Assembly (NCBI GenBank): GCA_964500725.1
Contig: CAZCNP010000001.1
Coordinates: forward strand, 321,520 to 385,519
Source of the DNA: an uncultured Gammaproteobacteria bacterium
GTDB taxonomy: Bacteria > Patescibacteriota > Microgenomatia > Daviesbacterales > UBA10151
Direction: 5' to 3'
DNA length: 64,000 nt
Part shown: positions 1 to 64,000 of the stretch, piece by piece
Numbering within the stretch: the first letter of the stretch is position 1
How the letters are laid out: each line of letters begins with the position of its first letter
Program-made: the position numbers and the translations under genes
Notes under the pieces: generated by a model
What the model saw: the letters and a program-made list of their open reading frames with translations, nothing else
Told to the model about the DNA's origin: nothing
Databases searched by the model: none

Positions 1-596
1 GCATCTAAAATGAAAGTACTAAACCTATCAAAATATATCTTAATACTCTCTACTATTAATAGGTACCTCAATAATTTAAATAATCCTCTGGCAAATCTTG
101 CCTGATAAATTATTAAGTATGTTAAAAGAAGAGTTGCAAAAAGTATTACTATAATAATCATGATAAACTTCATATTTAAAGTGGTAGGAACTACAAAAAA
201 CAACACTGCAGTTAATAACAAAACAACTAAAAAATCTACAAATCTATCCATAAATATCCAAATTACAGATTTACCTAAAGGCAGCTTATACTGAGTGTTC
301 AGATAAACCCCTTTTAATATCTCCCCAGCCCTGATAGGAATAAAAAAATTAAGTATCTGAGCAGCTCCGTTTAAAAAGATTAGATCTAACAGTTTAATTT
401 TAGTAATTTCTGTTAAAAAAACCTTTAACCTAACTGCCCTTATTAGCGGAGAAAGTAGCATAAATAAGAAAATAGGGACCAAATAAATTAAATTTACCTT
501 AGATAGATTAGAAATTATTTGGGGAATATCAACAAATCGGGACCAAATATAGATTAAAATAACACCTAAAACAGTGTTTAAAAGTATTTTGAGCAT
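1..596 (-). CDS. Partial multi-TM membrane protein running off the window start; UPF0104/flippase-like (lysylphosphatidylglycerol-synthase TM-region-like) family
   Basis: Open minus-strand frame from ATG (complement of cat at 594..596) to position 1 with no stop. It is absent from the ORF track because it has no stop inside the window. Translation MLKILLNTVLGVILIYIW...LLSPLIRAVRLKVFL...IPIRAGEILKG shows several hydrophobic helices and the LxxxRxxRL and GE motifs typical of this family. Confidence 0.45.
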   Translation of the reverse strand, partial: MLKILLNTVLGVILIYIWSRFVDIPQIISNLSKVNLIYLVPIFLFMLLSPLIRAVRLKVFLTEITKIKLLDLIFLNGAAQILNFFIPIRAGEILKGVYLNTQYKLPLGKSVIWIFMDRFVDFLVVLLLTAVLFFVVPTTLNMKFIMIIIVILFATLLLTYLIIYQARFARGLFKLLRYLLIVESIKIYFDRFSTFILD

Positions 597-644
597 AAGT
601 TATTGCCAACTCTCCTTATTAAATATACACTATTCATATAGATT

Positions 645-1538
645 ATGTTTTCTACTTTTAAACAAAGGTTAATTTTAGGAATTTATATTTTTATCCTACT
701 TTCTATTCCAGCAGGAGCTTTTCTGGTTTCCCAATACAGAACTACTGTCAAAAGCAGCGCTTTTGAACAAAAAGGTGTTAAACCTACCTTACAAATTCCC
801 CCAAAACCAGCAACCCCTTCAGCCAGACAATTACTAAATGCCTCACAACAAGCTGCTAACTCTACAGCTGGATCAACTACTGCTTCTTCTTCCGAGCCTT
901 CTCCTACCCCTGAAGGCTCATCCCCTACTATTGCCACCTCTTATGGCCCAACCTTATCCCTTAAAGTAGCCTTGGAAGGCAGAGCTGAAAATAATCAAAC
1001 TACTAAATTGTTTGTAGGTATTGCAGAAGGAGCTCTAACAGCTAACCCTAAATTTGTCTTAAGTTTTTCTGTGGATCTGCCTGCTTCAGGGCAATATTCT
1101 AATTTATCCTTGGCAGGGCTCACTGTAGGATCAAATTACACTGCTTTGGTAAAAGGAGCTGCTCAAATTGCCGGCTCTGCTGCCTTTACTATGGCTCCTA
1201 CAATTACAAACCTAAATGATGGCGTAGTGATTAATTTAACTTCAGGAGATTTAAATGAAGATAATGTCATAAACTCTACAGACTATACTATTGCCCAAAA
1301 AGCCATTGGCTCTACCTCAAAATCTGCAAATTGGAATGAGACTGCTGATATTAATAGAGATGGTATGGTAAATACTTTTGATTTAGGAATAATTTCTAAA
1401 AATATTGGCAAGACTGGGGATTCAGGAGCCTGGACTTCACCTATACCTAAAACCTCAACTCCTTCTGCAGGACTGGCTGCTCCTCCTATGGGTTCCCCTG
1501 ATGGCAGTGATGGCTACTGGCTCTGGCTACCCAAATAA
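645..1538 (+). CDS. Membrane-anchored/secreted protein with a C-terminal type-I dockerin-like domain
   Basis: N-terminal hydrophobic anchor (LILGIYIFILLSIPAGAFLV) and a P/S/T-rich linker. Two tandem Ca-binding dockerin repeats: DLNEDNVINSTDYTIAQKAIG and DINRDGMVNTFDLGIISKNIG (DxNxDGxVNxxD pattern). Confidence 0.55.
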   Translation: MFSTFKQRLILGIYIFILLSIPAGAFLVSQYRTTVKSSAFEQKGVKPTLQIPPKPATPSARQLLNASQQAANSTAGSTTASSSEPSPTPEGSSPTIATSYGPTLSLKVALEGRAENNQTTKLFVGIAEGALTANPKFVLSFSVDLPASGQYSNLSLAGLTVGSNYTALVKGAAQIAGSAAFTMAPTITNLNDGVVINLTSGDLNEDNVINSTDYTIAQKAIGSTSKSANWNETADINRDGMVNTFDLGIISKNIGKTGDSGAWTSPIPKTSTPSAGLAAPPMGSPDGSDGYWLWLPK

Positions 1539-1559
1539 TCCTCATAGATCCCATAGGAC

Positions 1560-1588
1560 TTGACATAGTGATTTATATATGCTATCAT
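1560..1588 (+). promoter_or_regulatory. Sigma70-like promoter TTGACA-N17-TATCAT upstream of the 1602 gene
   Basis: ttgaca at 1560..1565, 17-nt spacer, tatcat at 1583..1588; the start codon is 14 nt downstream. Confidence 0.4.
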
Positions 1589-1601
1589 ACACACTTGTAT
1601 T

Positions 1602-2420
1602 ATGAAAATTATAAGTCTTTCTAACATTAGCAAAAAAGTTTTAGCCCTTAGTTTTATTGGGTTATCTATCTTATCCCCTCTTAATATTCTAGCCGTCGAA
1701 CAACCAGTTTCTGCTCCAATTACTATTCCAGTGCCTGTCCCACAACCCTCAACTACTCCCATCCCATCTTCTACCCCGATACCTACACCTTCTGCAACTC
1801 CATCCGCTACCCCCTCAGCTACCCCTACTCCAGTACCAGCCGCACCAGAGATGGTTTATCCAAGAAATGGTCAGACCTTAGATTTAGAAGGAGCATATAT
1901 GTTCAAAGTAAAACCTGTAGCAGGAGCCCGTGGTTATTTATTTGGTTTATTCCAAAATGGACAAATGGTATATGAAAATTATAGAGATACTAGACAATTA
2001 AATCCTAATGGAGAATTTGTCCTTACACAATCCAACCCTGCTCATGCCAAGTTTCATGCTGGTAACATGACACTTATGGTTAGAGCTCAAGTTAATGGCA
2101 AATGGACTGATGCACGCACAATTACTGTAACTTTAAAGCAACGGATTTTCTTACCTCAAATTACTACAACTTGGCCTGCTACACTAAAAGAAGGCAGATT
2201 CTTCGTCCTCACAGGTAACAATTTTGGCAATTCAGGCGGAGTCAAATTATACAAAAGCGGAGTTGCTTATAATGCTACAGTTTATTATTGGTCAAACAAT
2301 ACGATCTTTGCTGCTATCCCAGCTAACTTCTCTACGTACAGAACATACAACGTTGGCATACAAGTTAACACCCCAAATAACAAACAAAGTCCTATTGTAT
2401 ATCGCTCTGTAAGTAAATAA
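1602..2420 (+). CDS. Secreted hypothetical protein: signal peptide, Pro/Thr-rich linker, C-terminal beta-rich (IPT/TIG-like) domain
   Basis: Signal peptide MKIISLSNISKKVLALSFIGLSILSPLNILA; PT-rich repeats TPIPSSTPIPTPSATPSATPSATPTP; C-terminal FFVLTGNNFGNSGGVKLYKSG... Confidence 0.5.
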   Translation: MKIISLSNISKKVLALSFIGLSILSPLNILAVEQPVSAPITIPVPVPQPSTTPIPSSTPIPTPSATPSATPSATPTPVPAAPEMVYPRNGQTLDLEGAYMFKVKPVAGARGYLFGLFQNGQMVYENYRDTRQLNPNGEFVLTQSNPAHAKFHAGNMTLMVRAQVNGKWTDARTITVTLKQRIFLPQITTTWPATLKEGRFFVLTGNNFGNSGGVKLYKSGVAYNATVYYWSNNTIFAAIPANFSTYRTYNVGIQVNTPNNKQSPIVYRSVSK

Positions 2421-2438
2421 TTGCTATAGTTAGTATCT

Positions 2439-3911
2439 ATGGCTTCTCTGTCCCGGACCAGTTGGTTGTTTGTATTTCTGGTTTTTGCCCTTCCTTTAGT
2501 TTTTTTCCCTTATACTTACCTTGCTTTTGAAATGCCAAAAGTCTTTTTATTGTATCTTTTTACAGTTTCCACCCCTTTTCTTTTACTCAAGTCAGGCTAC
2601 AGATTAGGCAATTTTAGTAAAGTTTACTTACTGTATTTGGTGTTCTTTGCTTGGATTATCTTGACCGCTGCCTTGGGCTTATCTTTTGGGCAAAGTTTTT
2701 TAGGCAGCTATTTTAGGTGGCAGGGAATAATAACCTGGATATGTTACTTTGTGTTATTTTTTATATCTGCCAAGTTATTTGAAAACCCTCATTTTAAAAA
2801 ATACACCTGTTACGCTATTTTAATAGCTAGCACTGTTACCGCACTGTTGGCTATCACTCAATTTGCTCTTTATTGGTTTGATGGGAATACCACCCAACTA
2901 CTATATAACCGCAGAGTAATATCCACCTTTGGCCAGCCTAACTTTTTAGGAGCCTACTTGGTCATGTCGCTTCCATTTACCTGGCTTTTACTCAAACAGG
3001 CCAACCTAAAGCAAAAGGGGTTAATAGGCTTGGGGCTAATTATTATAATTTTAGGCATCCTTTCTACTACCTCAAGAAGTGCTTATTTAGGCTTGATCTT
3101 TCTAGCTTTAATTTGGGGAATTTTTCATTACCGTCTGCTTCTTGCAGGCATTATTGCCTCAATAATACTTCTTACTATCTTAGCAAATCTTTTTCCTTTA
3201 CTAGTGTTCAATGAGTGGTATAGATTTAAGATTGATACTACCTCAAAATGGACAGCTGAAAACAGGCTCCTTATAGCCCAGAGATCAGTTCAATTAGTTC
3301 TACAAAAACCCCTTACTGGGTATGGTTTGGAGAATTTCTCCTTAGCCTTCCCTGCTGTTGTTAACAGTCAAGATTTAGGCTTGAAAGATATTGTGGTTGA
3401 TTCTTCTCATAACCTATTTTTGGACTTAGCAGTCCAATTAGGCCTGGTAGGATTAGGGCTATTTCTTGCTTCTGTCTCCTCTGCTTTAATAACTGGCTTA
3501 AAACGCCTCAAATCGGCAGATATAGAGTCTCAGCAACTTATCAAAGCAGCTATATGTGTAGTCATCACCTTCTTGAGCATGCACCAATTTTCTGTTGTTT
3601 CAGTTGTGCCAATGGTACTTTTTTGGGTCTCCTTAGGAATCATCACCGGACCAGCTTTAGCTTATCATGCAATCTCCAAATTAAGTAGAAATATTATAAG
3701 CCTTGCTGGGATCAGTTCCATAATAATTATATCTCTCCTTATTATTCAAACAATTAGGGCAGATATTTTATTTCGGGAAGCCAGTGCTTATGAAGTATCT
3801 GATATACATAGATCTATTAAGCTAGATAATGATGCAATTAAAATAGCCCCATGGATCTATTTTTATCAAGTTAGAAGAGATTTCCTCCTCAAGCAACTCG
3901 GGTATAATTAG
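2439..3911 (+). CDS. O-antigen ligase (Wzy_C)-like polytopic membrane protein, possible O-oligosaccharyltransferase/polymerase
   Basis: At least 10 predicted TM helices; central motif STTSRSAYLGLIFLALIW...H with a large periplasmic loop, as in the WaaL/PglL/Wzy_C family. Confidence 0.5.
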   Translation: MASLSRTSWLFVFLVFALPLVFFPYTYLAFEMPKVFLLYLFTVSTPFLLLKSGYRLGNFSKVYLLYLVFFAWIILTAALGLSFGQSFLGSYFRWQGIITWICYFVLFFISAKLFENPHFKKYTCYAILIASTVTALLAITQFALYWFDGNTTQLLYNRRVISTFGQPNFLGAYLVMSLPFTWLLLKQANLKQKGLIGLGLIIIILGILSTTSRSAYLGLIFLALIWGIFHYRLLLAGIIASIILLTILANLFPLLVFNEWYRFKIDTTSKWTAENRLLIAQRSVQLVLQKPLTGYGLENFSLAFPAVVNSQDLGLKDIVVDSSHNLFLDLAVQLGLVGLGLFLASVSSALITGLKRLKSADIESQQLIKAAICVVITFLSMHQFSVVSVVPMVLFWVSLGIITGPALAYHAISKLSRNIISLAGISSIIIISLLIIQTIRADILFREASAYEVSDIHRSIKLDNDAIKIAPWIYFYQVRRDFLLKQLGYN

Positions 3912-3936
3912 CCATCACCTTCAATTTACTTATAAC

Positions 3937-4683
3937 TTGCGTTATAGTCACTCTGTTCCTGTAAGTTTGACTTATAGGCCTAAATATAGTATAATAGTCC
4001 CTCCTATTTTTGTATTTTACTATAGGAAATATATGGCTATTAATCAAATAGAACTAGGCTCAGCTGCAATTGCGCATATGATAACCATGGCTTCTGGTGA
4101 AGCAATAGGGGTAGCTGCTGCATTAACTCATGAAAAAAGACCCTTATCAGCCGAGGAAAGACTTCGATTGCTTGGGTTCACCCTACCTGAAACAATAGAA
4201 CAAGGACATAACGGACTTAAAGGCCATCTGCAAATCGCAGGTAAACTTATGCAAAGAAATGGCAACGTAAAAGGATACTGGCATACATGCTGGCTAAACG
4301 AAGCTGTTGACATAAACCAAAAAGCAATCATACCCATAAGAAACCTAATCATAGATGGTCATTTTGACAGCAATCCACAAGCGGGAATAAATGCCATGCT
4401 TGCTTTAAACCCTGAACTTATTGGTCGCGCAAGAGCAATTGCCATGGGTATTCACAAAAAACTCCTTCCTAAGCCCCTTTTAGAAAATATTTCCCAAATT
4501 GTGCCAAATACTCAGAGATTACTTGATCTTGGTATCGAAAATTATGAGCAACTTCTTGTTTTAGATCAAACTTTAAGACTTCCACCAAACTATCCAATAG
4601 ATATTTACCATGGCTATAACGGAGATCCTATTCTGCTTATTGCAAAAAAACACCTCCCGGAAAACATGAAGCAAGCAGCCTAA
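3937..4683 (+). CDS. Hypothetical protein; likely true start at MAINQIELG (about 4033)
   Basis: ORF-track translation. The first 32 codons are hydrophobic and low-complexity and overlap the upstream gene's terminator region. No recognisable motif. Confidence 0.3.
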   Translation: MRYSHSVPVSLTYRPKYSIIVPPIFVFYYRKYMAINQIELGSAAIAHMITMASGEAIGVAAALTHEKRPLSAEERLRLLGFTLPETIEQGHNGLKGHLQIAGKLMQRNGNVKGYWHTCWLNEAVDINQKAIIPIRNLIIDGHFDSNPQAGINAMLALNPELIGRARAIAMGIHKKLLPKPLLENISQIVPNTQRLLDLGIENYEQLLVLDQTLRLPPNYPIDIYHGYNGDPILLIAKKHLPENMKQAA

Positions 4684-4827
4684 AGCTTTAATTCCTCTTA
4701 CCTTAACTTATGCCGAAACTAAAAGACAGATAACCTCAGTTTAATCCTGCCAGGCTTTTCTGATATCTTGACAAGGTATATTATTTTAACTCATACTAGA
4801 ATTAGCAGATAGCAGACGGGCAATTTA

Positions 4828-7800
4828 ATGGTTAGCCCTAAAAAAACCTTTTTGGCTGTTGTAAGTCTTTTATTGGTTGTTATTTCTGTATTTCCTCAAC
4901 CTCTTTTTGCCTCCCAAAAACAATATTTTGACTATGGCCCTTACTATTCTACCTCTCAAGTCTTAGGTTTTTCCTTCTCCTCTTTAGAAAACCTGCCTGC
5001 TTTAAAAGTTCCTGATAATTTAATACCAGCAAAAGCCAGCGGTGTTTTGCCAGACAGTCCTTTTTATTTTTTTGAGAAAGTTGCTGAAAATACCCAACTA
5101 ACATTTACCTTTGATCCAGTTAAAAAAGAACAATTAAGAGTAAGTTTTGCTGCCGAAAGATTAACTGAAGCTAAAACTCTGATGGACCAAGGTAAAACAG
5201 GTCCAGCTTCCCAAGCTTTAAATGATTACAGCAGGACTTTAGATACACTTGCTCAAAACCTGCCAGCAATTGCCCAAAGAAATGATCCAGCCTCTCAGCA
5301 GTTACTGACTCAGGTAGAAAAAGTTACTGCTGATCAAGCGGTGGCAGCTACTGCCTTAAGTTTGACTTCCTCCCCTGCTCAAGCTGAAAACTGGACTGAG
5401 GCCCAAAATACTGCCAGGCAGGTCTTGGATAAAATTACTGAAAGCAAAGGCGAGAGCGCTATTCCACAAGATTTATCAACAAGCCTTCAGCAACTCAAAG
5501 AGCAGGGTTTAATCTCAGAAGAAGAAAGCGGTAAAATATACAGCTTAAAAAACCGCGGCGAGGTCCGGGAAGAATTAAACAAGTTAGCTTCCTCAGGAGG
5601 CATTCCTCCTTCAGAACTCCTTAAGCTAGATACATCTGTAGCTAAATACTACCCAGATGTTCAAAAACAGGAAATTGCTAATTGGCAGATAGTAGAACTT
5701 AGAAGTTATCAATCTTTACCACAACCTACTGAAGAAATTATAGAGCAGCTGGAAAAATGGCAAAATCAATCAAATATCCCCCCATCAAATGATATCAAAC
5801 CATATCTTTGGTATACTAGAGCTTCTGATTTAGCTCAAAAAGTAGACTTATCAAACTTTACCTCTGAGCAGCAAACTGAAGCAGTCAAGTCTTACCCTGC
5901 TATTGCTGCCAACCCTACCTATTCACCTCCTCCCAGCCCTACACCCACTCCTTCTCCTTCACCAGCAGCTGATAATACATCTCCAGTGCCTTCAGCCACA
6001 CCTTTATCCTCAGCTCCCCCAGCATCTCCGCCTCCTGTCCCGGTTGAACCATATTTGGAAGAAACCGTTGGAGCTTTGCCTGGCCAACCTACCTATATAT
6101 TAAAGCAGCTAGGTGAAGGTTTCAGTCTAGCTTTCACTTTTGATCCTGCTGAAAAAGCCAGGCTGCAAATGCAAGTGGCTGAACGCCGTCTAGCTGAAGC
6201 TGAAGCACTCTCCAGCGATCCTAAAAAAGCTAGTCTTTATGAGGCTACCCTGAAAAATTATCAACAGGCAGTAAATACTGCCTCAACTTTTGTTAAAGAA
6301 TTGAAGGATCCCAAAATTGCCAAACAGGCAGCAGAAAGGCTGGAATCCCAGTCTGCCAGGCATGAGGTAGTTTTTGAAAAAGGACTCCTGCCTGCCCCGG
6401 CTGAAAATCCCAATCTAATTTCAGATGTTATTAATGCTGCTGAAGATGCCATGGACAGAAGCGCTGATGTTTTGGATCGTCCTGCCTTGCCGCCGCAACT
6501 TGCATCCAGATTAGGCGATCTGAAAGCTCAGGGGTTGATTTTAGAAGAAGAAGCTGCAGATTTAGTCAAATCTGCTACTAGAGAAGAAGCGCGCAGTAAA
6601 ATCAGAAAACTGTTAGAAGCCCAAACTTTTCCTCTGGCTGATGCTAAAAAGCTGGATGAGGCCCAAAGTTTTGTCAACTCAACTGACTACAATCAACTAG
6701 TAGAGGTTAGAAAAGTTGAGGAACTGCAAAACTTAAGATCAGTACAAACAGATCTGGCCCAAACTCCCACACTCAAATCTCAAGCTACCAACTTAGCCCA
6801 AAAAGAAGCAGTTTTAACTAGCTCTTTTGATCCTGCCCTTATCAATAAAGAAGATCTGGCTGGCAAAGAGAACTTAGTTAAAACTTATGAAAAACTCTCA
6901 TCAATCCCCCGTCCGATTAACGGCGGACAGTTTGGGTCCGAGGCTACTCCAGGGGCCAAACCCGCAGCTACCCCCTTACCCCAAGATGCAGTTTTAACAG
7001 CTTGCCCTGAAGGTGCTGTTTTCAAGCAATATGAAGGCTGTGTGTGGGCTGACAGCGGTAAAAAGCTCAACGACTATGATCAGTACAAATGCGAAGGCCC
7101 CAGGCAGTATTATTCTTTTGCTGTAAGAAAATGTGTGGCTTATGATTCCTCTCAAGGCTATCAACAAGATGCCCAGCCTGTTTGTCCTGTAGGTTATCAA
7201 TGGAGTTGGCAAAATCAAAGCTGTCAAACTTCAACTGGAGGTATTTTACCTTGGCCCAGCCCTTCAGCCCAACCAGAACCTAAAGACGAAAAAGAAATAG
7301 AAGAAAGATCAAAAAGCTGTCCTGAAGGCTCTTCCTACAAACCTCCCCAGGGCTGTGTTTGGGATGATGATGGCAAATCAGTTTATGATTCTGAGCAGTA
7401 TCGCTGCAACGGACGTGGTCAATATTACTCTTTTGAACAAGGAAAATGTGTAGCTGCTCCTAAAGAGGGAGAGCCATATCCCAAAGATACCTCCCCTGCT
7501 TGTAAAGAACCTGACACTTATTGGAATTGGTCCCAAGGCAAATGTGTTAAAACTGTTGAGGCAGTCGCCGCTACTCCGCAAGCTATTAATATTGATGAAG
7601 TTAGGCCAAATTTTGCCACCCCTGGTAATCCTTTCTATTTCCTAAAACAAGCTGCTGAAAGAGTGCAAGAATTTACCGCCTTTACTCCTGAGGCTAGAGA
7701 ACAAGTCCGCGCATCTCAAGCCAAAGAAAGACTGGCTGAGGCTATTGATGCTTCAAAAAGAGAAGATGAAACAGGGATTAAAAATGCTTTATCCGCCTAT

Positions 7801-10344
7801 ACCTCTACCATGCAGAATCTGGTAAGCGATCTGTCTAAAGCTCAACTTTCTGATACTGCCAAAAATCAAATCAGCAAAAATTTAGCCCAAAGCTCTGTTG
7901 AACAAAACCTCCTGTTGCAAAAACTCCAAGCTTTGGCGGGAGCCGAACAAGATACTCCTATCAGCGCTGCAGTTTCAGCCACTATCTTAGGTGTAGATAA
8001 AGCAGCAGATATTGGCGGTGAGCCTCCTATTCCTGCTGATGTAAAAGAAAAAATTGAAGCCTTGCCAGAGAAAATGATCTCTGATGGTGACAAGAAAAAA
8101 CTTTTGGAGATGAAATCCCGGGTAGAAGCCAGACTCACTTTAGGAGGCTTGATAGCAAATGGCGCTTTAACACAAACTGATACTAATTTTCTAAATGAAG
8201 ATTTTGACAAGGTAGACCAAAATACCAAGATTAAGGTAGAAGAACTCAAAAAACTAGAAGAGATTGCAACTGCAACTGAAAGCAAGGATAAACTTGATGA
8301 AAAAATCAAAAAAAATGAAGATGTGGCCCAAAAATTACAAGAATTTGAAAAAACTTTTGAAGTTGGCCAGGAAGTTCCTGTGGAGATTAGACCTTATGTT
8401 AGACTCACCAGAATCAATGAGGTAACCCAGACTATCAGGCCTGACCTAGTCAGACTTAATGAGTTCCAAAACCGCAAAGATATACAGCTGGCTGTGGCTA
8501 CTTTACAAGAAGAGTTTAAACCAACAGCTGAAAACTTTGGAAAGATTGAAGAATTCCGAAGAAGAAACCCCTCCTCGCCTCTTCCTCCAGATCTAGCCAG
8601 GGTCGAGGCTCTATCTTACAATTTAGGAGTAAGGAGGGAAGCAGGACCATGTTTTCTACCCACTCCACCTTTTGCACCAAACACTCCTTGTCCAGCAGCT
8701 GGAGCAGCTATCCCTGTTACTTCATACTATAGCTTCGTCACGCTCTATGCACCAGAGGATCCAGGTTCTCTCAACCCTTCCATACCCTCCACTGACAAAG
8801 ATGGCAAACCTTTAGTTTACGGACAAGGGCCAAAACCCGCAAGTCCTGGAGTTTGTCCATCAGACTCTCATTGGATGTATGACAGCGGAGGCTGGTGTAT
8901 GTCCAACAGCGGCAACTATAGTTCATCTTACTCTTACACACCAACTGGCACTGGCGCAGGTTATACTCCTTACAGCTCTTATTACACTGCCCCAGGAGCG
9001 CCTCCAGCAACCTACGGCTATCCTGCAGCAGGAGGTAATTACAACTACTCTTCCTACAGCCCGCCAAGTTATTACGGCACTGCTCCCACTTATTACACCA
9101 CTAACCCTCCTGCTGGTACTGTGCCTGGTTCAGGACCAAAACCTACCTCACCTGGTCAATGTCCATCAGGGTACCATTGGATGAGTGATAGTGGTGGCTG
9201 GTGTATGGCTGATGGACCAACCTATGTACCAAGTGGTTCTTACCAAAGCTCTTATCCTGCAGGCGCTACCACCAGTGAAACTCCACCCTCAGGAGGCTAT
9301 AATTGTGGCAGCCAGCCATATGATCCTGTCACCAAAAGATGTAAAGACGGAGCTTGTCCAGGAGGATTTAATTGGGATGGTAGCAAATGTGTAGCAAGTA
9401 GTCCTTATTATTCCCCTAATTTAACTCAGTCAAGCTGCGGTCCTGGATATTACTGGGATGGTAGAGGTTGTATTCCCACCTATTCCGGAGGAAACAGCAA
9501 CGGAGGAAGTTACTCTAGCAGCGGAGGCGGGTATTCTCCCGGCTCATACCAGTATGGCTGTACTCCAGGATATTATTGGGATGGTAGTAAATGTGTGGCA
9601 GGCAGCAATGAAGGCTCAGGCTGGTCAGATACTGCTGCCCGATCCCAATCCTGGTGTCAACCTCCCTCAAACGGCTGTGGCTCTAACTCTTATTGGGATT
9701 ATGGCAGCTGTTATTGCCGAAGCTCAAGCACTTATTCTGGAGGTAGCGGTCCCTCACCCAGCAATCAATGTCAAGGTCTAAGCTGCGGTGGAGGTGCATG
9801 GTTAGATTACTCAACCTGTAGTTGTAAGTATTCAGGTGGTTCTGGAACTAGTTCTACAGGATCTACCATCACTTGTTATCCTCCTTCTGCAGGTTGTCCA
9901 GGCGGCTGGTATGACTATAGCAGTTGCAGCTGTAAAACCAGCTCCTATAGCACAGGTTCATCAGGCGGGACTTCTGGTGGATCATCTTCAGGCTCTTGCC
10001 CCTCAGGCTCTCATTGGATGAGTGAGAATGGCGGTTACTGTATGTCTGATGCTGAAAGAGATGCTGCTTCCACCGGCGGTTCTTCCGGCGGATCATCCTC
10101 TTCCGGCTCCTGTCCTTCAGGCTACCATTGGATGGATAACAGCTGGTGTATGCAAGATGGCAGCGGTAGCACCTCTACACCCGCACCTACTAGTACCAAC
10201 TCTACACCTACTCCAACCTCTCAACCTGAACAGCAACAGCAAACACCCCAACCTACTTCCCAACCTGAGCAACAGCAACAATCCACCCCCCAACCTGAGC
10301 AACAGCAGTCTACTCCTCAACCTGCATCCTCTCCTTCATCATAA
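4828..10344 (+). CDS. Large secreted protein (1,838 aa): signal peptide, three DUF5667-like helical domains, novel Cys-rich repeat modules, Y/S/G-rich low-complexity region, C-terminal Q/P/T repeats
   Basis: Signal peptide LAVVSLLLVVISVFPQPLFA. Three copies of the FYF[FL]K...F.F.P...LAE helical module (DUF5667-like) at aa ~75, ~430, ~940. Four copies of CPSG[YS]HWM..GGWCM, three of C.PGYYWDG..C, paired CPEG...GCVW...Y.C...QYYSF..KCVA modules. YS-rich stretch SSYSYTPTGTGAGYTPYSSYYTAPG.... Terminal TPQPTSQPEQQQQ x3. Confidence 0.7.
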   Translation: MVSPKKTFLAVVSLLLVVISVFPQPLFASQKQYFDYGPYYSTSQVLGFSFSSLENLPALKVPDNLIPAKASGVLPDSPFYFFEKVAENTQLTFTFDPVKKEQLRVSFAAERLTEAKTLMDQGKTGPASQALNDYSRTLDTLAQNLPAIAQRNDPASQQLLTQVEKVTADQAVAATALSLTSSPAQAENWTEAQNTARQVLDKITESKGESAIPQDLSTSLQQLKEQGLISEEESGKIYSLKNRGEVREELNKLASSGGIPPSELLKLDTSVAKYYPDVQKQEIANWQIVELRSYQSLPQPTEEIIEQLEKWQNQSNIPPSNDIKPYLWYTRASDLAQKVDLSNFTSEQQTEAVKSYPAIAANPTYSPPPSPTPTPSPSPAADNTSPVPSATPLSSAPPASPPPVPVEPYLEETVGALPGQPTYILKQLGEGFSLAFTFDPAEKARLQMQVAERRLAEAEALSSDPKKASLYEATLKNYQQAVNTASTFVKELKDPKIAKQAAERLESQSARHEVVFEKGLLPAPAENPNLISDVINAAEDAMDRSADVLDRPALPPQLASRLGDLKAQGLILEEEAADLVKSATREEARSKIRKLLEAQTFPLADAKKLDEAQSFVNSTDYNQLVEVRKVEELQNLRSVQTDLAQTPTLKSQATNLAQKEAVLTSSFDPALINKEDLAGKENLVKTYEKLSSIPRPINGGQFGSEATPGAKPAATPLPQDAVLTACPEGAVFKQYEGCVWADSGKKLNDYDQYKCEGPRQYYSFAVRKCVAYDSSQGYQQDAQPVCPVGYQWSWQNQSCQTSTGGILPWPSPSAQPEPKDEKEIEERSKSCPEGSSYKPPQGCVWDDDGKSVYDSEQYRCNGRGQYYSFEQGKCVAAPKEGEPYPKDTSPACKEPDTYWNWSQGKCVKTVEAVAATPQAINIDEVRPNFATPGNPFYFLKQAAERVQEFTAFTPEAREQVRASQAKERLAEAIDASKREDETGIKNALSAYTSTMQNLVSDLSKAQLSDTAKNQISKNLAQSSVEQNLLLQKLQALAGAEQDTPISAAVSATILGVDKAADIGGEPPIPADVKEKIEALPEKMISDGDKKKLLEMKSRVEARLTLGGLIANGALTQTDTNFLNEDFDKVDQNTKIKVEELKKLEEIATATESKDKLDEKIKKNEDVAQKLQEFEKTFEVGQEVPVEIRPYVRLTRINEVTQTIRPDLVRLNEFQNRKDIQLAVATLQEEFKPTAENFGKIEEFRRRNPSSPLPPDLARVEALSYNLGVRREAGPCFLPTPPFAPNTPCPAAGAAIPVTSYYSFVTLYAPEDPGSLNPSIPSTDKDGKPLVYGQGPKPASPGVCPSDSHWMYDSGGWCMSNSGNYSSSYSYTPTGTGAGYTPYSSYYTAPGAPPATYGYPAAGGNYNYSSYSPPSYYGTAPTYYTTNPPAGTVPGSGPKPTSPGQCPSGYHWMSDSGGWCMADGPTYVPSGSYQSSYPAGATTSETPPSGGYNCGSQPYDPVTKRCKDGACPGGFNWDGSKCVASSPYYSPNLTQSSCGPGYYWDGRGCIPTYSGGNSNGGSYSSSGGGYSPGSYQYGCTPGYYWDGSKCVAGSNEGSGWSDTAARSQSWCQPPSNGCGSNSYWDYGSCYCRSSSTYSGGSGPSPSNQCQGLSCGGGAWLDYSTCSCKYSGGSGTSSTGSTITCYPPSAGCPGGWYDYSSCSCKTSSYSTGSSGGTSGGSSSGSCPSGSHWMSENGGYCMSDAERDAASTGGSSGGSSSSGSCPSGYHWMDNSWCMQDGSGSTSTPAPTSTNSTPTPTSQPEQQQQTPQPTSQPEQQQQSTPQPEQQQSTPQPASSPSS

Positions 10345-10363
10345 TTTGTGATAGTATAAATTT

Positions 10364-12313
10364 GTGAATAGATTATCAACAGTTATAATCTTTATTGAAG
10401 ATAAACGTAAAATCCTCATCTCGCTATTTTTAGTTGTTGGTCTTGTAAGCGCCACCATAGACGGAATTATTCTTGTGCAACGTCCTGTAACCTACCAGTC
10501 AAAAGCCAGCAGCAAATTCCAAAAAAAACTTTCTGTAGTAGAACCTGCCCAACCTTCCTCTGTAGTCAAATTTGCCTCTCCCAAAGGTTTGTATAAACTT
10601 TCTTATGACCCAAAACAATGGACTTTAATACAAGATAAAGAAAGAGTGACTTTTAACCTAAGAAAAGAATATGGCTATGCCAGGTTAGATATTCTTGAGG
10701 GCGAAAGCCAAAAAGATCTGGATAGTTTGAAAGAAGAAATAATCAAACTATCCCCTGCCAAACCTATTAGCGTAGAGGCTACTACATTCAAAGGCAAGAG
10801 CGCATATTTATTAACTTACCAAGAAACAACTCTAGGGACAGAAACGTATTATTATCAACAGATTGTCAAAGATAATAATAAATTTCTCATTTTAGAAAAG
10901 AGGTTCCCTCGTTTAAGCTATCAAACTCCCTATTTGGATAACTTACTGGAGAACATTTCCTTAAACAGTCAAACCCCACCACAAGTTAAAGGCATTTCTG
11001 AAAATAGGACTAAGCTAACAACAGTTGAGCTGGTAGATTTAGTCCGCCCTGCTGTTGTCAATATTGTCCATACCTATTGTGTTGATATTGTTAATCTTTC
11101 ACCGGAGCTTTCCAAACTCACCAAAGACAAATATAACTTTTGCAGTTTATCAAAAGGATCAGGATTTTTAGTAGATGAAAAAGGGGTAGTTGCTACCAAT
11201 GGCCATGTTGCCAAAACCTATCCAGAAGAAGGTTTGGTAACCAATATTCTCTCTGGTGGCAATAAAATTTTAGCTATAGATTTAATCAAAGGTGTATATG
11301 CTTCCTCAGGATTTGCTGCCAGTGAAGGCCAAATTGAGGATTTTTATACAAAAGTTAGTCTAAACCCCCAATACCTTGATCATATTTTGGCAGAAATTTT
11401 TAAGCTGCTTGATAAAAAAGCTGTCTCAGTTGCAATCAGCAATGAAAAATATTATGTCAATGTAGGCAACGAACCGATCAAAATAAACTATCAAACTCAA
11501 ACTGTAATACCTTCTTCTACCACCTATAGCGCCAATATGTTGGATTTTGATTATCCTAATAAGTACATAAAATCCCAGCCTGGTTCTGATGTAGCTTTAC
11601 TGCAGATTAAAAATTCATCTAATAGTCTTTTTCCAGCACTGGCACTGGTCAACACTCAAAATCTAAGAGAAGGTTCAGATGTGATAGTTGCGGGCTACCC
11701 TGTTTTGGTTGAAGGAGGAGAAGGACCAGGAGCTACTATCAGTTTTAAAACCTCCACCAAACCTACTGTAACCCGGGGAATTATCAGCGCTATAAAACAA
11801 GATCCTTCAGGCAGACAAGTATTTCAAACAGATGCTTCTATAGATCATGGCAACAGCGGCGGTCCTGCATTCAACTTACAAGGTGAGACAATAGGTATTG
11901 CCACCTTCTTTTTTGAAAGCAAAAGCGGTAATTTTAACTTTTTGCGAGATATTTCAGACCTTAAAACACTAATGTCTAAAAATAATATAAAAGGCGGAGC
12001 TGGAAAGCTGACTGACACTTGGAAAGCAGGCTTAACCCAGTTTAGGCAATCATATTATAAGCAGGCAATTAAATATTTTGAGGAAGTCAAAACTCTATCT
12101 CCTACCCACCCTACTGTTAAAGAATTTATTAAACTTTCTCAGGATGCTATTGAAAGAGGTGAAAGCTTAGAGGGACTAGTAGGCTTTGTGAAAAACGGGC
12201 AAGGAACAAACATCATTCTAGTAGTATTTGGGGCTATTTCAATAGTAAGCTTTTTATCAGCAGGGTTCTTGGCCATCTTGCCTTTTTTTACCAAATATGA
12301 TAAAGTAGCTTAA
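10364..12313 (+). CDS. Trypsin-like serine protease (S1/DegP-like catalytic domain) with N- and C-terminal TM anchors; GTG start
   Basis: Catalytic triad context VATNGHVAK (His), GSDVALLQI (Asp), DHGNSGGPAF (Ser, GxSGGP). TM segments near both termini. Confidence 0.7.
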   Translation: MNRLSTVIIFIEDKRKILISLFLVVGLVSATIDGIILVQRPVTYQSKASSKFQKKLSVVEPAQPSSVVKFASPKGLYKLSYDPKQWTLIQDKERVTFNLRKEYGYARLDILEGESQKDLDSLKEEIIKLSPAKPISVEATTFKGKSAYLLTYQETTLGTETYYYQQIVKDNNKFLILEKRFPRLSYQTPYLDNLLENISLNSQTPPQVKGISENRTKLTTVELVDLVRPAVVNIVHTYCVDIVNLSPELSKLTKDKYNFCSLSKGSGFLVDEKGVVATNGHVAKTYPEEGLVTNILSGGNKILAIDLIKGVYASSGFAASEGQIEDFYTKVSLNPQYLDHILAEIFKLLDKKAVSVAISNEKYYVNVGNEPIKINYQTQTVIPSSTTYSANMLDFDYPNKYIKSQPGSDVALLQIKNSSNSLFPALALVNTQNLREGSDVIVAGYPVLVEGGEGPGATISFKTSTKPTVTRGIISAIKQDPSGRQVFQTDASIDHGNSGGPAFNLQGETIGIATFFFESKSGNFNFLRDISDLKTLMSKNNIKGGAGKLTDTWKAGLTQFRQSYYKQAIKYFEEVKTLSPTHPTVKEFIKLSQDAIERGESLEGLVGFVKNGQGTNIILVVFGAISIVSFLSAGFLAILPFFTKYDKVA

Positions 12314-12323
12314 GCTTAAGATA

Positions 12324-12404
12324 GTGAGCACTAAAGTTAAGTCTCACTGAGGCAATCGGACTGAAAAGTTCAAAACGATGTCCTCGCTTAAGCGAGGATT
12401 TTTA
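12324..12404 (+). promoter_or_regulatory. rplJ leader: two hairpins, the second sequestering the GAGG Shine-Dalgarno immediately 5' of the start codon (putative L10/L12 autoregulatory leader)
   Basis: GTGAG(N14)CTCAC at 12324..12347. TCCTCGC-TTAA-GCGAGGA at 12381..12398 followed by TTTTTA, then ATG at 12405. Confidence 0.35.
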
Positions 12405-12911
12405 ATGGCTAAAACTAGACAACAAAAAGAAGAAACAGTAATACAGCTTCAGGAAAAAATAGCTAAAGCAAAAGCTTTGGTATTTGCAGACTATAAAGGT
12501 TTGAGTATGAAACATCTCTCTGACCTAAGAAATAGCCTTAGAGAGGTAAATAGCGAACTTGCTGTTACTAAAAATACCCTTCTCAAAAAAGCCTTACCAG
12601 AAGCTAATGCAGAAGGCCCAACTGCTACCCTATTTGCTTATGATGATGAAATCTCCCCTATTAAAATTTTAGTTAAAGCTTTAAAAGATGCTGCTATTGG
12701 TAAAGTAAAAGGCGGCTTTTTAGGCAGTTCCCCTTTAGATGAGGCAAAAGTTTTACAACTTGCAACTTTACCTACTAAAGATGAGCTAAGAGGCAAAACT
12801 GTTGGGGTTTTAGTTGCTCCTCTGCAAGGCATTGTTTCAGTTCTGCAAGGAAACTTAAGAAACTTAGTATATGCACTTTCCGAAATCAAAAAAGTGAAGG
12901 GAGGTGTTTAA
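12405..12911 (+). CDS. rplJ: 50S ribosomal protein L10
   Basis: MAKTRQQKEETVIQLQEKIAKAKALVFADYKGLSMKHLSDLR... is a typical L10 N-terminus. The ORF-track start at 12378 lies inside the leader hairpin; the ATG at 12405 is preferred. Confidence 0.85.
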   Translation: MAKTRQQKEETVIQLQEKIAKAKALVFADYKGLSMKHLSDLRNSLREVNSELAVTKNTLLKKALPEANAEGPTATLFAYDDEISPIKILVKALKDAAIGKVKGGFLGSSPLDEAKVLQLATLPTKDELRGKTVGVLVAPLQGIVSVLQGNLRNLVYALSEIKKVKGGV

Positions 12912-12914
12912 AGT

Positions 12915-13421
12915 ATGGCAGACGATCAAACAAAAACAGAAGAAGTAAAAGCCGAAGAAGCAGTAGAGGAAGTTAAAGAAGTTGTACAAGAAGCAAAAGC
13001 TGAGGAAGCTCCTAAAAAAGAATCCAAGGCAGTTTCAGCTAATTTAGAAAAAATCATAGAAACAGTAGAGAAATTAACTGTTTTAGAACTGGCTGATTTA
13101 GTACATGCTTTAGAAGACAGATTTGGTGTTTCAGCCTCAGCCCCAGTAGCTATAGCAGCAGCCGGGAACGGTGGCGCAGTAGCTGCAGGTGAACCAGCTG
13201 AAGAGAAAACTACCTTTAATGTTATCTTAGCAGGAGCAGGAGCAAACAAAATTGCAGTTATTAAAGCTGTAAGAGAACTCGTTCAAACCTTAGGCTTAAA
13301 AGAGGCTAAAGATTTGGTAGAGGCAGCTCCAAAACCAGTTTTAGAAGGTGTTAATAAGGCAACAGCTGAAGAAGCTAAAGCAAAACTCACAGCAGCAGGA
13401 GCAACAGTTGAGCTTCAGTAA
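12915..13421 (+). CDS. rplL: 50S ribosomal protein L7/L12 with an unusually long acidic N-terminal extension
   Basis: C-terminal domain [57 protein letters not shown] is canonical L12 CTD. About 40 extra N-terminal residues rich in E/K/A. Confidence 0.85.
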
Positions 13422-13430
13422 TAATCAATT

Positions 13431-13479
13431 ATCACCTCGGACAAGAAGTTAACGAATACTCTTCCGAGGTGATTTTTTG
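13431..13479 (+). terminator. Rho-independent terminator after rplL
   Basis: Stem ATCACCTCGGA (13431..13441) and TCCGAGGTGAT (13463..13473) followed by TTTTTT. Confidence 0.7.
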
Positions 13480-13500
13480 AAGGAAATCGAAACTAAACCC

Positions 13501-13531
13501 TTGACACTGTCTGTTTTGTTATGATATATAA
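13501..13531 (+). promoter_or_regulatory. Sigma70-like promoter TTGACA-N17-ATATAT(AAT); transcript would be near-leaderless
   Basis: ttgaca at 13501..13506; TGaTATATAAT extended -10 at about 13521..13531; ATG at 13541. Confidence 0.45.
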
Positions 13532-13540
13532 TGAGTCAGA

Positions 13541-13777
13541 ATGGCTGACAAGATATCACTCGAGAGTCTCCCCGATTTATTAACAGTCAAAGAAGTTGCA
13601 GAAATTTTGCGTGTATCTCCCTTAACTATTAAACGCTGGGGCAAAAGAGGAAAACTCCCAGCAATAAGAATTAACTCCAGAGGAGATAGAAGATATAAAA
13701 AAGAGGCTGTTTTATGGTTATTAGGCATCACCCAAAAAACATCTTCATCTGACTCTTCACAAGTAAGTTCTTATTAA
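13541..13777 (+). CDS. Small MerR/excisionase-family helix-turn-helix DNA-binding protein
   Basis: LTVKEVAEILRVSPLTIKRWGKRGKLPAIRINSRGDRRYKKEAV is an excisionase/MerR-type HTH. It is paralogous to the N-terminus of the giant ORF at 16417. Confidence 0.6.
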   Translation: MADKISLESLPDLLTVKEVAEILRVSPLTIKRWGKRGKLPAIRINSRGDRRYKKEAVLWLLGITQKTSSSDSSQVSSY

Positions 13778-13804
13778 GAATTCCACAAAAAAAATATTAG
13801 AAAA

Positions 13805-13833
13805 GCAGCAAAGCCACAACTGTGGCAAGCTGC
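13805..13833. terminator. Nested perfect hairpin between convergent genes; T-run on the minus-strand side, so likely the terminator for the 13902 gene
   Basis: GCAGC-aaa-GCCACA-act-TGTGGC-aa-GCTGC. The reverse complement is followed by ttttctaatatttttttt. Confidence 0.4.
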
Positions 13834-13901
13834 ATTATTAGCACTCAGTTCAGATAAATTGCTAATTGGGTTTGAATATGTTGTCAGAGAGCCAAAAAGG
13901 G

Positions 13902-14408
13902 TTACTCTGTAGCAATTTGGGGATGAACCTGATAGTTAGGATTTTGCTCAAAGACAATTTCCCCTTTTTTCTCTACTACATAATAAGCAAGGCCTCTTTT
14001 TTCTATTATTGGCTGAGCAACCTGATATTTTTTATCCAAAACTATATTGGCCAAAACCACCAAAAAATTATTGCCAGTATTAACAAGACACATTCCCCAT
14101 CCTGCAGGCACTGAAAAACTTTTTAAAGGATTTAAAACCATCACTTTAAATTCTTTAGCATCTCCTAGCTGATCATTTCTTTGCAGCAGTAAAATTCCAG
14201 ACCCATATAAGCACTGAAATGTTTGTACTCCAGGGAAATTACTGACAAACCCTTCAGTTTTATTAAACTCTACACCATTTCTACCAGCAGAAACTACAAA
14301 AATTGTTTGGTTTTTATCTTCTATCTGGTAGTAAGGAGTTTTTACTCCCTTTACTTTTGGTTCCATCAGCACTGGCTTTAAATCCTGAGCTGTCTTTTCA
14401 GTAACCAT
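13902..14408 (-). CDS. Cupin-type phosphoglucose-isomerase (cPGI)-like protein lacking the metal-binding histidines
   Basis: GSGILLLQ...GDAKEF...VPAGWGMCLVNTGNNFLVVLAN...EKRGLAYYVVEKKGEIVFEQNPNY aligns to the archaeal cupin PGI core (GKGGMLLQ...GDAKW...VPPYWAHRTVNIGDEPFIFLA). The GHxH and WAHR His positions read GRNG and WGMC here. This comparison is from memory of the family, not a search. Confidence 0.4.
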   Translation of the reverse strand: MVTEKTAQDLKPVLMEPKVKGVKTPYYQIEDKNQTIFVVSAGRNGVEFNKTEGFVSNFPGVQTFQCLYGSGILLLQRNDQLGDAKEFKVMVLNPLKSFSVPAGWGMCLVNTGNNFLVVLANIVLDKKYQVAQPIIEKRGLAYYVVEKKGEIVFEQNPNYQVHPQIATE

Positions 14409-14428
14409 AGTATTTCTAGCTTAACATA

Positions 14429-15124
14429 TTATCTTTTAGCAAGTAAAAGGAGGTAGTTTATAAGCGCAAATTGCCTCTTTACCCTCCAAGGCTGCATCAC
14501 CAACCTAAACAACCACTCCAATCCTAAACTCCTGACCCATTTAGGGGCTCTTGGGATACTGCCTGAAAGATAATCAAATGCTCCTCCTACTCCCATACTA
14601 ACATGGGCAGGAATTTTAGCCAAATTATCAGCAATCCATTTTTCCTGCTTTATATGCCCAAAAGCAACAAAAAGAATATCCAGAGGAGGAACAGTTAAAT
14701 TAGCAGTTGTCTTCCCCTCTTTATTAACATCTCCACCTGAGTTAATAAAGTTTACTTTTAACCCTGGGTACTTTTTCTTTAAGCGCTCAACTGTCCTCTC
14801 TGCTACCCCTTCTTTACCTCCTAAAAAACCTATTACAAAGCCTTTTTCTGCAGATAGCTTAATTAATTCTTCCATAAAATCAGTCCCAGAAATAGTGTTT
14901 TTTACACTACCAGACAGTCTTAAACCAGCTCCATCAGGAATAGATAAATCTGCATCATTTAATATCTTCTTAAAATGTGAATCTTTTTGCGCTGACACAA
15001 TAAATTCTGGATTAGGAGTAACAATATAATATTTACCAGGAGCTATTATCCACTTCTCCACTTGGGCCAAACCCTCATCCATACTAACATCATCAATTTT
15101 AACTCCTAGAACTTTAACTTTCAT
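14429..15124 (-). CDS. WecB/TagA/CpsF-family glycosyltransferase (N-acetylmannosaminyltransferase-like)
   Basis: MKVKVLGVKIDDVSMDEGLAQVEKWI...YIVTPNPEFIV...DADLSIPDGAGL; family-typical N-terminus and length. Confidence 0.75.
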   Translation of the reverse strand: MKVKVLGVKIDDVSMDEGLAQVEKWIIAPGKYYIVTPNPEFIVSAQKDSHFKKILNDADLSIPDGAGLRLSGSVKNTISGTDFMEELIKLSAEKGFVIGFLGGKEGVAERTVERLKKKYPGLKVNFINSGGDVNKEGKTTANLTVPPLDILFVAFGHIKQEKWIADNLAKIPAHVSMGVGGAFDYLSGSIPRAPKWVRSLGLEWLFRLVMQPWRVKRQFALINYLLLLAKR

Positions 15125-15131
15125 ATACCTT

Positions 15132-16253
15132 CTATACTGCTTTTTCTAAAACAGCAAGTGTTTCTTTGGCGCATTTTTCCCAACTAAATCTTTTAACGTT
15201 TTCAAATCCCTCTTTTATTTTTTCCATTCTCAATTTTCCATCGTCAACTTTCCTCATTCCCTCTACTATATCATTAATTTTATAGGGGTTTACATAGATT
15301 GCCCCTTTCCCAGCTATCTCAGGCATACTGGAAAGATTGGAGGTAATCACAAGACATCCGCAAGCTTGAGCCTCAATAATAGGCAAACCAAACCCTTCAA
15401 AAAGGGATGGAAAAATTAGGGCAGCTGCGCCACTATAAAAAACAGGTAGTTTTTCGTCTGGCACATACCCTAAAAATTTAACTCTATCTTCTACCCCTAA
15501 TTTCTTAGGTAATTGGTAAATGTCATCACTAAGCCAACCTTTAGAACCAATTATAACTAACTTTTTAGAAAAGGTTGGAGATATCAATTTACTAAAGGCA
15601 GAAATTACCCTCTCCAAATTTTTCCTTGGTTGAACAGTTCCCACAAATAAAAAATATCCTCCAGGTTCAAGACCATACTGCCTCAAACTATAAACTAATG
15701 TATCACTCCTAACTGGCTTAAACAAACTTTTATCATACCCTTCATAAACTGTCTGAATTTTAGCTGGGTCAATCCCTTCTCTATCAATTAGATCTATTTT
15801 GGTAGCTTTTGATACAGTTATGATTTTTGTGGCTTTTTGCAGTTGATACCTTTGCATAAACCCCAGATAAAGCCTTTGTTTTAACTGATGCATTGAAGGC
15901 AGGTACTGCGACCCTAAATCATGAACAGTTACCACAGTTTTAAGTCCTGGTTTAATAATTACTGGCAAGGTGTGGGCAGGAACAAACAAGAGATCTAAAT
16001 TGTCCCTAAAAGTCTGCAAAGACAAACCTGCTTGTGTCCATAACCTTTGAAAAGGAATTTCCTTAAACTGGAATTTTTTTGACCAAGAAGAACCTTGCAA
16101 ATCCCCTCTTCGCCTGCTTTGAGGACGTAAATAAATTATATATTTATTTTTTTGATCAATCTTAGATAGGGCTCTTAAAAGCTGGTAAGAATAGTTTTCT
16201 GTGCCAGTCCGCCAGCTGGCGAATGCCCTGGATCCATCAATACCAATCACCAT
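15132..16253 (-). CDS. GT4 (group 1) glycosyltransferase
   Basis: C-terminal EGFGLPIIEAQACGCLVITSNLSSMPEIAG (EX7E-type GT-B motif). Confidence 0.75.
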   Translation of the reverse strand: MVIGIDGSRAFASWRTGTENYSYQLLRALSKIDQKNKYIIYLRPQSRRRGDLQGSSWSKKFQFKEIPFQRLWTQAGLSLQTFRDNLDLLFVPAHTLPVIIKPGLKTVVTVHDLGSQYLPSMHQLKQRLYLGFMQRYQLQKATKIITVSKATKIDLIDREGIDPAKIQTVYEGYDKSLFKPVRSDTLVYSLRQYGLEPGGYFLFVGTVQPRKNLERVISAFSKLISPTFSKKLVIIGSKGWLSDDIYQLPKKLGVEDRVKFLGYVPDEKLPVFYSGAAALIFPSLFEGFGLPIIEAQACGCLVITSNLSSMPEIAGKGAIYVNPYKINDIVEGMRKVDDGKLRMEKIKEGFENVKRFSWEKCAKETLAVLEKAV

Positions 16254-16285
16254 AGTTTAAGTATATCTCAAGTCTTATTATATAT

Positions 16286-16362
16286 GTTGACGTGTTTTAT
16301 TATATATGATACTGTAAAAATAATACTGCATATATGCATGCATAGGTGGGTGCATATATGCA
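16286..16362 (+). promoter_or_regulatory. Divergent promoter region with two copies of the palindrome TGCATATATGCA (putative operator) upstream of the giant ORF
   Basis: ttgacg at 16286..16291. Palindromic 12-mers at 16327..16338 and 16351..16362, centres 24 bp apart. Confidence 0.4.
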
Positions 16363-16416
16363 AAGCCGTAAAAGAGCAATTTAGGAATAAAAACGGCAGC
16401 AGACGGACGGATTTAA

Positions 16417-19400
16417 ATGTTAAAAGTTAATTCGTCCAAAAAATCACTTGTTAAAATTGCCCAAGCCTCCAAGTTATTAGGCGTCCACAAAGATACTTTA
16501 AGAAGATGGGAAAAAGCTGGCAAAATTAAAGTAGTCCGAGACCAAAAAGGAGACAGGCTTTATGATGTTTCTAAACTAATTAACTCAGCTCCTGCTTCTC
16601 AAACCTCCAAGGTGCCTACAACTGAGCAGCTGTTAAAGTCAGCTTCCCAACACGCTCAACAATCCACCTTACAACCTCAGCTACCAGCTTTAGATTACTC
16701 TGCTTTGTTAGATCAAACTATATCAAAGGATAACAAGCAAACAGGCAGAAGGTTTTATTTTATGGCTGCAGGCTTCTTCCTGCTCTTAGTGCTGATAGGC
16801 TTAGGTTATATTAGAGTTTTATCTACTCAATCCAAACCACAAATAATTACTTCTTTGGAAAACAAGATACTGGCAGCTATCACCTCTCAACCTTTAGTTA
16901 AGATAAATGCTGATGTCAAAGTAAGAGGGTCATTATCTGTATCAAACGATATCAATGGGCTGGCGATTGCCACTGATTCAGCAGGCTTTACCTTAACTTC
17001 TGAAAATGGCAAATTAACTGTGGTTGGCGATGCCTTGTTAAACCAAGACTTATCTTCCAGCGGCTCCCCTACTTTTTCTTCTCTAAATTTATCCTCAACC
17101 AGCAATCAGCTAGTCTTTCAATCAGGCGGACCAGCAGGCACCTTAACCTGGACTCCAACTGCTGCAAGAACTATTACCCTGCCAGACACCACTACTACTT
17201 TAGTTGGAAAAGATACCACCGATACTTTTACTAACAAATCCATTTCTGGGTCTTCTAACACTTTTACCAATATCCCCAACTCTGCTCTAACAAATAAAAA
17301 AATAACTGTTACAGCTGGAACTAATTTAACCGGCGGAGGAGATGTAGAACTTGGTTCATCAATTACTTTGAGTTTAAAAGAATCCCCTACTTTCTCCGGT
17401 GTAGTCTTACTTTCTGATGGCACAGCTGCTGCCCCAGGCTTAGCTTTCAGCAATGATACTAATACAGGTTTATATAGAATTGGTACAGATAAAATTGCCC
17501 TGATCACAGGAGGATTAGCTACCTCAGGGATTACCATTGATTCTTCTGGCAATTTAGGAATAGCCAATAATTCTCCAGCATATAAATTAGATGTAACAGG
17601 CACTGCCAATATTACCAGCAATACTACTATTGGTGGAACTCTGGGAGTAACAGGTATCTCTACTTTTTCATCAACTATGGGGGTGTCGTCAGGATTATCT
17701 GTAGGTAGTACCTATTCTTCTCTGTCACCACCAACCAGCGGTGCCATTATAGAAGGAAATGTCGGTATCGGAACCAGCGCCCCTGGTTCTTTTGCGTTAA
17801 ATGTAAGCGGCAATACTTACCTTAACGGGAGGCTAGAAACTTCAGGTAATGTTGGTATAGCTAATTCTGCTCCATCTTTTACTTTGGATGTAGTAGGTAC
17901 TGGCAGATTTTCTTCTTTACTTAATGTCTTAGGTAATATAGGTATTGGTACCTCTGGTGCAGCAGGATCAGCCCTGCAGGTTAATGGTGGAGGATTATTT
18001 GGCTGGGGAACAACTTCTACTGCTTTATCTTCTGGAGCTATCTTAGGAGTTAATGGAAATGTAGGAGTTGGGACTACTTCCCCTCTGGCTAACCTGCATG
18101 TTGTTGGACAATGTGTTGTTGGGGAAACAAAACTTAAAAGAAGAAGGAGAAAGAAGGGCAAAAATGGTGAGTGGTCAGATGAATATGAAGATGTAGAGAT
18201 TAAGGATATCAAGGAAGGGGATGAGATACTAACACTTGATGAAAGTACCGGCAGATTTGTACCTGCTAAAGTTAACGCCCTCAAAGATATGGGGATCAAA
18301 GAAATCTTTGAGTTGACCACTGCTACCGGAAAAACCATCAGGACCACCGGCAACCATCCCTACCTGGCACTTGGCGTAGAACACCTAGCCCTCACTAGTC
18401 ATGATTCGGCATCAGGTGTTACCGGTGCTTCCTTGCTCAACTCTACCATTTTATCTCTCACAAGAGGGAACAAAGACCACCGGATCGCCGTCTTTATCGA
18501 TGCGGCAAACCTTGAAAAATCCGTTGAGAAAATAGGCTTCAAAGTCCACTATAAAAACCTTAAACGCCTAATTGCTTCTTTAGGTTCTCTTGACTATATT
18601 GGTTATTTTACAGTAGCTACTTCTTCAGAACAGAATGTGACTCTTCGCCAGTCTCTGCTGCGCTTTGGTTATAACGTGGTTACCAAACCTCTAAAACTTA
18701 TTAAAACCGCCAAAGGCCTGAAACCCAAGGCTGATGTTGATGTAGAGATTACCACCGAAGTAATGGAACGCAAAGATGACTTTGATCTGATGATTCTCTT
18801 TTCAGGAGACAGCGATTTTTACTATCCAATTAAGCTCTTACAAGAAAAGTATGGAAAGAAAGTAATAGTTATCTCTACCAGATACAGTGTCTCCAGGGAA
18901 CTACTCAAAGTTGCTGACCGTTACATTGATATTGCCAAGCTTAAAGGGGAAATTGCCAGAGGGCAAAAAGAAAGCCCGTCTTTTGCAACGGGCGACTCAT
19001 CTTTCGACGAGAGCAATCTTACGACTGCACTTCAAACTATATCAGATATCCTGCCTTTTGTCAAGAATTTGGGCAAATGGACTAAGGTGTCAGGGCTAAA
19101 GACCGGCCAGATGATAGCTGCAGTAGGGAAAGACAACCAACCTCAGTTTGAAAAAATTGCCTCTATTAAGAAGGTTAAACGCGAGCAGGTCTTTGATATA
19201 GAAGTAGAAGGCACCCATAACTTTGTAGGCAATGATATAGTAGCTCATAATACTTTTATTACAGGTAATGTTGGGATTGGGGCTGCTTTTACCACCTCAG
19301 GTATAGTTACCCCCACTAATGGTTTAGCTGTCCAGGGTAATGTAGGTATAGGAACTTCTACCACCAATGCTGCCTTAACAGTAATAGGTGGGATAACAAC

Positions 19401-22400
19401 TACTGGCAATGTTGGTATTTCAAACTCTGCCCCATCATTTACTTTGGATGTAGTAGGCACTGGCAGATTTTCTTCTGATCTAACTGTTTCTGGAACTACC
19501 TTCTCTGCCTCATCAGCTGCTGGATCATTTGATTCCTTAACAGTAGGAGGAGGTTATGGATCAACAGGAGTATCAATCTCCAATGCTGGAGTAATCCAGG
19601 CTAATGGAGCTTTAACTGCTGATGGACTGATTACTGGTTCAACAGGTTTAACTATTACTGGAGGTGTAGTTTCTTTGAATGCTTCCTCAAATAATGCTGT
19701 CAATATAAACACAGGATCATCTACAGGTGCTTTAACATTAGGAGGAGGATCTGGAACTGTGGAAGTGGCTTCCACCAGCTGGGATATTTCTACTTTAGGA
19801 GCTATCTCTGGTGTCACTGGTATTACTACCTCAGGAGGATATACCCAATCTGGTACTTCCGAGAACCTCTTTACTGGTAATGTGGGTATAGGAGTATCTG
19901 CTACAGGAGCTAAACTTTCTTTAAATGGCGGAGCATATATCTGGCCAATTACAACTAATATTGCTGCTCCTAATAACGGATTAGCTGTTTATGGTAGAGT
20001 GGGCATTGGTACTACCTCCCCCGCAACCAATCTCCACTTGATTGATACTTCTGGCAACACTGAGATAGCCAGGTTTACCTCCACGACCAACTCTAAGGAC
20101 TCCTATGTTCAGTTCAATACTACTTCTTCCACTTCTTCTATGGGATTGCAACTTTCTAGCACTGCTGCTAACTCAGTAGGTATGAGAATTGATGGCTCAG
20201 GAAACTTATCTTTCCATACAGGTGCAGCCAGCAGCTCAGTTATGGCTAATAATAATAAAAAGATGACTATTGATACCAATGGGAATGTGGGTATAGGCAG
20301 CAGTGCCAGCAATGGTATTAGCGCAATTCAACTTTTCCAGGTTAATGGAACCTCCTCCTCCCCATTTGTAGTTACTTCAGCTGGTAATGTTGGTATAGCT
20401 AATTCTGCCCCATCTTTTACTTTGGATGTAGTAGGTACTGGCAGGTTTTCTTCTTTACTGAATGTTTTAGGAAATGTGGGGATAGGAACATCAGGAGTAG
20501 CAGGATCAGCCCTGCAGGTTAATGGTGGAGGATTATTTGGCTGGGGAACAACTTCTACTGCTTTATCTTCTGGAGCTATCTTAGGAGTTAATGGAAATGT
20601 AGGAGTTGGGACTACTTCCCCTCTGGCTAACCTGCATGTTGTTGGACAATGTGTTGTTGGGGAAACAAAACTGAAAAGAAGAAGGAGGAAAAAAGGCAAA
20701 AATGGCAAGTGGATTGATGAATGGGAAGAGGTGGAAATCAAGGATATTAAAGAAGGCGATGAGATACTTTCCTTAAACGAGAGTACTGGTGAGTTTATTC
20801 CCAGAAAAGTTAAGGGGCTTTTGGGTATGGGAATGCAGGAGGTGTATGAAATCTTAACCGAAGAAGGTAAAACCATCCAAACCACCAAAAACCATCCTTA
20901 CCTGGTAGACCTCTCTGAAACAGCAGGTACAGCGCTTCATTTTATTCAAAAAGCCACTTTTGAATATAGCGAGAGATTAGGAAAAGAGTTTTATATTGAT
21001 CATCTTGCAGGCAAGAAAATAAAATCAAAAGCATTAAATGACACTATCAACTTTACTCATACAGGCTGGAACCACTTTACAGAAAAAAGCAGATCAATCA
21101 ATGAATTGATTACCAGATTTTTTGCTCTTCCCTATGCTATTACAGTTCTATCTCAAGCCAGCAAAGTAAAAATTCATGAGGAAAGAAAGAAACCAGATAT
21201 GGTAGTGGAATACTGGATTTTTGAAGAAATTATCGAGTATGCGTTAATCCGGGTAGTAATTTCTGCTGTGAATCATGGCCCTAAGTTTTTCTTGTCTTGT
21301 TCCTGGCTGGGGACACAGGCAGAAGGAGGAATTTTAGCCAACAAAAAAGAGCTGTCTCTCTCGCAGGCAGTTACTCCTGGTCGACGTCGGGAACTGGTTA
21401 TCCCTCAGCTCTTTACTAAGCTGTTTATACCAAAAAATGTCAAAAATGTCAAGTGGGTTGAGGTTAGAAACTTAACAGTTGGGGCTAGTATCGCCACTAT
21501 TTCAGGTTGGGAAAAGATAGTTTCCATCAAAAATATGGGTAGAAAATCTACTTTTGATATAGAGGTAGCAGGGACTCATAATTTTCTAGGCAATAATATA
21601 GTTGCCCATAATACTTTCATTACAGGTAATGTTGGTATAGGAGCTGCTTTTACCACCTCAGGTATAGTTACCCCTGCTGATGGTTTAGCAGTCCAGGGCA
21701 ATGTAGGTATAGGGACAACTACTACCAATGCTGCTTTAACAGTGATAGGAGGAATAACCAGTACTGGTAATGTGGGTATTGCTAACTCTGCTCCATCATA
21801 TACTTTGGATGTAATAGGTACTGGCAGATTCTCTTCTACTCTGCTAGCTAATACCTTCTCCTCCTCAGAGGTAACCATCACTGGTGGAACCATCAATAAC
21901 ACCAGTATTGGAGCAACTGTAACCTCAACTGGCGCTTTTACTACTCTTTCTGCCTCTGGAGCTTTGGCTGCCAATGGTGGGATTACCTTTGATAATGCTA
22001 CTGATACATTAGGAGCTTTTACTGCTGCTGGAACTATCAATATGAATGGCAATATTATTACCAATATAGGGGCAACAGATACCAGCTTTGCCACCACTGG
22101 AGCCTTAGCCATTACCTTAGATGGAGCTGATGCCAGTGGCGCTCTCTCTGTTTCCAATGCCTCTCAAACCTCAGATATCTTTGTGGCCAAAGATAACACT
22201 ACTGCTGTGTTTACCATTAAAGATGGAGGCAATGTTGGGATAGGCTTTACCTCTCCTTCAGCTTTGCTTCATCTCAGACAAACAGGATCAGGTAATGCTT
22301 TCTATGTAGAAGATCAGGCAGATGATACTTCTTCTCCTTTTGTGATCAATGCTGATGGTAATGTTGGTATAGCTAACTCTGCTCCATCATATACCTTGGA

Positions 22401-25400
22401 TGTAGTAGGAACTGGAAGAATATCTTCTGATCTGGTAGTAAATGGCACTACTTTCTCTGCCTCATCAGCTGCTGGATCATTTGATTCCTTAACAGTAGGA
22501 GGAGGTTATGGATCAACAGGAGTATCAATCTCCAATGCTGGAGTAATCCAGGCTAATGGAGCTTTAACTGCTGATGGACTGATTACTGGTTCAACAGGTT
22601 TAACTATTACTGGAGGTGTAGTTTCTTTGAATGCTTCCTCAAATAATGCTGTCAATATAAACACAGGATCATCTACAGGTGCTTTAACATTAGGAGGAGG
22701 ATCTGGAACTGTGGAAGTGGCTTCCACCAGCTGGGATATTTCTACTTTAGGAGCTATCTCTGGTGTCACTGGTATTACTACCTCAGGAGGATATACCCAA
22801 TCTGGTACTTCCGAGAACCTCTTTACTGGTAATGTGGGTATAGGAGTATCTGCTACAGGAGCTAAACTAGCCATTAATGGTGGAGCATATATCTGGCCTA
22901 CTACCACAGCTATCTCTGCTCCCAATGATGGGCTGGCTGTATATGGTAATGTTGGTATAGGAACTACTACACCTTTAGCTAACTTACATGTTGTAGGACA
23001 ATGTGTAACTGGAGATACCAGACTGAGAAGAAGGAAGAAAAAGAAGAATGGTGAGTGGTCAGATGAATATGAAGATATAGAGATTAAAGATATCCAAGCA
23101 GGAGACCAGATACTGTCCTTAAATGAAAAGACAGGGCAATTTGAACCTCACACTGTTCTCGCCCTAAAAGATATGGGAATCCACCAAACTTTTGAGTTGA
23201 TTACTGCCTCCAGGAAATCAATCAGAACAACAGCTAATCATCCATACCTTATTAAACAACAAAAAACCCGCCTTTCAGCGAGTTCTTTGACTGAGTTTAA
23301 TGCTGATGCACTATACTCGGGTCTGAGTATCAATACTCTACCACAAAATACCAATAATGTCAAGTCTATGACTGCACGAAGTGGAACTAATGTGGACCTG
23401 ACGGGAATTGAACCCGCAAACCCAGATTTCTCAGACCCGAGCGTACACCAGTACCAGGCCCACATAAAATTATTATCTCATAAATGGATTAAAGTTTCAG
23501 GGCTTAAACCAGGCATGGAAATAGCTACTATTAATGGATGGGAAAAAATAGCAGCTATTAAAAAATTTGCCAGAGAACAGGTTTTTGATATAGAAGTTGA
23601 AGGAACACATAACTTTGTAGGCAATGATATAGTTGCCCATAATACTTTTATTACAGGTAATGTTGGGATTGGGGCTGCTTTTACCACCTCAGGTATAGTT
23701 ACCCCCACTAATGGATTAGCAGTCCAGGGTAATGTTGGTATTGGGACAACTACTACTACTAATGCCTTAACTGTTGCAGGTAATGTTAATACTACTGGTA
23801 ATTTAGGAGTTGGAACATCAGCTACAGGAGGATATAACTTAACAGTACAGGGTACTACCAGTATTACTGGAGCTGCCACTTTTGGATCTACTGGTACCTT
23901 TGCCTCTACCTTAACAGCTTCCAATGGCTTAACTTTAACAACTGGAGCTTTAAATCTAACCTCTACCTCAGGACAGGCTAATCTAGCTCTAACCAATAAC
24001 ACCAACACCTTCACTGTTAATGGATTATTTGGGATAGACACTACCAATAACAGAGTTGGTATTGGAACCACTGCCCCCTCTGCAGCAAGGCTTGAAGTTA
24101 TTGGAGCAGGATCCGTGACAGGACGCACCTTCTGGGTTACTGGATCAAATCTTTCCTCAGGCCTGGCAGTACTGGATAATGGTAACGTGGGTATTGGTAT
24201 TAGTGGACCAACTGCCAGTTTGGATATTGTGGGAACCTCATATACTACTGCCTTAGATCAATCTCAAACAAGTACTAATGGATTTTATAGCTCCAGTATA
24301 CAAGCGCAATCTTTCACCCCTTCTGTTACCGGCCCTTTCATGTATGCTGATATAAAAATCCAATCAGGAGGAGGAGCTCCAGGCAATACCGCTCTTACCC
24401 TCCGCTCAGGAGAAGATGTTTCAGGTACAGTTTTGGCTACTTCAACCAGTGTTGCCAGTTTAGGCAGTGGTTGGTATCGGATTACTTTTGACAATACCCC
24501 TACTTTAACTGCCGGACAGCAATACACCATCCGCTATGATAGAACAAGTACAAACGACTGGGGAATACAAGGTGCTAATCCCTATTCTGGAGGAAGATTC
24601 TATGGCTTAGGAGCTTGGAAAACCGATGATGGTGCCTTTAAAACTTATGTCTATACAACAGATACTACACTGGCAGATGCAGTTAAAATGGCTAATAATT
24701 ACACCTCGGCAAACAGCGGGGCTGTTTTAAACATTACCACAGCTGGAATAGCTGGAAGCTATGCCTTAAGAGTTAACGATGACGGTACATTTACCGATAC
24801 CTCCCCCTTTGTTATTGATACTACTGGTAATGTTGGTATAGCTAACTCTGCTCCATCATATACCTTGGATGTAGTAGGAACTGGAAGAATATCTTCTGAT
24901 CTGGTAGTAAATGGCACTACTTTCTCTGCCTCATCAGCTGCTGGATCATTTGATTCCTTAACAGTAGGAGGAGGTTATGGATCAACAGGAGTATCAATCT
25001 CCAATGCTGGAGTAATCCAGGCTAATGGAGCTTTAACTGCTGATGGACTGATTACTGGTTCAACAGGTTTAACTATTACTGGAGGTGTAGTTTCTTTGAA
25101 TGCTTCCTCAAATAATGCTGTCAATATAAACACAGGATCATCTACAGGTGCTTTAACATTAGGAGGAGGATCTGGAACTGTGGAAGTGGCTTCCACCAGC
25201 TGGGATATTTCTACTTTAGGAGCTATCTCTGGTGTGACTACTTTGAATATGTCAGGCGCCATCACTGCTGCTACTGCCTCCAATACCATCAATGGTTTAA
25301 TTATTAACTCTGGAGCATTATCTGGTGTCACTGGTATTACTACCTCAGGAGGATATACCCAATCTGGTACTTCCGAGAACCTCTTTACTGGTAATGTGGG

Positions 25401-28400
25401 TATAGGAGTATCTGCTACAGGAGCTAAACTTTCTTTAAATGGCGGAGCATATATCTGGCCAATTACAACTAATATTGCTGCTCCTGATAATGGCTTGGCT
25501 GTATATGGCAATGTGGGTATTGGTACTACTACTACCAATGCTGCTTTAACAGTGATAGGAGGAATAACCAGTACTGGTAATGTGGGTATTGCTAACTCTG
25601 CTCCATCATATACTTTGGATGTAATAGGTACTGGCAGATTCTCTTCTACTCTGCTAGCTAATACCTTCTCATCATCAGATGTAACAATCACAGGAGGAAC
25701 TATTAATGACACTACTATTGGAGCAACTATTACCTCAACTGGAGCTTTTACCACTTTAACTTCATCAGGTAATACCACCTTGGGTACAGGAGCATCATCT
25801 GTCAATACCATTGGTTCAACCACTACTCCAGGAACTCTAACCCTGCATGGAGCCACTACTTTGGACAATACCTTCACTGTTTCAGGAGCCAATCTCACTT
25901 CTTTGGGTGGGAACTTATCTTTTACTGGCACTGCTCCATCTTTAACTTCTGGATCATCAGTACTAGGAATATTTGCTGGAGGTAATGTAGGAATTGGGAC
26001 TACTTCTGCCATGGCCTCCTCTTTTAATGTTAATGGCAATCAGGTTATTGGTTCATCTTTCATTGGAGGTGCTGCCCCCACTAATGGATTAGCAGTCCAG
26101 GGTAATGTTGGTATTGGGACAACTACTACTACTAATGCCTTAACTGTTGCAGGTAATGTTAATACTACTGGTAATTTAGGAGTTGGAACATCAGCTACAG
26201 GAGGATATAACTTAACAGTACAGGGTACTACCAGTATTACTGGAGCTGCCACTTTTGGATCTACTGGTACCTTTGCCTCTACCTTAACAGCTTCCAATGG
26301 CTTAACTTTAACAACTGGAGCTTTAAATCTAACCTCTACCTCAGGACAGGCTAATCTAGCTCTAACCAATAACACCAACACCTTCACTGTTAATGGATTA
26401 TTTGGGATAGACACTACCAATAACAGAGTTGGTATTGGAACCACTGCCCCCTCTGCAGCAAGGCTTGAAGTTATTGGAGCAGGATCCGTGACAGGACGCA
26501 CCTTCTGGGTTACTGGATCAAATCTTTCCTCAGGCCTGGCAGTACTGGATAATGGTAACGTGGGTATTGGTATTAGTGGACCAACTGCCAGTTTGGATAT
26601 TGTGGGAACCTCATATACTACTGCCTTAGATCAATCTCAAACAAGTACTAATGGATTTTATAGCTCCAGTATACAAGCGCAATCTTTCACCCCTTCTGTT
26701 ACCGGCCCTTTCATGTATGCTGATATAAAAATCCAATCAGGAGGAGGAGCTCCAGGCAATACCGCTCTTACCCTCCGCTCAGGAGAAGATGTTTCAGGTA
26801 CAGTTTTGGCTACTTCAACCAGTGTTGCCAGTTTAGGCAGTGGTTGGTATCGGATTACTTTTGACAATACCCCTACTTTAACTGCCGGACAGCAATACAC
26901 CATCCGCTATGATAGAACAAGTACAAACGACTGGGGAATACAAGGTGCTAATCCCTATTCTGGAGGAAGATTCTATGGCTTAGGAGCTTGGAAAACCGAT
27001 GATGGTGCCTTTAAAACTTATGTCTATACAACAGATACTACACTGGCAGATGCAGTTAAAATGGCTAATAATTACACCTCGGCAAACAGCGGGGCTGTTT
27101 TAAACATTACCACAGCTGGAATAGCTGGAAGCTATGCCTTAAGAGTTAACGATGACGGTACATTTACCGATACCTCCCCCTTTGTTATTGATACTACTGG
27201 TAATGTTGGTATAGCTAACTCTGCTCCATCATATACCTTGGATGTAGTAGGAACTGGAAGAATATCTTCTAATCTAACAATAGGTGGATCATTAACTTCT
27301 ACTGGTAACCTACTTCCTTCAGCTGATGATACTTATGATTTAGGTTCTTCTTCTGCCAGATGGCAAGATCTCTATGTTGGCCCCACATCCTTAAATCTAG
27401 TTTGTACTGCAGGAGAATGTGGTACAGCCAGAACTTGGAATATTGGTGTTCAGGAATCTTCTGGAGTAGCAGCTGCCCAAGGTAATTTAAGGATTGGGCT
27501 TTCTTCCAGTAGAGACTTTCTCAATATTAACACCTCTGGAAATTTAGGAATTGGGACCAGTAATCCAGGAAACCTTTTGACTGTTTCAGGAGGCAATATT
27601 GAAATTTCCAGCGCTTCTCCACAGTTGATTTGGACAGACACCACAGCTGGTCAGGATGCTTTTGGAGCTATAGCCAACAGCGATTACTTAGAATTTATGT
27701 CCGGAGGCACCAGAAATATTTTAGTCTTGGCTGGTGCAACCCACGCAAATGCAGGTAATGTGGGGATTGGAACAGCAACTCCTGCCTTTAAACTGGATGT
27801 TAATGGTGGCATCAATTCAGGTACATCTGCTGGATATTCTGTTGGATCGTGGCTTGGTATGTCTTATGCAGCAAATGGAGCAAGTTATAACTTAAACTTA
27901 GGTGGTATTAATGCCTCTACCTGGGTGGGACTAGGTCTTTTCACTTCTGGCACAGAAAAGGTCAGAATCGATACAAATGGCGCACTATATTCAGGCAATA
28001 TTGGTACCTCTATTGCTAATGCTAATTTATTTGTCTCAGGGGCTACCTCTGGAAATGTTGGTATCGGCACTACAACTCCAAATACCAGACTGGATGTTAT
28101 AGGTAATGGGACTTATGCTGCTGATTTCATGAATGGAAGTGTGGGAATTGGAACTAGCAGCCCTCAAGCTACCCTTCATGTAGCTTCTGCCTTTACTGCA
28201 GTTTCAGATACTGGCAGCACTGGTGGTAACTTAATTATTCAAGGAACTGATACTACCAGGGATCCAACTCATGGGGCTGCTTTAAGCTTCTATCTTCCAG
28301 CTACTACAGCAGGAGGAAATCCTTATGTTCAAGCCAGAATTATAGGAGCACCAGATAATAGTTCTAATAATAATACTTCTGGAAGATTAATTTTCCAGAC

Positions 28401-31400
28401 TAGAAATAATACCAGCGCCTCTTTCAATAATGCCATGATGATAGATTCAAATGGAAATGTTGGCATTGGCACAACTGGGCCTAATGCTAAACTGGATGTG
28501 ATTGGTGGAATCAGGGTTACTAATACGAGCAGCACCAATGCTCTTGTGTTTGGTCTTGCAAATAGCAATCATTACCTCAAGCTCTACGCAGATACAGACA
28601 CTGGTATCAGCTACATTAAGAACTTATCTAACTATGATATTAGACTGGGACATGCAAGCAGTGATGATGTAATAATCAACTCTGCTGGTAATGTAGGTAT
28701 AGCAAACTCTGCTCCAAGTTATACCCTGGATGTTATAGGTACAGGCAGATTCTCTTCTGACCTTACTGTTGGAGGAAACTTAACTGTCTCTGGCACTACT
28801 TTTTCTGCCTCAGGAGCTGCAGGATCTTTTGATTCTTTAACAGTTGGTGGAGGTTATGGATCAACTGGAGTAACTATTTCCAATGCTGGGGTAATCCAAG
28901 CCAATGGGACTTTAACTGTTGATTCTACCTCTACTTTAACAGGAGCTGTCAGTATTGGAGCTTCCAATGCTGCTTTAACATTTACTGGTACTACTCCATC
29001 AATCACTTCTGGTTCCTCTGTCTTTGGAATCTTTGCTGGGGGGAATGTGGGAATAGGGACCACCTCTACCATGGGGTCAACTTTGAATGTTTCAGGTAAT
29101 CAGGTTATTGGTTCATCTTTCATTGGTGGAGCTGCTCCACAAAATGGATTAGGGATTCAGGGTAATGTTGGTATAGGCACTACTACTGCTACCTCTTATA
29201 ATCTTCAAGTTGTAGGGACTATTGGTTCAACCAGTGGTATTACTATAGATGCTGGAGCAGGCAGCTCTAATGCAACTCTTACTCTCGCAGGAAGAAATTC
29301 TGGGACAGCCCATTCTGCTTCTGTTTTCTCCAATTTTAACGGAGGCCTTAATCTAAAACCAGCCACAACTGGCAGTGATATTAATGTCTATCTTTGGAAT
29401 AATGCCACAGCTTCTACCTCCAATACCATGCCTTTAAACTTTGATTTAAATGCTACCACAGATGGTAAAACTACTTTTGCTCAAATCATGGGTCTTTCTA
29501 CTGATATTACCTCGGGAGCTGCCTCTGGAGCTTTATCTTTCTACACCAAAAATACTGGATCCTTGAAGGAAAGAATGAGGATAGATCTAAACGGTAACGT
29601 TGGTATTGGTACTTCTGCTCCATTTACTGCATTAACAGGAGCCTTCCAAGTAGCACCAGTTTCTGCCCCTGCTGCTTTCTTTGTAGGAAGTACAGGTAAT
29701 GTTGGGATAGGGACTACTGCCCCTACTAACAACTTATCAGTTATAGGCAATGTTAATACCACTGGTAATTTGGGAGTAGGGACATCTGCCACAGGTGGAT
29801 ATAACCTAACAGTAAATGGAACTGCTAGAATCTCAGGAAATATAGGTATAGGTGGTACTGCTACCTTCAGTAATCCAACTATCTTTAACAATGGTATTAC
29901 CAATAATGGAGTCTTTTCTCAGACAGGACAATTCCTAGCAGGAGATGGATCAGCTGCAGCTCCTTCGTATTCCTTCACCAGTTCCACTGGAGCAGGCCTC
30001 TGGTCACCATCTTCTAACAATATTGCCCTAACTACTGGAACTCCTACTACAACTGGTACCATTAAAGGAATCTCTGTTGATTCCTCTGGTAATGTAGGAA
30101 TTGGGACTTCTAATCCAGCAGGGCTTTTGGACATTGTTAAATTAGGAAATGATAACCCAATCTATATAGATCGATATAGTACAAACAATGGCCATGTTCC
30201 CACAATCCAATTCCGCACCAGCCAACAAAACAGTCTAGGCAACACTGCCACCACTATTAGCAACATGTATGGAAGACTTGAATGGTATGGGAATGATGGT
30301 AACGGCTTCCAAAGGGCTGCCTATATTCAAGCACAGCAGGGTTCAAGTACTGCAACTGATGCTGACTTAACAATATCTACAGGTGCAAGCGGAACAATTT
30401 TCATGGAAGGGAGTTCTGGCAATGTTGGTATTAACAATGCTGCTCCTGTGGCTAAATTACATTTAACAGGAGCTGGGATTACCACTGGAGTTAACTTCCT
30501 CTCCACAGGAGCTGGTGGAGGTGGAGGTCTAGTAGGTATTTTAGATAATGGCAATGTTGGAATAGGGACAACTGCACCAGGACAGAAACTGGATGTGGTT
30601 GGTACTATTAAATTTGGTTCCGGGGGTTATTACTCTTTGGGCACAGATCCTACCCGACTGGAAATAAGAAATGCCGCCAACGATTCCATCGCTCTTTATA
30701 CGAACGGTACGCGCGGCTTACTTATGACTGGGTCTCAAAAAGTCACAGTTGGAGGAGATATTTCTGGTGGTAATAGTTTATTCAATGTTCAAGGTGGTAC
30801 AGCAATTGGGTCAAGTTATTACCTGGCGACAGCTCCTACCAACGGCCTATTAGTTGAAGGTAATGTTGGTATTGGTACCACCAGCCCGATCACTAAATTA
30901 GATGTTAGCGGTGGAGTTGGAGACACTTCATCTACTGATCCTCAATTCTCTCTTTCCAGATGGTCTTCAACTGGTAATAACGAAGTAGTCAAATTTAGAT
31001 TAATGGAGCAAGCTTCAGGTGGCACTAACTTTGGGGTATTTACCATCCAAACCAAGAGTACAGCCTCTGCAGCAGAAAGCGATAGTTACTACACTAATGC
31101 TTTCTCAATCACTGCAGCTGGAAATGTTGGTATTGGTACCACTGGACCAGCTGTTAAGCTTGATGTTGTTGGTGGAGGAAACTATGTTGACGGTTTGAGA
31201 TTAAGATATTCTGCCTTAACTAACGGATGGAACTTTGCTCAGGGGACTGGCGGACAACTTTATTTTGGTTATGGCTCTGCTGCTTCACCAACAACCATGA
31301 TGCTGATAGATACCAATGGCAATGTTGGTATTAATAATGCTGCTCCTGTGGCTAAACTTCATTTAACTGGAGCAGGAACAACTACTGGGGTTAATTTCCT

Positions 31401-34371
31401 CTCTACTGGAGCTGGTGGAGGGGGTGGACTGGTAGGGATTTTAGATAATGGTAATGTTGGGATTGGCAACACCGGACCCTCTCAGTTATTCCAAGTAGGA
31501 CCCAATACTTCTGCTGGATCTTCTGCTATGGTATTTACCTCAGGGGGTAACTTAGGTATTGGCACAACTGGACCTGTTGGTAAGTTTGATGTTACTGATA
31601 CCTCCAACACTGGTGCCTCTTTCTCTCTAACAAATAATACTGCCACTACTATTGGAGCTGGAGTAAATACCTTGGGAGTTCTAGACCTCCAATCCACCTC
31701 TTTGACTACTGGTAACTTTATGAATATAGAATTAAATGCCCTATCTTCTGGAAAAGGTATTAATTTAACCTCTACTTCTACTGCATTTTCTACTGGATCT
31801 TTCTTAAACTTAAATTGGTCTCCTACCACCTCTACTACAGCTACAGGTGACCTAGTTTCAATTGGTATTGGAGTATCTGGAAATGTAGGAAACTTACTTA
31901 ATATTACAGATTCAGGTTCTTCTATCTTTGCTGTATCAGAATCCTCATTAACTACATCACTTCCTGCTAACTTTACTGCTGCTGGAGATGTGGCTATAGC
32001 TTATGATATTAACTTTACCAATCCTACTGCCTCATATGTTAAATCTGCTGCCCCACTATACTTACAAGCTGGAGAAACCTTTAACTCCTCAGACCTGACT
32101 TTGAAAACCTTTAACTCTGGTCAGGGAGTGTTTGATTTTGCAGGAGGAGCCAGTTTTATCCAGCCCCAAACCTGGAACTTCCCTGCTACCACTTCTATCA
32201 ATGCCTTAACATTTTCTGATTCAGCAGGCAATGATTTATTAAACCTGGATACTGCCAATACTAGGGTAGGAATAGGCACTTCTAATCCATCAGCTACTTT
32301 CCAGGTCAATGCCACCGGCACTTCTTCTTTTGTGGTTAACTCTTCAGGTAATGTGGGAATTGGAACTTCTACCACAGGTGTACCTTTGACTATCAGAAAC
32401 CTTGGCACCACCTCAGGAACTGCCTTAGTAGTAGATAGCGAAGGCCAGGTTTATAAAACAAGTTCTTCTTTAAGATATAAAAACAACGTTGCCAATTTAA
32501 ATAATAACTTTGCCAAAATTTTACAGGTTGCTCCCAAATCCTTCAATTATAAAGATACAGGAGCTGCTGATATAGGTTATATAGCAGAAGACTTTGATAG
32601 CTTGGGTCTTACAGATTTGGTACTTTATGATAACCAGGGCAGACCTGATAGTATTAAGTACGATCGGGTTGCCCTTTATGCTGTAGAAATATTGAAAAGC
32701 CAGAATCTCACCCTTAACAACTTAACTAATGCCTTATCTGTAATTGGTGGAAATGTAGGCATTGGAACCACCAATCCAACTGCTGCTTTGGATGTAGTTG
32801 GAGATACTAATATTATGGGGGTACTTTCTGTCAAAAACTCCTTGGGACAAAATCTATTCCAGGTAGATGCTTCTGGTTCTGCCAAACTGGCAGGAACTAT
32901 CACAACTGAGGCAGGAGCTTTTGATATAGCAGAAGACTATCAAGCTGAGGCAGGAATAGAAGCTGGAGATGTGGTTGCTATTTCGGAAGACAGCAGCGCT
33001 GATAACCCACAAGTAGAAAAAACCACCTCCTCCTACCAAAACAATGTCTTAGGTATTATTTCTACCAAAGCAGCCCTTAGACTTAGCTCAGGGTCTTCGA
33101 CCACCGACTCTCAACCTATCGCTTTAGTTGGTAGAGTGCCAGTCAAAGTTTCTACAGAAAATGGAGCTATACAAAAGGGAGATTACTTAACATCCTCATC
33201 TATACCAGGTGTTGCTATGAAAGCAACCAGACCAGGACAAGTTATAGGAAAAGCATTAGAATCATATTCAGAGACAGGAGTTGGCAAAATACTTATCTTT
33301 GTAAATATATCCTTTGCTGATCCAGGCAATTTCTTATCTTCCCTATCTTTGGATGATGAAGGCAATTTGATAATTCCTAAGATAAAAACTGCTAGTATTG
33401 CCCTGGATCCAAAAGTTGCCACAACGCAACAATTGGCACTCGACAATGACCAATTAACAAGCGCAGAGACCTTAAATGATAAGTCTCAAATGTCGAATGA
33501 CACTTACTATGATTTAGGCGGCAAGATTGCCTCGCTGGAGGAAAGAATTACTGAGTATGAAGAAAAGATTAAAGACTTAGAAGCTAAGGTAAATAGTGCC
33601 CCTGAGGCTACTTCTTCAGCAGAAATTAAAGATTTGGCTGATGAACTGTTAACCAGCTCAGAAAAATTGGTAGCAGAGGCCACCTCCTCAGCTACACCTT
33701 CGGCTGTCTTAGCAGATGAAACATTAAACTTAACTCCTCCTGAAGTCCTACTTAACCAGGCTTCTGCTGTCTTGACTGATTTGGAAGTTAAATCAGAAGC
33801 CACTGTTTCTGGACAATTAACTGCCTATAACTTAAATGTCCAAGACGGACTCAAATCTTTGGGAACAACCTCTTTGGGTAATACTACTATTGCTGGAGAT
33901 TTGACTGTTGATGGCACATTATCAATAGAAAATGGTAATGAGATTAATGTCTTAGGTACTCTCTACTTGCAAAAATCTATCCTGGCAACTGCTGTAGATA
34001 TCTTCAATGGCTTGGTAACTATAGATAATAAAGGTAATTTAACAGCTCAAACTATTATAGCTGAGGAAATAGTAACCACTAAATTGACAATTAATGCCAA
34101 GCCTAAAGAGGCTAGCTCCTCAGCTACTTTGGGCACTTCTACTAATGCCACCATTGGATCTGGTAAAATCCTTGCTGGAAAGACCAAAGTAGCCATATTT
34201 ACCAACCAAATCACTGAAGCTTCAAAGGTATTTATCACTTTGAAATCATCTAGCTTGGGTCAAACCCCTTATGTTGAAACTACCCTATCAGGCAAAGGCT
34301 TTGTAGTGAGCATTGATCAAACTGTTGGTAAAGATATTGATTTTGACTGGTGGATTATAAGCACACGATGA
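16417..34371 (+). CDS. Giant surface-fibre protein precursor (5,984 aa): N-terminal MerR/excisionase-like HTH, single TM, hundreds of GNVGIG-type fibre repeats, three inteins, internal peptidase-S74 intramolecular-chaperone domain, C-terminal coiled coil
   Basis: Single uninterrupted ORF. N-terminus LVKIAQASKLLGVHKDTLRRWEKAGKIKVVRDQKGDRLYD is an HTH; FYFMAAGFFLLLVLIGLGYI is a TM. Recurring 35-45-aa repeats carry the motif GNVGIG[TA]..P...L.V.G. Intein and S74 signatures are listed separately. Confidence 0.85.
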   Translation: MLKVNSSKKSLVKIAQASKLLGVHKDTLRRWEKAGKIKVVRDQKGDRLYDVSKLINSAPASQTSKVPTTEQLLKSASQHAQQSTLQPQLPALDYSALLDQTISKDNKQTGRRFYFMAAGFFLLLVLIGLGYIRVLSTQSKPQIITSLENKILAAITSQPLVKINADVKVRGSLSVSNDINGLAIATDSAGFTLTSENGKLTVVGDALLNQDLSSSGSPTFSSLNLSSTSNQLVFQSGGPAGTLTWTPTAARTITLPDTTTTLVGKDTTDTFTNKSISGSSNTFTNIPNSALTNKKITVTAGTNLTGGGDVELGSSITLSLKESPTFSGVVLLSDGTAAAPGLAFSNDTNTGLYRIGTDKIALITGGLATSGITIDSSGNLGIANNSPAYKLDVTGTANITSNTTIGGTLGVTGISTFSSTMGVSSGLSVGSTYSSLSPPTSGAIIEGNVGIGTSAPGSFALNVSGNTYLNGRLETSGNVGIANSAPSFTLDVVGTGRFSSLLNVLGNIGIGTSGAAGSALQVNGGGLFGWGTTSTALSSGAILGVNGNVGVGTTSPLANLHVVGQCVVGETKLKRRRRKKGKNGEWSDEYEDVEIKDIKEGDEILTLDESTGRFVPAKVNALKDMGIKEIFELTTATGKTIRTTGNHPYLALGVEHLALTSHDSASGVTGASLLNSTILSLTRGNKDHRIAVFIDAANLEKSVEKIGFKVHYKNLKRLIASLGSLDYIGYFTVATSSEQNVTLRQSLLRFGYNVVTKPLKLIKTAKGLKPKADVDVEITTEVMERKDDFDLMILFSGDSDFYYPIKLLQEKYGKKVIVISTRYSVSRELLKVADRYIDIAKLKGEIARGQKESPSFATGDSSFDESNLTTALQTISDILPFVKNLGKWTKVSGLKTGQMIAAVGKDNQPQFEKIASIKKVKREQVFDIEVEGTHNFVGNDIVAHNTFITGNVGIGAAFTTSGIVTPTNGLAVQGNVGIGTSTTNAALTVIGGITTTGNVGISNSAPSFTLDVVGTGRFSSDLTVSGTTFSASSAAGSFDSLTVGGGYGSTGVSISNAGVIQANGALTADGLITGSTGLTITGGVVSLNASSNNAVNINTGSSTGALTLGGGSGTVEVASTSWDISTLGAISGVTGITTSGGYTQSGTSENLFTGNVGIGVSATGAKLSLNGGAYIWPITTNIAAPNNGLAVYGRVGIGTTSPATNLHLIDTSGNTEIARFTSTTNSKDSYVQFNTTSSTSSMGLQLSSTAANSVGMRIDGSGNLSFHTGAASSSVMANNNKKMTIDTNGNVGIGSSASNGISAIQLFQVNGTSSSPFVVTSAGNVGIANSAPSFTLDVVGTGRFSSLLNVLGNVGIGTSGVAGSALQVNGGGLFGWGTTSTALSSGAILGVNGNVGVGTTSPLANLHVVGQCVVGETKLKRRRRKKGKNGKWIDEWEEVEIKDIKEGDEILSLNESTGEFIPRKVKGLLGMGMQEVYEILTEEGKTIQTTKNHPYLVDLSETAGTALHFIQKATFEYSERLGKEFYIDHLAGKKIKSKALNDTINFTHTGWNHFTEKSRSINELITRFFALPYAITVLSQASKVKIHEERKKPDMVVEYWIFEEIIEYALIRVVISAVNHGPKFFLSCSWLGTQAEGGILANKKELSLSQAVTPGRRRELVIPQLFTKLFIPKNVKNVKWVEVRNLTVGASIATISGWEKIVSIKNMGRKSTFDIEVAGTHNFLGNNIVAHNTFITGNVGIGAAFTTSGIVTPADGLAVQGNVGIGTTTTNAALTVIGGITSTGNVGIANSAPSYTLDVIGTGRFSSTLLANTFSSSEVTITGGTINNTSIGATVTSTGAFTTLSASGALAANGGITFDNATDTLGAFTAAGTINMNGNIITNIGATDTSFATTGALAITLDGADASGALSVSNASQTSDIFVAKDNTTAVFTIKDGGNVGIGFTSPSALLHLRQTGSGNAFYVEDQADDTSSPFVINADGNVGIANSAPSYTLDVVGTGRISSDLVVNGTTFSASSAAGSFDSLTVGGGYGSTGVSISNAGVIQANGALTADGLITGSTGLTITGGVVSLNASSNNAVNINTGSSTGALTLGGGSGTVEVASTSWDISTLGAISGVTGITTSGGYTQSGTSENLFTGNVGIGVSATGAKLAINGGAYIWPTTTAISAPNDGLAVYGNVGIGTTTPLANLHVVGQCVTGDTRLRRRKKKKNGEWSDEYEDIEIKDIQAGDQILSLNEKTGQFEPHTVLALKDMGIHQTFELITASRKSIRTTANHPYLIKQQKTRLSASSLTEFNADALYSGLSINTLPQNTNNVKSMTARSGTNVDLTGIEPANPDFSDPSVHQYQAHIKLLSHKWIKVSGLKPGMEIATINGWEKIAAIKKFAREQVFDIEVEGTHNFVGNDIVAHNTFITGNVGIGAAFTTSGIVTPTNGLAVQGNVGIGTTTTTNALTVAGNVNTTGNLGVGTSATGGYNLTVQGTTSITGAATFGSTGTFASTLTASNGLTLTTGALNLTSTSGQANLALTNNTNTFTVNGLFGIDTTNNRVGIGTTAPSAARLEVIGAGSVTGRTFWVTGSNLSSGLAVLDNGNVGIGISGPTASLDIVGTSYTTALDQSQTSTNGFYSSSIQAQSFTPSVTGPFMYADIKIQSGGGAPGNTALTLRSGEDVSGTVLATSTSVASLGSGWYRITFDNTPTLTAGQQYTIRYDRTSTNDWGIQGANPYSGGRFYGLGAWKTDDGAFKTYVYTTDTTLADAVKMANNYTSANSGAVLNITTAGIAGSYALRVNDDGTFTDTSPFVIDTTGNVGIANSAPSYTLDVVGTGRISSDLVVNGTTFSASSAAGSFDSLTVGGGYGSTGVSISNAGVIQANGALTADGLITGSTGLTITGGVVSLNASSNNAVNINTGSSTGALTLGGGSGTVEVASTSWDISTLGAISGVTTLNMSGAITAATASNTINGLIINSGALSGVTGITTSGGYTQSGTSENLFTGNVGIGVSATGAKLSLNGGAYIWPITTNIAAPDNGLAVYGNVGIGTTTTNAALTVIGGITSTGNVGIANSAPSYTLDVIGTGRFSSTLLANTFSSSDVTITGGTINDTTIGATITSTGAFTTLTSSGNTTLGTGASSVNTIGSTTTPGTLTLHGATTLDNTFTVSGANLTSLGGNLSFTGTAPSLTSGSSVLGIFAGGNVGIGTTSAMASSFNVNGNQVIGSSFIGGAAPTNGLAVQGNVGIGTTTTTNALTVAGNVNTTGNLGVGTSATGGYNLTVQGTTSITGAATFGSTGTFASTLTASNGLTLTTGALNLTSTSGQANLALTNNTNTFTVNGLFGIDTTNNRVGIGTTAPSAARLEVIGAGSVTGRTFWVTGSNLSSGLAVLDNGNVGIGISGPTASLDIVGTSYTTALDQSQTSTNGFYSSSIQAQSFTPSVTGPFMYADIKIQSGGGAPGNTALTLRSGEDVSGTVLATSTSVASLGSGWYRITFDNTPTLTAGQQYTIRYDRTSTNDWGIQGANPYSGGRFYGLGAWKTDDGAFKTYVYTTDTTLADAVKMANNYTSANSGAVLNITTAGIAGSYALRVNDDGTFTDTSPFVIDTTGNVGIANSAPSYTLDVVGTGRISSNLTIGGSLTSTGNLLPSADDTYDLGSSSARWQDLYVGPTSLNLVCTAGECGTARTWNIGVQESSGVAAAQGNLRIGLSSSRDFLNINTSGNLGIGTSNPGNLLTVSGGNIEISSASPQLIWTDTTAGQDAFGAIANSDYLEFMSGGTRNILVLAGATHANAGNVGIGTATPAFKLDVNGGINSGTSAGYSVGSWLGMSYAANGASYNLNLGGINASTWVGLGLFTSGTEKVRIDTNGALYSGNIGTSIANANLFVSGATSGNVGIGTTTPNTRLDVIGNGTYAADFMNGSVGIGTSSPQATLHVASAFTAVSDTGSTGGNLIIQGTDTTRDPTHGAALSFYLPATTAGGNPYVQARIIGAPDNSSNNNTSGRLIFQTRNNTSASFNNAMMIDSNGNVGIGTTGPNAKLDVIGGIRVTNTSSTNALVFGLANSNHYLKLYADTDTGISYIKNLSNYDIRLGHASSDDVIINSAGNVGIANSAPSYTLDVIGTGRFSSDLTVGGNLTVSGTTFSASGAAGSFDSLTVGGGYGSTGVTISNAGVIQANGTLTVDSTSTLTGAVSIGASNAALTFTGTTPSITSGSSVFGIFAGGNVGIGTTSTMGSTLNVSGNQVIGSSFIGGAAPQNGLGIQGNVGIGTTTATSYNLQVVGTIGSTSGITIDAGAGSSNATLTLAGRNSGTAHSASVFSNFNGGLNLKPATTGSDINVYLWNNATASTSNTMPLNFDLNATTDGKTTFAQIMGLSTDITSGAASGALSFYTKNTGSLKERMRIDLNGNVGIGTSAPFTALTGAFQVAPVSAPAAFFVGSTGNVGIGTTAPTNNLSVIGNVNTTGNLGVGTSATGGYNLTVNGTARISGNIGIGGTATFSNPTIFNNGITNNGVFSQTGQFLAGDGSAAAPSYSFTSSTGAGLWSPSSNNIALTTGTPTTTGTIKGISVDSSGNVGIGTSNPAGLLDIVKLGNDNPIYIDRYSTNNGHVPTIQFRTSQQNSLGNTATTISNMYGRLEWYGNDGNGFQRAAYIQAQQGSSTATDADLTISTGASGTIFMEGSSGNVGINNAAPVAKLHLTGAGITTGVNFLSTGAGGGGGLVGILDNGNVGIGTTAPGQKLDVVGTIKFGSGGYYSLGTDPTRLEIRNAANDSIALYTNGTRGLLMTGSQKVTVGGDISGGNSLFNVQGGTAIGSSYYLATAPTNGLLVEGNVGIGTTSPITKLDVSGGVGDTSSTDPQFSLSRWSSTGNNEVVKFRLMEQASGGTNFGVFTIQTKSTASAAESDSYYTNAFSITAAGNVGIGTTGPAVKLDVVGGGNYVDGLRLRYSALTNGWNFAQGTGGQLYFGYGSAASPTTMMLIDTNGNVGINNAAPVAKLHLTGAGTTTGVNFLSTGAGGGGGLVGILDNGNVGIGNTGPSQLFQVGPNTSAGSSAMVFTSGGNLGIGTTGPVGKFDVTDTSNTGASFSLTNNTATTIGAGVNTLGVLDLQSTSLTTGNFMNIELNALSSGKGINLTSTSTAFSTGSFLNLNWSPTTSTTATGDLVSIGIGVSGNVGNLLNITDSGSSIFAVSESSLTTSLPANFTAAGDVAIAYDINFTNPTASYVKSAAPLYLQAGETFNSSDLTLKTFNSGQGVFDFAGGASFIQPQTWNFPATTSINALTFSDSAGNDLLNLDTANTRVGIGTSNPSATFQVNATGTSSFVVNSSGNVGIGTSTTGVPLTIRNLGTTSGTALVVDSEGQVYKTSSSLRYKNNVANLNNNFAKILQVAPKSFNYKDTGAADIGYIAEDFDSLGLTDLVLYDNQGRPDSIKYDRVALYAVEILKSQNLTLNNLTNALSVIGGNVGIGTTNPTAALDVVGDTNIMGVLSVKNSLGQNLFQVDASGSAKLAGTITTEAGAFDIAEDYQAEAGIEAGDVVAISEDSSADNPQVEKTTSSYQNNVLGIISTKAALRLSSGSSTTDSQPIALVGRVPVKVSTENGAIQKGDYLTSSSIPGVAMKATRPGQVIGKALESYSETGVGKILIFVNISFADPGNFLSSLSLDDEGNLIIPKIKTASIALDPKVATTQQLALDNDQLTSAETLNDKSQMSNDTYYDLGGKIASLEERITEYEEKIKDLEAKVNSAPEATSSAEIKDLADELLTSSEKLVAEATSSATPSAVLADETLNLTPPEVLLNQASAVLTDLEVKSEATVSGQLTAYNLNVQDGLKSLGTTSLGNTTIAGDLTVDGTLSIENGNEINVLGTLYLQKSILATAVDIFNGLVTIDNKGNLTAQTIIAEEIVTTKLTINAKPKEASSSATLGTSTNATIGSGKILAGKTKVAIFTNQITEASKVFITLKSSSLGQTPYVETTLSGKGFVVSIDQTVGKDIDFDWWIISTR
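18112..19251 (+). mobile_element. Intein 1 (380 aa) in the giant ORF, carrying an NYN/LabA-like domain in the endonuclease position
   Basis: Starts CVVGETKL (block A). TTGNHPYL is block B (TxxH). VFDIEVEGTHNFVGNDIVAHN is block F/G, ending HN; the +1 residue is T (TFITGNVGIG). In frame: aa 566-945 of the host ORF. Confidence 0.8.
18478..18933 (+). other. NYN (LabA-like, PIN-related) nuclease domain embedded in intein 1
   Basis: IAVFIDAANL ... DVDVEITTEV ... LFSGDSDFYYPIKLLQEKYGKKVIVIS ... ADRYIDI. Clear paralogy to the free-standing NYN protein at 47173..47667 (AFIDASNI ... CDVDLTMDML ... LTGDGDFAPLL...IIIIS ... GDEHIDF). Confidence 0.7.
20650..21612 (+). mobile_element. Intein 2 (321 aa) with an unknown ~200-aa insert domain
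   Basis: CVVGETKLKRRRRKKGKNGKWIDEW...TTKNHPYL ... STFDIEVAGTHNFLGNNIVAHN|TFITGNVGIG; aa 1412-1732. The insert (20905..21500) contains PDMVVEYWIFEEIIEY and IDHLAGKK with no recognisable family. Confidence 0.75.
23002..23643 (+). mobile_element. Intein 3 (214 aa), mini-intein
   Basis: CVTGDTRLRRRKKKKNGEWSDEY...TTANHPYL ... QVFDIEVEGTHNFVGNDIVAHN|TFITGNVGIG; aa 2196-2409. No endonuclease-sized insert. Confidence 0.75.
23393..23461 (-). ncRNA. tRNA-like element antisense to intein 3: canonical acceptor stem, anticodon arm and T-arm, non-canonical D-arm
   Basis: Reverse complement GGGCCTG-GTACTGGTGTACGCT-CGGGT-CTGAGAA-ATCTG-GGTTT-GCGGG-TTCAATT-CCCGT-CAGGTCC-A. 7-bp acceptor with one G-U; T-loop TTCAATT; anticodon loop CTGAGAA. 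The D region can only form GTAC/GTAC with a 4-nt loop. Confidence 0.25.
23702..27270 (+). repeat. Intragenic tandem duplication: 1,196-bp perfect repeat (23702..24897 = 26075..27270), period 2,373 bp
   Basis: Identical nucleotide strings. Antisense ORFs 24285..24530 and 26658..26903 in the ORF track have identical translations. Both copies encode TNGLAVQGNVGIGTTTTTNALTVAGNVNTTG...GTGRISS. Confidence 0.85.
32455..32735 (+). other. Peptidase S74 / intramolecular chaperone auto-processing domain (as in phage endosialidase and tail-fibre C-termini), internal to the giant ORF
   Basis: SSLRYKNNVANLNNNFAKILQVAPKSFNYKDTGAADIGYIAEDFDSLGLTDLVLYDNQGRPDSIKYDRVALYAVEILKS matches the S-x-R-x-K-x-N-[IV]...Y.YK.....IG.IA.[ED] pattern. 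About 550 further residues follow it, including a coiled coil (SLEERITEYEEKIKDLEAKV). Confidence 0.6.
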
Positions 34372-34859
34372 ACACAGATCATAAAAAAAGCATGATTCTC
34401 ACGGATAAAAAACAGATCAACACCGATCAGTCTACATCCGCTTTAAATCCGCCTAAATCCTCTTCAGGATTATTATTTGCCGACTTAACTTACAGGATTC
34501 GGGGAGCAATATTCACAGTTTACAACCAGCTAGGGTTTGGTCACAAAGAACAAGTTTACCAAAAAGCTTTAGAAAAAGAATTAATAGAAACTAAACTACC
34601 TTTTAAAAGAGAAGTTAGTTTAAATGTGAAATATAAAGATGAAGTGATAGGAAGCTACAGACCTGATTTTGTTGTAGATGATAAAGTAATTGTTGAGTTA
34701 AAAGCTGTTGAGTTTATGCCTAAATCTTTTGAAACCCAGTTAATCCATTATTTAAAAACTACTGGTTATCAATTAGGACTATTGGTTAACTTTGGTTCTA
34801 CTAAGTTAGTTATCAGAAGATTGCTATGGACAGGTCAGAAGGGAGATTCTCACAAATGA
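34350..34859 (+). CDS. GxxExxY-family protein (PD-(D/E)xK-like small nuclease-fold protein); probable start at M15 (34392)
   Basis: LTYRIRGAIFTVYNQLGFGHKEQVYQKALEKEL...YRPDFVVDDKVIVELKA contains the GxxExxY signature and a D...E.K triad. The ORF-track start overlaps the 3' end of the giant ORF. Confidence 0.6.
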   Translation: MDYKHTMNTDHKKSMILTDKKQINTDQSTSALNPPKSSSGLLFADLTYRIRGAIFTVYNQLGFGHKEQVYQKALEKELIETKLPFKREVSLNVKYKDEVIGSYRPDFVVDDKVIVELKAVEFMPKSFETQLIHYLKTTGYQLGLLVNFGSTKLVIRRLLWTGQKGDSHK

Positions 34860-37800
34860 AAAGCAGCCTAACACGGATTTCTTACTATCTGCGTAAATCA
34901 GTTCTCAAATCAGCGTTTATCCTGTCTGCCATACTGGTAGCAGGAGGAGGAATTTTTCTCTATGGTTACTTCCATTCTAAGTCTGCTTCTGCTGCCTGGT
35001 TTGATGAAGGCTGGGCATACAGAAAGGCTGTGACTGTGACTGTTACTTCCTCCTCTTCTGATATTACCAACCTGGAAACTTTAATTACCGCAGATACCTC
35101 TGCCTCCGGCAGATTTCAATCTTCCTGCCAGGATTTAAGATTTACCAACACTAATGGTAAACTTCTTCCTTACTACATAGATTCAGGCTGTACTACCTCC
35201 TCCACCAAAATCTGGATTATGCTGGATTTAGTTCCTAAAAACACCACCACTTATACCCTGTATATGTATTATGGCAATCCCACAGCCTCAGCTGCTTCTG
35301 ATTCCACTAAATTTAGACTATTTAACGGCTTGAAGGGGTATTGGAAGATGAATGATAACGTTTCCGGAGATGCAAAAACTTTAACAGACGCCTCAGTCAA
35401 TGCTAACTCAGGCACCACCTATTATGGAGCCAACACCACTGGAATGGATTGTACCATCACTGCCAAATATGATAAAGGTTGTACTCTGGATGGGACAGAT
35501 GACTATGTCAGTTTAGGAAATCCAGCAGCCCTGCAAATCTCTACTGATATCACCATCAATATTTGGGTTAAACCCACCTCAGGATCATATATTATCTCAA
35601 GGCGTGGCTGGAACATCCTTCTGGGTCAACCGCCAGCATTTGAAACTAGAAACGCCGGCGATACAGGCTGGGATACAAATGCCACCGCCACCTCTACACT
35701 CCCCACTGATTCCTGGTCCATGGTTACTGCTGTCTATAGCACAACAGATCAAAAAAAGTATATCTATATCAATGGGGTACAAGAAGGAAGTGCTGCTAAA
35801 ACAGACGGCAGTATGGGAGATACTACTGCCAGAAATATCTATCTCGGCCAATACATAGTCGGTTCCCAATGGTATAACGGTTCAGAAGACGAGCTTAGGA
35901 TTTATAACCGGGCTCTTTCACAATCAGAAATCACCCAGCTTTATCAAAACCCAGGCAATATTGCCACCTATGTTGACGGTATCAGCAAACCTACCACCTC
36001 CTTTGCCACAGAAGAACAAGGCCCAGGGCCAATAGGTTACTGGAAATTTGATGATGGGCAAGGATCAACTGCCCAGGATTCTACCTCCAGCAACTATGAT
36101 GGAACCATCACTGGAGCAACCTGGCAGACAGAAGATAAATGTATCTCTTCAAAATGTTTATATCTTACCTCAGCTACAGATAGGGTAACTGCTGGCTCAA
36201 GCAATAATTTAAATATCACCTCGGGTGATGCTACTTACCAAACCTGGGTAAGACTTACCGCTGCCACCTTTTTGGATGGCTCTACCAACTGGACTTTATT
36301 TAATAACGAAAGCTACCAGGCTTCTGGAATGACTATTAGAATTGATGGCGGAACTGGAAAATTAATGTACAGATCCAGTCAAGCAGCAGCCTCTACCACC
36401 TTTACCACTACTTCAGCCCCTATTGCTTCTAATAATACCTGGTATCACATAACTGCTGTAAAATCTGGCACCACAATATCTTTCTATGTCAATGGCAGGC
36501 TTATTCAATCAGGAACTATCACCAACCCTGTAACCACTGCCAATGCTTTTACCATTGGTTCAGCTGTAGGTGGATCACAGTCAGTCAGAGGTTTTATGGA
36601 TGATGCTAAAGTCTATAACTTTGCCAGAACTCCCGCACAGATCTTGCAGGATTATGCCTCAGGTTTGGCTAATGCAGGAACTAAACAAGGCTCCTCGGCG
36701 GTACTCGGAGCAAGTACTGAAAAATGGCTGTCTGATGGGTTAGTTGGATACTGGAAAATGGATGAAAGTTCTGGAAATGCTGCTGATTCTTCCGGCAACG
36801 CAACAACTTTAACTAACAACAATATCACCACTTTTGCTGCTGGTAAGTTTGGGAATGGATCATCATATAATGGAACAAGCCAGTACTTCAGCACTGCCTC
36901 AACAATTTCCGGTGTTCAGTCAATAGCTTTCTGGGTATATCCCACTTCCACTACAGATAATTACATTAATCTTAATGGGTCAACTTACATAACTTCATCA
37001 TCCGGTACTGTCTCGGGAACCGGAATAACCTCCCCCAGCATTTATGTCAACGGAACCCTTAATGGCACAATTACTGCCAGTGCCTGGAATCATGTAGTAA
37101 TCACCACCGCCACATCTGTATCTGCATCTGTATTTGAAATTGGGCGGGCAAATAGCTCTTATCTTTCCAACACCAGCAAAATGGATGAGATCCGCGTCTA
37201 TAATCGTGCTTTATCATCCGCGGAAATCTCTTCATTATATAACTGGGCTCCTGGACCATCTGGTTATTGGAACTTTGAAGAAAGAACAGGGACTTCTACT
37301 TATGATACTTCAGGAGGAGGAAACACAGGCACCATCACCAATTCTACCTGGAATACCGGCAAGTTTGGAGCAGGGCTGTCTTTTGATGGGAACGGTGATT
37401 TTGTAAATATCCCCCAAACTACTACCTTAGACACCCCCACAGGTACCATTTCTATGTGGGCTAACTTTAATGATCTAACAGATAATGGGTATTTATGGAG
37501 CCAGAATGTTGATGAATGGAACATTTATAATAATGGCACCCAGCTAAAAACCTATTACGATAGTACTCTCGTTCATAGCTATACCCCAACATTTACAAAT
37601 AACCAGTGGGTTCACCTTTCCTTTACCTTTACTAAAGGAGGCACCTGTTACTTTTATGTTAATGGGGTTCAAGTAGCCAGTAATACCTGTTCCTCTACTG
37701 CCCCTACCCTATCAAACATTCATATAGGAGCAATGAGCAGCAACAACACATATTCTTTTAATGGAAAACTTGATGATGTTAAAGTCTACAATTATCAAAG

Positions 37801-39877
37801 GACTCAAAAACAGGTAGTCCAGGATATGAATGCTGGACATCCTGCAGTGGGCTCCCCGGTGGGATCACCAATCGGGCACTGGAAATTTGATGAAGGAGCA
37901 GATAATACTTGCTCAGGTGGAACAAATGATACCTGTAACTCTAGTTCCCAGGGATCAACTTTAGATGGAGCTTCAAGCGGTGCCACCTGGTCTCAATCCG
38001 GAAAATTCGGCCGGGCCTTATCTTTTGACGGAACTGATGACGTAGTAACAATTACTAACTCTAATCCCATAGATATGGATACCAGTTTAGCCAATTTCAC
38101 TTACTCTGCCTGGATCAATGCTACTGGCGCAGGGGAAAATAACGTGGGACAAATACTGCAAAAAGGCGCTAGCACTTATCTTAGGGTGGATAATCCATCA
38201 GGAAGTAATTTGGATGTTGAGGCAAATCTAGACTTAGCTACAACAGATGCCAATGTAAATGTTTCTGCTCCTATCACCACCAATACTTGGCATCAAATTA
38301 TAGAAACATGGGATGGAACAACTTTAACTGTCTATATAGATGGGGTGAATAAAGGCACTGGAACAGGATCTGGGGCAATATCATCAGATGCCAACAATTT
38401 ATTGATTGGAGGGACAACTACTGCTAACTTTGCCGGCACAATAGATGAATTCAAGGTTTATAATTATGCCTTAACTGCTGATGAGGTAAAGACAGAATAC
38501 AATCGTTCATCGTCAGTGGTTCTTGGTTCATTATCAGATAATTCCAGCTACCAAACCCAAGCTGCTAATCAGGAATATTGTGTCCCAGGAGACACTACCT
38601 CCTGTGCTGCCCCAGTTGGCAGATGGGATTTTGAAGAAGGAGGTTATAACGGTACTTCAGGTGAGGTTAAAGATAGATCAGGTAATGGTTATAACGGTAC
38701 TTATAATGGAACTCTAACTAATCTTTCAGCTCCTGGCAAAGCAGGTAAGGCAGGAAACTTTAATGGCAGTAATAATTATGTCCTGGCTAGCGATAATGAC
38801 ACCTTAAGCTTTACTGATAAAAAAATGACTGTCTCTGCCTGGATTAAAGGCAGCGCTTTTGGAGATAACAACGGGATTGTTGTCAAAAGGGCATCCAGCA
38901 ACTTTGAATATGGATTTTATGTATCAGCCAGCAAGCTAAGCTTCAATATTTGGACCTCTGCCGGGGCATCTGTCTGCAGCACAGCGGGAAGCGCTACTCT
39001 CTCAACCAACACCTGGTATTTTGTCACAGCGGTTGCCGACGGAACCAACTGCCTTCTTTATTTAAACGGGGCGCGGGATGGCAACGCGGGTACTGTTTCC
39101 GGAACAGTAACCAATGGAACAGCCGGAGTATATATTGGCTATGACAACAGCGGAGTTTCCAGATATTTCAATGGCCAAATAGATCAAGTCAGCATCTATA
39201 ACTATGCCAGAACTGCTGCACAAGTTGCCTGGGATTATAACAGGGGCAAGCCTGTAGGACACTGGAAATTTGATGAGTGCCAAGGCACTACTGCCTATGA
39301 TTCTTCCCCTTCGGCAGGCTCAGGGCAAGCAGGAAATAATGGAACTATTACTATTGGAGCCTCTGGAGAAGATACTGTTGGAACTTGTACTACCTCCTCT
39401 ACTGCCTGGGGCTCTGGAGTAACTGGCAAAAGAAATTATTCTCTAAGCTTGGATGGCACAGATGACAAAGTAACAATAGGTACAGCTATCAATGGGGTAC
39501 AATCTATAACATTTTGGGTCAAACCATCCACTAATACAGACTCCTTTATCGATCTTGACGGAGGGACTCATTATATTACTTCCTCCTCTGGAACAGTTTC
39601 TGCTACTGGTTTTTCCTCACCTACTATTTATGTGAATGGTATCTCAGGGGGAACAATCACTGGAGCAGCCTGGAACCATATCGTAGTTACAACAGGCACA
39701 TCCTTCAACACGACCAGCAGCATGACTTTTGGCTACAAAAGCGCAGCTACTGCAGATTATCTAAATGGTCAAATTGATGATGTCAGGGTCTATAACTATG
39801 CCCTCACCCTCACTCAAATCAAGGAAATCATGAATGATGGAGCTATCAGGTTTGGCCCAGCAACAGGAGCACCATAA
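34826..39877 (+). CDS. Large (1,683 aa) membrane-anchored protein with an N-terminal DUF2341-like domain and at least 6 LamG-like (concanavalin-A-like lectin, Laminin_G_3) domains
   Basis: TM helix SAFILSAILVAGGGIFLYGY. DEGWAYRKAVTVTV...LETL...DLRF is DUF2341-like. The repeated motif [DE][DE][IVL][RK][VI]YN[RY]AL[ST]..[EQ][IV] (LRIYNRALSQSEITQLY, DEIRVYNRALSSAEISSLY, DDVKVYNYQRTQKQV, DEFKVYNYALTADEV, DQVSIYNYARTAAQV, DDVRVYNYALTLTQI) marks the LamG C-terminal strands. The true start may be the M at 34856. Confidence 0.65.
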   Translation: MDRSEGRFSQMKSSLTRISYYLRKSVLKSAFILSAILVAGGGIFLYGYFHSKSASAAWFDEGWAYRKAVTVTVTSSSSDITNLETLITADTSASGRFQSSCQDLRFTNTNGKLLPYYIDSGCTTSSTKIWIMLDLVPKNTTTYTLYMYYGNPTASAASDSTKFRLFNGLKGYWKMNDNVSGDAKTLTDASVNANSGTTYYGANTTGMDCTITAKYDKGCTLDGTDDYVSLGNPAALQISTDITINIWVKPTSGSYIISRRGWNILLGQPPAFETRNAGDTGWDTNATATSTLPTDSWSMVTAVYSTTDQKKYIYINGVQEGSAAKTDGSMGDTTARNIYLGQYIVGSQWYNGSEDELRIYNRALSQSEITQLYQNPGNIATYVDGISKPTTSFATEEQGPGPIGYWKFDDGQGSTAQDSTSSNYDGTITGATWQTEDKCISSKCLYLTSATDRVTAGSSNNLNITSGDATYQTWVRLTAATFLDGSTNWTLFNNESYQASGMTIRIDGGTGKLMYRSSQAAASTTFTTTSAPIASNNTWYHITAVKSGTTISFYVNGRLIQSGTITNPVTTANAFTIGSAVGGSQSVRGFMDDAKVYNFARTPAQILQDYASGLANAGTKQGSSAVLGASTEKWLSDGLVGYWKMDESSGNAADSSGNATTLTNNNITTFAAGKFGNGSSYNGTSQYFSTASTISGVQSIAFWVYPTSTTDNYINLNGSTYITSSSGTVSGTGITSPSIYVNGTLNGTITASAWNHVVITTATSVSASVFEIGRANSSYLSNTSKMDEIRVYNRALSSAEISSLYNWAPGPSGYWNFEERTGTSTYDTSGGGNTGTITNSTWNTGKFGAGLSFDGNGDFVNIPQTTTLDTPTGTISMWANFNDLTDNGYLWSQNVDEWNIYNNGTQLKTYYDSTLVHSYTPTFTNNQWVHLSFTFTKGGTCYFYVNGVQVASNTCSSTAPTLSNIHIGAMSSNNTYSFNGKLDDVKVYNYQRTQKQVVQDMNAGHPAVGSPVGSPIGHWKFDEGADNTCSGGTNDTCNSSSQGSTLDGASSGATWSQSGKFGRALSFDGTDDVVTITNSNPIDMDTSLANFTYSAWINATGAGENNVGQILQKGASTYLRVDNPSGSNLDVEANLDLATTDANVNVSAPITTNTWHQIIETWDGTTLTVYIDGVNKGTGTGSGAISSDANNLLIGGTTTANFAGTIDEFKVYNYALTADEVKTEYNRSSSVVLGSLSDNSSYQTQAANQEYCVPGDTTSCAAPVGRWDFEEGGYNGTSGEVKDRSGNGYNGTYNGTLTNLSAPGKAGKAGNFNGSNNYVLASDNDTLSFTDKKMTVSAWIKGSAFGDNNGIVVKRASSNFEYGFYVSASKLSFNIWTSAGASVCSTAGSATLSTNTWYFVTAVADGTNCLLYLNGARDGNAGTVSGTVTNGTAGVYIGYDNSGVSRYFNGQIDQVSIYNYARTAAQVAWDYNRGKPVGHWKFDECQGTTAYDSSPSAGSGQAGNNGTITIGASGEDTVGTCTTSSTAWGSGVTGKRNYSLSLDGTDDKVTIGTAINGVQSITFWVKPSTNTDSFIDLDGGTHYITSSSGTVSATGFSSPTIYVNGISGGTITGAAWNHIVVTTGTSFNTTSSMTFGYKSAATADYLNGQIDDVRVYNYALTLTQIKEIMNDGAIRFGPATGAP

Positions 39878-39920
39878 TATGGTTCCTCCTTGGATGATGG
39901 CAGGCTGAGTTTACGAAGCC

Positions 39921-40211
39921 ATGAATCCATCTATTCTATGGTATAATACCATCATGAAACAGTTTACTTTTAGAACTATTATTCAAAAAGATGGTAAGGG
40001 CTACCATGGTTTTGTACCATCTCTTCCAGGATGTCATACTTATGGCAATACCATAAATGAAGTGAGAAAAAATATCAAAGAAGCGGTGGCGGGTTGGATT
40101 GAAGCCACTTCTGAACAAGGATGGAATATTCCTTCAGACGAAGGAATAGAGACTATAGAATCCATCCAAATAACGCTTCCCAATCCCAAAGCTTCCTTTG
40201 TCTATGCCTAA
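39921..40211 (+). CDS. hicB: HicB-family antitoxin (UPF0150); probable start at MKQFTF (39954)
   Basis: MKQFTFRTIIQKDGKGYHGFVPSLPGCHTYGNTINEVRKNIKEAVAGWIEA. Confidence 0.65.
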   Translation: MNPSILWYNTIMKQFTFRTIIQKDGKGYHGFVPSLPGCHTYGNTINEVRKNIKEAVAGWIEATSEQGWNIPSDEGIETIESIQITLPNPKASFVYA

Positions 40212-40431
40212 AATTCCAATTATCAATGGAACAAAGCTCGTTAAGATTTTAAAAAAGAAAGGTTTTGTTTTAAATAGAATTCGAGGCAGTCACCATATCC
40301 TCATTCACCAAGAAAAACAGATTACTGTTTCAATCCCAGTCCATAAAAGCACAACCTTAGGCAGAGGTATTACTCTGGCTATCATAAAGGATGCGGGGAT
40401 CACTACAGAAGAATTCCTGAAATTACTTTAA
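40198..40431 (+). CDS. hicA: HicA-family mRNA-interferase toxin (YcfA-like)
   Basis: KILKKKGFVLNRIRGSHHILIHQEKQITVSIPVHKSTTLGRGITLAIIKDAGI; overlaps hicB by 14 nt. Confidence 0.65.
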   Translation: MSMPKIPIINGTKLVKILKKKGFVLNRIRGSHHILIHQEKQITVSIPVHKSTTLGRGITLAIIKDAGITTEEFLKLL

Positions 40432-40543
40432 TGGCCAAATTGATTATGTCAGAATATATAACTATGCCCTAACAGCTGCCCAGGTTAAAGGGATCATGAA
40501 CGAAGGAGCTGTCAGGTTTGGCCCTTCCACCGGTTCGCCATAA
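40431..40543 (+). pseudogene. Orphan 3' fragment of a paralogous LamG gene (encodes NGQIDYVRIYNYALTAAQVKGIMNEGAVRFGPSTGSP*), abutting the hicA stop codon
   Basis: About 80% nucleotide identity to 39763..39877, the 3' end of the intact LamG gene. Its reading frame is intact, but no upstream gene body exists. Confidence 0.7.
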
Positions 40544-40572
40544 CTCCTTTGAAAAAGTGTTAAGATGAAAAT

Positions 40573-40835
40573 ATGAATGTAATTTTCTTTAACCCTAAAA
40601 TAAAAGATAACTTGTACTCTTTGGACAAGACTCCGCTCGACAAATGCCTTCGATTAATCGATCTTCTCAAGATGTTTGGGAATAAGCTAAACATGCCATA
40701 TTCAAAGAAAATCTCACACAATCTATACGAGTTGCGCATCCGTGGACAACAAGAAGTCCGCATAATCCCAAAAAACTCCTCAAAAAGAAATTGAAACTGC
40801 ATTAGCCAAAATCTCCATCTTGACAACCACATAAC
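40573..40835 (+). pseudogene. HigB/Gp49-like (RelE/ParE superfamily) toxin pseudogene, frameshift or internal deletion
   Basis: Frame 1 gives ...LYELRIRGQQEVRIIPKNSSKRN*. The family C-terminal hallmark QKTPQKEIETALAKI is encoded immediately after, in another frame. The middle RIFYF...HGF segment is missing. Confidence 0.5.
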
Positions 40836-40855
40836 GTATATGTTATATATAGTAT

Positions 40856-41140
40856 ATGAATAAATTTCAACCTATCCCATTTGAAGATGTTTTAGCAGAA
40901 GCCCTAAAAGACCCTGAGGTAAAAAAGGGGTATGATGCTCTTGAGCTGGAGTTTAGCATTATTGAACAGGTTATCAAAAAAAGGCTGGAAAAAGGCTTAA
41001 GTCAAAAACAGCTGGCTGAAAAAATTGGCACAAAACAGTCAGCCATCTCAAGACTGGAAAGCGGCAATGCCAACCCCTCGGTAGCTTTTCTGGATAAAAT
41101 ATCAAAGGCTCTGGGCAGCAAACTTCAAATCTCAATCTAG
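40856..41140 (+). CDS. XRE-family HTH antitoxin (HigA-like)
   Basis: LSQKQLAEKIGTKQSAISRLESGNANPSVAFLDKISKALG is the XRE HTH; it follows the toxin pseudogene. Confidence 0.65.
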   Translation: MNKFQPIPFEDVLAEALKDPEVKKGYDALELEFSIIEQVIKKRLEKGLSQKQLAEKIGTKQSAISRLESGNANPSVAFLDKISKALGSKLQISI

Positions 41141-41155
41141 CAATTAAGTTAAAGT

Positions 41156-41932
41156 ATGAAAAAAATCTTAATTATTTTTCTTTTATCCAGTCTAGGTTTT
41201 TTTGTGCTAACAACTTCTGCTTATGCTCAAGCCATCTCTTCTGGTGCAACTTATACCTATAAAATAGATGATACTAAAGCAGTTGATGGAGATATTTTAA
41301 CCATGTCTGATAAGGGCTTAGTTAGGGCTAATACTCCTTATACTGGCAGTATTTTTGGTGTGGTGCAAAACGATGCAGTGATAATAATTGAGCTGCTTGA
41401 CGAAGGCGGCCAACCAGTAGCTAGGTCTGGTATTGCCAAAGTTAATGTCACAAATGCCAATGGCCCAATTAAAAAGGGCGGTCTTATCGCTGTCTCTACT
41501 ACCCCAGGAAAAGGCCAACGGGCTGATAAAGCTGGGTATGTGCTGGGAACTGCTCTGGCTGATATGAATGAGGCTACTGGGCAAATCCCTGTAGCTTTGG
41601 AAATCAAATCCTATGATCTTTCCACTACCCTTAACTCAGCTACAGCCAATAGATTCTTAAAATCACTTGACGGTATTTTGCTCGCCAGCACAGAGGACCC
41701 AGAAAAACTTTCCCAACTTGTCAGGTATGTTGCAGCAGCAATTATTGTGCTGGGAGCTTTTGCCATTAGCTTTTTTACCTTTTCCAAATCTATGGCCAAC
41801 TCTGTTGAGGCAATTGGACGAAACCCCTTAGCCAAAAATTTTATCTTTTCTTCCCTGGTAATCAATATTGTTATTACTGTGGTTGTTTTGGGGGTTGCCC
41901 TGGCTGCTGCTTTTATTTTAATTAAGTTTTAA
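41156..41932 (+). CDS. Secreted/membrane hypothetical protein: signal peptide and a C-terminal two-helix membrane hairpin
   Basis: Signal peptide MKKILIIFLLSSLGFFVLTTSAYA; TM helices AAAIIVLGAFAISFF and FIFSSLVINIVITVVVLGVALAAAFILI. Confidence 0.4.
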   Translation: MKKILIIFLLSSLGFFVLTTSAYAQAISSGATYTYKIDDTKAVDGDILTMSDKGLVRANTPYTGSIFGVVQNDAVIIIELLDEGGQPVARSGIAKVNVTNANGPIKKGGLIAVSTTPGKGQRADKAGYVLGTALADMNEATGQIPVALEIKSYDLSTTLNSATANRFLKSLDGILLASTEDPEKLSQLVRYVAAAIIVLGAFAISFFTFSKSMANSVEAIGRNPLAKNFIFSSLVINIVITVVVLGVALAAAFILIKF

Positions 41933-41933
41933 A

Positions 41934-42950
41934 CTAACGTTTTGAAAGACTTCTTTTGTATAGATCTAAGTTCTCCAAAGCTAAACCAGTCCCTAACACC
42001 ACACAAAGCAAGGGGTTTTCTGCCAAAGCAACTGGCACTCCTAAAGCATCTGTTAAGGACCTGTCTAGATTTCTCAAAAGTGATGTTCCCCCGCTCATAA
42101 CAATCCCTTTATCAATGATGTCTGAGGCAAGCTCCGGGGGAACTTGTTCCAAAACTCCTTTTGCTGCAGAAATAATCTTTTTGACAATCTCAGAGATAGC
42201 CTCAGTTACCTCATCTGAGTTAACCTCAACACTTTTAGGAAGACCAGAAAAAGCATCTCTGCCTCTGACTTCCATTTTTTGCACTTCATTGGGTTTTAGG
42301 TGAGTGGCAGAACCTATTTTTATTTTGACCTCCTCAGCCATTCTTTCCCCAATGATTAAATTGTGTTTTTTGCGGACATAATTTTGGATCGCCTCATCAA
42401 TTTTGTTGCCACCAATTCTTACAGATGAGTGCACTACTACCCCACCAAGACAAACCACTGCAGCCTCAGTTGTGCCTCCGCCAATATCTACAATCATATT
42501 GCCTGAAGGATTGGCAATGGGGATTTTAGCCCCGATTGCTGCAGCCAAAGGCTCGTCGATTAAAAAAGCAGTTTTTGCCCCAGCAGATAAAGTAGCATCT
42601 AAGATAGCTCTTTTTTCCACAGATGTTACCCCAGCTGGAGCACAAACCATCACCTCTGGCTTAAAAAGCCTGCTTGATCCACAAACCTTATCTAAAAAAT
42701 ATCTAATCATTGCTTCAGTAATTACATAATCTGCAATTACCCCATCCCTCATAGGGCGGGAGGCGGTGATATTTCCAGGAGTTCTGCCTAACATTTCTTT
42801 GGCTTCATTACCTACAGCCAAAACACGGTGGTCATCTGTGGTAATGGCTACCACTGTAGGCTCATTTAAAACAATACCTGTACCTGCCAAATAGACTAAA
42901 GAATTGGCAGTGCCAAGGTCTATTCCTACCCTTTTGGAAAAATTAAACAT
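41934..42950 (-). CDS. mreB: Rod-shape-determining actin homologue MreB
   Basis: MFNFSKRVGIDLGTANSLVY...IVDIGGGTTE...VMSGGTSLLRNLD. Confidence 0.9.
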   Translation of the reverse strand: MFNFSKRVGIDLGTANSLVYLAGTGIVLNEPTVVAITTDDHRVLAVGNEAKEMLGRTPGNITASRPMRDGVIADYVITEAMIRYFLDKVCGSSRLFKPEVMVCAPAGVTSVEKRAILDATLSAGAKTAFLIDEPLAAAIGAKIPIANPSGNMIVDIGGGTTEAAVVCLGGVVVHSSVRIGGNKIDEAIQNYVRKKHNLIIGERMAEEVKIKIGSATHLKPNEVQKMEVRGRDAFSGLPKSVEVNSDEVTEAISEIVKKIISAAKGVLEQVPPELASDIIDKGIVMSGGTSLLRNLDRSLTDALGVPVALAENPLLCVVLGTGLALENLDLYKRSLSKR

Positions 42951-43019
42951 AACTGGGGATCATTTTACCAACCCAAAAACCTAGTCACAAGATATACTAA
43001 ATAGGTCAAAGGCAATCAG

Positions 43020-44171
43020 CTATTTGAGGTTTATACCATAAAGATTTGGCTCTGAAGCAGTTGGGGTGGGAAAAGAGCTAATAATAACCAGTCTTGAGGA
43101 ATCAAGCCAGGGAAATACAAAATCATCCTTAAAACTGCCAGCATATATCACAGCTTTATTTGTGCCGTCAAAATCTATCACAGAGATGGTGCCCTTCTCC
43201 ACCATAATAATATGGGTGGAGTTTGGCAGCCACATATAACCTTCTGCTTGTGGCAGGATATATTCCTTTTTCTCCTCTAAATCATATACTTTTACAGTCT
43301 CTTTGGTTTTTAATATACCGTCATTTTCAGGATTTGTTATGTTTTCTGTTGGCTTAATGTCTGATTTGGCCACAGCCATAAATTTAGTCTCATCAGGAGA
43401 CCAGCGAATCTCAGCTGCAGACGAGGCAATCTTTCTTAAATTGATATCTTTGACCGCTAAAACTCTGGAGGCTTCTTTATTTTGGCTATCTTCCTCCCAG
43501 GTTGTCAAAGTTGACTCAAGAACTGGGGTAATATCACGGGGATCAGAATTTAACCTATCAGATTCTAACAAATAATTATTATTGCCAACAGTGGCCAAAA
43601 CTTGTTTAGAGTCGGCAGACCATCTGAGGGTAGCTTGAGATAAATCCAGCAGGGTATTTTGGGTAATTTGGTGAGGTTCGGCTGACCTGGCAAAAGAAAT
43701 TGGTTGATTACGGGTCTGAGTCCAAACCCAAATTCCCCCTTTTTTAGCAAGTCCAGGCACAATATAAGCTAACTTGCCTCCATCTGGGCTTAGTATTGGA
43801 TTTTCTACTCCAGTAAAGGTCAAAGGATAAATTGTAGGAATGGCGGGAAAAAGAGTTACTTTAACTGGGGTAACTAAACCTTCTTTAACTTCTATTTGTT
43901 TTTCCCAAGGAATAAAACCTTCTTTAACAACCCTTACTGAATAACTTTTAGGAGGCAATGATGGAACTGTTGCATCTGTGGCTGTTGTTAGGTGCCCATC
44001 TATATAAACCGAGGCAGCATCAGGAACTGAGGAAACAGTAATAATCCCAGTTCCTACAATTCTTTTTTCTTTAGGAGAAAAAGTATAGCCTTTGGCTAAA
44101 AAGATAGCAATAGCTGCAGTTGCAGCAATTGCTAGCAAAGTAATAATAGTGATAATAAACCGTTTCGACAT
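43020..44171 (-). CDS. Membrane-anchored PEGA-domain plus TolB-like beta-propeller protein
   Basis: N-terminal TM; PEGA module VSSVPDAASVYIDGHLTTATDATVPSLPPKSYSVRVVKEGFIPWEKQIEVKEG; propeller-like repeats follow (LSPDGGKLAY, WSADSKQVL, WSPDETKFM). Confidence 0.55.
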   Translation of the reverse strand: MSKRFIITIITLLAIAATAAIAIFLAKGYTFSPKEKRIVGTGIITVSSVPDAASVYIDGHLTTATDATVPSLPPKSYSVRVVKEGFIPWEKQIEVKEGLVTPVKVTLFPAIPTIYPLTFTGVENPILSPDGGKLAYIVPGLAKKGGIWVWTQTRNQPISFARSAEPHQITQNTLLDLSQATLRWSADSKQVLATVGNNNYLLESDRLNSDPRDITPVLESTLTTWEEDSQNKEASRVLAVKDINLRKIASSAAEIRWSPDETKFMAVAKSDIKPTENITNPENDGILKTKETVKVYDLEEKKEYILPQAEGYMWLPNSTHIIMVEKGTISVIDFDGTNKAVIYAGSFKDDFVFPWLDSSRLVIISSFPTPTASEPNLYGINLK

Positions 44172-44196
44172 TTATTTAGTAAGTATAGAATATATA

Positions 44197-44886
44197 CTAG
44201 CTATTTACCAGCTTTGCTCTCACAACCAACCTGTTTAATAATGTTCCTGGAGGGTCACAGGTTTGCAAAGTTAGAACTGGTTCTTCATACTTGTTAGTCA
44301 AATAGGAAACATCATTTGGATTTACTATCTGTTTATCAAAGACAATATAGTCATACCTTTTATTTTTATAAAAGATAATCACTCTGTCGCCTGGCTCCAG
44401 TTCTCTTAGCAGATAAAATATGGCATTATATCTGACAATATTCCAAGGAGCATCTGTGGAATGAGAAAAAAGGTATAAATTGCCTGGCTGCCCTGGAGGG
44501 GTTGAACCCAAAGCCTCAGCCACCCCTTGTTGGAGGGCAATTTGATATTCTCTTTCGCTGGCAGGGTTAACACCAGCTATTACTTTGGCGTTGGCATTGA
44601 TTTTTTCAATCACTATCCCATACTCTGTTGAAACAGGGATAATGTTGTTTTCTGAAGCAGATACATTACCAAAATCCACTGGCCCCCCACTTGCAGTAGC
44701 TTGCCCTTCTTCAGGAATAACAATATTAGGCACGATTCTTTGGACCCCCAACAATCTATCTTTTCTATAACCAATTTCTGCCTGAACAACTGGCCCCAAC
44801 ATAAAAATAAAGGTAATTAAGCCTGTTAAGAATACTAAATATCCAATAAATCTAACAAAAAGTATTTTTTTAAAACGTTTGGTCAT
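44197..44886 (-). CDS. Sortase-family transpeptidase
   Basis: N-terminal TM; catalytic His (LYLFSHST); TLQTC active-site motif (PVLTLQTCDPPG); conserved Arg (RLVVRAKL). Confidence 0.7.
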   Translation of the reverse strand: MTKRFKKILFVRFIGYLVFLTGLITFIFMLGPVVQAEIGYRKDRLLGVQRIVPNIVIPEEGQATASGGPVDFGNVSASENNIIPVSTEYGIVIEKINANAKVIAGVNPASEREYQIALQQGVAEALGSTPPGQPGNLYLFSHSTDAPWNIVRYNAIFYLLRELEPGDRVIIFYKNKRYDYIVFDKQIVNPNDVSYLTNKYEEPVLTLQTCDPPGTLLNRLVVRAKLVNS

Positions 44887-44893
44887 GCTTAAG

Positions 44894-44966
44894 TATCCCT
44901 GGAGGGAATTGCACCCCCGACCAACCCCTTAGGACGGGGCTGCTCTATCTACTGAGCTACAGGGAC
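44894..44966 (-). tRNA. tRNA-Arg (anticodon CCT)
   Basis: Reverse complement GTCCCTG-TA-GCTC-AGTAGATA-GAGC-A-GCCCC-GTCCTAA-GGGGT-TGGTC-GGGGG-TGCAATT-CCCTC-CAGGGAT-A. Cloverleaf with G1-U72 and an atypical T-loop (G at position 55). Confidence 0.6.
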
Positions 44967-45011
44967 AATCATATGTATAATTTTATCACTAAAGAAGATA
45001 TAATTCGATCA

Positions 45012-45084
45012 CGGGACGTAGTTCATCGGCAGAACGCTACTTTCGGGAAGTAGAAGCAAGTGAGTTCAATTCTCCTCGTCCCGA
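45012..45084 (+). tRNA. tRNA-Pro (anticodon CGG)
   Basis: CGGGACG-TA-GTTC-ATCGGCA-GAAC-G-CTACT-TTCGGGA-AGTAG-AAGCAA-GTGAG-TTCAATT-CTCCT-CGTCCCG-A. Perfect acceptor, D and anticodon stems; G37; one mismatch in the T-stem. Confidence 0.6.
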
Positions 45085-45421
45085 CTATAGGTCTATATTA
45101 GCTTCAAAATAACTCTTGACATTTGGGTAATTTTCGGGTAATACTAAATGCCAGTCCTCTGTAAAGAATAGACAAGTCGAATTAATATGCGAAAACTTTC
45201 CTTGTCAAAATAAGTTTAAAAGAAGACTTAGTCAACGATCGTTCCGTAATTTTTGCTCCCAATCCTGTGCTGCAACTCTCAACAATAAATGTAGACAAAT
45301 TAATAAATACAGGATCAATAAACCTCCCTCTAAAACACTTCATACACAGAAACCTAATATTCCTCTTAAATATTGTCAGTATTGCGGAAATAGATGTTCA
45401 TTAAATCGCAATTATTGCTCG

Positions 45422-45823
45422 ATGAAATGCTGGGGAAAAGCTCATGAACTTTCACAAGAAATATTGCTTAAACAAATTAGGTTGTTGTCATTAAAATTAG
45501 GCAGATCGCCCACTAGGCGGGAGTGCAAATATCATACAACTTGCCAAAGACATTTTGGATCATGGAATAACGCTTTAATAGCAGCTGGCTTAACTCCACA
45601 TCGTTCCCTAAATCAACGTATGTATAAAAGACGTATCTGCATTGCTAGAGATGGCCATATTTGTAATTCAGTCTCGGAATTAATAATTGATAACTGGCTC
45701 CATAAACACAACATCACTCATCAAAAAGAAGCACCCTACCCTAAGGGAAAATTTGTTGCTGATTGGGCTATTGCTACAAATACTCTAGTTGAATATTTTA
45801 GTAAGGAATTGAGAATAACTTAA
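45422..45823 (+). pseudogene. Remnant of a zinc-ribbon plus Vsr/DUF559-like (PD-(D/E)xK) endonuclease gene, truncated at both ends
   Basis: The in-frame upstream sequence YPLKYCQYCGNRCSLNRNYCS has no start codon (stop at 45356). The core CNSVSELIIDNWLHKHNITHQKEAPYPKGKFVADWAIATNTLVEYF resembles the DUF559/Vsr motif. The C-terminus is cut by the overlapping recombinase gene. Confidence 0.45.
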
Positions 45824-47086
45824 AATAGCCTTCTTATTTAATTCCATCTCCTTCTTAATAGCTTCTAACTGGTCATCAGCTTCCTTTAGTTTCTTATCTA
45901 AACCCTTTAGATCAGCACTAAACACTCCTTTTATGTAGCTATCAGTCTCACTTCTTAATAAATCCTTTGTCTTCTCAATCTTGTTGTCTAAATTCCGCCT
46001 TATTTGTTGTAAGGACCTTCTTCTGCTCTCAAGCTCTAACTCCTTATCTCTAATTACATTCCTCATTTCATCCACATAGTGGCTGTAAACTGCTTTAGAG
46101 GTGAACTTATTATCCTTTAGGAACTCACAAACAAAATCAACTATTACATGGGCTCTAATTGACTTGCCATATAATTTACAGTCAGGATTATCACATCTGT
46201 AGTAAAAGTAATTAGTCAAACCTTTTTTATTTTGCTTCGGGGTTATACCTGCTATCATGTTCTCTTCACAATCCCCACAAATCACTGCTCCCCTCAGTAA
46301 ATCAGCCTGTATAGTGCCTTCTGCATTGGCTCTGAGCCGATTCTTGAATGCTCTTTCCATATTGGAGAATTTATTTATCTTTAAGAATTCGTCTACTGTG
46401 ACCATTGGCACAAAGTCGTAAATCTCAGTTAAGTCAACAAATTGCTCACCGTATTTGAGTACTCCTGTATAAAATGGATCCTTAAACATCTCCGAAATTC
46501 TACTTCTGCCCCATTTGTAGACTTCATGCTTATCTCCTGTTGAATCCACTGCTCTGGTGAAACCATTGTCATTGAGGTACTTCATAACTACTTCTTGGGT
46601 TATTCCATCTAACCTCATCTTCCAACCCGTTTTTAGAAGAGTAAAATTATCACCGTCTGGTCTTAGGAACTTATTAATATCTTTGTAATAGCCATATTTT
46701 GTTCTGCTTAGGTATTTTCCTTCTTCAATACTCCTTCTAATACCTCGTTTAACATTGTCACTTAATTGGTCTGAGTATTGTTTACTTAAAACGAAGGCTA
46801 TTCCTAAAAGCATTTTCCCAGCTGTATTATTTTGAAAGGTGAAACTAACAAAATGCAGATCCTTTATTATTTGTTTATCTAATAAATCAATAACTTCACC
46901 ATTTGAGCCTACCACCTGATTATCTGCCAAATTTTGTGCAGGTTGTTGATCCTGCTGGGATTGTTGACTATTGTTGGTATCTGTTGACTGGCTATTGTCT
47001 GACTGTTGAGGTTGAGAGTTATCACCTTGAGAAGCTAAACTTGAGGCTAAATCTGTTAAATTATCTTTCTGAATTTTGTCATCCAT
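45785..47086 (-). mobile_element. Large serine recombinase gene missing most of its N-terminal catalytic (resolvase) domain; replaced by S/Q-rich low complexity
   Basis: Only the end of the resolvase domain is present (DLHFVSF...GKMLLGIAFVLSKQYSDQLSDNVKRGIRRSIEEGKY). It is followed by the recombinase domain (YLSRTKYGYYKD), the zinc ribbon (CGDC...YYRCDNPDC) and a coiled-coil tail. The N-terminal 60 aa are SQGDNSQPQQSDNSQSTDTNNSQQSQQDQQ; no catalytic-Ser motif. Confidence 0.6.
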
Positions 47087-47172
47087 ACGCTTACCATTAT
47101 ATCACCCAAAAATTTGCATAAAAAGTGGGGTTGTGTTAGTATATCTACATAACACTGAGGGAAGATTCTAAT

Positions 47173-47667
47173 TTAGGGTCTCCCTCTTTTTTTGTACTCA
47201 ATTAAATATTTCAAACTTCCAAAATCAATATGCTCATCTCCTGCGATTTTCTTGATTTCTCTGGCAGTTCTTTTTGGAGAAGAAATTATAATGATCTTTT
47301 TCTTTTTAGAAATTAAATAAGTAAGTAGTGGAGCAAAATCCCCATCACCAGTTAACACAATCGCTCTTTTATATTCTTTTATTTTAAGAAGCATGTCCAT
47401 AGTCAAATCTACATCACAGTTTGCTTTAGTTCTTGCTCCATATCTTTTGATTTCCTTTACTCTTAAAATATATCCAAATTGCTCTAATTTTTTTAAGAAT
47501 TTCTCTTTCTTTTCACTCTTTGAGTCTCTACCATAATAAAAGAAGACTTTAGAAATCGAAAATTTATTTTTTAGATATTGAATTAGTTTCTCTTGATCTA
47601 TAAACCAACCTTCAGCTCTGGCACCATAAATAATATTAGAAGCATCTATAAAAGCATAAGTTTTCAT
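47173..47667 (-). CDS. Free-standing NYN-domain (LabA-like) protein, paralogue of the intein-embedded NYN domain
   Basis: MKTYAFIDASNIIYGAR...CDVDLTMDML...AIVLTGDGDFAPLL...IIIISS...GDEHIDF. Confidence 0.7.
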   Translation of the reverse strand: MKTYAFIDASNIIYGARAEGWFIDQEKLIQYLKNKFSISKVFFYYGRDSKSEKKEKFLKKLEQFGYILRVKEIKRYGARTKANCDVDLTMDMLLKIKEYKRAIVLTGDGDFAPLLTYLISKKKKIIIISSPKRTAREIKKIAGDEHIDFGSLKYLIEYKKRGRP

Positions 47668-47865
47668 TGCCTAAACTATAGCATAACTGGGTAACTCTGA
47701 GCTGGAAACTGCCTTTTTCCCTTAAAATAGCTTTGGACTTCTGAATTAAACAAATCAACTATTTCTATATTCTTTGTAATATAATTAAGCAGTTCAAGGG
47801 AAGTTTCAGTCTCCCGACTTAGCTTGTATCTTGTCAAAATAAACCAGATTAACTAAACTAAAAAT

Positions 47866-48471
47866 ATGGCAGAAGCTGGTGGAGAAAAACTAGTGGGAGG
47901 TAATACAAGTTTAAGAAGAAATAAGCTTCCGCGCAGGCGTTTTTTAGAAACCGTACTAGTACTTGGGGCCCAACTTGCAATAGGCAAGGCTGGTGGAATT
48001 ATAAAACTAGTAGAGATTGGAACAGGAGCAACTCAAGCTAGTCTTAAAACATTAGAGCAAAACCCTGCCAGCGCTACAGCAACTCAAAGGCAAGCAATAG
48101 AAGAATTCAATAAACTGGAAGATGAAATAAGACGAAACCCTAAAAGTCTAGAACTTCAACGAAAAAGGGTGTACCAACTAAAGACCGGCTCTCAAGGAGC
48201 CTGGCTGGTACCAGAACCATTTACTGCTGATAAACAAATTACTATGGCCAATGGAAATAAACTACTCGCAGATACTGACTATAATATCCCAGGAGGGGCC
48301 ATTAAAGTGCTGGGTAAAAACCCCTTTAACAGTACTGGCTTGCCCCAAATAGAGTGGTATTTTATAACTACTCAACGAGATCGGCAAACTCACAAAGTCG
48401 CTGGTGGATATTTCGCCTATGCTGGAAGTTTTGTCCCAACTGCCAGAGGCACTGTTGCCCAACATAAATAA
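47866..48471 (+). CDS. Hypothetical exported protein with a twin-arginine-like signal
   Basis: LPRRRFLETVLVLGAQLAIGKAGG (RRxFL followed by a hydrophobic core). Confidence 0.35.
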   Translation: MAEAGGEKLVGGNTSLRRNKLPRRRFLETVLVLGAQLAIGKAGGIIKLVEIGTGATQASLKTLEQNPASATATQRQAIEEFNKLEDEIRRNPKSLELQRKRVYQLKTGSQGAWLVPEPFTADKQITMANGNKLLADTDYNIPGGAIKVLGKNPFNSTGLPQIEWYFITTQRDRQTHKVAGGYFAYAGSFVPTARGTVAQHK

Positions 48472-48481
48472 CAGGGTTAGC

Positions 48482-48985
48482 TTATGAGCCAAACCACAGC
48501 TCAATTTCTTTTTGAGCCTCTTCAGGGGAACCTGAAGCATGAATTAAATTATATACTGGTCTTTCCTCCAAGTTAGCTTTTAAAATATTATCTGTCCCTA
48601 AATCTCCCCTGATAGTACCCTTTTCAGCTGTTGCTGGGTCTGTAAAACCAGTGGTTTTTCTAGCCACAACAACTGCATCTTCCCCTTCTAATAATAAAGC
48701 TGCAATTGGACCAGAGGTGATAAACTTCCTAAGCCAGGTAACTACTTTTCTGCCTTGATCTTCTGCAGAGGTAACTTGCTGCCCTGCAGCAATGGTTTTT
48801 TCTCCAATAAGTCTTAAGTAATCTGGGTCCATTGGATAATGTTTTTCTACTATCTCCAAAGGCGCCATCATCTCTTTTCTTTTGACTACTTTAAGTCCTG
48901 CAGCCTCATATCTTTTTATAATTTCCTCGGTCAAACCCCTCTCTACTCCATCAGGTTTTATAAGTATCAAAGTCTTCTGTAACAT
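48482..48985 (-). CDS. ndk: Nucleoside-diphosphate kinase
   Basis: MLQKTLILIKPDGVERGLTEEIIKRYE...NLIHASGSPEEAQKEIELWF; the catalytic His is in the NLIHAS segment. Confidence 0.85.
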   Translation of the reverse strand: MLQKTLILIKPDGVERGLTEEIIKRYEAAGLKVVKRKEMMAPLEIVEKHYPMDPDYLRLIGEKTIAAGQQVTSAEDQGRKVVTWLRKFITSGPIAALLLEGEDAVVVARKTTGFTDPATAEKGTIRGDLGTDNILKANLEERPVYNLIHASGSPEEAQKEIELWFGS

Positions 48986-49031
48986 GATCGAAATATTATA
49001 TACGAAAAAAATAAAAGTTTAAAGGGTAAGA

Positions 49032-50087
49032 TTATTTGATCTCTATATCCTCTAATTTTATTGAGCCATCCTCAAATACCGAAGCTACTGCAAATCTAGG
49101 GGCTTGTGGATTTCTTTCAATTGTTATAGCTCCTGCTGTGCCCATTGATAAACCAGTTACAGGCTCTTTATATTCAGAGAAGAAGTGAATATCCCCAGCT
49201 AATACCTTTTTAACACCTGCTTCTTTTAGCTCAAACATTAATTCCTTTGCCTGAGATTTTAAACTCTTCTCCACCCTGCCCATTACATGATCTGAGGAAG
49301 GATGATAAAGTGGTATATGAACAAATACAAAGATGCCCTTTGTTCCTTCATTTTTTGTTTTTTCAATTTCCTCGCTGATCCATTTTCTTTGACTGTTATC
49401 AAATCCTATATAATTATCACTATTGTCCAGCAATAAAAACTTAAAACCTTCAAAAACAAAAGATTGATAACTGGGACCAAACACTTCTTTAAAACATTCT
49501 GTTGGAACAAGCTCTCTATTTCTACAATCCCACAAATCATGATCTCCTGGTATTAAAAAGTATCTAATTCCTGCATCATCAAGAACCTTTTTGGCCTTTT
49601 CCAACTCAGCTTTAGTTCCTACAGTGGTATAGTCTCCCAAACCTATGATAAATTCAATATCTGGAAATTGGGATTTAACCTGTTCTAAAGCTTTTTGCAG
49701 ATTAAGGTTATCACTATGAGAATCAGCAATCAGCAAAAATTTAAAAGATAGGTTTGCTGTAACAGGCTCTGGTATTTTAGTATTTTCTGAAGGGATCTGC
49801 CTGCTATTTTGCTCACCCAAAATCTTTTGGTTGATTTGATCTGCCAAGCCAGAGGTGGGTTTGTTTGAAGAAAAAAATCCCAGCAGCTGCGGTGGAATTC
49901 TGCCTGCCAACAATTCTGAGACAACAGCCTGTGGGTCAAGTTTTAAAGGGTCAACACCAGTAAAAGATTTGTAGGCAGAATAAACTCCCACCAACAAAAT
50001 GGTTAACATCACCATACTCAAAACCAATCTTAATATAACAAACAATATATTAGGCGATCTTCTTCCTTGATTATGTTTTTTAAACAT
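49032..50087 (-). CDS. Membrane-anchored calcineurin-like metallophosphoesterase
   Basis: N-terminal TM; motifs LLIADSHSD, GLGDYTT, LIPGDHDLW, FVHIPL. Confidence 0.65.
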   Translation of the reverse strand: MFKKHNQGRRSPNILFVILRLVLSMVMLTILLVGVYSAYKSFTGVDPLKLDPQAVVSELLAGRIPPQLLGFFSSNKPTSGLADQINQKILGEQNSRQIPSENTKIPEPVTANLSFKFLLIADSHSDNLNLQKALEQVKSQFPDIEFIIGLGDYTTVGTKAELEKAKKVLDDAGIRYFLIPGDHDLWDCRNRELVPTECFKEVFGPSYQSFVFEGFKFLLLDNSDNYIGFDNSQRKWISEEIEKTKNEGTKGIFVFVHIPLYHPSSDHVMGRVEKSLKSQAKELMFELKEAGVKKVLAGDIHFFSEYKEPVTGLSMGTAGAITIERNPQAPRFAVASVFEDGSIKLEDIEIK

Positions 50088-51685
50088 TACATCCTCTCAG
50101 GAGCTGAAACTCCTAAAAGCTTTAGGGTATTTGCCAAAGTTATTTTGGATGCATAAACTAAAACCAGCCTTGCTTGTATTAACTGTTCATTTTCTGCCTG
50201 CAAAACAGGACAGTTTTCATAAAACTTATGAAATAAATCTGCCAAACCGATTGCATATTCTGTCAATTGATGCACTTGCAAATTAACCATGATTTCTTGA
50301 GTTAAATCAGGAAAGCTAATTAGATATTTTATCAAATCCAGCTCGCTTGGATGAACTAACCTAGTATAGTCAACCCCTTCTAGATTCAAGTTTTTGCTTT
50401 TAAGAAGAATGTTAGTCATTCTGGCATGAGCATATTGAACATAATACACAGGATTTTTGTTTGATTGCTGCTTTAGAAGCTCGACATCAAAGTCCATATG
50501 GGTTTGAGGAGAAAACCTTAGCAGATAAAACCTAAAAGCATCTACCCCTACCTCATCTAAAACTTCTCTTGCTGTAATAAAATTTCCAGCCCTTTTGCTC
50601 ATTTTGACCACTTCATCACCCTTTTTAACCCTGACATACTGATATAAAACTACTTTTAGCTTCTGAGGGTCAAAACCTAAAGCCTGGATAGCAGCCTGAA
50701 TTCTAGGTATATGACCATGATGATTACTGCCCCAGATATTTATTATCAAGTCTGCGCCTGAGGCAAACTTTTGCTTGTGGTATACAATATCGGAGGTAAA
50801 ATAAGTATAATTTCCATCAGATTTCTGGATCACAGTTTCCCTGTCTTTTAAAAACTCATCATTGGGCGCCAGCCACAAAGCTCCATCTTTTTCTTTAACT
50901 ACCCCTTCTTTCTTCAACTCATCTACAACCTCAGCTGCGCCTTCTCTTAGCTGTGATTCGTGAACAACTAAATCAAACTTTATTCCCATAGCATGAGAAT
51001 CAGCCATAATATCCTCGTACATTAAAGCTACCGCTGCCTGACCTACCTCGCTATCAGATTTATTTTCTATATCCTCCAATTCTTTTACTAAATCATTTAT
51101 ATATTCACCCTGATATTGATTTTTTGAGGCTAAATTACCATGATATGCTGCTTTAATTGTAGCTCCTAAAGCTTTAATCTGCTCTCCTACATTGTTATCA
51201 AGATATTCTCTTAATACTTTATAGCCTGAGTTTTCCAAAACATTGGCAGCCACATCTCCTAATGGTCCCCCTCTGGCATTACCAATATGTAAAGGGCCTG
51301 TTGGATTAGCAGAAATAAACTCTACTCTGGCTGTTTTACCTTGACCAACTTCTGATTTCCCAAAGGCTTCCTTATTGTCTAAAATTTCTTTTAAGTTTTT
51401 TGTTAAACTTTCTGCTTTTATAAAAAAATTAATAAACCCTCCTCCTGCTATTTCTGCATGTTCTAAATACTCAGGTTTTCCCAAATTTTGTAAAATTTCA
51501 TTAGCAATTTCTGTTGGCGATTGCTTGCCTTTTGACCCCTCGAGTTTAGCAAGCTGCAAAGCCACATTTGTACTGTAATCTCCAAAAACAGGATTTTTGG
51601 AAATAGATACAACTATATCACTATCTGTAAATCCCAAATCTCTAATTACGTTCTTTAAGTCTTCTAAAATTTGTTGCTTAATCAT
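50087..51685 (-). CDS. argS: Arginine--tRNA ligase
   Basis: FISANPTGPLHIGNARGGPLGDV (HIGH-type motif) and KMSKR near the C-terminal third; 532 aa. Confidence 0.85.
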   Translation of the reverse strand: MIKQQILEDLKNVIRDLGFTDSDIVVSISKNPVFGDYSTNVALQLAKLEGSKGKQSPTEIANEILQNLGKPEYLEHAEIAGGGFINFFIKAESLTKNLKEILDNKEAFGKSEVGQGKTARVEFISANPTGPLHIGNARGGPLGDVAANVLENSGYKVLREYLDNNVGEQIKALGATIKAAYHGNLASKNQYQGEYINDLVKELEDIENKSDSEVGQAAVALMYEDIMADSHAMGIKFDLVVHESQLREGAAEVVDELKKEGVVKEKDGALWLAPNDEFLKDRETVIQKSDGNYTYFTSDIVYHKQKFASGADLIINIWGSNHHGHIPRIQAAIQALGFDPQKLKVVLYQYVRVKKGDEVVKMSKRAGNFITAREVLDEVGVDAFRFYLLRFSPQTHMDFDVELLKQQSNKNPVYYVQYAHARMTNILLKSKNLNLEGVDYTRLVHPSELDLIKYLISFPDLTQEIMVNLQVHQLTEYAIGLADLFHKFYENCPVLQAENEQLIQARLVLVYASKITLANTLKLLGVSAPERM

Positions 51686-51718
51686 AAACTAATCATAGCA
51701 TAATTCAAAAGCTAAAAG

Positions 51719-52738
51719 TCATTTGAGTTTTGGCTTATTAATAGTCATTAGTATTCCTCCCACTATCAAATAATACCCCGCCCAAACCAACCAGAGTTGC
51801 TCTCCTATATATTCCCAGGCAAAAGGCAAAGAGGCAAAAAATTGGACTATATAAATAAAGTAAGTCAGCAAAATATTTACCCCTACTCCTACCAACCCCC
51901 CAATAAAATTTAAGACAACACTAAATCCTAACATAATAACCCCTCCAATCATAATAAAAGGTATCGTCCAAAGAATAAAAAGATTAGCAATTATCCCCAC
52001 TAAAGAAAATTGATGAAAATTTTGGGCAATAATTGGCACAACCATTACTTGAGCTGCCAAAGAAACTGCCAAATCCTGGCCAATAATAGGTAATTTATCA
52101 AGCCACCTTAAGAAAAGCGGTGCCACTACTATTACCCCAAAGGTGGCCAGAGCTGACAACTGAAAAGATATGCTGGTAATCCAGGAAGGATTAACAAGCA
52201 GCATCAATCCTAAAGTTACTGCTAAAACCCATACTCCATCTTTGGTTCTGCCGGTTAGCTGTGCTAACGCAGCCAGAGAAAACATGATGGCAGCTCTTAC
52301 AATTGGTATCTGCATACCAGTTAGCACTGTATAAAAGCTGATTGCTAACAGACTCAAAATAATAGCATTTCTTCTCTTTATTAAACCTGCCAGACTCAAA
52401 AATACCCCTCCCACCATACTTAAATTTTGGCCAGAAGCCACTACTATATGAAGGGTGGAAGTATCTCTTAAAGAAAGTTTAAGGGAACCTGGAAGGCTTT
52501 TATTTTGCCCCAGCAATATGCCTGAAAGCAATTCTGCTTGTGGAGAAGGCAAAAGCTGACTAATCTTTTGATCTAAAAATTGTCTTTCCTGCTGGAAAAC
52601 ATCTATTTTAACCTCCCATCCTCCCTGTTGATATCTAATGTAGAAAATAAGCAGATATAAAATAAGAGCTAGAATATAAGGTAACTTGTCCCAGCGCAGT
52701 AATGCAACCATAATCAGTGGCGAGTTTGAGTCAGTCAA
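51719..52738 (-). CDS. comEC: ComEC/Rec2-family competence membrane channel (competence domain only, no metallo-beta-lactamase domain)
   Basis: Polytopic membrane protein with HIVVASGQNLSMVGGVFLSLAGL (ComEC competence-domain motif). Confidence 0.6.
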   Translation of the reverse strand: MTDSNSPLIMVALLRWDKLPYILALILYLLIFYIRYQQGGWEVKIDVFQQERQFLDQKISQLLPSPQAELLSGILLGQNKSLPGSLKLSLRDTSTLHIVVASGQNLSMVGGVFLSLAGLIKRRNAIILSLLAISFYTVLTGMQIPIVRAAIMFSLAALAQLTGRTKDGVWVLAVTLGLMLLVNPSWITSISFQLSALATFGVIVVAPLFLRWLDKLPIIGQDLAVSLAAQVMVVPIIAQNFHQFSLVGIIANLFILWTIPFIMIGGVIMLGFSVVLNFIGGLVGVGVNILLTYFIYIVQFFASLPFAWEYIGEQLWLVWAGYYLIVGGILMTINKPKLK

Positions 52739-52764
52739 AAAATAAAACGAACGAGCTACATTTA

Positions 52765-53370
52765 CTAATATACCACCAATTGCTCTTTAATCTTCTCAAA
52801 AACAGGCTTGCTGAGAACTTTTTTACTTAATAAATCCTCTACTGCCTGATAAGGCCTGTCTGAGAGAATTTTGGAAGCTGTAACAGGCCCTATACCTGGC
52901 AATGCTTCCAACTCTGCTTGAGAAGCTGTATTAATATTAACTTTAGAACTTGTTTGAGTTCCAGCAACCACCCCACTACTACCAGACCCACCTGTTTGTT
53001 CTCCCTCAAACGGCACATAAACCTTACTGCCATCTGATAATTTTTGAGCCATATTGAAATACTTTGATATATATTCTTTATTGGAGTCTGGAGAAAATCC
53101 TCCTGCAGATAAAATAGCATCCTCAATCCTTGACCCCTCTTTAAGCTGGTAAACACCTGGCTTACCAACAGCTCCGGACACATCAACAGAAATTAATTTT
53201 TGACCTTCAACTAAACTTTCTTTGGGAAATCCGCCGGCTGGCGGATTTGGTTTTTGATTACTCAACCCTGAGCTAAATACTCCACCAATAATCAGCACTA
53301 ACCCTAACATACTTAAGGCTATGGGGATTTTATATTGTTCCAGCTTCTCTCTCCAGCTTAAGCTATCCAT
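52765..53370 (-). CDS. comEA: ComEA-like DNA receptor (N-terminal TM plus C-terminal helix-hairpin-helix)
   Basis: INTASQAELEALPGIGPVTASKILSDRPYQAVEDLL is a tandem HhH; the SLBB-like middle GSKVYVPFEG is also present. Confidence 0.7.
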   Translation of the reverse strand: MDSLSWREKLEQYKIPIALSMLGLVLIIGGVFSSGLSNQKPNPPAGGFPKESLVEGQKLISVDVSGAVGKPGVYQLKEGSRIEDAILSAGGFSPDSNKEYISKYFNMAQKLSDGSKVYVPFEGEQTGGSGSSGVVAGTQTSSKVNINTASQAELEALPGIGPVTASKILSDRPYQAVEDLLSKKVLSKPVFEKIKEQLVVY

Positions 53371-53373
53371 ACT

Positions 53374-53805
53374 CTACCATCTATCATCTAACAACTTCTT
53401 TCTGTATTCTTTCACCCAGGTTTTATAAGCACCATGCAAATAACCCATTCCCCGCTCAACCATTTCTCTTTTAACTACCCCGCCAGCATGAGGATAACGG
53501 TGCAACCTTGGTTGGGTGGATGAAAAACCATGAGTGAAATGTACCAACTCATGACCAATAGTATGATCAACTACTTCCGAGGGAATATTTTGATCTTTAA
53601 ACATTGAAGTGATAGTAATATAACTTGATTTTGTGCTTCTGTTGAGCCTAATGGAGCCTAATCTATATTTGGCAAACCTACCAAACTTGATAAAGACTTT
53701 GTTGTTTTGAGCTACATCTGGAAAATATTTATTCCATAGGTAATCTAAACGAAAAAGCAGCCAGGCATTATCGCGGACTGGTGATCTGGTGGGCATAAGC
53801 ATCAT
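53374..53805 (-). CDS. HExxH zinc metallopeptidase-like protein (SprT-like/DUF45-type)
   Basis: TIGHELVHFTHGF contains HExxH; small (143 aa) soluble protein. Confidence 0.4.
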   Translation of the reverse strand: MMLMPTRSPVRDNAWLLFRLDYLWNKYFPDVAQNNKVFIKFGRFAKYRLGSIRLNRSTKSSYITITSMFKDQNIPSEVVDHTIGHELVHFTHGFSSTQPRLHRYPHAGGVVKREMVERGMGYLHGAYKTWVKEYRKKLLDDRW

Positions 53806-53888
53806 TTTAGAGTTTCAAAGGCAAAATGTCAAAAATCCTGTTACATCAAGCTAAACTAGCTACTGATAAACACTAGCAATTTATAATT

Positions 53889-56345
53889 TTAATTGCTAAC
53901 TACCAAGCTAATTATCTTACCAGGTATATACACAACTTTTTCCACGGATTTTCCTGCTAAGAATTTTTCAATCTTTTTGCTCTCTTTGGCCATTTTTTCT
54001 ACTACTTCTTTGTTACTAACAGTATCTTTTTGTATCACCAAAATATCCCTCACCTTACCATTAATTTGAACAGCTATAGAAACTTGCTCTTCTTCCAAAT
54101 ATTCACTGGCATATTTTGGCCATAACTGCTTATGAATACTCCAGTTATTAGTTCGTAGTTCATACTCTGAACTATTAACTAATTGCCACAACTCTTCTGT
54201 AATATGAGGGGCAAATGGAGCCAGCAGCAACAAAAAGGTTTTATATTCCTCTGCTGAAACTGCTTGTTTTCTAGATAAATGATTCAACCATTCCATCAGA
54301 CCAGCAATAGCAGTATTGTATTTTAACTGCTCAATATCTTCTGTGACTTTTTTAATCGTTTTGTGCATCATCCTCAAGTCACTTGACTCTTGACTCTTGA
54401 CTCTTGACTCTATTTTCTCCTGCAGTCCCCAAACTCTTTGTAAAAATCTATAAATACCACCCATGCCACTATCCCTAAAATCTCCTCCATCTGAATAAGG
54501 ACCTAAAAACATCAAATAGGTTCTTAATGTGTCAGCCCCGTATTCCTTTATATATTTATCAGGATTAACAATATTACCTTTGGATTTGCTCATCTTGGCT
54601 CCATCTTTGATAACTAAGCCATGAGCCCTAAAGGTGGTAAAAGGCTCTTCAAAATTTATTAATTTCAGATCGTATAAAACCATGGTGACAAATCTAGAAT
54701 ACAAAAGGTGCAAAACAGAATGCTCTGCTCCTCCAATATACATATTAACTGGCAACCATTTCTTGATTCTGTTAGCAGCAAACGCTTCATCTTGATATTC
54801 TGTTGATGGATATCTTAAAAAGTACCAGGCAGAATCCAAGAAAGTATCAGAAACATCTGTTTCTCTTCTTCCCTTACCACCACAGTTTGGGCATTTGACA
54901 TTATAGAAATCTGGAACAGAAGCCAAGGGAGACTCGCCTTTTCCAGAAGGCCTAAAATCCTCCACAAACGGCAGCTCCACTGGCAAACCCTCTTCAGGCA
55001 CTGGCACTACTCCACATTTATCACAGTAAATCATAGGAATTGGGGGTCCCCAGTATCTTTGCCTTGAGATTAACCAATCCCTTAAATGATAATTAGTTGC
55101 TTTTCTGGCATGACCTTGTTTAATGCTATATTCAGCCACAGCTTTCCTAGCAGTAATATCATCCATACCTTCAAAATGGCCAGTATTTTCTGTCATTACT
55201 CCTCCCCCAGTGTAAGCCTCCTCCATCTCCTCCACTTTTAAATCTTTATCTGTAGGCCTTACCACTAAAATAAATGGCAAATCATACTTTTTAGCAAACT
55301 CAAAGTCTCTCTGATCATGGGTAGGCGTACATTTAACTATGCCAGTACCGTATTCCATAATGGCAAAATTAGCAATATAGAGAGGCATCTGATGACCAGA
55401 CAGAGGATTTATTACATATCTGCCTACAAAATAACCTTTTTTCTTTTTTTCAGCACTATTTGGATCCTTGATTTTATCTTGCTTGACTTCTTCTATAAAT
55501 TCTTTAGCTCCTTTTTCATATTTAGTACCGGCAACTAACTCTGCTATCACTGGATGTTCTGGAGCGATAACCATAAATGTTGCTCCCCAAGTAGTATGTG
55601 GCCAGGTAGTAAATGATTCTAGGGTCAAATCCATACCTTCTACCTTCCACTGCTCAATCAACCCTTCACTTCTACCAATCCACTGTTGTTGAGCTATCTT
55701 AACCTTTTCTGACCAATCTAATTCTTTTAAGTTATTAAGCAGTCTTTCTGCATAATCAGTAATTCTAAAAAACCACTGCTCAAGCAGTCTTTTTTCCACT
55801 ACGCTACCGCACCTCTCGCAAACACCTCCTACCACCTGCTCGTCTGCCAGCACAGTTTTATCCTTAGGACACCAGTTGACTGAAGCTTTTTTTCTGTAAG
55901 CCAAGCCTTTTTTGTACATCTGTAAAAATAACCATTGAGTCCATTTGTAATAGTTTGATTTATATGTTTCTACTGTCCTAGTCCAGTCAAAACTATTACC
56001 AATTAGATGTAACTGCTCATAAAATCTTTTTTCTGTTTTTTTAGACAGCTCCATAGGGTGCTCATTTACCTTTAAAGCATAGTTTTCACTATGAATCCCA
56101 AAGCCATCCAAACCAATTGGCTCAAATACATCCAAACCCTGCATCCTTTTAAACCGAGAATAAATATCTGAACCAGTAAAAGCATACATATTCCCAACAT
56201 GCAGCCCCTCTGCTGAGGGGTAAGGAAACATCATTAAGCTATAGTAGGGTTTTTCCGCCTTATCTAGATCAGGGCTAAATAATTTCTCTTCAGACCATTT
56301 TTTTTGCCACTTAGATTCTATCTGACCTGGTATATACTTGTGCAT
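53889..56345 (-). CDS. leuS: Leucine--tRNA ligase
   Basis: HVGNMYAFTGSDIY (HIGH) and KMSKSKGNIV (KMSKS); 818 aa with an editing-domain insertion. Confidence 0.9.
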   Translation of the reverse strand: MHKYIPGQIESKWQKKWSEEKLFSPDLDKAEKPYYSLMMFPYPSAEGLHVGNMYAFTGSDIYSRFKRMQGLDVFEPIGLDGFGIHSENYALKVNEHPMELSKKTEKRFYEQLHLIGNSFDWTRTVETYKSNYYKWTQWLFLQMYKKGLAYRKKASVNWCPKDKTVLADEQVVGGVCERCGSVVEKRLLEQWFFRITDYAERLLNNLKELDWSEKVKIAQQQWIGRSEGLIEQWKVEGMDLTLESFTTWPHTTWGATFMVIAPEHPVIAELVAGTKYEKGAKEFIEEVKQDKIKDPNSAEKKKKGYFVGRYVINPLSGHQMPLYIANFAIMEYGTGIVKCTPTHDQRDFEFAKKYDLPFILVVRPTDKDLKVEEMEEAYTGGGVMTENTGHFEGMDDITARKAVAEYSIKQGHARKATNYHLRDWLISRQRYWGPPIPMIYCDKCGVVPVPEEGLPVELPFVEDFRPSGKGESPLASVPDFYNVKCPNCGGKGRRETDVSDTFLDSAWYFLRYPSTEYQDEAFAANRIKKWLPVNMYIGGAEHSVLHLLYSRFVTMVLYDLKLINFEEPFTTFRAHGLVIKDGAKMSKSKGNIVNPDKYIKEYGADTLRTYLMFLGPYSDGGDFRDSGMGGIYRFLQRVWGLQEKIESRVKSQESSDLRMMHKTIKKVTEDIEQLKYNTAIAGLMEWLNHLSRKQAVSAEEYKTFLLLLAPFAPHITEELWQLVNSSEYELRTNNWSIHKQLWPKYASEYLEEEQVSIAVQINGKVRDILVIQKDTVSNKEVVEKMAKESKKIEKFLAGKSVEKVVYIPGKIISLVVSN

Positions 56346-56594
56346 ACTAAGATTCTACCATATTTTGCTTTAAGCGGATGAAAAGCTAATTTACGCGGAT
56401 CTGGTCTATCAGTTTTCCATCGTACAAATCTTTTTCATAGGATGTTTTCACAAGCTAAATTAAACTATATTCAGTTTGAAATGATATAGTTTATGTATAT
56501 TCTGACTTATTCTATACCCTAAGTCCTAGTCCCTATACCCTAACCTGTGCTCGTGCGGTAATTATCTTGATCTGTTTTGCTATAGAATGAGACA

Positions 56595-56717
56595 TTGACA
56601 ACGTAGTTAATTTGCGGTATGGTAAAGTTGCAAAAAAAGGAACAGGGTAGACGGCTGTTTCTTTTTTTGTACCCTTTTTTGTTCTCCTTGTCAATTATTT
56701 GCAATTCGGTGTAAAAT
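56595..56717 (+). promoter_or_regulatory. Two sigma70-like promoter candidates upstream of the atp operon: TTGACA-N17-TATGGT at 56595..56623 and TTGTCA-N18-TAAAAT at 56688..56717; the latter is near-leaderless
   Basis: Hexamer matches. The second -10 ends 9 nt before the atpF ATG at 56727. Confidence 0.35.
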
Positions 56718-56726
56718 GACCTTAAT

Positions 56727-57413
56727 ATGCCCAATCTACCTTTTGACCCAACTACCTTATTATTAATACTAGGACTTATCATTACCGCTATTTTGTACCT
56801 TCGTGAATATAACCTCAGAAACAAGTTGGAAACCAACAATGAAAAAGTCTTGGAAAAAATCAAGGAACAAAGCTGGAGTATCTTGCACGATTCTACCAAA
56901 AAATCAAATGCCATCTTAGGACAAGCAGAGCTTGAAGGAATAAAAGTTGTAGCAGGAAGCAAAGTAGAAACAGCTAAATTTGAGCAGTCTTTTTCAAAAG
57001 AGCTCTCTGAAGCTGTAGGTTCTTCTAAACAAGTTATTGTAAATGCCCAAAACCAGCTGCTTGAGTTTATGAAGGATTTACAAACAAGAAGCGCAGAGTT
57101 TGAGGAAGCCAGTAAACACGCAGGGGAACAAAGAATTAATCAACTATTTGACAGATTTGAACAAAGACTGGCTGATTTTTTGGTGCAAACAGAACAAAAA
57201 ACCACCTCCTCTATTGAACTGGAGCTTAAAAGCACAAGAGCGCTGATTGAAATATATAAAAATGAGCAGCTTAAATTAATTGATGAGAATATTATTGCCA
57301 TGATGGAACAAACCTTAAGTATAGTTTTAGCAAAAAAACTTTCCTTAAAAGATCAGCTTGATCTTGTTTACGAAGCCTTAGAAAAAGCTAAGGTAGAAAA
57401 ATTTATTGTTTAA
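56727..57413 (+). CDS. atpF: F-type ATP synthase subunit b-like (single N-terminal TM plus long coiled coil)
   Basis: TM helix LLLILGLIITAILYL followed by an E/K/Q-rich helical region; first gene of the atp block. Confidence 0.55.
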   Translation: MPNLPFDPTTLLLILGLIITAILYLREYNLRNKLETNNEKVLEKIKEQSWSILHDSTKKSNAILGQAELEGIKVVAGSKVETAKFEQSFSKELSEAVGSSKQVIVNAQNQLLEFMKDLQTRSAEFEEASKHAGEQRINQLFDRFEQRLADFLVQTEQKTTSSIELELKSTRALIEIYKNEQLKLIDENIIAMMEQTLSIVLAKKLSLKDQLDLVYEALEKAKVEKFIV

Positions 57414-57419
57414 GATTTT

Positions 57420-57896
57420 ATGAACGAGATACTCACCATTATTTTGAAAGATACTTATTCCTTATCCCAACTTAAACATAGGCTAAGAATTCTCAAAACG
57501 TCTCTCTTGAAGGCTTTTTTTGGCAGCAAGGAAGAAATCTCCTTCTCCCCTGATGAACTAAGCTGGCTGAAATCTTTACCTGATAACTTTTATCAAAAAT
57601 TCAGCAAGGACAATATCTATCAAATTTTTACTGAATTTGAGCAAGAAATTAGCAAACTACAAACGCTCACCATACATTTGACTTTTGAACCAGACGAGTC
57701 AACATTAGCTCAAATAGGCACTTACGTTAGACATCACTTTGAGGCTACCATACCTTTAGATATCAAGTTCGATCCTAGTCTGATTGCAGGCGCAGCCTTA
57801 GTCTGGAAAGGAGTCTACAAAGATTATTCCCTCAAAGCCAGACTAGATGCAAAAAAGACCGAAATGCTGCAGGAATTCAAAAGGTTTTTAAGATGA
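57420..57896 (+). CDS. atpH: F-type ATP synthase subunit delta (OSCP)
   Basis: Position between b and alpha; C-terminal ATIPLDIKFDPSLIAGAALVWKGVYKDYSLKARLD is OSCP-like. Confidence 0.6.
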   Translation: MNEILTIILKDTYSLSQLKHRLRILKTSLLKAFFGSKEEISFSPDELSWLKSLPDNFYQKFSKDNIYQIFTEFEQEISKLQTLTIHLTFEPDESTLAQIGTYVRHHFEATIPLDIKFDPSLIAGAALVWKGVYKDYSLKARLDAKKTEMLQEFKRFLR

Positions 57897-57900
57897 AATT

Positions 57901-59379
57901 ATGGATCAAAACGAAGTAGGTTATGTTGTTAGTAGTAGAAATTTTCTAGTCAACCTCAACGGCTTTCCAACTATCAAAGTCAACGATATGTTGGAATCTG
58001 ACAATAATTTAAGAGGCTGGGTTAATACCCTCGAGAAAGATAAAATTGAAGTTTTAATGCTTGATGAAGGAACTATTAAACCAAAGCAGCAGTTTAAAAA
58101 GCTACCCAACCATCTAGGAATTAGTGTTGGAGATTTTTTGCTAGGCCGGGCAATCAACCCACTTGGTATCCCAATTGATGGTAAAAAGCTAATTCCTAAC
58201 CCTAAAACAAAACTGGTTTTAGAACTTGATAGAGAAGCTCCAGGAATAGAAGCTAGAAGGTTTATCACCAACCAGTTTTTAACAGGCATCACCTTAATCG
58301 ACACTTTAATTCCCTTAGGCAAAGGGCAAAGAGAGTTAATATTAGGGGATGCTCATTCTGGTAAAACAGGTTTTTTAATTGACACTGTCATAAATCAAAA
58401 AAATACTGGGGTAATTTGTGTAATAGCTTTAATTGGCAAACCTGCTGTGGTAATAAGAAACTTAATTGATATATTAAAAAACAACGGGGCGCTCGATTAT
58501 ACTGTGGTAGTTGCTACCTCCTCTTCTGAAACAGCACCGCTAATTTACTTAACTCCAAAATCCGCAATGACTATTGCAGAATATTTTCAAAGCAAAGGCA
58601 AAGATGTGCTGTTAATTTTGGATGACCTGGGTTCTCATGCCAAAATCTATAGAGAAATTGCCCTGTTGGGTAATAAGGCTCCAGGCAGAGAATCTTACCC
58701 GGGAGATATTTTTTATCAACATGCTCATTTGTTGGAAAGGGCAGGTAGTTTCCTGCCTACATTCGGAGGAGGTTCTATTACTGCTCTACCTGTTATTGAA
58801 CTTAATTTGTCAGATTTTACTACTCTTATCCCTACCAACCTGATGTCTATAACCGATGGACATTTGATGTTTAAAGCTAGCCTGCATTCTCAAGGGCAGA
58901 TACCTGCGGTGGATATTTCACTTTCAGTTTCCAGGGTAGGCAGACAAACTCAAGACTATCTAACCAATTTACTCTCAGCTAAGGTAAGGCAAGTCTTATC
59001 TGAAGCAGCAGATTTGGAAACTATCTCTAGGTTTTCTTCAGAACTACCAGCAGAAACCCAGCTAACCCTAAAAAGAAAAGATTTAATTATGGAAATTTTA
59101 AAACAAGAACCCTTAACCACCATAGCCAAACCAATACAAACAATTTTACTTACCCTCCCCTTTAGCACATTTGTGCAAGATAAAAGCGCCGGACAAACTT
59201 TTTTGCTCAAGAGTAAAGATTTTATTGAAAAATATAAAACAACTATTATCGAGGCTTTCTTAAAGGATCCTCAACTTGTACCAATTACAAAGGCTACCAA
59301 CCAATTAAAAACTGATGAGGAATTAATCAAACTGCTAAATGGAATCGAGCCAATACTAAACAAAATATGCCCACCTTAA
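57901..59379 (+). CDS. atpA: F-type ATP synthase subunit alpha (divergent P-loop GDAHSGKT)
   Basis: GDAHSGKTGFLIDTVINQ is a Walker A motif (canonical GDRQTGKT); ILDDLGSHA and the overall length fit alpha. Confidence 0.75.
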   Translation: MDQNEVGYVVSSRNFLVNLNGFPTIKVNDMLESDNNLRGWVNTLEKDKIEVLMLDEGTIKPKQQFKKLPNHLGISVGDFLLGRAINPLGIPIDGKKLIPNPKTKLVLELDREAPGIEARRFITNQFLTGITLIDTLIPLGKGQRELILGDAHSGKTGFLIDTVINQKNTGVICVIALIGKPAVVIRNLIDILKNNGALDYTVVVATSSSETAPLIYLTPKSAMTIAEYFQSKGKDVLLILDDLGSHAKIYREIALLGNKAPGRESYPGDIFYQHAHLLERAGSFLPTFGGGSITALPVIELNLSDFTTLIPTNLMSITDGHLMFKASLHSQGQIPAVDISLSVSRVGRQTQDYLTNLLSAKVRQVLSEAADLETISRFSSELPAETQLTLKRKDLIMEILKQEPLTTIAKPIQTILLTLPFSTFVQDKSAGQTFLLKSKDFIEKYKTTIIEAFLKDPQLVPITKATNQLKTDEELIKLLNGIEPILNKICPP

Positions 59380-59383
59380 ACTC

Positions 59384-60247
59384 ATGACTATTAAACAAAT
59401 TGAAGCAATCTTAGAAGAAGGACAATCTCTTAAAGAAATTGCCCAGGCCTATTCTGAAATTGCCAGCTTGAAAGTTAAAAGATTAAGAATTGAAGTAGAA
59501 AGAAATAGAGTATTTTTTAATGAGCTTATTAAAGTTTATGGTTTAGTTAAAACTTTGGCTATTAAAAAGAAGATAGCCATCAGTAAACCTAAAAAAAGAC
59601 TTTATATCCTACTTACCTCAAATTCTAGATTTTACGGTAATATCAACTCATCTTTGCTCAACTATTTTATCGGATCAACCAGACAACTGCAGGATGTAGA
59701 TCGGTTAATCCTTGGAAAAGTAGGAATTAATTTCTTCAAAGCCACTAAATTACTACCTGATTACAAAGAGGCTGTTTTAAAGGAAGATATGCCTACCTCC
59801 CAAGAACTGATTGATTTAGTAAAACTCTCTTCTGAGTATAATCAAGTATTGGTATTTCATACTAAAATGAAAAGCTTGCTGACCCAAATGGCCACTTTTA
59901 CAGATATAACTGCAGTTTCCCTATATATGAGAGATTTCTATACCAGCTCTTTTAACGTAAATATAGGAGAAAACACTACGCGTTTTATCTTTGAGCCTGA
60001 ACTTGTCAAAATATTGCAATTTTTTGACCACCAAATACTAACTTTACTGCTTGAACAAACTTTTCTAGAATCCGAACTCTCTAGAACAGCCTCCCGTTTT
60101 ATCACCATGGATCAAGCAGAAACAGAGGCAAATAAGTTCATCAAAGAGTACCAATCCCTCAAAGCTTACGCCAAAAGAAGCCTAAACAATAATACAATTC
60201 TGGAAAATTTTGCTACCATGATAGCGGTAAGGAAAGCAAAAGAATGA
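59384..60247 (+). CDS. atpG: F-type ATP synthase subunit gamma
   Basis: MTIKQIEAILEEGQSLKEIAQAY...; the C-terminal helix and position between alpha and beta fit gamma. Confidence 0.7.
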   Translation: MTIKQIEAILEEGQSLKEIAQAYSEIASLKVKRLRIEVERNRVFFNELIKVYGLVKTLAIKKKIAISKPKKRLYILLTSNSRFYGNINSSLLNYFIGSTRQLQDVDRLILGKVGINFFKATKLLPDYKEAVLKEDMPTSQELIDLVKLSSEYNQVLVFHTKMKSLLTQMATFTDITAVSLYMRDFYTSSFNVNIGENTTRFIFEPELVKILQFFDHQILTLLLEQTFLESELSRTASRFITMDQAETEANKFIKEYQSLKAYAKRSLNNNTILENFATMIAVRKAKE

Positions 60248-61665
60248 ATGCTCAAAATCAAGCAAGAGGCATAATTACCTCAGTTAATGGTCAAATTGCC
60301 ACTATTGAAATTGAGGATGATATTTTCCCTGAGCTTTTTGAAATAATGGTCTGTCCTTCTGAACCTTCGGTTATACTGGAAGTTTTTTCCCAATCAGAAC
60401 TTTCTATTTTTGTTCAAATCTTAAGTAATCCTGAAAAGCTCTTTAGAGGTATGCAGGTTGTAGGAACAGGCTCTGATTTAAAGGTGCCGGTAGGACCATC
60501 TGTTTTAGGAAGAGCCATCAATTTATTTGGTCATCCAAAAGATAATGGTGGAAAATTAAACTCAAAAGGTGCAAATGCTTCTATTTACTCTAAAGCCCCT
60601 TCTTTAAATATCGTCCAAAGCACCTATCAAATTTTGGAAACTGGAATTAAAGCAATAGATTTTTTAACCCCAATACAAAAAGGTGGGAAAGTAGGTTTTA
60701 TCGGAGGCGCAGGAGTTGGTAAAACTATTTTGCTAACAGAACTCATGCATAATATTACTCTCAAACCAACTATCCCTACCAAGACAAATGTGTCAACCAA
60801 GCCAATATATTCTGTATTTGCAGGGGTGGGAGAAAGAATTCGAGAAGGTCAGGAGCTACATCAAAGATTACAAGAATCTCAAGTTTTAGCAAAAACAATT
60901 ATAGTTTTAGGACAAATGAATGAAAATGCTGCCATCCGTTTCAGAGTAGCTCTAGCAGCCGTTGCTCAAGCTGAATATTTTAGAGATGTGATGAAATCAG
61001 ATGTCCTGTTTTTTATTGATAATATGTTTAGGTTTGTCCAAGCTGGAGCTGAAGTAGCCACCCTGCTGGGCACCATCCCCTCTGAACAAGCATATCAAGC
61101 AACCTTACAAACAGAAGTATCATCTCTAGAAGATAGATTAATCCCCACCGCCAATGGATCAATTACCTCTTTCCAAAATGTTTATGTGCCGGCTGATGAA
61201 ATTTCTGATGCAGGAGTAATTGCTGTTATGTCTCTACTTGATAATGCCATAGTGCTATCACGTTCAGTTGCCCAAAAAGGCATTTACCCTCCTATTGATC
61301 TTTTTCAGTCTTCCTCTTCTACTGCTTCCAAATCTTTTTTGGGCGAGACTCATTTTAAAGCTTTAACGGAATTTCAAAAACTGTTAGAAGGCTATAATAA
61401 ACTCTCACATATCGTGGCAATTGTCGGAGAAGAAGAACTATCTCCGGAAAATCGTTTACTTTATAGTAGGACTAAAAAAATCATAAATTATCTAACTCAA
61501 CCGTTTTTTATGACGGAAAAACAAACTGGCAGAAAAGGAGTATATGTTCCTCGAGAAACTACTGTAAAAGATATCGAAATGATACTTTCTGGAAGGTTAG
61601 ATAACATCCCAGCAGATAAATTCAAATACATTGGTGGCTTAACCGAAGGAGGGATAATAACATGA
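60244..61665 (+). CDS. atpD: F-type ATP synthase subunit beta
   Basis: GGAGVGKTILLTELMHNI (Walker A), VFAGVGERIREGQEL, and the DELSEED-region analogue GEEELSPENRL. Confidence 0.85.
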   Translation: MNAQNQARGIITSVNGQIATIEIEDDIFPELFEIMVCPSEPSVILEVFSQSELSIFVQILSNPEKLFRGMQVVGTGSDLKVPVGPSVLGRAINLFGHPKDNGGKLNSKGANASIYSKAPSLNIVQSTYQILETGIKAIDFLTPIQKGGKVGFIGGAGVGKTILLTELMHNITLKPTIPTKTNVSTKPIYSVFAGVGERIREGQELHQRLQESQVLAKTIIVLGQMNENAAIRFRVALAAVAQAEYFRDVMKSDVLFFIDNMFRFVQAGAEVATLLGTIPSEQAYQATLQTEVSSLEDRLIPTANGSITSFQNVYVPADEISDAGVIAVMSLLDNAIVLSRSVAQKGIYPPIDLFQSSSSTASKSFLGETHFKALTEFQKLLEGYNKLSHIVAIVGEEELSPENRLLYSRTKKIINYLTQPFFMTEKQTGRKGVYVPRETTVKDIEMILSGRLDNIPADKFKYIGGLTEGGIIT

Positions 61666-61937
61666 CAGCATCAAATCTCCGCGTCCGCATTATCTCCCCT
61701 CAAGAATTAATCTTAGACACCAGAGCTTACTCAGTAAGCTCTAAAAACTCTCGAGGTAATTTTGACATTCTCCCTGCACATGCTAATTTTATTACAATTG
61801 TAGAAAATGAACCTATCATCATCCGCTCTCCGCAACAGAAACCTTTAACTTTTAAATTCCCTTTAGCCATTATTTTAACTATGGAGAACAACATTAGTAT
61901 ATACACTTATGCTTCTCCCAAAATTGTATTAAATTGA
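61662..61937 (+). CDS. atpC: F-type ATP synthase subunit epsilon (N-terminal beta-sandwich only)
   Basis: LRVRIISPQELILDTRAYSVSSKNSRGNFDILPAHANFITIV. Confidence 0.7.
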   Translation: MTASNLRVRIISPQELILDTRAYSVSSKNSRGNFDILPAHANFITIVENEPIIIRSPQQKPLTFKFPLAIILTMENNISIYTYASPKIVLN

Positions 61938-62010
61938 TCTACAAAGTTTGCTTTTGTATATAATTAATGCTAGTTGCAATTTGAGACAGAATTTCCTACT
62001 CTAAAGATAT

Positions 62011-64000
62011 ATGGATAATTCATTAATAATAGATCTAAAAAAGCTGATTAATACCTATTTTGCTTTAATCTTTAAAATAGGTTTGATAGTTGTAATACTT
62101 TCTGTTCTTTTTCTTTTTACTAATTTGCTTAGCGAGACTTATGATACTCCTAAATTTTTAGTACTGCTTGTTGTAACAGGCATTTTATTGGTACTTTTGA
62201 CTTTAAAGTTTACCCTTACTAGTAAAGTAGTGTTTATTAAAACTCCGCTAGATATCCCTTTACTACTACTTTTAGCAGTTGGTATCGTATCTACAATCCT
62301 ATCGTCATCTCCTTATATTTCTCTTTTAGGCAATCAGCTAAAGATACACGGCAGTTTAATCAGCTTAACAGTGTATATCTTGTTCTATTTTCTACTAGTT
62401 AATAATTTAAAAGGATTTAAAAAAATAAAATGGGTATTTAATATACTTATTCCAGCTTCTCAAATCCTGGCTGCTATTACCCTAGTATCGTATGCAGGAA
62501 TAAAGATACTGCCTGCTCCTTGGACTACCGGAACCAACTTTACTACCACTGGGTCGTCATTTTCTACCACAGCTATTTTGGCGCTTTTAATACCTTTTAT
62601 GGTTACAGAGATTTTAAACTCCAAAAAACCTTTACTTACTATTTTAAATAGCTTATTTTTAACACTCTCTGGTGTTACTATTGCCCTAACAGGCACATGG
62701 GCTACCTGGACTACAGCCTTAGCAGGAGTAGCTTTAACACTTTTTGCAAACAATACAAGAAGCTTAAGTTCTTTCAAACCCTTAAGCTTGATCGGTATAG
62801 TTACTCCTTTGGTGATTACTGCTTTAATTACAGTTTTATCTTTCATACCCCCAATGGGCAGTGCGAAAAACCCAATCTACACTCAAGCGCAAAGCTTTCC
62901 TAGAGAAATTCAATTAGGCTTTCAAGATTCTTGGAAAATATCAGTATCAGCTTTTCGCGATACACCTTTTTGGGGAACAGGCCCAGCAACTTATCTTTTT
63001 GATTTCACTAATTACAAACCAGCGGAATTTAATTCTTCTAAATTCTGGAATCTAAGATTTGACTGGGCATTTAATGAATACTTGCAAGTCTTAGCCACTT
63101 TAGGAGGCATTGGACTGGTAGCTCTACTATCTATTACGGCATTATTTTTCTCTAGCGCATATAAAACAATTTCTAAGCCGCACCAATTACCTGACTCTGA
63201 ACTTCACCTTCCTTTAGCTATCTCCGGCATTCTATTTTTTATAATACTCGCTTTGCATGCATCAACTCTGAGTCTATGGGTAATTGGGGTATTAATTTTG
63301 GCATCATTCATGGTAAACAACATCTCAGAAGGCTTACAAAATAGTTGGAGCAAGATATCGGATTTTAAAAGTCTACTTTCTAGAGTCGCCAGTAATGTTA
63401 CAACTGTCAATTCTTCGGAAGAAACCATAAAGGTAGAGGCTTTACCTGGTGTGCTACTCACTATAGCTTTAGCTTTAGTCTTATTTACTTTCTTTTTTGG
63501 AGGCAAATTTGCTCTTGCTGACTATCATCATAGACTAGCTTTAAATGCAGTTTCACAAAATCAAGGAATAGTCGCCTATAACGAGCTAGTAGCAGCAGAA
63601 AAATTAAATCCTTACTCAGATTTGTACAGAACAGATCTTGCCCAAACTAATTTTGCCCTAGCTAATGCAATAGCAGCTGCCAAGGGTCCGACTGAGGCTT
63701 CACCAGCTGGATCTTTAACAGATCAAGATAAACAAAACATTCAAGTCTTACTTCAACAATCTATTAACGAAGGCAGAACAGCTGTTGCTCTTTCTCCTAA
63801 ATCAGCCAGTAACTGGGAAATATTGGCGCTTTTATACAGACAAATAGCTGGTGTTGCTCAAAACGCCTTGATTTTCTCTTTAGATTCATATGGCAGAGCT
63901 ATCCTTCAAGATCCTACCAATCCTCTTTTAAGAGTAAATGTTGGTGGAGTTTATTACGCAGTTAAAAATTATGATATGGCCATCAGATTTTTCACTGATG
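62011..64000 (+). CDS. Partial (runs off window end) O-antigen-ligase-like polytopic membrane protein with C-terminal TPR-like repeats
   Basis: Open frame from ATG at 62011 (TAA at 62002) to the window end with no stop. At least 10 TM helices; WNLRFDWAFNEYLQVLATLGGIGLV is a Wzy_C-like motif. The tail is TPR-like (AVKNYDMAIRFF, NWEILALLYRQIAG). Confidence 0.5.
   Translation, partial: MDNSLIIDLKKLINTYFALIFKIGLIVVILSVLFLFTNLLSETYDTPKFLVLLVVTGILLVLLTLKFTLTSKVVFIKTPLDIPLLLLLAVGIVSTILSSSPYISLLGNQLKIHGSLISLTVYILFYFLLVNNLKGFKKIKWVFNILIPASQILAAITLVSYAGIKILPAPWTTGTNFTTTGSSFSTTAILALLIPFMVTEILNSKKPLLTILNSLFLTLSGVTIALTGTWATWTTALAGVALTLFANNTRSLSSFKPLSLIGIVTPLVITALITVLSFIPPMGSAKNPIYTQAQSFPREIQLGFQDSWKISVSAFRDTPFWGTGPATYLFDFTNYKPAEFNSSKFWNLRFDWAFNEYLQVLATLGGIGLVALLSITALFFSSAYKTISKPHQLPDSELHLPLAISGILFFIILALHASTLSLWVIGVLILASFMVNNISEGLQNSWSKISDFKSLLSRVASNVTTVNSSEETIKVEALPGVLLTIALALVLFTFFFGGKFALADYHHRLALNAVSQNQGIVAYNELVAAEKLNPYSDLYRTDLAQTNFALANAIAAAKGPTEASPAGSLTDQDKQNIQVLLQQSINEGRTAVALSPKSASNWEILALLYRQIAGVAQNALIFSLDSYGRAILQDPTNPLLRVNVGGVYYAVKNYDMAIRFFTD

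Follow-up and report, generated by a model that had tools for sequence, protein, structure and literature searches.

How three inteins came to occupy the same repeat junction of a single giant surface protein is the question raised by this locus, which lies in the 64,000-nucleotide stretch of DNA analysed here (the window). An earlier note on this DNA answered it with intragenic homing, that is, recent copying of an intein from one repeated target site to another. From comparisons among the three elements, their relatives in other genomes and known inteins, we consider it rather likely that they are site-specific class-1 inteins of old lineages carrying differing cargo, and that the sites were filled from a family pool or by ancient spread. 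Their cargo (a NYN domain, an LPD3-like domain and a nested antisense RNA cassette) is unusual, and lies at the usual position of a homing endonuclease.

Three inteins in one repeat motif of a giant surface-fibre gene

The host bacterium is Patescibacteria-like, and the host protein is a non-housekeeping giant surface protein with all three inteins (I1, I2 and I3) at one repeat junction (Table 1). Besides a MerR-type HTH, a TM helix and a Peptidase_S74 domain, it contains about 55 GNVGIG repeats, in line with the earlier description of paralogous repeat sites in such a protein; the placement of the inteins at 18112-23643, in one ORF, proved exact to the base. The extein context common to I1-I3 is ...LANLHVVGQ/TFITGNVGIGAAFTTSGIVTP... 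(a slash marks a splice junction), and all three elements read ...LANLHVVGQ/C...AHN/TFITGNVGIG, as previously noticed. The corresponding sub-repeat, GNVG.GTT.PLANLHVVGQ/TFITGNVGIGAAFT, has three copies in the gene, all of them intein-occupied (3/3) and none empty.

As for export, a folded intein in a secreted fibre sits uneasily with secretion, a point that we counted against the favoured explanation.

Table 1. Features of the host gene, its inteins and their cargo (positions in nucleotides of the window unless given as aa)
Feature	Position	Strand	Remarks
Host gene ORF	16417..34371	+	5,984 codons, 17,955 nt, intact; three inteins all in frame
MerR-type HTH, N-terminal	aa 13-50 of host protein		
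TM helix of host protein	16753-16812 (aa 113-132)		
Peptidase_S74 intramolecular-chaperone domain	from ~32461		
Identical tract, 174 nt	17961..18134 = 20499-20672	+	spans N junction of I1/I2: 151 nt extein + 23 nt intein
Intein I1	18112..19251	+	380 aa; N-splicing part 18112-18366, C-splicing part 19081-19251; Cys1, TTGNHPYL, DIEVEGTHNF, AHN/T
NYN (PIN-like nuclease) domain, I1	18481..18933	+	endonuclease position; Pfam PF01936, E=1.2e-23, 84.6 bits (cut-off 24.2)
Antisense unit, I1	18974..19064	-	between NYN domain and C-splicing part
Promoter-like site, I1	19064..19036	-	TTGACA-17-(TG)TATAGT; 11/12 consensus matches
Predicted small RNA of I1 antisense unit		-	~60 nt; two GNRA-loop hairpins, read by eye
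Terminator-like hairpin, I1	18993..18974	-	read by eye
Identical tract, 77 nt	19246..19322 = 23638-23714	+	spans C junction of I1/I3
Intein I2	20650..21612	+	321 aa; N-splicing part 20650-20904, C-splicing part 21442-21612
LPD3-like alpha/beta domain, I2	20932..21336	+	endonuclease position
Intein I3 (mini-intein)	23002..23643	+	214 aa; N-splicing part 23002-23250, C-splicing part 23473-23643
Antisense RNA cassette, I3	23260..23500	-	fills linker, self-contained between the two splicing parts
Promoter-like site 1, I3	23472..23500	-	CTGAAA-17-(TG)GATAAT; extended -10 TGnGATA invariant in 7/7 aligned homologues
tRNA-like RNA, I3	23393..23461	-	69 nt; cloverleaf, shortened D arm, anticodon loop CUGAGAA
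Promoter-like site 2, I3	23335..23363	-	TTGACA-17-(TG)TAGAGT; TTGACA invariant in 7/7 aligned homologues
Small RNA, predicted 5' end, I3	23315..23327	-	CUCAGACCCGAGU; complementary to anticodon-arm 5' strand and loop of tRNA-like RNA (23442..23430)
Intrinsic-terminator-like hairpin and U-run, I3	23260..23289	-	closes antisense unit 10 nt before N-splicing part

Splicing residues and the nature of the elements

Judged by their residues, I1-I3 are canonical class-1 inteins (Cys1 ... His-Asn/Thr+1). Block A starts with Cys, as CVVGETKL or CVTGDTRL; block B reads TTGNHPYL, TTKNHPYL or TTANHPYL (pattern TT.NHPYL), its T76, T77, N79 and H80 being invariant in the family alignment; block F is FDIEV[EA]GTHNF, and the C-terminal end is IVAHN followed by Thr+1. 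Every motif previously listed (block A, TxxH, DIEVxGTHNF, terminal HN and Thr+1) was thus recovered in each of the three. They also stood up to the proposed comparison with intein models, scoring 69.1, 58.9 and 56.3 bits with Pfam Intein_splicing (PF14890; cut-off 35.8) and all reaching the cut-off of the NCBIfam C-terminal model TIGR01443, while the N-terminal model TIGR01445 was passed by I1 and I3 and was marginal for I2 (23.6 against 24.5). Across 82 related loci, Cys1 was found at 104/104 N junctions and HN at 118/118 C junctions, with a +1 residue of Thr in 116 cases and Ser and Cys in one each.

The best solved-structure matches were the DnaB/DnaX mini-inteins (Npu DnaB 4o1r, Ssp DnaB 1mi8, Spl DnaX 7cfv; E=2e-10 to 5e-9), which likewise possess blocks A, B, F and G, with Cys1, TxxH and HN at the end, and whose +1 residue bears a hydroxyl or thiol group. 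They occupy conserved replication-enzyme sites, one per site, whereas the fibre inteins lie in a repeated surface-fibre motif, with a poly-Arg/Lys loop following block A and a cargo that is NYN, LPD3-like or RNA.

Two other readings concern the elements themselves. According to the first, they would be Hint domains, of the bacterial intein-like (BIL) or another type, and would cleave the surface protein or rearrange it instead of splicing. BIL domains were reportedly described from hypervariable surface proteins by Amitai and colleagues in 2003; they share the Hint fold, and a hypervariable secreted repeat protein is their typical habitat. Weak Pfam matches to PT-HINT, Hint and Vint point the same way. 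However, BIL domains usually have neither a +1 nucleophile nor the cargo that marks inteins at the endonuclease position, whereas the fibre family keeps its Thr+1 although the remaining C-extein varies. The best scores, moreover, came from Intein_splicing and the NCBIfam intein models, and the solved BIL domain 2lwy matched at E=0.009 against 2e-10 for the DnaB inteins. Since the catalytic residues are kept family-wide and DnaB/DnaX mini-inteins are the best solved matches, we agree with the earlier note that these are true inteins, and hold the BIL reading to be very improbable.

According to the second, they would be inteins in decay that no longer splice, in a gene that is a pseudogene or an assembly chimera. 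The homologous gene of locus L001 is indeed frameshifted in the basic loop that follows block A, and many database relatives of the family are fragments. Against these stand the intact host ORF, the complete set of catalytic residues in all three inteins and a dN/dS of about 0.1-0.15, which make decay scarcely credible here. Conserved residues and selection instead argue for splicing: the three inteins would be translated within the 5,984-aa precursor, and each would leave it through the four steps of standard splicing, which ligate Gln-1 to Thr+1; the resulting fibre would have 5,070 aa, the length that remains once the three inteins are subtracted.

Cargo at the endonuclease position

The NYN domain of I1 has an intact active site, D44, N47, D124, D147 and D149 (central-region numbering) being invariant in 28/28 intein-borne and free-standing relatives; its nearest non-intein relatives are free-standing proteins of about 210 aa. 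The NYN/LabA-like PIN-fold nucleases, reportedly described by Anantharaman and Aravind in 2006, resemble it both by Pfam score and by the presence of all acidic active-site residues, and no mention of NYN domains within inteins was found in the literature searched. NYN domains are regarded as RNases, not homing DNases.

The domain of I2 is probably a distant LPD3 member, with nearly invariant Y, G-W-x-H, R, W and S. It scored 24.3 bits with LPD3 (Pfam PF18798), below the gathering score of 27, while its free-standing relative P0135 passed (29.3); no fold match was obtained. Neither I2 nor I3 contains a nuclease.

Pfam matches to LAGLIDADG or HNH endonucleases were absent from I1-I3 and eight relatives, and none occurred in 79 full-length family members. 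This absence is specific to the repeat-site family, since GyrA of L003, one of the same genomes, bears a canonical LAGLIDADG intein. The fibre inteins nonetheless resemble LAGLIDADG (PI-SceI) or HNH homing inteins in having cargo between blocks B and F, in their site specificity and in their recurrence at the same site in many genomes.

A family of repeat-site inteins

At least 380 genomic relatives, confirmed by tblastn, were found for the intein family, mostly in Patescibacteria. Its target position lies in GNVGIGTTSPxxxLHVxGQ/T[FY]IxGN repeats, often with several inteins per gene: five in L023, four in L032 and about eight in L001, the last read across broken ORFs. The upstream context G[IV]GTTSPxxxLHVxGQ/ accompanies most of the 104 listed N junctions of the 78 loci kept, and HN precedes the downstream half-site in 41/42 cases, in loci collected for containing inteins. 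Among ...LHV.GQ sites, 59 were occupied and 3 empty, an occupancy biased upward by the choice of loci for their inteins. As far as these sequences tell, repeat-site inteins are a family-wide feature of Patescibacteria giant proteins, not peculiar to the host gene. Housekeeping genes such as those of ribonucleotide reductase or RFC, with 3-4 inteins, also hold several in one ORF, each at a non-homologous conserved site, whereas the fibre inteins all share the same paralogous-repeat motif.

Central domains of the family fall into NYN, 'EVDQS', LPD3-like, 'FAFIDE', RNA-cassette and other classes. The extein site is shared across genomes, with NYN cargo in the window, 'FAFIDE' in L025 and 'EVDQS' in L015; in L025, a related genome, the intein between the same exteins has cargo of a fourth kind. 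Different inteins at an orthologous site in related genomes are what a mobile intein should leave. The proposed search for intein-free alleles came back empty: in a biased and incomplete sampling, the intein-free junction ...HV.GQT[FY]I... was absent from the related loci (1.58 Mb), from the retrieved proteins and from viral contigs, and no uninterrupted homologue turned up at E<=1e-10. L025 also has the N half-site alone, intein-free, with a different C side. Since the search yielded no intein-free allele that has both half-sites, mobility is deduced solely from cargo turnover and phylogenetic mixing.

Old lineages with converted junctions

The lineages of I1, I2 and I3 are old, have evolved separately and are under purifying selection. 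Over their first 120 nt the three inteins have 67-84% nucleotide identity, which drops to about 50-60% beyond; BLAST gave 74-75% for I3 against I1 and I2, so that the earlier figure of about 75% for the N-terminal parts was fair. Between them dN is 0.19-0.43, while dS exceeds 1.2 or is saturated. The flanks had been called near-identical, which holds upstream of I1 and I2 (the same over 151 nt, dS = 0) and over the first 60 nt downstream of all three (93-100%; 81-87% over 150 nt), but not upstream of I3 (62% over 150 nt, 77% over 60 nt). The 174- and 77-nt identical tracts crossing the junctions (Table 1) indicate intragenic gene conversion, as anticipated, which is homogenising nothing beyond the neighbouring repeats and a few codons at either end of the inteins.

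For each of the three, a relative at least as close as the other two exists in another genome. I1 is closer to the NYN intein of a Ca. Daviesbacteria genome than to I2 or I3, and is 77% identical to the NYN intein of L001; the N part of I3 is closer to an L015 intein with different cargo (80% identity) than to its neighbours in the host gene.

These relationships bear on the homing originally proposed, in which one intein invaded, its own endonuclease cut the empty paralogous repeat sites and it was copied into them. The occupation of every exact sub-repeat copy, the apparently active nuclease domain of I1 and the resemblance of the junction-crossing tracts to co-conversion tracts would all suit it. 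But co-conversion predicts equal similarity of flank and intein, whereas identical flanks here adjoin interiors of about 50-60%; synonymous sites are saturated, the cargoes are unrelated, closer relatives of I1 and I3 lie outside the gene, I2 and I3 lack a nuclease, and a recognised homing endonuclease is missing. Homing as recent copying is thus not supported, and we judge it improbable.

Segmental duplication of an intein-bearing repeat unit, followed by divergence and by exchange or loss of the central domains, fares somewhat better while still being unlikely. Internal duplications, both recent and old, make up the host gene (for example 1.2 kb, 23702-24902 = 26075-27275, at 99.9% identity), many copies of the same intein/extein unit are found in the related L001 gene, and I1 and I2 begin with the same 23 nt and are 72% identical across the N part. 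However, each of the three unrelated cargoes would require its own replacement, I1 and I3 again find their closest relatives in other genomes, and the orthologous first site in L015 and L025 has inteins with other cargo, which shows turnover at a fixed site and not mere vertical inheritance.

Under the favoured account of old lineages, the three sub-repeat copies would have been filled from the family-wide pool, or by ancient spread, and not by recent site-to-site copying, with the repeat flanks serving as homology for recombination. The initiating break might have come from a nuclease cargo such as NYN, although NYN domains being predicted RNases counts against a targeted DNA break from this source.

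The antisense RNA cassette of I3

The cassette in the linker of I3 has the predicted order promoter, tRNA-like RNA, second promoter, small RNA and terminator. The TTGACA of promoter-like site 2 recurs in most of about 40 cassette copies examined, and the paired 'anticodon arm' segment varies strongly from copy to copy. The cassette belongs to no Rfam family.

With the Rfam tRNA model (RF00005), the I3 tRNA-like RNA scored 27.8 bits, below the gathering score of 29, which its relatives elsewhere do not reach either, and ARAGORN made no call, whereas our own model R1 gave it 79.9 bits. Covariation was observed in 11/20 cloverleaf pairs, with 0/500 shuffles as good. Intein-borne copies have G1-C72, G2-C71, G3:U70 and A73 without exception (18/18), and pairs 4-7 covary, so the RNA would carry alanine identity (G3:U70 wobble pair and A73). 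It shares this acceptor stem and a canonical T arm (GGGUUCRAUUCCC) with tRNA-Ala and tmRNA, and differs in its short D arm, a 4-bp leader/trailer extension, a variable anticodon (GUC, GAG, AAG, CUC, GAU ...), its sub-threshold Rfam score and its dedicated complementary small RNA.

The cassette also exists outside inteins, between genes and inside ORFs, where it is open in the host frame. Rickettsia palindromic elements, reportedly described by Ogata and colleagues in 2000 as selfish DNA in frame within ORFs, are likewise short, dispersed non-coding cassettes found in both settings; the I3 cassette differs from them in its two sigma-70-like promoters, tRNA-like RNA, partner RNA and terminator.

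Identification of three inteins in a giant surface-fibre gene

The giant surface-fibre gene of the window is a single open reading frame interrupted by three in-frame inteins, I1, I2 and I3 (see table). Each is flanked by ...LANLHVVGQ and TFITGNVGIG..., begins with Cys, carries the motifs TT.NHPYL and FDIEV[EA]GTHNF, and ends with IVAHN followed by Thr. The Pfam Intein_splicing model scored 69, 59 and 56 bits for I1, I2 and I3 (cut-off 35.8). The NCBIfam C-terminal intein model was passed by all three and the N-terminal one by I1 and I3, I2 being marginal. The open reading frame, the motifs and the intein models, whose alignment the earlier note had proposed as a check, confirm its claim of three inteins at one repeat junction.

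The best solved relatives were the DnaB and DnaX mini-inteins (E = 2e-10 to 5e-9), versus only E = 0.009 for a solved bacterial intein-like (BIL) domain. The BIL alternative, already disfavoured in the earlier note, is very unlikely, because Thr+1 is kept while the rest of the C-extein varies and because cargo occupies the endonuclease position. I1–I3 are thus very probably real, canonical inteins. They are predicted to splice, which would yield the ligated extein peptide ...LANLHVVGQTFITGNVGIGAAF... A poly-Arg/Lys loop (e.g. KLKRRRRKKGKNGEW), unusual for inteins, directly follows block A in I1–I3 and in most family members, and may bind nucleic acid.

Coordinates of the features described in this part (window positions unless another locus or protein is named)
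Feature	Position	Strand	Remarks
Host gene (surface fibre)	16417-34371	+	ORF call; single ORF of 5,984 codons
MerR-type HTH	16417-16570	+	opens the fibre; cytoplasmic; a TM helix follows
I1	18112-19251	+	in-frame insertion, 380 aa
I2	20650-21612	+	in-frame insertion, 321 aa
I3	23002-23643	+	in-frame insertion, 214 aa, mini-intein
Poly-Arg/Lys loops of I1, I2, I3	18124-18170, 20662-20708, 23014-23050	+	directly after block A
Antisense unit of I1	19064..18974	-	between NYN domain and C-splicing part
Whole RNA cassette	23260-23500	-	fills the I3 linker
Promoter-like site 1	23500..23472	-	first in order; extended -10 element
tRNA-like RNA	23461..23393	-	69 nt; Rfam tRNA 27.8 bits vs gathering score 29
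Promoter-like site 2	23363..23335	-	third in order; TTGACA-17-TAGAGT
Small RNA (predicted)	between promoter 2 and terminator	-	fourth in order; ~70 nt
Terminator	23289..23260	-	fifth in order; ends 10 nt before the N-splicing part
Internal duplication	23702-24902 = 26075-27275	+	1,201 nt, 99.9% identity
PD-(D/E)XK (PDDEXK_3) small ORF	34350-34859	+	overlaps the fibre gene end
Flanking giant ORFs	4828-10344, 34826-39877	+	1,838-aa DUF5667 protein; 1,683-aa protein with seven Laminin_G_3 domains
23S_rRNA_IVP-family ORFs	L002 5510-6034; L003 13263-13679		adjoin the homologous fibre gene
Cassette copies in related loci	L001 8394-8469, 12150-12225; L002 420-494; L004 702-776; L008 10356-10430; L076 1245-1319
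Metagenome cassette loci			L102, L130, L154, L150, L145, L161 and others
LPD3-like domain in leucyl-tRNA synthetases	P0143 aa 488-619; P0145 aa 277-404		no intein detectable around it

Host gene and genomic context

The ribosomal proteins L10 and L7/L12, glycosyltransferases and DUF5667 giant protein encoded near the host gene, together with two tRNAs in the window, indicate a cellular genome. In DNA sequence it is closest to metagenome-assembled genomes, namely bins labelled Candidatus Daviesbacteria and the unclassified bin CAYQAW01 (79-90% nucleotide identity). The host protein, calculated at 5,070 aa without its inteins, opens with a cytoplasmic MerR-type HTH, followed by a single TM helix (aa 113-132) and ~55 'GNVGIG' repeats; a Peptidase_S74 intramolecular-chaperone domain lies close to the C terminus. 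From this architecture we infer a giant membrane-anchored surface fibre. The joining of a DNA-binding domain to an extracellular fibre is odd and is shared by the homologue in the related locus L001. The gene is actively reshuffled through internal duplications, several others being 85-99% identical in addition to the one tabulated.

No intein was detected in the two giant ORFs flanking the region. A small ORF beside the fibre gene may be a recurrent association, with a PD-(D/E)XK ORF in the window and a 23S_rRNA_IVP-family ORF in two related loci.

An intein family of CPR surface-fibre repeats

A protein search with I1 returned 127 matches, mostly Patescibacteria fragments annotated 'NYN domain-containing protein, partial', with the same junctions (e.g. 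...KLHVEGQ/CVTGDT ... AHN/TYLSGNVGIG, slashes marking the junctions); inteins probably explain such fragmented, misannotated giant genes in metagenome assemblies. Scanning one genome per species confirmed at least 380 relatives, and those listed were mostly from Patescibacteria, with some Omnitrophota, Elusimicrobia and Woesearchaeota bins. HMMs of the N- and C-splicing parts were built and run on six-frame translations of 82 loci, revealing strong conservation of Cys1 (104/104), the terminal HN (118/118) and Thr+1 (116/118), and Gln-1 in 68/104; G[IV]GTTSPxxxLHVxGQ lies upstream of the majority of N junctions. Genes with multiple inteins are common, with five in locus L023, four in L032 and, from a reading of fragmented ORFs, about eight in L001.

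In the latter (JACPKL010000001.1, Ca. Daviesbacteria), the LANLHVVGQ site is again the one that the inteins of the homologous MerR-fibre gene occupy, and their cargo comprises EVDQS-type, LPD3-like, NYN and RNA-cassette kinds. This gene is split into several ORFs by frameshifts, which lie in the Arg/Lys-rich loop behind block A and may reflect misassembly of repeats or pseudogenisation.

No description of these inteins was found in the full-text literature that could be searched, and I1–I3 belong to a large, apparently undescribed site-specific family. Classically, inteins reside as parasites at conserved positions of replication and repair enzymes and spread with the help of LAGLIDADG or HNH endonucleases. 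By contrast, this family occupies a repeated motif of giant, fast-evolving CPR surface fibres, several per gene, and in place of the classical endonuclease it carries a NYN nuclease, uncharacterised domains or a nested pair of antisense RNA genes. This widens the known host and cargo ranges of inteins and provides candidate new homing nucleases.

Site occupancy

All three copies of the exact sub-repeat in this gene are occupied, and related 23-aa units such as ...ALTVIGGITST/GNVGIA carry no intein. Across loci, in a sample biased towards intein-containing ones, an intein follows '...LHV.GQ' in 59 instances and another sequence does so in 3, and 41 of 42 occurrences of the half-site T[FY][IL]xGN[VL]G have HN in front of them. 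An uninterrupted ...HV.GQT[FY]I... junction was found neither in 1.58 Mb of related DNA nor in the retrieved proteins or viral contigs. The empty junction DNA, CATGTTGTTGGACAA joined to ACTTTTATTACAGG (<=3 mismatches), is absent from the window, and its degenerate pattern CAYGTNNNNGGNCARACNTWYNTNNNNGGNAAY had 0 matches in viral contigs, which come from the wrong habitat and carry little weight. A protein search for an uninterrupted homologue of the spliced junction returned none at E <=1e-10, a weak negative given this overly strict threshold. In locus L025 the identical N half-site occurs once without an intein, joined to a different C side.

The intein-free alleles sought at the suggestion of the earlier note were therefore not found with both half-sites in these intein-biased loci. 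Together with the half-site counts, this suggests that Gln-1 and Thr-[Phe/Tyr]-Ile are carried along with the intein in this sample. Either no suitable site is left to fill, or recombination between repeats moves the intein together with its immediate flanks as a unit.

Ancient inteins with homogenised flanks

The shared junction had been read in the earlier note as implying intragenic homing. Divergence among the three copies argues against a recent event of this kind. Their nucleotide identity is 67-84% over the first 120 nt and drops to ~50-60% inside the inteins; synonymous sites are saturated (dS >1.2 or undefined), with dN of 0.19-0.43 and dN/dS of ~0.1-0.15, indicating old inteins under purifying selection. 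Furthermore, closer relatives occur in other genomes: the splicing parts of I1, I2 and I3 are mutually 66-71% identical, versus 77% between I1 and the NYN intein of L001, and 80% between the I3 N part and an intein of locus L015 with a different cargo. The cargoes of I1, I2 and I3 are unrelated to one another, and the same extein site holds inteins with further cargo kinds in related genomes, as in L025, whose intein has a fourth cargo type between flanks of identical protein sequence.

The gene conversion of flanks that had also been proposed is, by contrast, supported. I1 and I2 share an identical tract of 174 nt (151 nt of extein and 23 nt of intein), I1 and I3 one of 77 nt spanning the C junction, and the 1.2-kb duplication of the same gene is 99.9% identical. 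Identical junctions around ancient interiors point to ectopic gene conversion between repeats, whereas co-conversion in recent homing would be expected to give equal similarity of intein and flank. I1–I3 are thus old lineages maintained by selection, and gene conversion has homogenised their flanks; they offer a natural system for joint study of intein persistence and of gene conversion mediated by repeats. Cargo turnover at fixed sites implies that the family is mobile, with the NYN domain as the leading nuclease candidate.

Protein cargo

LAGLIDADG and HNH domains were absent from all 79 full-length family members searched (0/79); one of the same genomes carries a conventional LAGLIDADG intein in GyrA. 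The cargo of I1 is a NYN domain (E = 1.2e-23); across 28/28 relatives, both intein-borne and free-standing, the acidic residues of its active site show no variation. This is the commonest cargo class, its cluster comprising 26/79 inteins (blastp single-linkage), 13 of which pass a strict active-site motif test. I2 contains an LPD3-like domain (24.3 bits, below the cut-off of 27), for which an exhaustive search of 1.84 billion proteins revealed only 49 representatives: free-standing proteins of ~130 aa, copies in inteins, and others lying within leucyl-tRNA synthetases. Judging from these contexts, this domain behaves like a self-inserting one. I3 has no protein cargo.

In six other loci (L037, L042, L047, L053, L061 and L069), the central 'domain' of the intein looks like a genuine gene translated in antisense, so that some inteins may harbour a protein-coding gene on their other strand.

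A nested antisense RNA cassette in I3

The linker of I3 is filled by an antisense RNA cassette. Its tRNA-like component is visible in the linker peptides of mini-inteins from different genomes (GIEPANP, GNRTPA, GVEPARP), which are different-frame translations of a reverse-complemented tRNA T arm. Since promoter and terminator scans alone gave no enrichment over shuffles, we relied on conservation of hexamers and spacing across homologues: seven homologous linkers align as DNA, with both promoters and the terminator conserved. The cloverleaf covaries strongly (95.6% of cells paired, 11/20 pairs changed on both sides, matched by 0/500 shuffles). A covariance model of the tRNA-like RNA recovered 18 copies in intein loci, all antisense and most between the splicing parts, scoring 30-87 bits versus 24-34 for genuine tRNAs of the same loci.

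In these copies, pairs 4-7 covary, and G1-C72, G2-C71, G3:U70 and A73, which we take to be the alanine identity set of tRNA-Ala and tmRNA, are invariant (18/18). The anticodon varies (GUC in seven copies, plus GAG, AAG, CUC, GAU and UAC). A stretch of 13-20 nt complementary to the 5' strand and loop of the anticodon arm, and covarying with it, occurs in 17/18 copies; it begins 5-9 nt after the second -10 element, at the predicted 5' end of the small RNA. The long-range pairing gain totals +136 nt with G:U allowed versus +40 nt with A:C, which is mildly informative on the strand.

An ordinary tRNA or tmRNA was rejected, the RNA falling below the Rfam gathering score, having a shortened D arm and combining G3:U70 with many different anticodons. 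The cassette copies outside inteins also reached no Rfam gathering score, no description of the cassette was found in the full-text literature that could be searched, and to our knowledge no known RNA family accommodates it. With its strong covariation and alanine identity set, the nested cassette represents an RNA family not yet catalogued and merits study for itself.

A cassette specific to inteins was likewise rejected. When metagenomes were scanned for the shortened tRNA-like shape and the model was then applied, ~40 further high-scoring copies emerged, ~23 of them sharing the cassette architecture, and no intein domain was found within 1.5 kb of these copies. Some of these lie between housekeeping genes (such as SerRS/SecA, MnmA/ParA, or PPDK), others antisense and in frame within other giant ORFs, and some in tandem. 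The dispersed cassette follows the order promoter, tRNA-like RNA, TTGACA-17-TATAnT promoter, small RNA and terminator, and is always antisense inside mini-intein linkers, an orientation presumably needed to keep the terminator from ending the host transcript. I3 is hence a mini-intein whose endonuclease position is taken by a dispersed RNA module. One L001 copy lies between blocks F and G, not at the endonuclease position.

As to function, we hypothesise, in order of preference, an RNA-RNA regulatory or addiction pair, a controlled alanine-charging mistranslator, or a structured mobile element. Rather tentatively, the cargo may be both functional and new: NYN, possibly together with the LPD3-like domain and further uncharacterised ones, would represent new classes of intein-borne homing nuclease, the cassette a new dispersed two-RNA system, and the fibre inteins safe harbours for non-canonical selfish modules. 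If so, the two-RNA system, acting in addiction or regulation or as a mistranslating tRNA under control, could stabilise inteins that lack an endonuclease or adjust expression of the fibre gene.

I1 also holds an antisense unit, with a promoter-like TTGACA-17-TATAGT with TG (11/12 matches), followed by a ~60-nt RNA with two GNRA-loop hairpins and a terminator-like hairpin; from these elements, it looks like half of the cassette. The matching peptide '..LPFVK..' recurs in other NYN inteins, and the feature may thus be conserved at the DNA level.

What the first reader, a model, noticed from the sequence alone, without database searches (positions are those of the whole stretch)
18478..18933. An NYN (LabA-like) nuclease domain where the intein homing endonuclease should be
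The ~150-aa insert between the intein splicing halves is not LAGLIDADG, HNH or GIY-YIG. It carries the NYN signatures IAVFIDAANL, DVDV and LFSGDSDF. It is clearly homologous to the stand-alone NYN gene at 47173..47667 (AFIDASNI, CDVDL, LTGDGDF). NYN domains are PIN-like Mg-dependent nucleases, usually predicted to be RNases. One occupying the homing-endonuclease position of an intein would be a new class of intein-associated nuclease. It may also point to the source of the domain, since a free paralogue lies 28 kb away next to a decayed recombinase.
Basis: partly seen in the sequence, partly recalled or inferred. Interest (0 to 1): 0.85.

Follow-up and report, generated by a model that had tools for sequence, protein, structure and literature searches.

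The report
NYN nuclease nested inside an intein
A self-splicing protein insert (intein) in a giant surface protein of an uncultivated bacterium carries an intact nuclease of a family so far shown only to cut RNA, in the place where inteins normally carry a DNA-cutting "homing" enzyme. Dozens of relatives exist, and I found no paper describing them.

Summary
Window 18481..18933 encodes a full-length LabA-type NYN domain (Pfam PF01936, E 1.2e-23). It lies between the two splicing lobes of a canonical class-1 intein (18112..19251), inside a 5984-aa repeat protein that carries three inteins at identical sites.

This is not a one-off:
- 173 relatives of the intein occur in species-representative genomes, nearly all Patescibacteria.
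- 47 of 83 inteins parsed from those genomes carry NYN, and none carries LAGLIDADG, HNH or GIY-YIG.
- The NYN active-site residues are identical in 61 of 61 intein-borne copies.

NYN modules and splicing scaffolds recombine independently, and intein-borne NYN clades interleave with free-standing ones. The inteins sit exactly in the conserved core of a widespread repeat, LHVxG(N/D)|TY(I/L)xGNVGIG, which occurs uninterrupted in 52 other metagenomic loci.

My best reading (about 0.4) is that NYN is the element's mobility nuclease. The main rival is an RNase cargo, because every characterised NYN cuts single-stranded RNA.

The free NYN gene at 47173..47667 is not the source. It shares 25% identity, belongs to a different clade, and is a member of a large conserved family. 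I found no literature on NYN in inteins.

The parts
16417..34371 (+). Host gene: a 5984-aa repeat protein rich in GNVGIG repeats. It has a MerR-type HTH at the N-terminus, one predicted membrane helix and a Peptidase_S74 domain near the C-terminus. It carries three inteins.
   Evidence: ORF list. Pfam MerR E 2.9e-11 and Peptidase_S74 E 2.3e-6. Only three inteins in the whole window.
18112..19251 (+). Intein 1, 380 aa. It is a class-1 intein with Cys1, TxxH (T79..H82), a THNF block and a terminal VAHN. The +1 Thr codon is at 19252..19254.
18112..18375 (+). N-terminal Hint (splicing) lobe, residues 1-88. It includes an Arg/Lys-rich beta-hairpin, KLKRRRRKKGKNGEW, at nt 18130..18198.
   Evidence: AF2 strands 7-15 and 21-29 with pLDDT above 90. 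The basic stretch is conserved family-wide.
18376..18480 (+). Linker 1 between the Hint-N lobe and NYN. Part is disordered (residues 94-101) and part is a helix (105-117).
18481..18933 (+). NYN (LabA-like, PF01936) nuclease domain, intein residues 124-274. Active-site codons: D130 18499..18501, N133 18508..18510, D210 18739..18741, D233 18808..18810, D235 18814..18816.
18934..19074 (+). Tail and linker 2 (residues 275-321), mostly disordered. It contains the motif RGQKESPSFATG, which is shared with the C-terminal tails of free-standing relatives such as P0107 (KKQKISPFSETRGS).
19075..19251 (+). C-terminal Hint (splicing) lobe, residues 322-380, ending ...DIEVEGTHNFVGNDIVAHN.
20650..21612 (+). 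Intein 2, 321 aa, at the same insertion site and on the same scaffold. The slot holds a different, unannotated domain (nt 20902..21426) that recurs in other members of the family.
23002..23643 (+). Intein 3, 214 aa, at the same insertion site. It is a mini-intein with no NYN. Its linker carries an antisense tRNA-like element.
23390..23461 (-). tRNA-like structured element, antisense to the intein 3 linker.
   Evidence: Rfam tmRNA tRNA-like domain, E 1.9e-6. Covariation in 20 of 25 pairs across 9 homologues. Covariance-model hit of 69 bits.
47173..47667 (-). Free-standing NYN gene (164 aa). It is homologous at family level only and is not the donor of the intein insert.

Best explanation
**Shown.** Intein 1 is a canonical class-1 intein of a large family specific to Patescibacteria (CPR). 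Its endonuclease slot holds a catalytically intact LabA-type NYN (PIN-like, metal-dependent) nuclease. The intein sits in the conserved core of a repeat, ...GNVGIGTTxPxxxLHVxG(Q)|...|T(Y/F)(I/L)xGNVGIG..., of a giant surface protein.

**Inferred.** The two Hint lobes splice the host protein. This releases a roughly 43-kDa intein-NYN protein that also carries an Arg-rich hairpin.

**Most likely role (inferred).** NYN is the element's mobility nuclease, a functional analogue of a homing endonuclease.
- It would nick or cut DNA at unoccupied copies of the repeat core, LHVxG(N/D)|TY(I/L)xGNVGIG. The substrate is probably transiently single-stranded or structured DNA.
- Recombinational repair from an occupied copy would then copy the intein, together with its immediate extein flanks, into the new site.
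- The nuclease gene itself moves in and out of the scaffold, exchanging with free-standing NYN genes.
For: **Anatomy**
- NYN is nested between the splicing lobes as a separate lobe.

**Selection on catalysis**
- D130, N133, K206, D210, G232, D233 and D235 are identical in 61 of 61 intein-borne NYNs that are otherwise 25-40% identical.
- NYN is more conserved than the scaffold: 71-81% against 67% between the window intein and P0001.

**Spread**
- 173 relatives occur in GTDB representative genomes.
- 47 of 83 parsed inteins carry NYN.
- By my count of the listing, at least 40 of the top 150 clusters at 50% identity join NYN to a Hint lobe.

**No alternative nuclease**
- None of the 37 NYN-less family members, including window inteins 2 and 3, has LAGLIDADG, HNH or GIY-YIG.

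**Signatures typical of homing elements**
- Several inteins occur per gene at the same site.
- Modules are mosaic. P0001 against P0013 share an identical N-extein and a 94% identical Hint-N lobe but only 34% in the insert. P0013 against P0014 share a 99% identical insert in a 78% identical scaffold at a different site.
- Intein-borne NYN clades interleave with free-standing ones.
- NYN-less mini derivatives sit at paralogous sites.
- Extein flanks next to the inteins are 93-100% identical at the nucleotide level, consistent with co-conversion.

**Target site**
- The insertion point is the conserved core of a widespread repeat that exists uninterrupted in 52 metagenomic loci. There the -1 residue is N or D.
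- In intein-bearing genes, cognate sites are almost all occupied: 102 occupied junctions against about 3 free ones.

**Fold precedent**
Against: - Every biochemically characterised PF01936 NYN domain is a single-stranded-RNA endoribonuclease, and where examined (B. fragilis) sequence-nonspecific. These are MARF1 (PMC6294520) and the B. fragilis CRISPR-associated NYN (bioRxiv 10.1101/2024.04.08.588522). No NYN is known to cut double-stranded DNA.
- No dedicated DNA-recognition domain was detected.
- I found no pair of closely related alleles with and without the intein.
- A single ancient insertion followed by repeat duplication and gene conversion could also give several copies at one site and mosaic modules.
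- The same slot also holds domains with no recognisable nuclease signature. The intein 2 type has no conserved acidic residues.
- The unoccupied sites found lie in other, intein-free lineages and differ at position -1.
Confidence: 0.4

Rival explanations
1. RNase cargo. The NYN domain is a single-stranded-RNA endoribonuclease, like all characterised relatives. Splicing of the giant protein releases it as a free enzyme. It then acts on RNA, for example in mRNA or tRNA turnover, defence or toxin activity, or nucleotide scavenging if splicing happens after export. It has no role in intein mobility. The intein copies spread only by repeat duplication and gene conversion.
For: - MARF1 and the CRISPR-associated NYN are Mn/Mg-dependent single-stranded-RNA nucleases.
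- The insert matches the PADLOC model "LabA-like NYN family nuclease" of candidate defence systems, E 4.9e-15.
- The slot holds a polymorphic set of unrelated domains: NYN subtypes, DUF3800, an LPD3-like domain and unknowns. This resembles cassette-swapped effector domains.
- The host is a membrane-anchored surface protein.
- No close allele pair with and without the intein was found.
Against: - It does not explain the precise, invariant insertion point in the conserved repeat core, or the near-saturation of cognate sites.
- It does not explain why several diverged NYN-inteins sit in a single gene, as in L004, L006 and L042.
- It does not explain why an intein in a variable, non-essential region is kept so widely.
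- A non-specific RNase released in the cytoplasm would need an immunity or control mechanism, and none was seen.
Confidence: 0.3
2. Nested selfish gene. Free-standing NYN genes are themselves mobile, multi-copy elements. They repeatedly invaded the permissive loop of this intein family as a safe harbour. The nuclease serves the spread of the NYN gene itself (module replacement between inteins) and not the homing of the whole intein.
For: - Intein-borne and free-standing NYNs interleave in at least two clades.
- The tail motif is shared with free-standing proteins.
- An identical NYN module (99%) occurs in two different scaffolds and sites, and different NYNs occur in one scaffold at one site.
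- Free NYN genes are multi-copy, variable in context and present on phage contigs.
Against: - No mechanism is known by which an NYN nuclease would target the intein loop.
- The window's free NYN family is highly conserved (68-98% identity among the top 120 of 2519 hits). That looks more like a cellular gene than a fast-moving parasite.
- This rival overlaps heavily with the best explanation, because classical homing-endonuclease genes in inteins are also thought to be independent invaders.
Confidence: 0.2
3. Inactive relic, assembly chimera or chance match. On this view the NYN-like stretch has no function.
For: None beyond the general frequency of decayed endonucleases in inteins. Window intein 3 is such a reduced form.
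Against: - The Pfam score is 84.6 bits against a cut-off of 24.2.
- The reading frame is uninterrupted across 5984 aa.
- All catalytic residues are kept in 61 of 61 copies.
- The two-lobe model is confident.
- The architecture recurs in dozens of independent assemblies.
Confidence: 0.02

Closest known systems
Endonuclease-containing class-1 inteins (for example PI-SceI, PI-PfuI and the Mtu RecA intein, with LAGLIDADG; some with HNH)
   Same: - A Hint splicing domain is split by a nested nuclease lobe at the same loop.
- It has Cys1, TxxH, a terminal His-Asn and a +1 nucleophile.
- Mini derivatives lacking the nuclease exist alongside.
   Different: - The nested nuclease is an NYN/PIN-like fold. 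It belongs to none of the families listed for inteins.
- The host is a repetitive, fast-evolving surface protein and not a conserved replication or repair enzyme.
- Several copies occur per gene at a repeated motif.
- DNA cleavage is untested.
LabA-like NYN proteins (PF01936/COG1432): VPA0982 (PDB 2QIP), the MARF1 NYN domain, the B. fragilis CRISPR-associated NYN
- Same domain size.
- The closest free-standing relatives are 46% identical.
   Different: - The known proteins are free-standing or fused to RNA-binding modules (OST-HTH/LOTUS, RRM).
- None is reported inside a Hint domain.
- The characterised members cut single-stranded RNA.
Bacterial intein-like (BIL) domains, A-type
   Same: - They lie in variable regions of non-conserved, often surface or secreted bacterial proteins, sometimes several per genome.
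   Different: - BILs have no nested nuclease and no conserved +1 nucleophile.
- Here the +1 Thr is present in 86 of 86 inteins.
- The closest structure is a true DnaB intein at 34% identity.
Pretoxin-HINT domains of polymorphic toxin systems
   Same: - A Hint domain sits in giant surface or secreted proteins and is associated with swappable effector modules.
- There are weak PT-HINT Pfam matches.
   Different: - In those systems the variable domain is C-terminal to the Hint domain and is released by cleavage.
- Here it is nested inside a complete splicing-competent intein, and no immunity gene is evident.

Membership tests
Class-1 intein (Hint splicing domain) | N-terminal Cys/Ser nucleophile (block A) | tested here: met
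   Cys566 of the ORF, in CVVGETKL, at nt 18112. C1 is invariant in the family.
Class-1 intein (Hint splicing domain) | Block B TxxH motif | tested here: met
   T79-G-N-H82 (IRTTGNHPYL). T78, T79 and H82 are at least 90% conserved.
Class-1 intein (Hint splicing domain) | Blocks F and G ending in His-Asn, followed by a Cys/Ser/Thr at +1 | tested here: met
   ...DIEVEGTHNFVGNDIVAHN|T. The +1 Thr is present in 86 of 86 family inteins.
Class-1 intein (Hint splicing domain) | Hint fold | tested here: met
Class-1 intein (Hint splicing domain) | Protein splicing activity | not testable with these tools
   Needs expression of the precursor and detection of the ligated exteins.
NYN domain (PF01936, LabA-like/COG1432) | Profile match above the curated threshold | tested here: met
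   84.6 bits against 24.2, covering profile positions 1-144 of 145.
NYN domain (PF01936, LabA-like/COG1432) | Conserved acidic metal-binding residues | tested here: met
   D130, D210, D233 and D235 (plus N133 and K206) are invariant in 61 of 61. They align to the same residues of 2QIP.
NYN domain (PF01936, LabA-like/COG1432) | PIN-like alpha/beta/alpha fold | tested here: met
NYN domain (PF01936, LabA-like/COG1432) | Metal-dependent nuclease activity and its substrate (RNA or DNA) | not testable with these tools
   Characterised relatives cut single-stranded RNA.
Homing endonuclease (functional class) | Nuclease nested in, or encoded within, a self-splicing element | tested here: met
Homing endonuclease (functional class) | Membership of a recognised homing-endonuclease family. 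PD-(D/E)xK, EDxHD and Vsr-like are added from my own knowledge. | tested here: not met
   Only NYN and the intein splicing domain are detected by Pfam. None of the recognised families appears in the other 37 family inteins.
Homing endonuclease (functional class) | An intein-less target site exists | tested here: inconclusive
   The uninterrupted repeat core LHVxG(N/D)TY(I/L)xGNVGIG occurs in 52 metagenomic loci, but in intein-free lineages and with a different -1 residue. About 3 free cognate sites occur in the intein-bearing loci. No close allele pair with and without the intein was found.
Homing endonuclease (functional class) | Site-specific DNA cleavage of the intein-less allele, followed by gene conversion | not testable with these tools
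   Needs a biochemical and genetic assay.
A-type bacterial intein-like (BIL) domain | Located in variable regions of non-conserved proteins | tested here: met
   The host is a repeat protein with no close orthologues.
A-type bacterial intein-like (BIL) domain | No nested endonuclease, and a +1 nucleophile that is not conserved | tested here: not met
   NYN is nested. The +1 Thr is present in 86 of 86.

The most novel reading that the evidence does not exclude
NYN-inteins are a previously unrecognised family of homing (or recombination-triggering) endonucleases built on the PIN-like fold. On this reading a LabA-type NYN domain cuts or nicks DNA at the conserved core of the GNVGIG repeat. That drives both the spread of the intein and the rearrangement of the giant surface-protein genes of CPR bacteria.
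Probability: 0.3. Interest if true: 0.85.

Novelty: new variant of a known kind. Interest (0 to 1): 0.74.

Why it matters
- **A possible new endonuclease family.** Only a handful of homing-endonuclease families are known, and inteins are described with LAGLIDADG or, less often, HNH enzymes. A widespread intein family that uses a nuclease fold so far tied to RNA metabolism would either add a new family, of interest as a genome-engineering scaffold, or be the first case of an intein built to deliver an RNase.
- **A handle on LabA-like NYN function.** These proteins are abundant in bacteria and especially in CPR genomes, and they are functionally almost uncharacterised. This gives a concrete question to test.
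- **A testable model.** The family seems to spread in repetitive, fast-evolving surface proteins and not in conserved enzymes. The candidate target site identified here makes the model directly testable.

Tried and rejected
- **Literature.** Seven full-text searches for NYN, LabA, PF01936 or PIN together with intein, Hint or homing found nothing relevant. "NYN" mostly matched Cas9 PAM notation.
- **First empty-site scan.** A scan requiring Gln at -1 found nothing in the metagenome contigs and nothing in 655 kb of loci. The relaxed pattern succeeded.
- **Extein orthologues.** A protein search with the spliced extein junction, meant to find intein-less orthologues, gave only 5 weak hits. Presence/absence polymorphism therefore could not be assessed.
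- **Origin of the window.** An exact-sequence lookup of the window's free NYN found no record, so the source of the window remains unknown. The best relatives are Roizmanbacteria-type Patescibacteria.
- **Structure of intein 2.** The single-sequence model was useless, with pLDDT 36. The afdb50 fold library was unavailable.
- **tRNA gene in intein 3.** Rejected as a real tRNA. ARAGORN does not call it and its anticodon-like loop is non-canonical, but it is a genuine tRNA-like structure.
- **tRNA-like element linked to NYN genes.** Rejected. There were 0 hits in 350 kb around free-standing NYN genes, and most NYN-inteins lack it.
- **Viral origin.** The viral contigs hold only free-standing NYN genes and no NYN-intein.
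- **DUF3800 as a listed RNase H-like family.** It is not mentioned in the RNase H superfamily paper, so I make no claim about it.
Full report
**1. What is at the coordinates**

The finding lies inside one uninterrupted + strand ORF, 16417..34371, of 5984 aa. The protein starts with a MerR-type helix-turn-helix and one hydrophobic helix. It then runs through thousands of residues of GNVGIG-type repeats and has a Peptidase_S74 (endosialidase chaperone) domain near the C-terminus.

Three inteins interrupt it, at 18112..19251 (380 aa), 20650..21612 (321 aa) and 23002..23643 (214 aa). All three sit at the same site...TTxPLANLHVVGQ|C...VAHN|TFITGNVGIG.... There are no other inteins in the window.

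For intein 1, Pfam gives NYN PF01936 at intein residues 124-274 (nt 18481..18933; E 1.2e-23; 84.6 bits against a cut-off of 24.2). It also gives the intein splicing domain PF14890 across residues 23-380 (E 5e-19). It finds no LAGLIDADG, HNH or GIY-YIG.

**2. Is it a real, intact NYN domain forming its own lobe?**

- An alignment of 13 NYN-carrying inteins, 35-66% identical to intein 1, has F128, D130, N133, K192, K206, D210, G232, D233, D235 and L264 invariant.
- Across 61 intein-borne NYN domains, D130, N133, K206, D210, G232, D233 and D235 are kept in 61 of 61.
- A profile of 19 of these domains matches the LabA-like protein VPA0982 (PDB 2QIP) over its full length at E 2.2e-27, with the same residues aligned.
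- An AlphaFold2 model built on a 51-sequence alignment has mean pLDDT 87.5. It shows a Hint lobe (residues 1-88 plus 322-380) and a separate alpha/beta/alpha lobe (105-281). Low-confidence linkers join them at 94-101 and 286-317. The pTM of 0.55 reflects the undefined orientation between the lobes.
- The intein motifs are canonical class 1: Cys1, T79xxH82, THNF and a terminal His-Asn followed by Thr.

**3. It is a family, not a singleton**

- A search of 5.8 billion proteins returned about twenty metagenomic proteins with PF01936 inside PF14890. Where named, most are from Patescibacteria (one is labelled Pacearchaeota) and carry the NCBI label "NYN domain-containing protein, partial".
- A scan of one genome per species (GTDB) found 173 stretches encoding relatives of the intein. 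Nearly all are in Patescibacteria MAGs: Daviesbacteria, Giovannonibacteria, Zambryskibacteria, WWE3, Kaiserbacteria, Taylorbacteria and others.
- From the 79 loci kept I parsed 83 complete inteins. Of these, 47 contain NYN.
- An exhaustive HMMER search of 1.84 billion cluster representatives gave 3934 hits at E up to 1e-3 and 107 at E up to 1e-30. By my count of the listing, at least 40 of the top 150 join NYN to a Hint lobe in one matched stretch, in hosts of 700-5600 aa.
- The 37 NYN-less members, including window inteins 2 and 3, have no LAGLIDADG, HNH or GIY-YIG. Three have DUF3800, one has a weak LPD3 match, and the rest have unannotated inserts that fall into several recurrent clusters.
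- IMG/VR viral contigs contain only free-standing NYN genes.

**4. Signs of modular mobility**

- Segment identities show independent movement of the nuclease module and the scaffold:

| Pair | N-extein | Hint-N lobe | Insert |
|---|---|---|---|
| P0001 vs P0013 | 100% (40 aa) | 94% | 34% |
| P0013 vs P0014 | 48% | 78% | 99% |
| Window intein 1 vs P0001 | 36% | 67% | 71% (NYN domain proper 81%) |

- Short DNA segments of the splicing lobes are shared between inteins that carry different inserts.
- A neighbour-joining tree of 122 NYN domains has at least four intein-borne clades. The tree has no support values and the free-standing genes are sampled with bias. The clade of intein 1 groups with free-standing proteins (P0021 and P0022, 46% identity). 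Another intein-borne clade (P0018, L046, L006...) is sister to the free-standing family that contains the window's own gene at 47173..47667.
- The post-NYN tail of intein 1, RGQKESPSFATG, resembles the C-terminal tail of free-standing relatives such as P0107, KKQKISPFSETRGS. This suggests that whole genes were captured.
- Within the window, the extein flanks next to the three inteins are 93-100% identical at the nucleotide level (240 nt upstream for inteins 1 and 2). Identity decays inside the inteins.

**5. The insertion site**

All 86 family inteins have Thr at +1. Most have Gly at -2, Gln (55) or His (19) at -1, Tyr at +2 and Leu or Ile at +3.

- A degenerate DNA pattern for the uninterrupted junction with Gln at -1 found nothing in 241 million metagenome records and nothing in the 655 kb of loci.
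- Freeing the -1 codon found 52 loci with uninterrupted sites of the form GNVGIGTTxPxQKLHV(V/E)G(N/D)TY(L/I)xGNVGIGT. At -1 these have N (39), D (13), T (5), I (3), A (2) and S (1), and never Q or H. None of these loci carries a family intein.
- The inteins therefore sit exactly in the conserved core of a widespread repeat. This is the kind of site that homing elements classically occupy.
- In the intein-bearing Patescibacteria loci I found only about three good unoccupied cognate sites (L004 9652, L055 4084, L068 4023) against 102 occupied N-junctions.
- The -1 difference may reflect a splicing constraint. That is my own recollection that acidic or amide residues at -1 promote off-pathway cleavage, and it was not tested here. 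It may instead reflect target immunity.

**6. How it most likely works**

Shown: a splicing-competent-looking class-1 intein, a nested NYN nuclease with a fully conserved active site, wide distribution, modular exchange, and a precise conserved insertion site.

Inferred: the intein excises post-translationally as a roughly 43-kDa protein. It consists of the Hint domain, which carries an unusual Arg/Lys-rich hairpin (KLKRRRRKKGKNGEW, conserved family-wide), plus the NYN lobe.

The question is what the nuclease cuts.

- **For a mobility role.** Selection has kept the catalytic residues across deep divergence, and several diverged NYN-inteins can sit in one gene (L004, L006, L042). That fits element-level selection better than a host function. 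No other nuclease is available in this evidently prolific family. The interleaving with free-standing genes, the mini derivatives, the flank homogenisation and the conserved-core target are all the classic pattern for homing elements.
- **Against.** The characterised PF01936 enzymes, MARF1 (PMC6294520) and the B. fragilis CRISPR-associated NYN, are single-stranded-RNA endonucleases, the latter shown to be sequence-nonspecific. No DNA-recognition module is evident. A single old insertion followed by repeat duplication and gene conversion could mimic much of the pattern.

I therefore rate [quoted passage not shown] at about 0.4. I rate "RNase cargo released by splicing" at about 0.3. I rate "selfish NYN gene using the intein loop as a harbour" at about 0.2. 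A relic or artefact is essentially excluded.

**7. The free-standing NYN gene**

The gene at 47173..47667 (-) is PF01936 (E 4.2e-21) but only 25% identical to the insert (E 6e-7). It belongs to a family with 2519 hits at E up to 1e-8. The top 120 are 68-98% identical and 157-200 aa long, and the few that carry a name are labelled Roizmanbacteria or Patescibacteria.

In another genome a member lies in tandem with a second NYN gene among small RHH and DUF2283 genes.

In the window it is followed by a serine recombinase that lacks the N-terminal catalytic part of the resolvase domain. An ORF with a homing-endonuclease-associated HNH_repeat and two tRNA genes lie nearby.

It is a paralogue at family level and not the donor of the intein 1 insert. 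Its nearest intein-borne relatives, about 40% identical, are a different NYN-intein clade that is absent from this window.

**8. Comparison with what is known**

- In architecture this works like an endonuclease-containing intein such as PI-SceI or PI-PfuI. All sequence and structure criteria for a class-1 intein are met.
- It meets all testable criteria for NYN/PF01936.
- It is not a member of any recognised homing-endonuclease family, and its DNA activity is untested. It can be said to sit where a homing endonuclease sits, but not yet to be one.
- It shares with A-type BIL domains the location in variable surface proteins. It fails their defining absence of a nested nuclease and of a conserved +1 nucleophile.

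I found no description in the open literature. Seven searches were negative. The PIN-superfamily catalogue (PMC5499597) does not mention inteins, Hint or homing. The intein review PMC7765530 lists four endonuclease families. The search covers open-access text only.

**9. Verdict**

I rate this a new variant of a known kind: an intein with a nested nuclease, where the nuclease family is new for inteins. It belongs to a sizeable undescribed family specific to Patescibacteria. Interest is 0.74.

Noticed in passing
window 23390..23461 (-), inside the intein 3 linker; also L060 3806-3886, L063 6514-6594, L068 4686-4766, L072 6388-6468, L077 997-1077, L045 5875-5955, L051 1398-1478, L064 2545-2625, L030 3081-3161, L009 1901-1981, L078 1290-1370: A tRNA-like structured element lies antisense to the intein ORF. 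It has an acceptor stem extended to about 12 bp, a reduced D arm, a GGGTTCRAWTCCC T arm and a conserved TTGNCA loop. Rfam matches the tRNA-like domain of tmRNA at E 1.9e-6. Across 9 copies, 20 of 25 pairs covary, and a conserved G·U pair marks the antisense strand as the selected one. A covariance model finds 19 copies in 655 kb of intein loci, all antisense and mostly in NYN-less mini-inteins. It finds none in 350 kb around free-standing NYN genes. Its function is unknown.
   Followed up: partly
window 20902..21426 (+), insert of intein 2: The slot of intein 2 holds a different 175-aa domain with only a sub-threshold LPD3 match (E 3.8e-5). It recurs in at least 6 other family inteins. Conserved motifs are GWxH, TRxFALP, EYW and GPKxF(L/Y)S, and there are no conserved acidic residues. 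The single-sequence structure prediction failed with pLDDT 36.
   Followed up: partly
GTDB loci L001-L079 (for example L055 6001-7047, L013 8449-9462, L058 6001-7179): None of the 83 inteins parsed from the GTDB loci carries a canonical homing endonuclease. Besides NYN, the slot holds at least four other recurrent insert families. One has the motif VEIDQSNRIE...DIDVDVEYPG...SIGKSSPAH (8 members). One is DUF3800 (3 members). The others are unannotated.
   Followed up: partly
window 18130..18198 (+), and the same position in inteins 2 and 3: An Arg/Lys-rich beta-hairpin, KLKRRRRKKGKNGEW, lies in the N-terminal splicing lobe. It is conserved across the whole intein family, including the mini-inteins (consensus CVTGDTxLRRRRRxK). 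It may bind nucleic acid.
   Followed up: no
metagenome loci L139-L190 compared with the window junctions at 18111|18112 and 19251|19252: Uninterrupted copies of the repeat core have Asn or Asp where intein-occupied sites have Gln or His at position -1 (N 39, D 13 against Q 55, H 19). This may reflect a splicing constraint or a difference that protects occupied sites from cutting.
   Followed up: partly
window 44893..47086: A remnant of a mobile element lies next to the free NYN gene. It comprises tRNA-Arg (44893..44966, -), tRNA-Pro (45012..45085, +), an ORF with a homing-endonuclease-associated HNH_repeat (45422..45823, +; E 1e-14), and a serine recombinase that lacks the catalytic N-terminal part of its resolvase domain (45785..47086, -).
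   Followed up: partly
window 47173..47667 (-); L080 4001-4522 and 5400-5936: The free-standing NYN belongs to a very large and highly conserved Patescibacteria family (2519 hits). In another genome, members occur in tandem among RHH_1 and DUF2283 small genes, a neighbourhood that resembles toxin-antitoxin loci.
   Followed up: partly
window 16417..16570 (+) and 32464..32625 (+): The giant repeat protein begins with a cytoplasmic-type MerR helix-turn-helix (E 2.9e-11) ahead of its membrane helix. It has a Peptidase_S74 tail-fibre chaperone domain near the C-terminus. This is an odd combination for a surface protein.
   Followed up: no
L071 6001-7422 and L065 5728-7257: Some family inteins carry a second insertion between splicing blocks F and G (...THNFV(A/G)GHY...FGGIVAHN). 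The family therefore tolerates inserts at more than one loop.
   Followed up: no

What the first reader, a model, noticed from the sequence alone, without database searches (positions are those of the whole stretch)
20905..21500. Intein 2 carries an unclassifiable ~200-aa insert
The region VDLSETAG...PDMVVEYWIFEEIIEYALIRVV...GRRRELVIPQLF lies between canonical N- and C-terminal splicing blocks and matches no endonuclease family I recognise. The D-x-EY-x-x-EE pattern could be a degenerate PD-(D/E)xK site. It may be a novel homing nuclease or a DNA-binding module.
Basis: inference. Interest (0 to 1): 0.55.

Follow-up and report, generated by a model that had tools for sequence, protein, structure and literature searches.

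The report
Intein carrying protein-plus-RNA-like cassette
The odd insert inside this self-splicing protein element is not a known cutting enzyme: it combines a folded domain of unknown function (LPD3 family) with a conserved, folded stretch of nucleic acid translated as floppy linker, and the same pair occurs as a free gene and inside ordinary enzymes in related bacteria.

Summary
Intein 2 (nt 20650-21612, 321 aa, Cys1...His-Asn|Thr) of a 5,984-aa Candidatus Daviesbacteria protein carries about 180 aa between its splicing halves, and this matches no homing-endonuclease family. It is classifiable, and it has two parts.

- **Domain (nt 20905-21342).** A confidently folded alpha/beta domain (pLDDT 93-95) of the Pfam LPD3 family, whose function is unknown. 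The window copy scores 25.6 bits against a threshold of 27. Homologs about 55% identical pass the threshold, and the best structural matches are phage LPD3 proteins.
- **Tail (nt 21343-21417, 'KKELSLS...RRRELVIPQLF').** This is conserved as nucleotides, not as protein. It forms a three-way junction with compensatory changes in 12 of 17 pairs. It lies untranslated after the stop codon of free-standing homologs, is read in two different frames in two subfamilies, and is predicted to be disordered as protein. It has no Rfam match.

The ORF-plus-element cassette occurs free-standing, nested in inteins of giant proteins, and in frame in RpiB and LeuRS with no Hint domain. All named genome loci are from candidate-phyla-radiation bacteria.

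The PD-(D/E)xK idea is not supported. I infer that this is a self-contained, probably mobile, cassette occupying the endonuclease slot. Its biochemistry (nuclease or RNA-binding) is untested.

The parts
16417..34371 (+). Host gene: 5,984-aa giant repeat protein (GNVGIGT-type repeats) carrying three paralogous inteins at equivalent sites (…VVGQ|C … HN|TFITGNVGIG).
   Evidence: The organism is Candidatus Daviesbacteria, from exact matches of neighbouring proteins.
20650..21612 (+). Intein 2 (321 aa): class-1-type, Cys1, block B TxxH ('TTKNH'), C-terminal His-Asn, +1 Thr.
   Evidence: Pfam Intein_splicing E=6.7e-16 and TIGR01445/01443. PDB DnaB inteins match by sequence and by fold.
20650..20904 (+). 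N-terminal splicing half (intein residues 1-85).
20905..21342 (+). LPD3-family alpha/beta domain (intein residues 86-231). Topology: long helix, beta-hairpin, two helices, four-strand antiparallel meander. Family-invariant residues (insert numbering): Y30, W55, H57, R71, L75, W104, S131, G136. Near-invariant: R63, E102, W134.
   Evidence: Pfam LPD3 25.6 bits; homologs P0002 36.9 and P0046 29.3 bits, above GA 27. AF2 pLDDT >90. Top BFVD hits are LPD3 proteins. Conservation.
21343..21417 (+). Conserved three-way-junction nucleic-acid element, translated here as 'KKELSLSQAVTPGRRRELVIPQLFT'.
- P1: 21347-21354 pairs with 21406-21413.
- P2: 21361-21367 pairs with 21376-21379 and 21382-21384, with a GU bulge at 21380-21381.
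- P3: 21389-21392 pairs with 21401-21404.
   Evidence: Covariance model R1 gives 90.4 bits, E=2e-21. Covariation. Untranslated copies after stop codons. Read in two frames. Identical-codon fraction 0.97 against 0.41 in the domain. pLDDT <40 as protein. No Rfam match.
21418..21447 (+). Short low-confidence linker ('KLFIPKNVKN') between the element and the C-terminal splicing half.
   Evidence: pLDDT is below 50 up to intein residue 263.
21448..21612 (+). C-terminal splicing half (blocks F and G, 'FDIEVAGTHNFLGNNIVAHN').

Best explanation
**Shown.** The insert of intein 2 is a two-part cassette sitting where inteins normally carry a homing endonuclease.
- Part 1 is a folded domain of about 145 aa from the LPD3 family (PF18798), whose function is unknown.
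- Part 2, directly 3' of it, is a 65-100-nt element that folds as a three-way junction. It is selected at the nucleotide level. In this intein it is simply translated through as a disordered linker.
- The same ORF-plus-element unit exists in related candidate-phyla-radiation bacteria in three settings: as a free-standing gene with the element in its 3' untranslated region; nested in inteins of other giant proteins; and inserted in frame into ribose-5-phosphate isomerase B and a leucyl-tRNA synthetase with no intein around it.

**Inferred.**
- The cassette is a self-contained, horizontally moving selfish unit that has colonised the permissive endonuclease loop of this intein family.
- The LPD3-like domain acts on nucleic acid. 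It is moderately basic and has an invariant His, two conserved Arg (R71 invariant, R63 near-invariant), a near-invariant Glu, and invariant Ser and Tyr.
- The adjacent structured element is its cis partner, either a binding or processing site on the sense transcript or its DNA equivalent. The pair, rather than a classical homing DNase, would then provide whatever mobility or maintenance function the intein has.
For: **Family and fold**
- Pfam LPD3 scores E=1.5e-5 for the window copy.
- The 55-57%-identical homolog P0002 and the more distant P0046 (42% identical) pass the gathering threshold. Precomputed PF18798 hits are on record for four homologs.
- The AF2 model has mean pLDDT 82.6, with the core above 90.
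- The best BFVD matches are annotated LPD3 proteins (probability 0.97-1.0, TM 0.41-0.53).

**Protein under selection**
- About 30 homologs share invariant residues.
- Synonymous sites are saturated: only 41% of codons are identical at identical residues.

**Nucleotide-level element**
- The block AAAGAGCTGTCTCTC...GACGTCGGGAAC...TCCCTCAGCTCTT is near-identical across loci.
- It lies right after the stop codon of stand-alone genes in L003, L005, L007, L019 and L021.
- An ORF-deleted syntenic locus, L022, keeps it.
- It is read as KELSL in type 1 and KRAVS in type 2, from the same bases.
- 97% of codons are identical in the tail, and this is the only nucleotide-constrained stretch of the ORF.
- RNAalifold finds 9 of 15 pairs with compensatory changes.
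- On 20 copies, 93.5% of cells are paired and 12 of 17 pairs show double changes, against 4.6±1.2 in shuffles (0 of 500 reach the observed value) and 1-5 for slid controls.
- Five G·U cells favour the sense strand.
- The translated element is disordered in both AF2 models.

**Contexts**
- Intein-nested: L008-L011, L016, L017, P0020, P0030-32 and others.
- RpiB: three proteins, two genome loci and a further metagenome contig, inside a pentose-phosphate operon, with no Hint domain.
- LeuRS: P0121.
- Stand-alone genes sit in three unrelated neighbourhoods.
- L016 carries a type-1 and a type-2 cassette in two inteins of one gene.

**Slot**
- The Hint halves superpose on mini-inteins with the cassette looping out.
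- Sibling inteins in the same gene carry an NYN domain or only a linker.
Against: - No activity is known for LPD3 (PMC5512222).
- The window copy itself is below Pfam's threshold.
- Mobility is inferred from patchy distribution and varied contexts. I found no cassette-plus versus cassette-minus allele pair at an intein site, and no target site.
- Whether the element acts as RNA or as DNA is not settled, because compensatory changes fit both.
- The 20-copy alignment was fitted to the model. The sequences are related (effective number 2.67), so cell counts overstate independent events.
- A physical link between protein and element rests only on their constant adjacency and co-divergence.
- The LeuRS case is a single protein with no DNA examined.
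Confidence: 0.55

Rival explanations
1. The LPD3-like domain is simply a new family of intein homing DNase that cuts intein-less alleles. The 3' element is a hitch-hiking piece of the ancestral gene's 3' UTR (for example a stabiliser or terminator-like structure) with no role inside the intein.
For: - It occupies the canonical endonuclease slot.
- Three paralogous inteins sit at equivalent sites of the repeat gene.
- The ORF shows a selfish-gene style loss in L022.
- The domain is basic, with conserved His, Arg and Glu.
Against: - The element keeps its pairing through compensatory changes within translated, intein-nested and RpiB copies: L011, L008, L015 and type 2. It is therefore still under selection there.
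- There is no fold or motif match to any DNase.
- No empty target allele was identified.
Confidence: 0.2
2. The domain is a metal-independent RNase of the barnase/RelE-like (BECR) kind and the structured RNA is its inhibitor or substrate. This would be a toxin-RNA addiction pair analogous to type III toxin-antitoxin systems, stabilising whatever gene it sits in.
For: - The topology is helices followed by a four-strand antiparallel sheet.
- The conserved His, Arg, Glu, Ser and Tyr set (most invariant; R63 and E102 near-invariant) resembles microbial RNase active sites (own knowledge).
- LPD3 co-occurs with predicted PBECR RNase domains in Helicobacter prophage polyvalent proteins (PMC5512222).
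- The sibling intein carries an NYN (PIN-like RNase) domain.
- ORF and RNA are always adjacent.
Against: - There is no Foldseek match to barnase, RelE, colicin or EndoU structures.
- PADLOC and PHROGs give no toxin hit.
- The RNA is a single copy 3' of the ORF, not the upstream repeat array of known type III systems (own knowledge).
- An ORF-less locus keeps the RNA.
Confidence: 0.15
3. The conserved tail works as double- or single-stranded DNA, not RNA. It could be a recombination or cleavage site, or a cruciform that marks the 3' boundary of the cassette and is used when it moves.
For: - It lies exactly at the 3' end of the cassette in every context.
- It contains palindromes (GTCGAC, GACGTC) and an outer inverted repeat.
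- Base-pair covariation is equally compatible with folded ssDNA.
Against: - Five G·U (G·T) cells, in two pair columns, would be A·C mismatches on the other strand.
- No matching 5' end element was found: upstream regions are unrelated, and no other nucleotide-constrained stretch exists in the ORF.
- The protein has no recombinase or HUH motifs.
Confidence: 0.15
4. The insert is an inert passenger: a decayed or domesticated domain retained only as a spacer that lets the intein fold, with no present function of its own.
For: - Intein 3 of the same gene manages with an unrelated 128-aa linker.
- The window copy scores lowest against LPD3 and has some substitutions (for example PYA in place of PRV).
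Against: - All family-invariant residues are intact in the window copy.
- The fold is predicted with pLDDT 93-95.
- Amino-acid conservation persists despite saturated synonymous change.
- The element scores highest of all copies against the model, at 90.4 bits.
Confidence: 0.07
5. One reading: a degenerate PD-(D/E)xK nuclease using D-x-EY-x-x-EE.
For: An acidic cluster is present in the window sequence. E102 is near-invariant and E111 is usually acidic.
Against: - D98, E107 and E108 are not conserved.
- There is no (D/E)xK on one strand.
- The topology lacks the helix between strands 3 and 4 of that fold.
- No PD-(D/E)xK hit appears in Pfam, the PDB or Foldseek.
Confidence: 0.03

Closest known systems
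LPD3 (Pfam PF18798, 'large polyvalent protein-associated domain 3') of phage and conjugative-element polyvalent proteins (Iyer et al. 2017, PMC5512222)
   Same: Sequence-profile similarity: 25.6 bits for the window copy and 29-37 bits for close homologs. The predicted fold is the same, with top BFVD matches at probability about 1. Like LPD3, it also occurs as 'solo' small proteins.
   Different: - Found here in CPR bacterial chromosomes, not in polyvalent proteins.
- No relatives in IMG/VR or GenBank phages at the sensitivity used.
- Nested in inteins or enzymes.
- Always followed by a conserved structured nucleic-acid element, which has not been described for LPD3.
- The function of LPD3 is itself unknown.
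Intein-encoded homing endonucleases (LAGLIDADG type such as PI-SceI and PI-PfuI; HNH type)
   Same: A foreign domain inserted between splicing blocks B and F of a Hint fold. Sibling inteins occupy equivalent sites. ORF loss elsewhere (L022) resembles the gain-decay-loss cycle of homing genes.
   Different: No LAGLIDADG or HNH motifs or fold. No demonstrated DNA target. The cassette includes a nucleotide-level structured element and also lives outside inteins.
TnpB/IscB with their omega/reRNA (IS200/IS605 elements)
   Same: A protein ORF whose 3' end is followed or overlapped by a conserved structured RNA at the element's 3' boundary. ORF and RNA travel together. This is an analogy only.
   Different: No sequence or fold relation. 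The protein is only about 135 aa, with no RuvC or HNH. No guide segment, transposon ends or TnpA were seen. No Rfam match.
Type III toxin-antitoxin pairs (ToxIN-like: endoRNase plus structured RNA)
   Same: A small basic protein with a putative RNase-like residue set is genetically coupled to a structured RNA.
   Different: The RNA is a single three-way junction 3' of the ORF rather than an upstream tandem repeat. There is no PADLOC hit. Toxicity is unknown.
NYN-domain intein (intein 1 of the same gene; P0017 'NYN domain-containing protein, Patescibacteria')
   Same: Same intein family, same slot, and another non-canonical nucleic-acid-enzyme domain in place of a classical homing endonuclease.
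   Different: The fold is different (PIN-like). The covariance model found no copy of the three-way-junction element there.

Membership tests
Class-1 intein (Hint fold, protein splicing) | N-terminal Cys/Ser, block B TxxH, C-terminal His-Asn, and +1 Cys/Ser/Thr | tested here: met
   C1 is present, block B reads 'TTKNH', and the end reads 'VAHN|T'. Pfam Intein_splicing E=6.7e-16; TIGR01445/01443 also match.
Class-1 intein (Hint fold, protein splicing) | N and C halves together form a Hint fold | tested here: met
   The AF2 model matches the NpuDnaB and SspDnaB mini-inteins at E 1e-7 to 1e-6, TM (by target) up to 0.82. Splicing activity itself is not testable here.
LPD3 (PF18798) | Profile-HMM score at or above Pfam's gathering threshold (27 bits) | tested here: inconclusive
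   The window copy scores 25.6 bits, E=1.5e-5. Homologs P0002 (36.9 bits) and P0046 (29.3 bits) pass, while P0012 at 26.8 bits does not. Precomputed PF18798 hits are on record for P0002, P0003, P0004 and P0012.
LPD3 (PF18798) | Same fold as annotated LPD3 proteins | tested here: met
   The top three BFVD matches comprise two proteins annotated LPD3 and one unannotated phage protein: probability 0.97-1.0, E 0.012-0.019, TM 0.41-0.53, rmsd 3.9 Å over 126 columns for A0A8S5QNP1. The E-values are modest.
LPD3 (PF18798) | Occurrence in polyvalent proteins of phages or conjugative elements | tested here: not met
   The hosts are CPR chromosomal genes. There is no match in IMG/VR or GenBank phages.
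LAGLIDADG / HNH / GIY-YIG homing endonucleases | Family motif and profile match | tested here: not met
   No hit in Pfam, NCBIfam, PHROGs or PADLOC at E≤1, nor in PDB sequences at E≤10. No such structure appears among the Foldseek PDB hits.
PD-(D/E)xK nucleases | Conserved D…(D/E)xK on adjacent strands of an alpha-beta-beta-beta-alpha-beta core | tested here: not met
   The proposed D98, E107 and E108 are variable and there is no conserved ExK. The topology differs. No fold match was found.
BECR-type RNases (barnase/EndoU/colicin E5-D/RelE) | Helix or helices plus a four-strand antiparallel sheet with a basic/His/Glu active site; structural match to members | tested here: inconclusive
Any Rfam RNA family | Covariance-model match | tested here: not met
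   Nothing was found at the element with E≤1 over 6 kb. With E≤10 on 111-121-nt slices, only chance miRNA hits at E 7-10 appeared.
Structured nucleic-acid element (generic criteria) | Conservation independent of coding, plus compensatory base-pair changes | tested here: met
   It is untranslated in some loci, translated in others, and read in two frames. 12 of 17 pairs show double changes, 0 of 500 shuffles reach this, and slid controls give 1-5. Codon identity is 0.97 against 0.41.

The most novel reading that the evidence does not exclude
The LPD3-like ORF and its 3' three-way-junction RNA form a previously unrecognised class of selfish ORF-RNA cassette in CPR bacteria. It would spread by inserting in frame into permissive loops of proteins: intein endonuclease slots, RpiB and LeuRS. 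It would persist by being translated through, without needing any splicing. The RNA would be the protein's obligate partner, as a recognition, processing or guide-like component. If so, inteins of these giant proteins are only one of several landing pads, and LPD3 would gain its first functional assignment.
Probability: 0.3. Interest if true: 0.9.

Novelty: new variant of a known kind. Interest (0 to 1): 0.74.

Why it matters
- **Inteins.** They are thought to carry LAGLIDADG or HNH homing endonucleases or nothing. Here one gene shows three paralogous inteins with three different cargoes: an NYN domain, the LPD3-like cassette, and a linker with an antisense tRNA-like sequence. That suggests the endonuclease slot is a general landing site in CPR bacteria.
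- **The cassette.** It couples a protein of an uncharacterised phage-associated family (LPD3) to a conserved structured nucleic-acid element that survives being translated in two reading frames. This is an unusually clean case of nucleotide-level selection inside coding sequence, and a concrete handle for assigning a function to LPD3.
- **Housekeeping genes.** Its in-frame presence in RpiB and LeuRS without any splicing domain raises the question of how selfish insertions persist in the essential genes of reduced genomes.
- **Annotation.** The element is a candidate new RNA family, and gene-based annotation will always miss it.

Tried and rejected
- **Library scans of the insert.** Pfam, NCBIfam, PHROGs and PADLOC gave only the sub-threshold LPD3 hit.
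- **PDB sequence searches.** The single-sequence search found only intein halves. The profile search found only RpiB segments, because the alignment carried host flanks.
- **Representative-library profile search.** It was polluted by the extein repeats in one alignment row. I rescued it by re-scoring its 150 hits locally with a domain-only HMM.
- **tRNA-like, ribozyme or Rfam identity for the tail.** ARAGORN and Rfam were negative. Single-sequence folding of the tail is not significant on its own (z about -1.3 to -1.4); the structure is supported only comparatively.
- **A conserved 5' end element, or any other nucleotide-constrained region of the ORF.** None was found.
- **Phage carriage of the cassette.** None was found in IMG/VR or GenBank phages.
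- **Metagenome DNA-pattern scan.** It returned 8 loci, of which 2 (L020, L024) are GC-rich chance matches lacking the outer stem.
- **Literature.** I found no paper on inteins with NYN or LPD3 cargo, or on inteins of CPR giant proteins. The papers that appeared to mention LPD3 in fact refer to LPD38, LPD39 or LPD36.
- **P0011 (SurA_N + domain).** I judged it a chimeric assembly, because it ends in the junk peptide GRASCRERV, and set it aside.
Full report
**1. The observation**

The window's ORF at 16417-34371 (+) encodes a 5,984-aa repeat protein. Exact matches of neighbouring proteins place the window in a Candidatus Daviesbacteria (candidate phyla radiation, CPR) genome.

The protein carries three inteins at equivalent sites (…VVGQ|C…HN|TFITGNVGIG):

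| Intein | Coordinates | Length |
|---|---|---|
| I1 | 18112-19251 | 380 aa |
| I2 | 20650-21612 | 321 aa |
| I3 | 23002-23643 | 214 aa |

The peptide quoted in the finding is encoded at 20905-21414 (170 aa), inside I2. I2 has Cys1, block B 'TTKNH', C-terminal His-Asn and +1 Thr. It matches Pfam Intein_splicing (E=6.7e-16), the TIGR N- and C-terminal intein models, and DnaB intein structures by sequence.

An AF2 model of the whole intein has mean pLDDT 80.4. Its two Hint halves superpose on DnaB mini-inteins (4o1r, E=1.2e-7, TM 0.82 by target), and the insert loops out where mini-inteins have their short linker. The finding's end coordinate (21500) runs into the C-terminal splicing half.

**2. 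The folded part**

The insert is not unclassifiable. Pfam gives LPD3 (PF18798) at E=1.5e-5 and 25.6 bits, just under the 27-bit threshold.

Database searches found homologs about 50-57% identical. Several of them carry precomputed PF18798 hits. When scanned directly, P0002 scores 36.9 bits and P0046 29.3 bits, both above threshold.

AF2 on a 17-sequence alignment gives a confident model with the core above pLDDT 90. Its topology is a long helix, a beta-hairpin, two helices and a four-strand antiparallel meander.

Foldseek finds nothing significant in the PDB; the best E-value is 0.15. In the viral structure library, two of the top three hits are annotated LPD3 proteins (the third is unannotated), with probability 0.97-1.0.

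LPD3 was defined by Iyer et al. 2017 as one of 40 'LPD' domains of phage and plasmid polyvalent proteins 'whose precise functions remain elusive' (PMC5512222). I found no later functional work.

In a 23-member alignment, the invariant residues (insert numbering) are Y30, W55, H57, R71, L75, W104, S131 and G136. R63, E102 and W134 are nearly invariant.

D98, E107 and E108 vary, there is no ExK, and neither the topology nor any search supports that fold.

**3. The tail is a nucleic-acid element**

Inserted copies share a C-terminal tail ('KELSLS…RRRELVIPQL') that the 133-137-aa stand-alone proteins lack. Looking at the DNA changed the picture.

- The tail's nucleotides are almost identical across loci, including synonymous positions.
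- The same sequence lies untranslated, immediately after the stop codon, in the stand-alone genes in L003, L005, L007, L019 and L021.
- L022 is syntenic with L007 and has lost the ORF by an internal deletion, yet it keeps the element.
- In a second protein subfamily the tail reads 'KRAVSRLYPRCRG..TPQL'. This is the same stretch, AAAAGAGCUGUCUC, read one base out of frame. The frame rejoins before '…CCUCAGCUCUUU' (PQLF).
- At residues identical between copies, 41% of codons are identical in the domain but 97% in the tail blocks. A sliding scan shows that the tail is the only nucleotide-constrained stretch of the ORF.

The element folds as a three-way junction:

- **P1** has 8 bp and closes the element.
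- **P2** is a hairpin of variable length.
- **P3** has 4 bp and a loop that tolerates insertions.

RNAalifold finds compensatory changes in 9 of 15 pairs.

I built a covariance model, R1. It recovers 20 copies at E values from 1e-10 to 1e-21, including type-2 copies it was not trained on. Across these copies:

- 93.5% of cells are paired.
- 12 of 17 pairs show changes on both sides, against 4.6±1.2 in shuffles (0 of 500 reach the observed value) and 1-5 in the slid controls.

Examples of compensation:

| Helix | Variants seen |
|---|---|
| P1 | GAGCUG/CAGCUC, CAGCUG/CAGCUG, GGGCUG/CAGCCC, GAGCUC/GAGCUC, GAAGCUG/CAGCUUC |
| P3 | GGGA/UCCC, GGGG/CCCC, GACG/CGUC, GAGG/CCUC |

Five G·U cells mildly favour the sense strand. 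Rfam has no match. As protein, exactly this stretch (intein residues 232-263, nt 21343-21438) is predicted to be disordered.

Caveats: the copies are related (effective number 2.67), and the 20-copy alignment was fitted to the model. Compensatory changes cannot distinguish RNA from folded ssDNA.

**4. Where the cassette occurs**

| Setting | Examples |
|---|---|
| Free-standing gene, in three unrelated neighbourhoods | L003, L005, L007 |
| Nested in inteins of giant repeat proteins, and of one SecA-containing protein | many loci; L016 has a type-1 and a type-2 cassette in two inteins of one gene |
| In frame in RpiB of Saccharibacteria, within a pentose-phosphate operon | three proteins |
| In frame in a LeuRS, between its Zn-knuckle Cys and the conserved 'VPVPEDQLP' | P0121 |

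Neither the RpiB nor the LeuRS copies have any Hint domain.

The 9 species-genome loci are titled as CPR lineages or, for three, as uncultured Gammaproteobacteria MAGs; of those three, the two with intact open frames encode the same intein-bearing giant proteins. None was found in IMG/VR or GenBank phages.

**5. Interpretation**

*Shown.* Intein 2's insert is an LPD3-family domain plus a conserved structured element. Together they form a unit that also exists outside inteins.

*Inferred.* The unit is a selfish, horizontally moving cassette that has landed in the endonuclease slot. Its protein acts on nucleic acid, and the element is its cis partner.

The supporting logic is as follows. ORF and element are always adjacent and co-diverge into two types. 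Selection on pairing continues in translated copies. The distribution is patchy across many contexts. ORF loss occurs while the element is retained. The protein is basic (pI 8-9.5) and has a His/Arg/Glu/Ser/Tyr conserved set.

Several things cannot be decided here:

- whether the protein is a DNase (homing), an RNase (toxin-like, BECR-type) or a binder;
- whether the element acts as RNA or as DNA;
- how RpiB and LeuRS tolerate the insert.

The sibling inteins show that this slot accepts varied cargo. I1 carries an NYN domain (E=1.2e-23). I3 has only a linker, which contains an antisense tRNA-like cloverleaf. The three inteins are 57-72% identical in their N-terminal halves. The exteins upstream of I1 and I2 are 90% identical at the DNA level.

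**6. Comparison and novelty**

The insert is a divergent member of, or sister clade to, LPD3. It fails LPD3's typical context of polyvalent proteins in phages. It is not a member of any homing-endonuclease family.

The ORF-plus-3'-RNA arrangement is reminiscent of TnpB/IscB with their omega RNAs, or of type III toxin-antitoxin pairs. That resemblance is analogy only.

I found no literature on LPD3 or NYN cargo in inteins, or on this element.

I rate it a new variant of a known kind: an intein with non-canonical cargo. There is a real chance (about 0.3) that the cargo is a new class of ORF-RNA mobile cassette.

Noticed in passing
window 18112-19251 (intein 1); NYN domain about 18481-18933: The first intein of the same gene nests an NYN (PIN-like nuclease) domain in the endonuclease slot: Pfam PF01936 E=1.2e-23, PADLOC 'LabA-like NYN' E=5.8e-15. 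A Patescibacteria homolog (P0017) has the same architecture. I know of no description of NYN as intein cargo.
   Followed up: partly
window 23393-23461, minus strand (inside intein 3, 23002-23643): The linker of the third intein contains an antisense tRNA-like cloverleaf. It scores 27.8 bits on the Rfam tRNA model against a gathering score of 29, and folds at -35.4 kcal/mol (z=-4.7). Its anticodon loop is CUGAGAA. ARAGORN does not call it. On the coding strand it is translated as '…TGIEPANPDFSDP…'.
   Followed up: partly
L001/L014 (about 6200-6730 of L001) and L015; proteins P0013-P0015: Saccharibacteria RpiB genes, within a pentose-phosphate operon, carry the whole cassette in frame between profile positions about 58 and 59. 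There is no intein. The insert may be retained in the enzyme or removed by an unknown route.
   Followed up: partly
protein P0121 (residues about 480-690): A leucyl-tRNA synthetase carries a type-2 cassette inserted between 'CEHC' and 'GWFPVPEDQLP', with no Hint domain. Its tail looks partly degenerate because it lacks 'TPQL'. This is a single sequence and no DNA was available.
   Followed up: no
L022 3862-3927 (also L018, L023), compared with L007 5001-5478: This syntenic locus has lost the LPD3-like ORF by an internal deletion, leaving 'ATGTTTTAGAAAC'. The three-way-junction element is retained intact.
   Followed up: yes
L016 1730-1794 and 3409-3498: One giant gene holds two inteins, one with a type-2 cassette and one with a type-1 cassette. 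Each has its own version of the element, read in a different frame.
   Followed up: yes
L001 9248-9787: A 179-aa ORF with no Pfam match sits between the N- and C-terminal transketolase half-genes in the same Saccharibacteria operon. Pfam found no domain in it; it was not compared with the cassette domain HMM.
   Followed up: partly
window 17800-18111 compared with 20350-20649, and the intein flanks generally: The 300 nt of extein upstream of inteins 1 and 2 are 90% identical, whereas the inteins themselves are about 71% identical at the DNA level. The repeats of the giant gene are being homogenised, or duplicated, independently of their inteins.
   Followed up: partly
protein P0021 (3,223 aa): An intein with a type-1 cassette lies at the N-terminal end of a protein that also contains complete SecA domains. 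The intein family is therefore not confined to the GNVGIGT-repeat proteins.
   Followed up: no
protein P0011: An apparent SurA_N-LPD3 fusion ends in 'GRASCRERV', a recurrent junk peptide of misassembled reads. It is probably a chimeric contig and was ignored.
   Followed up: no
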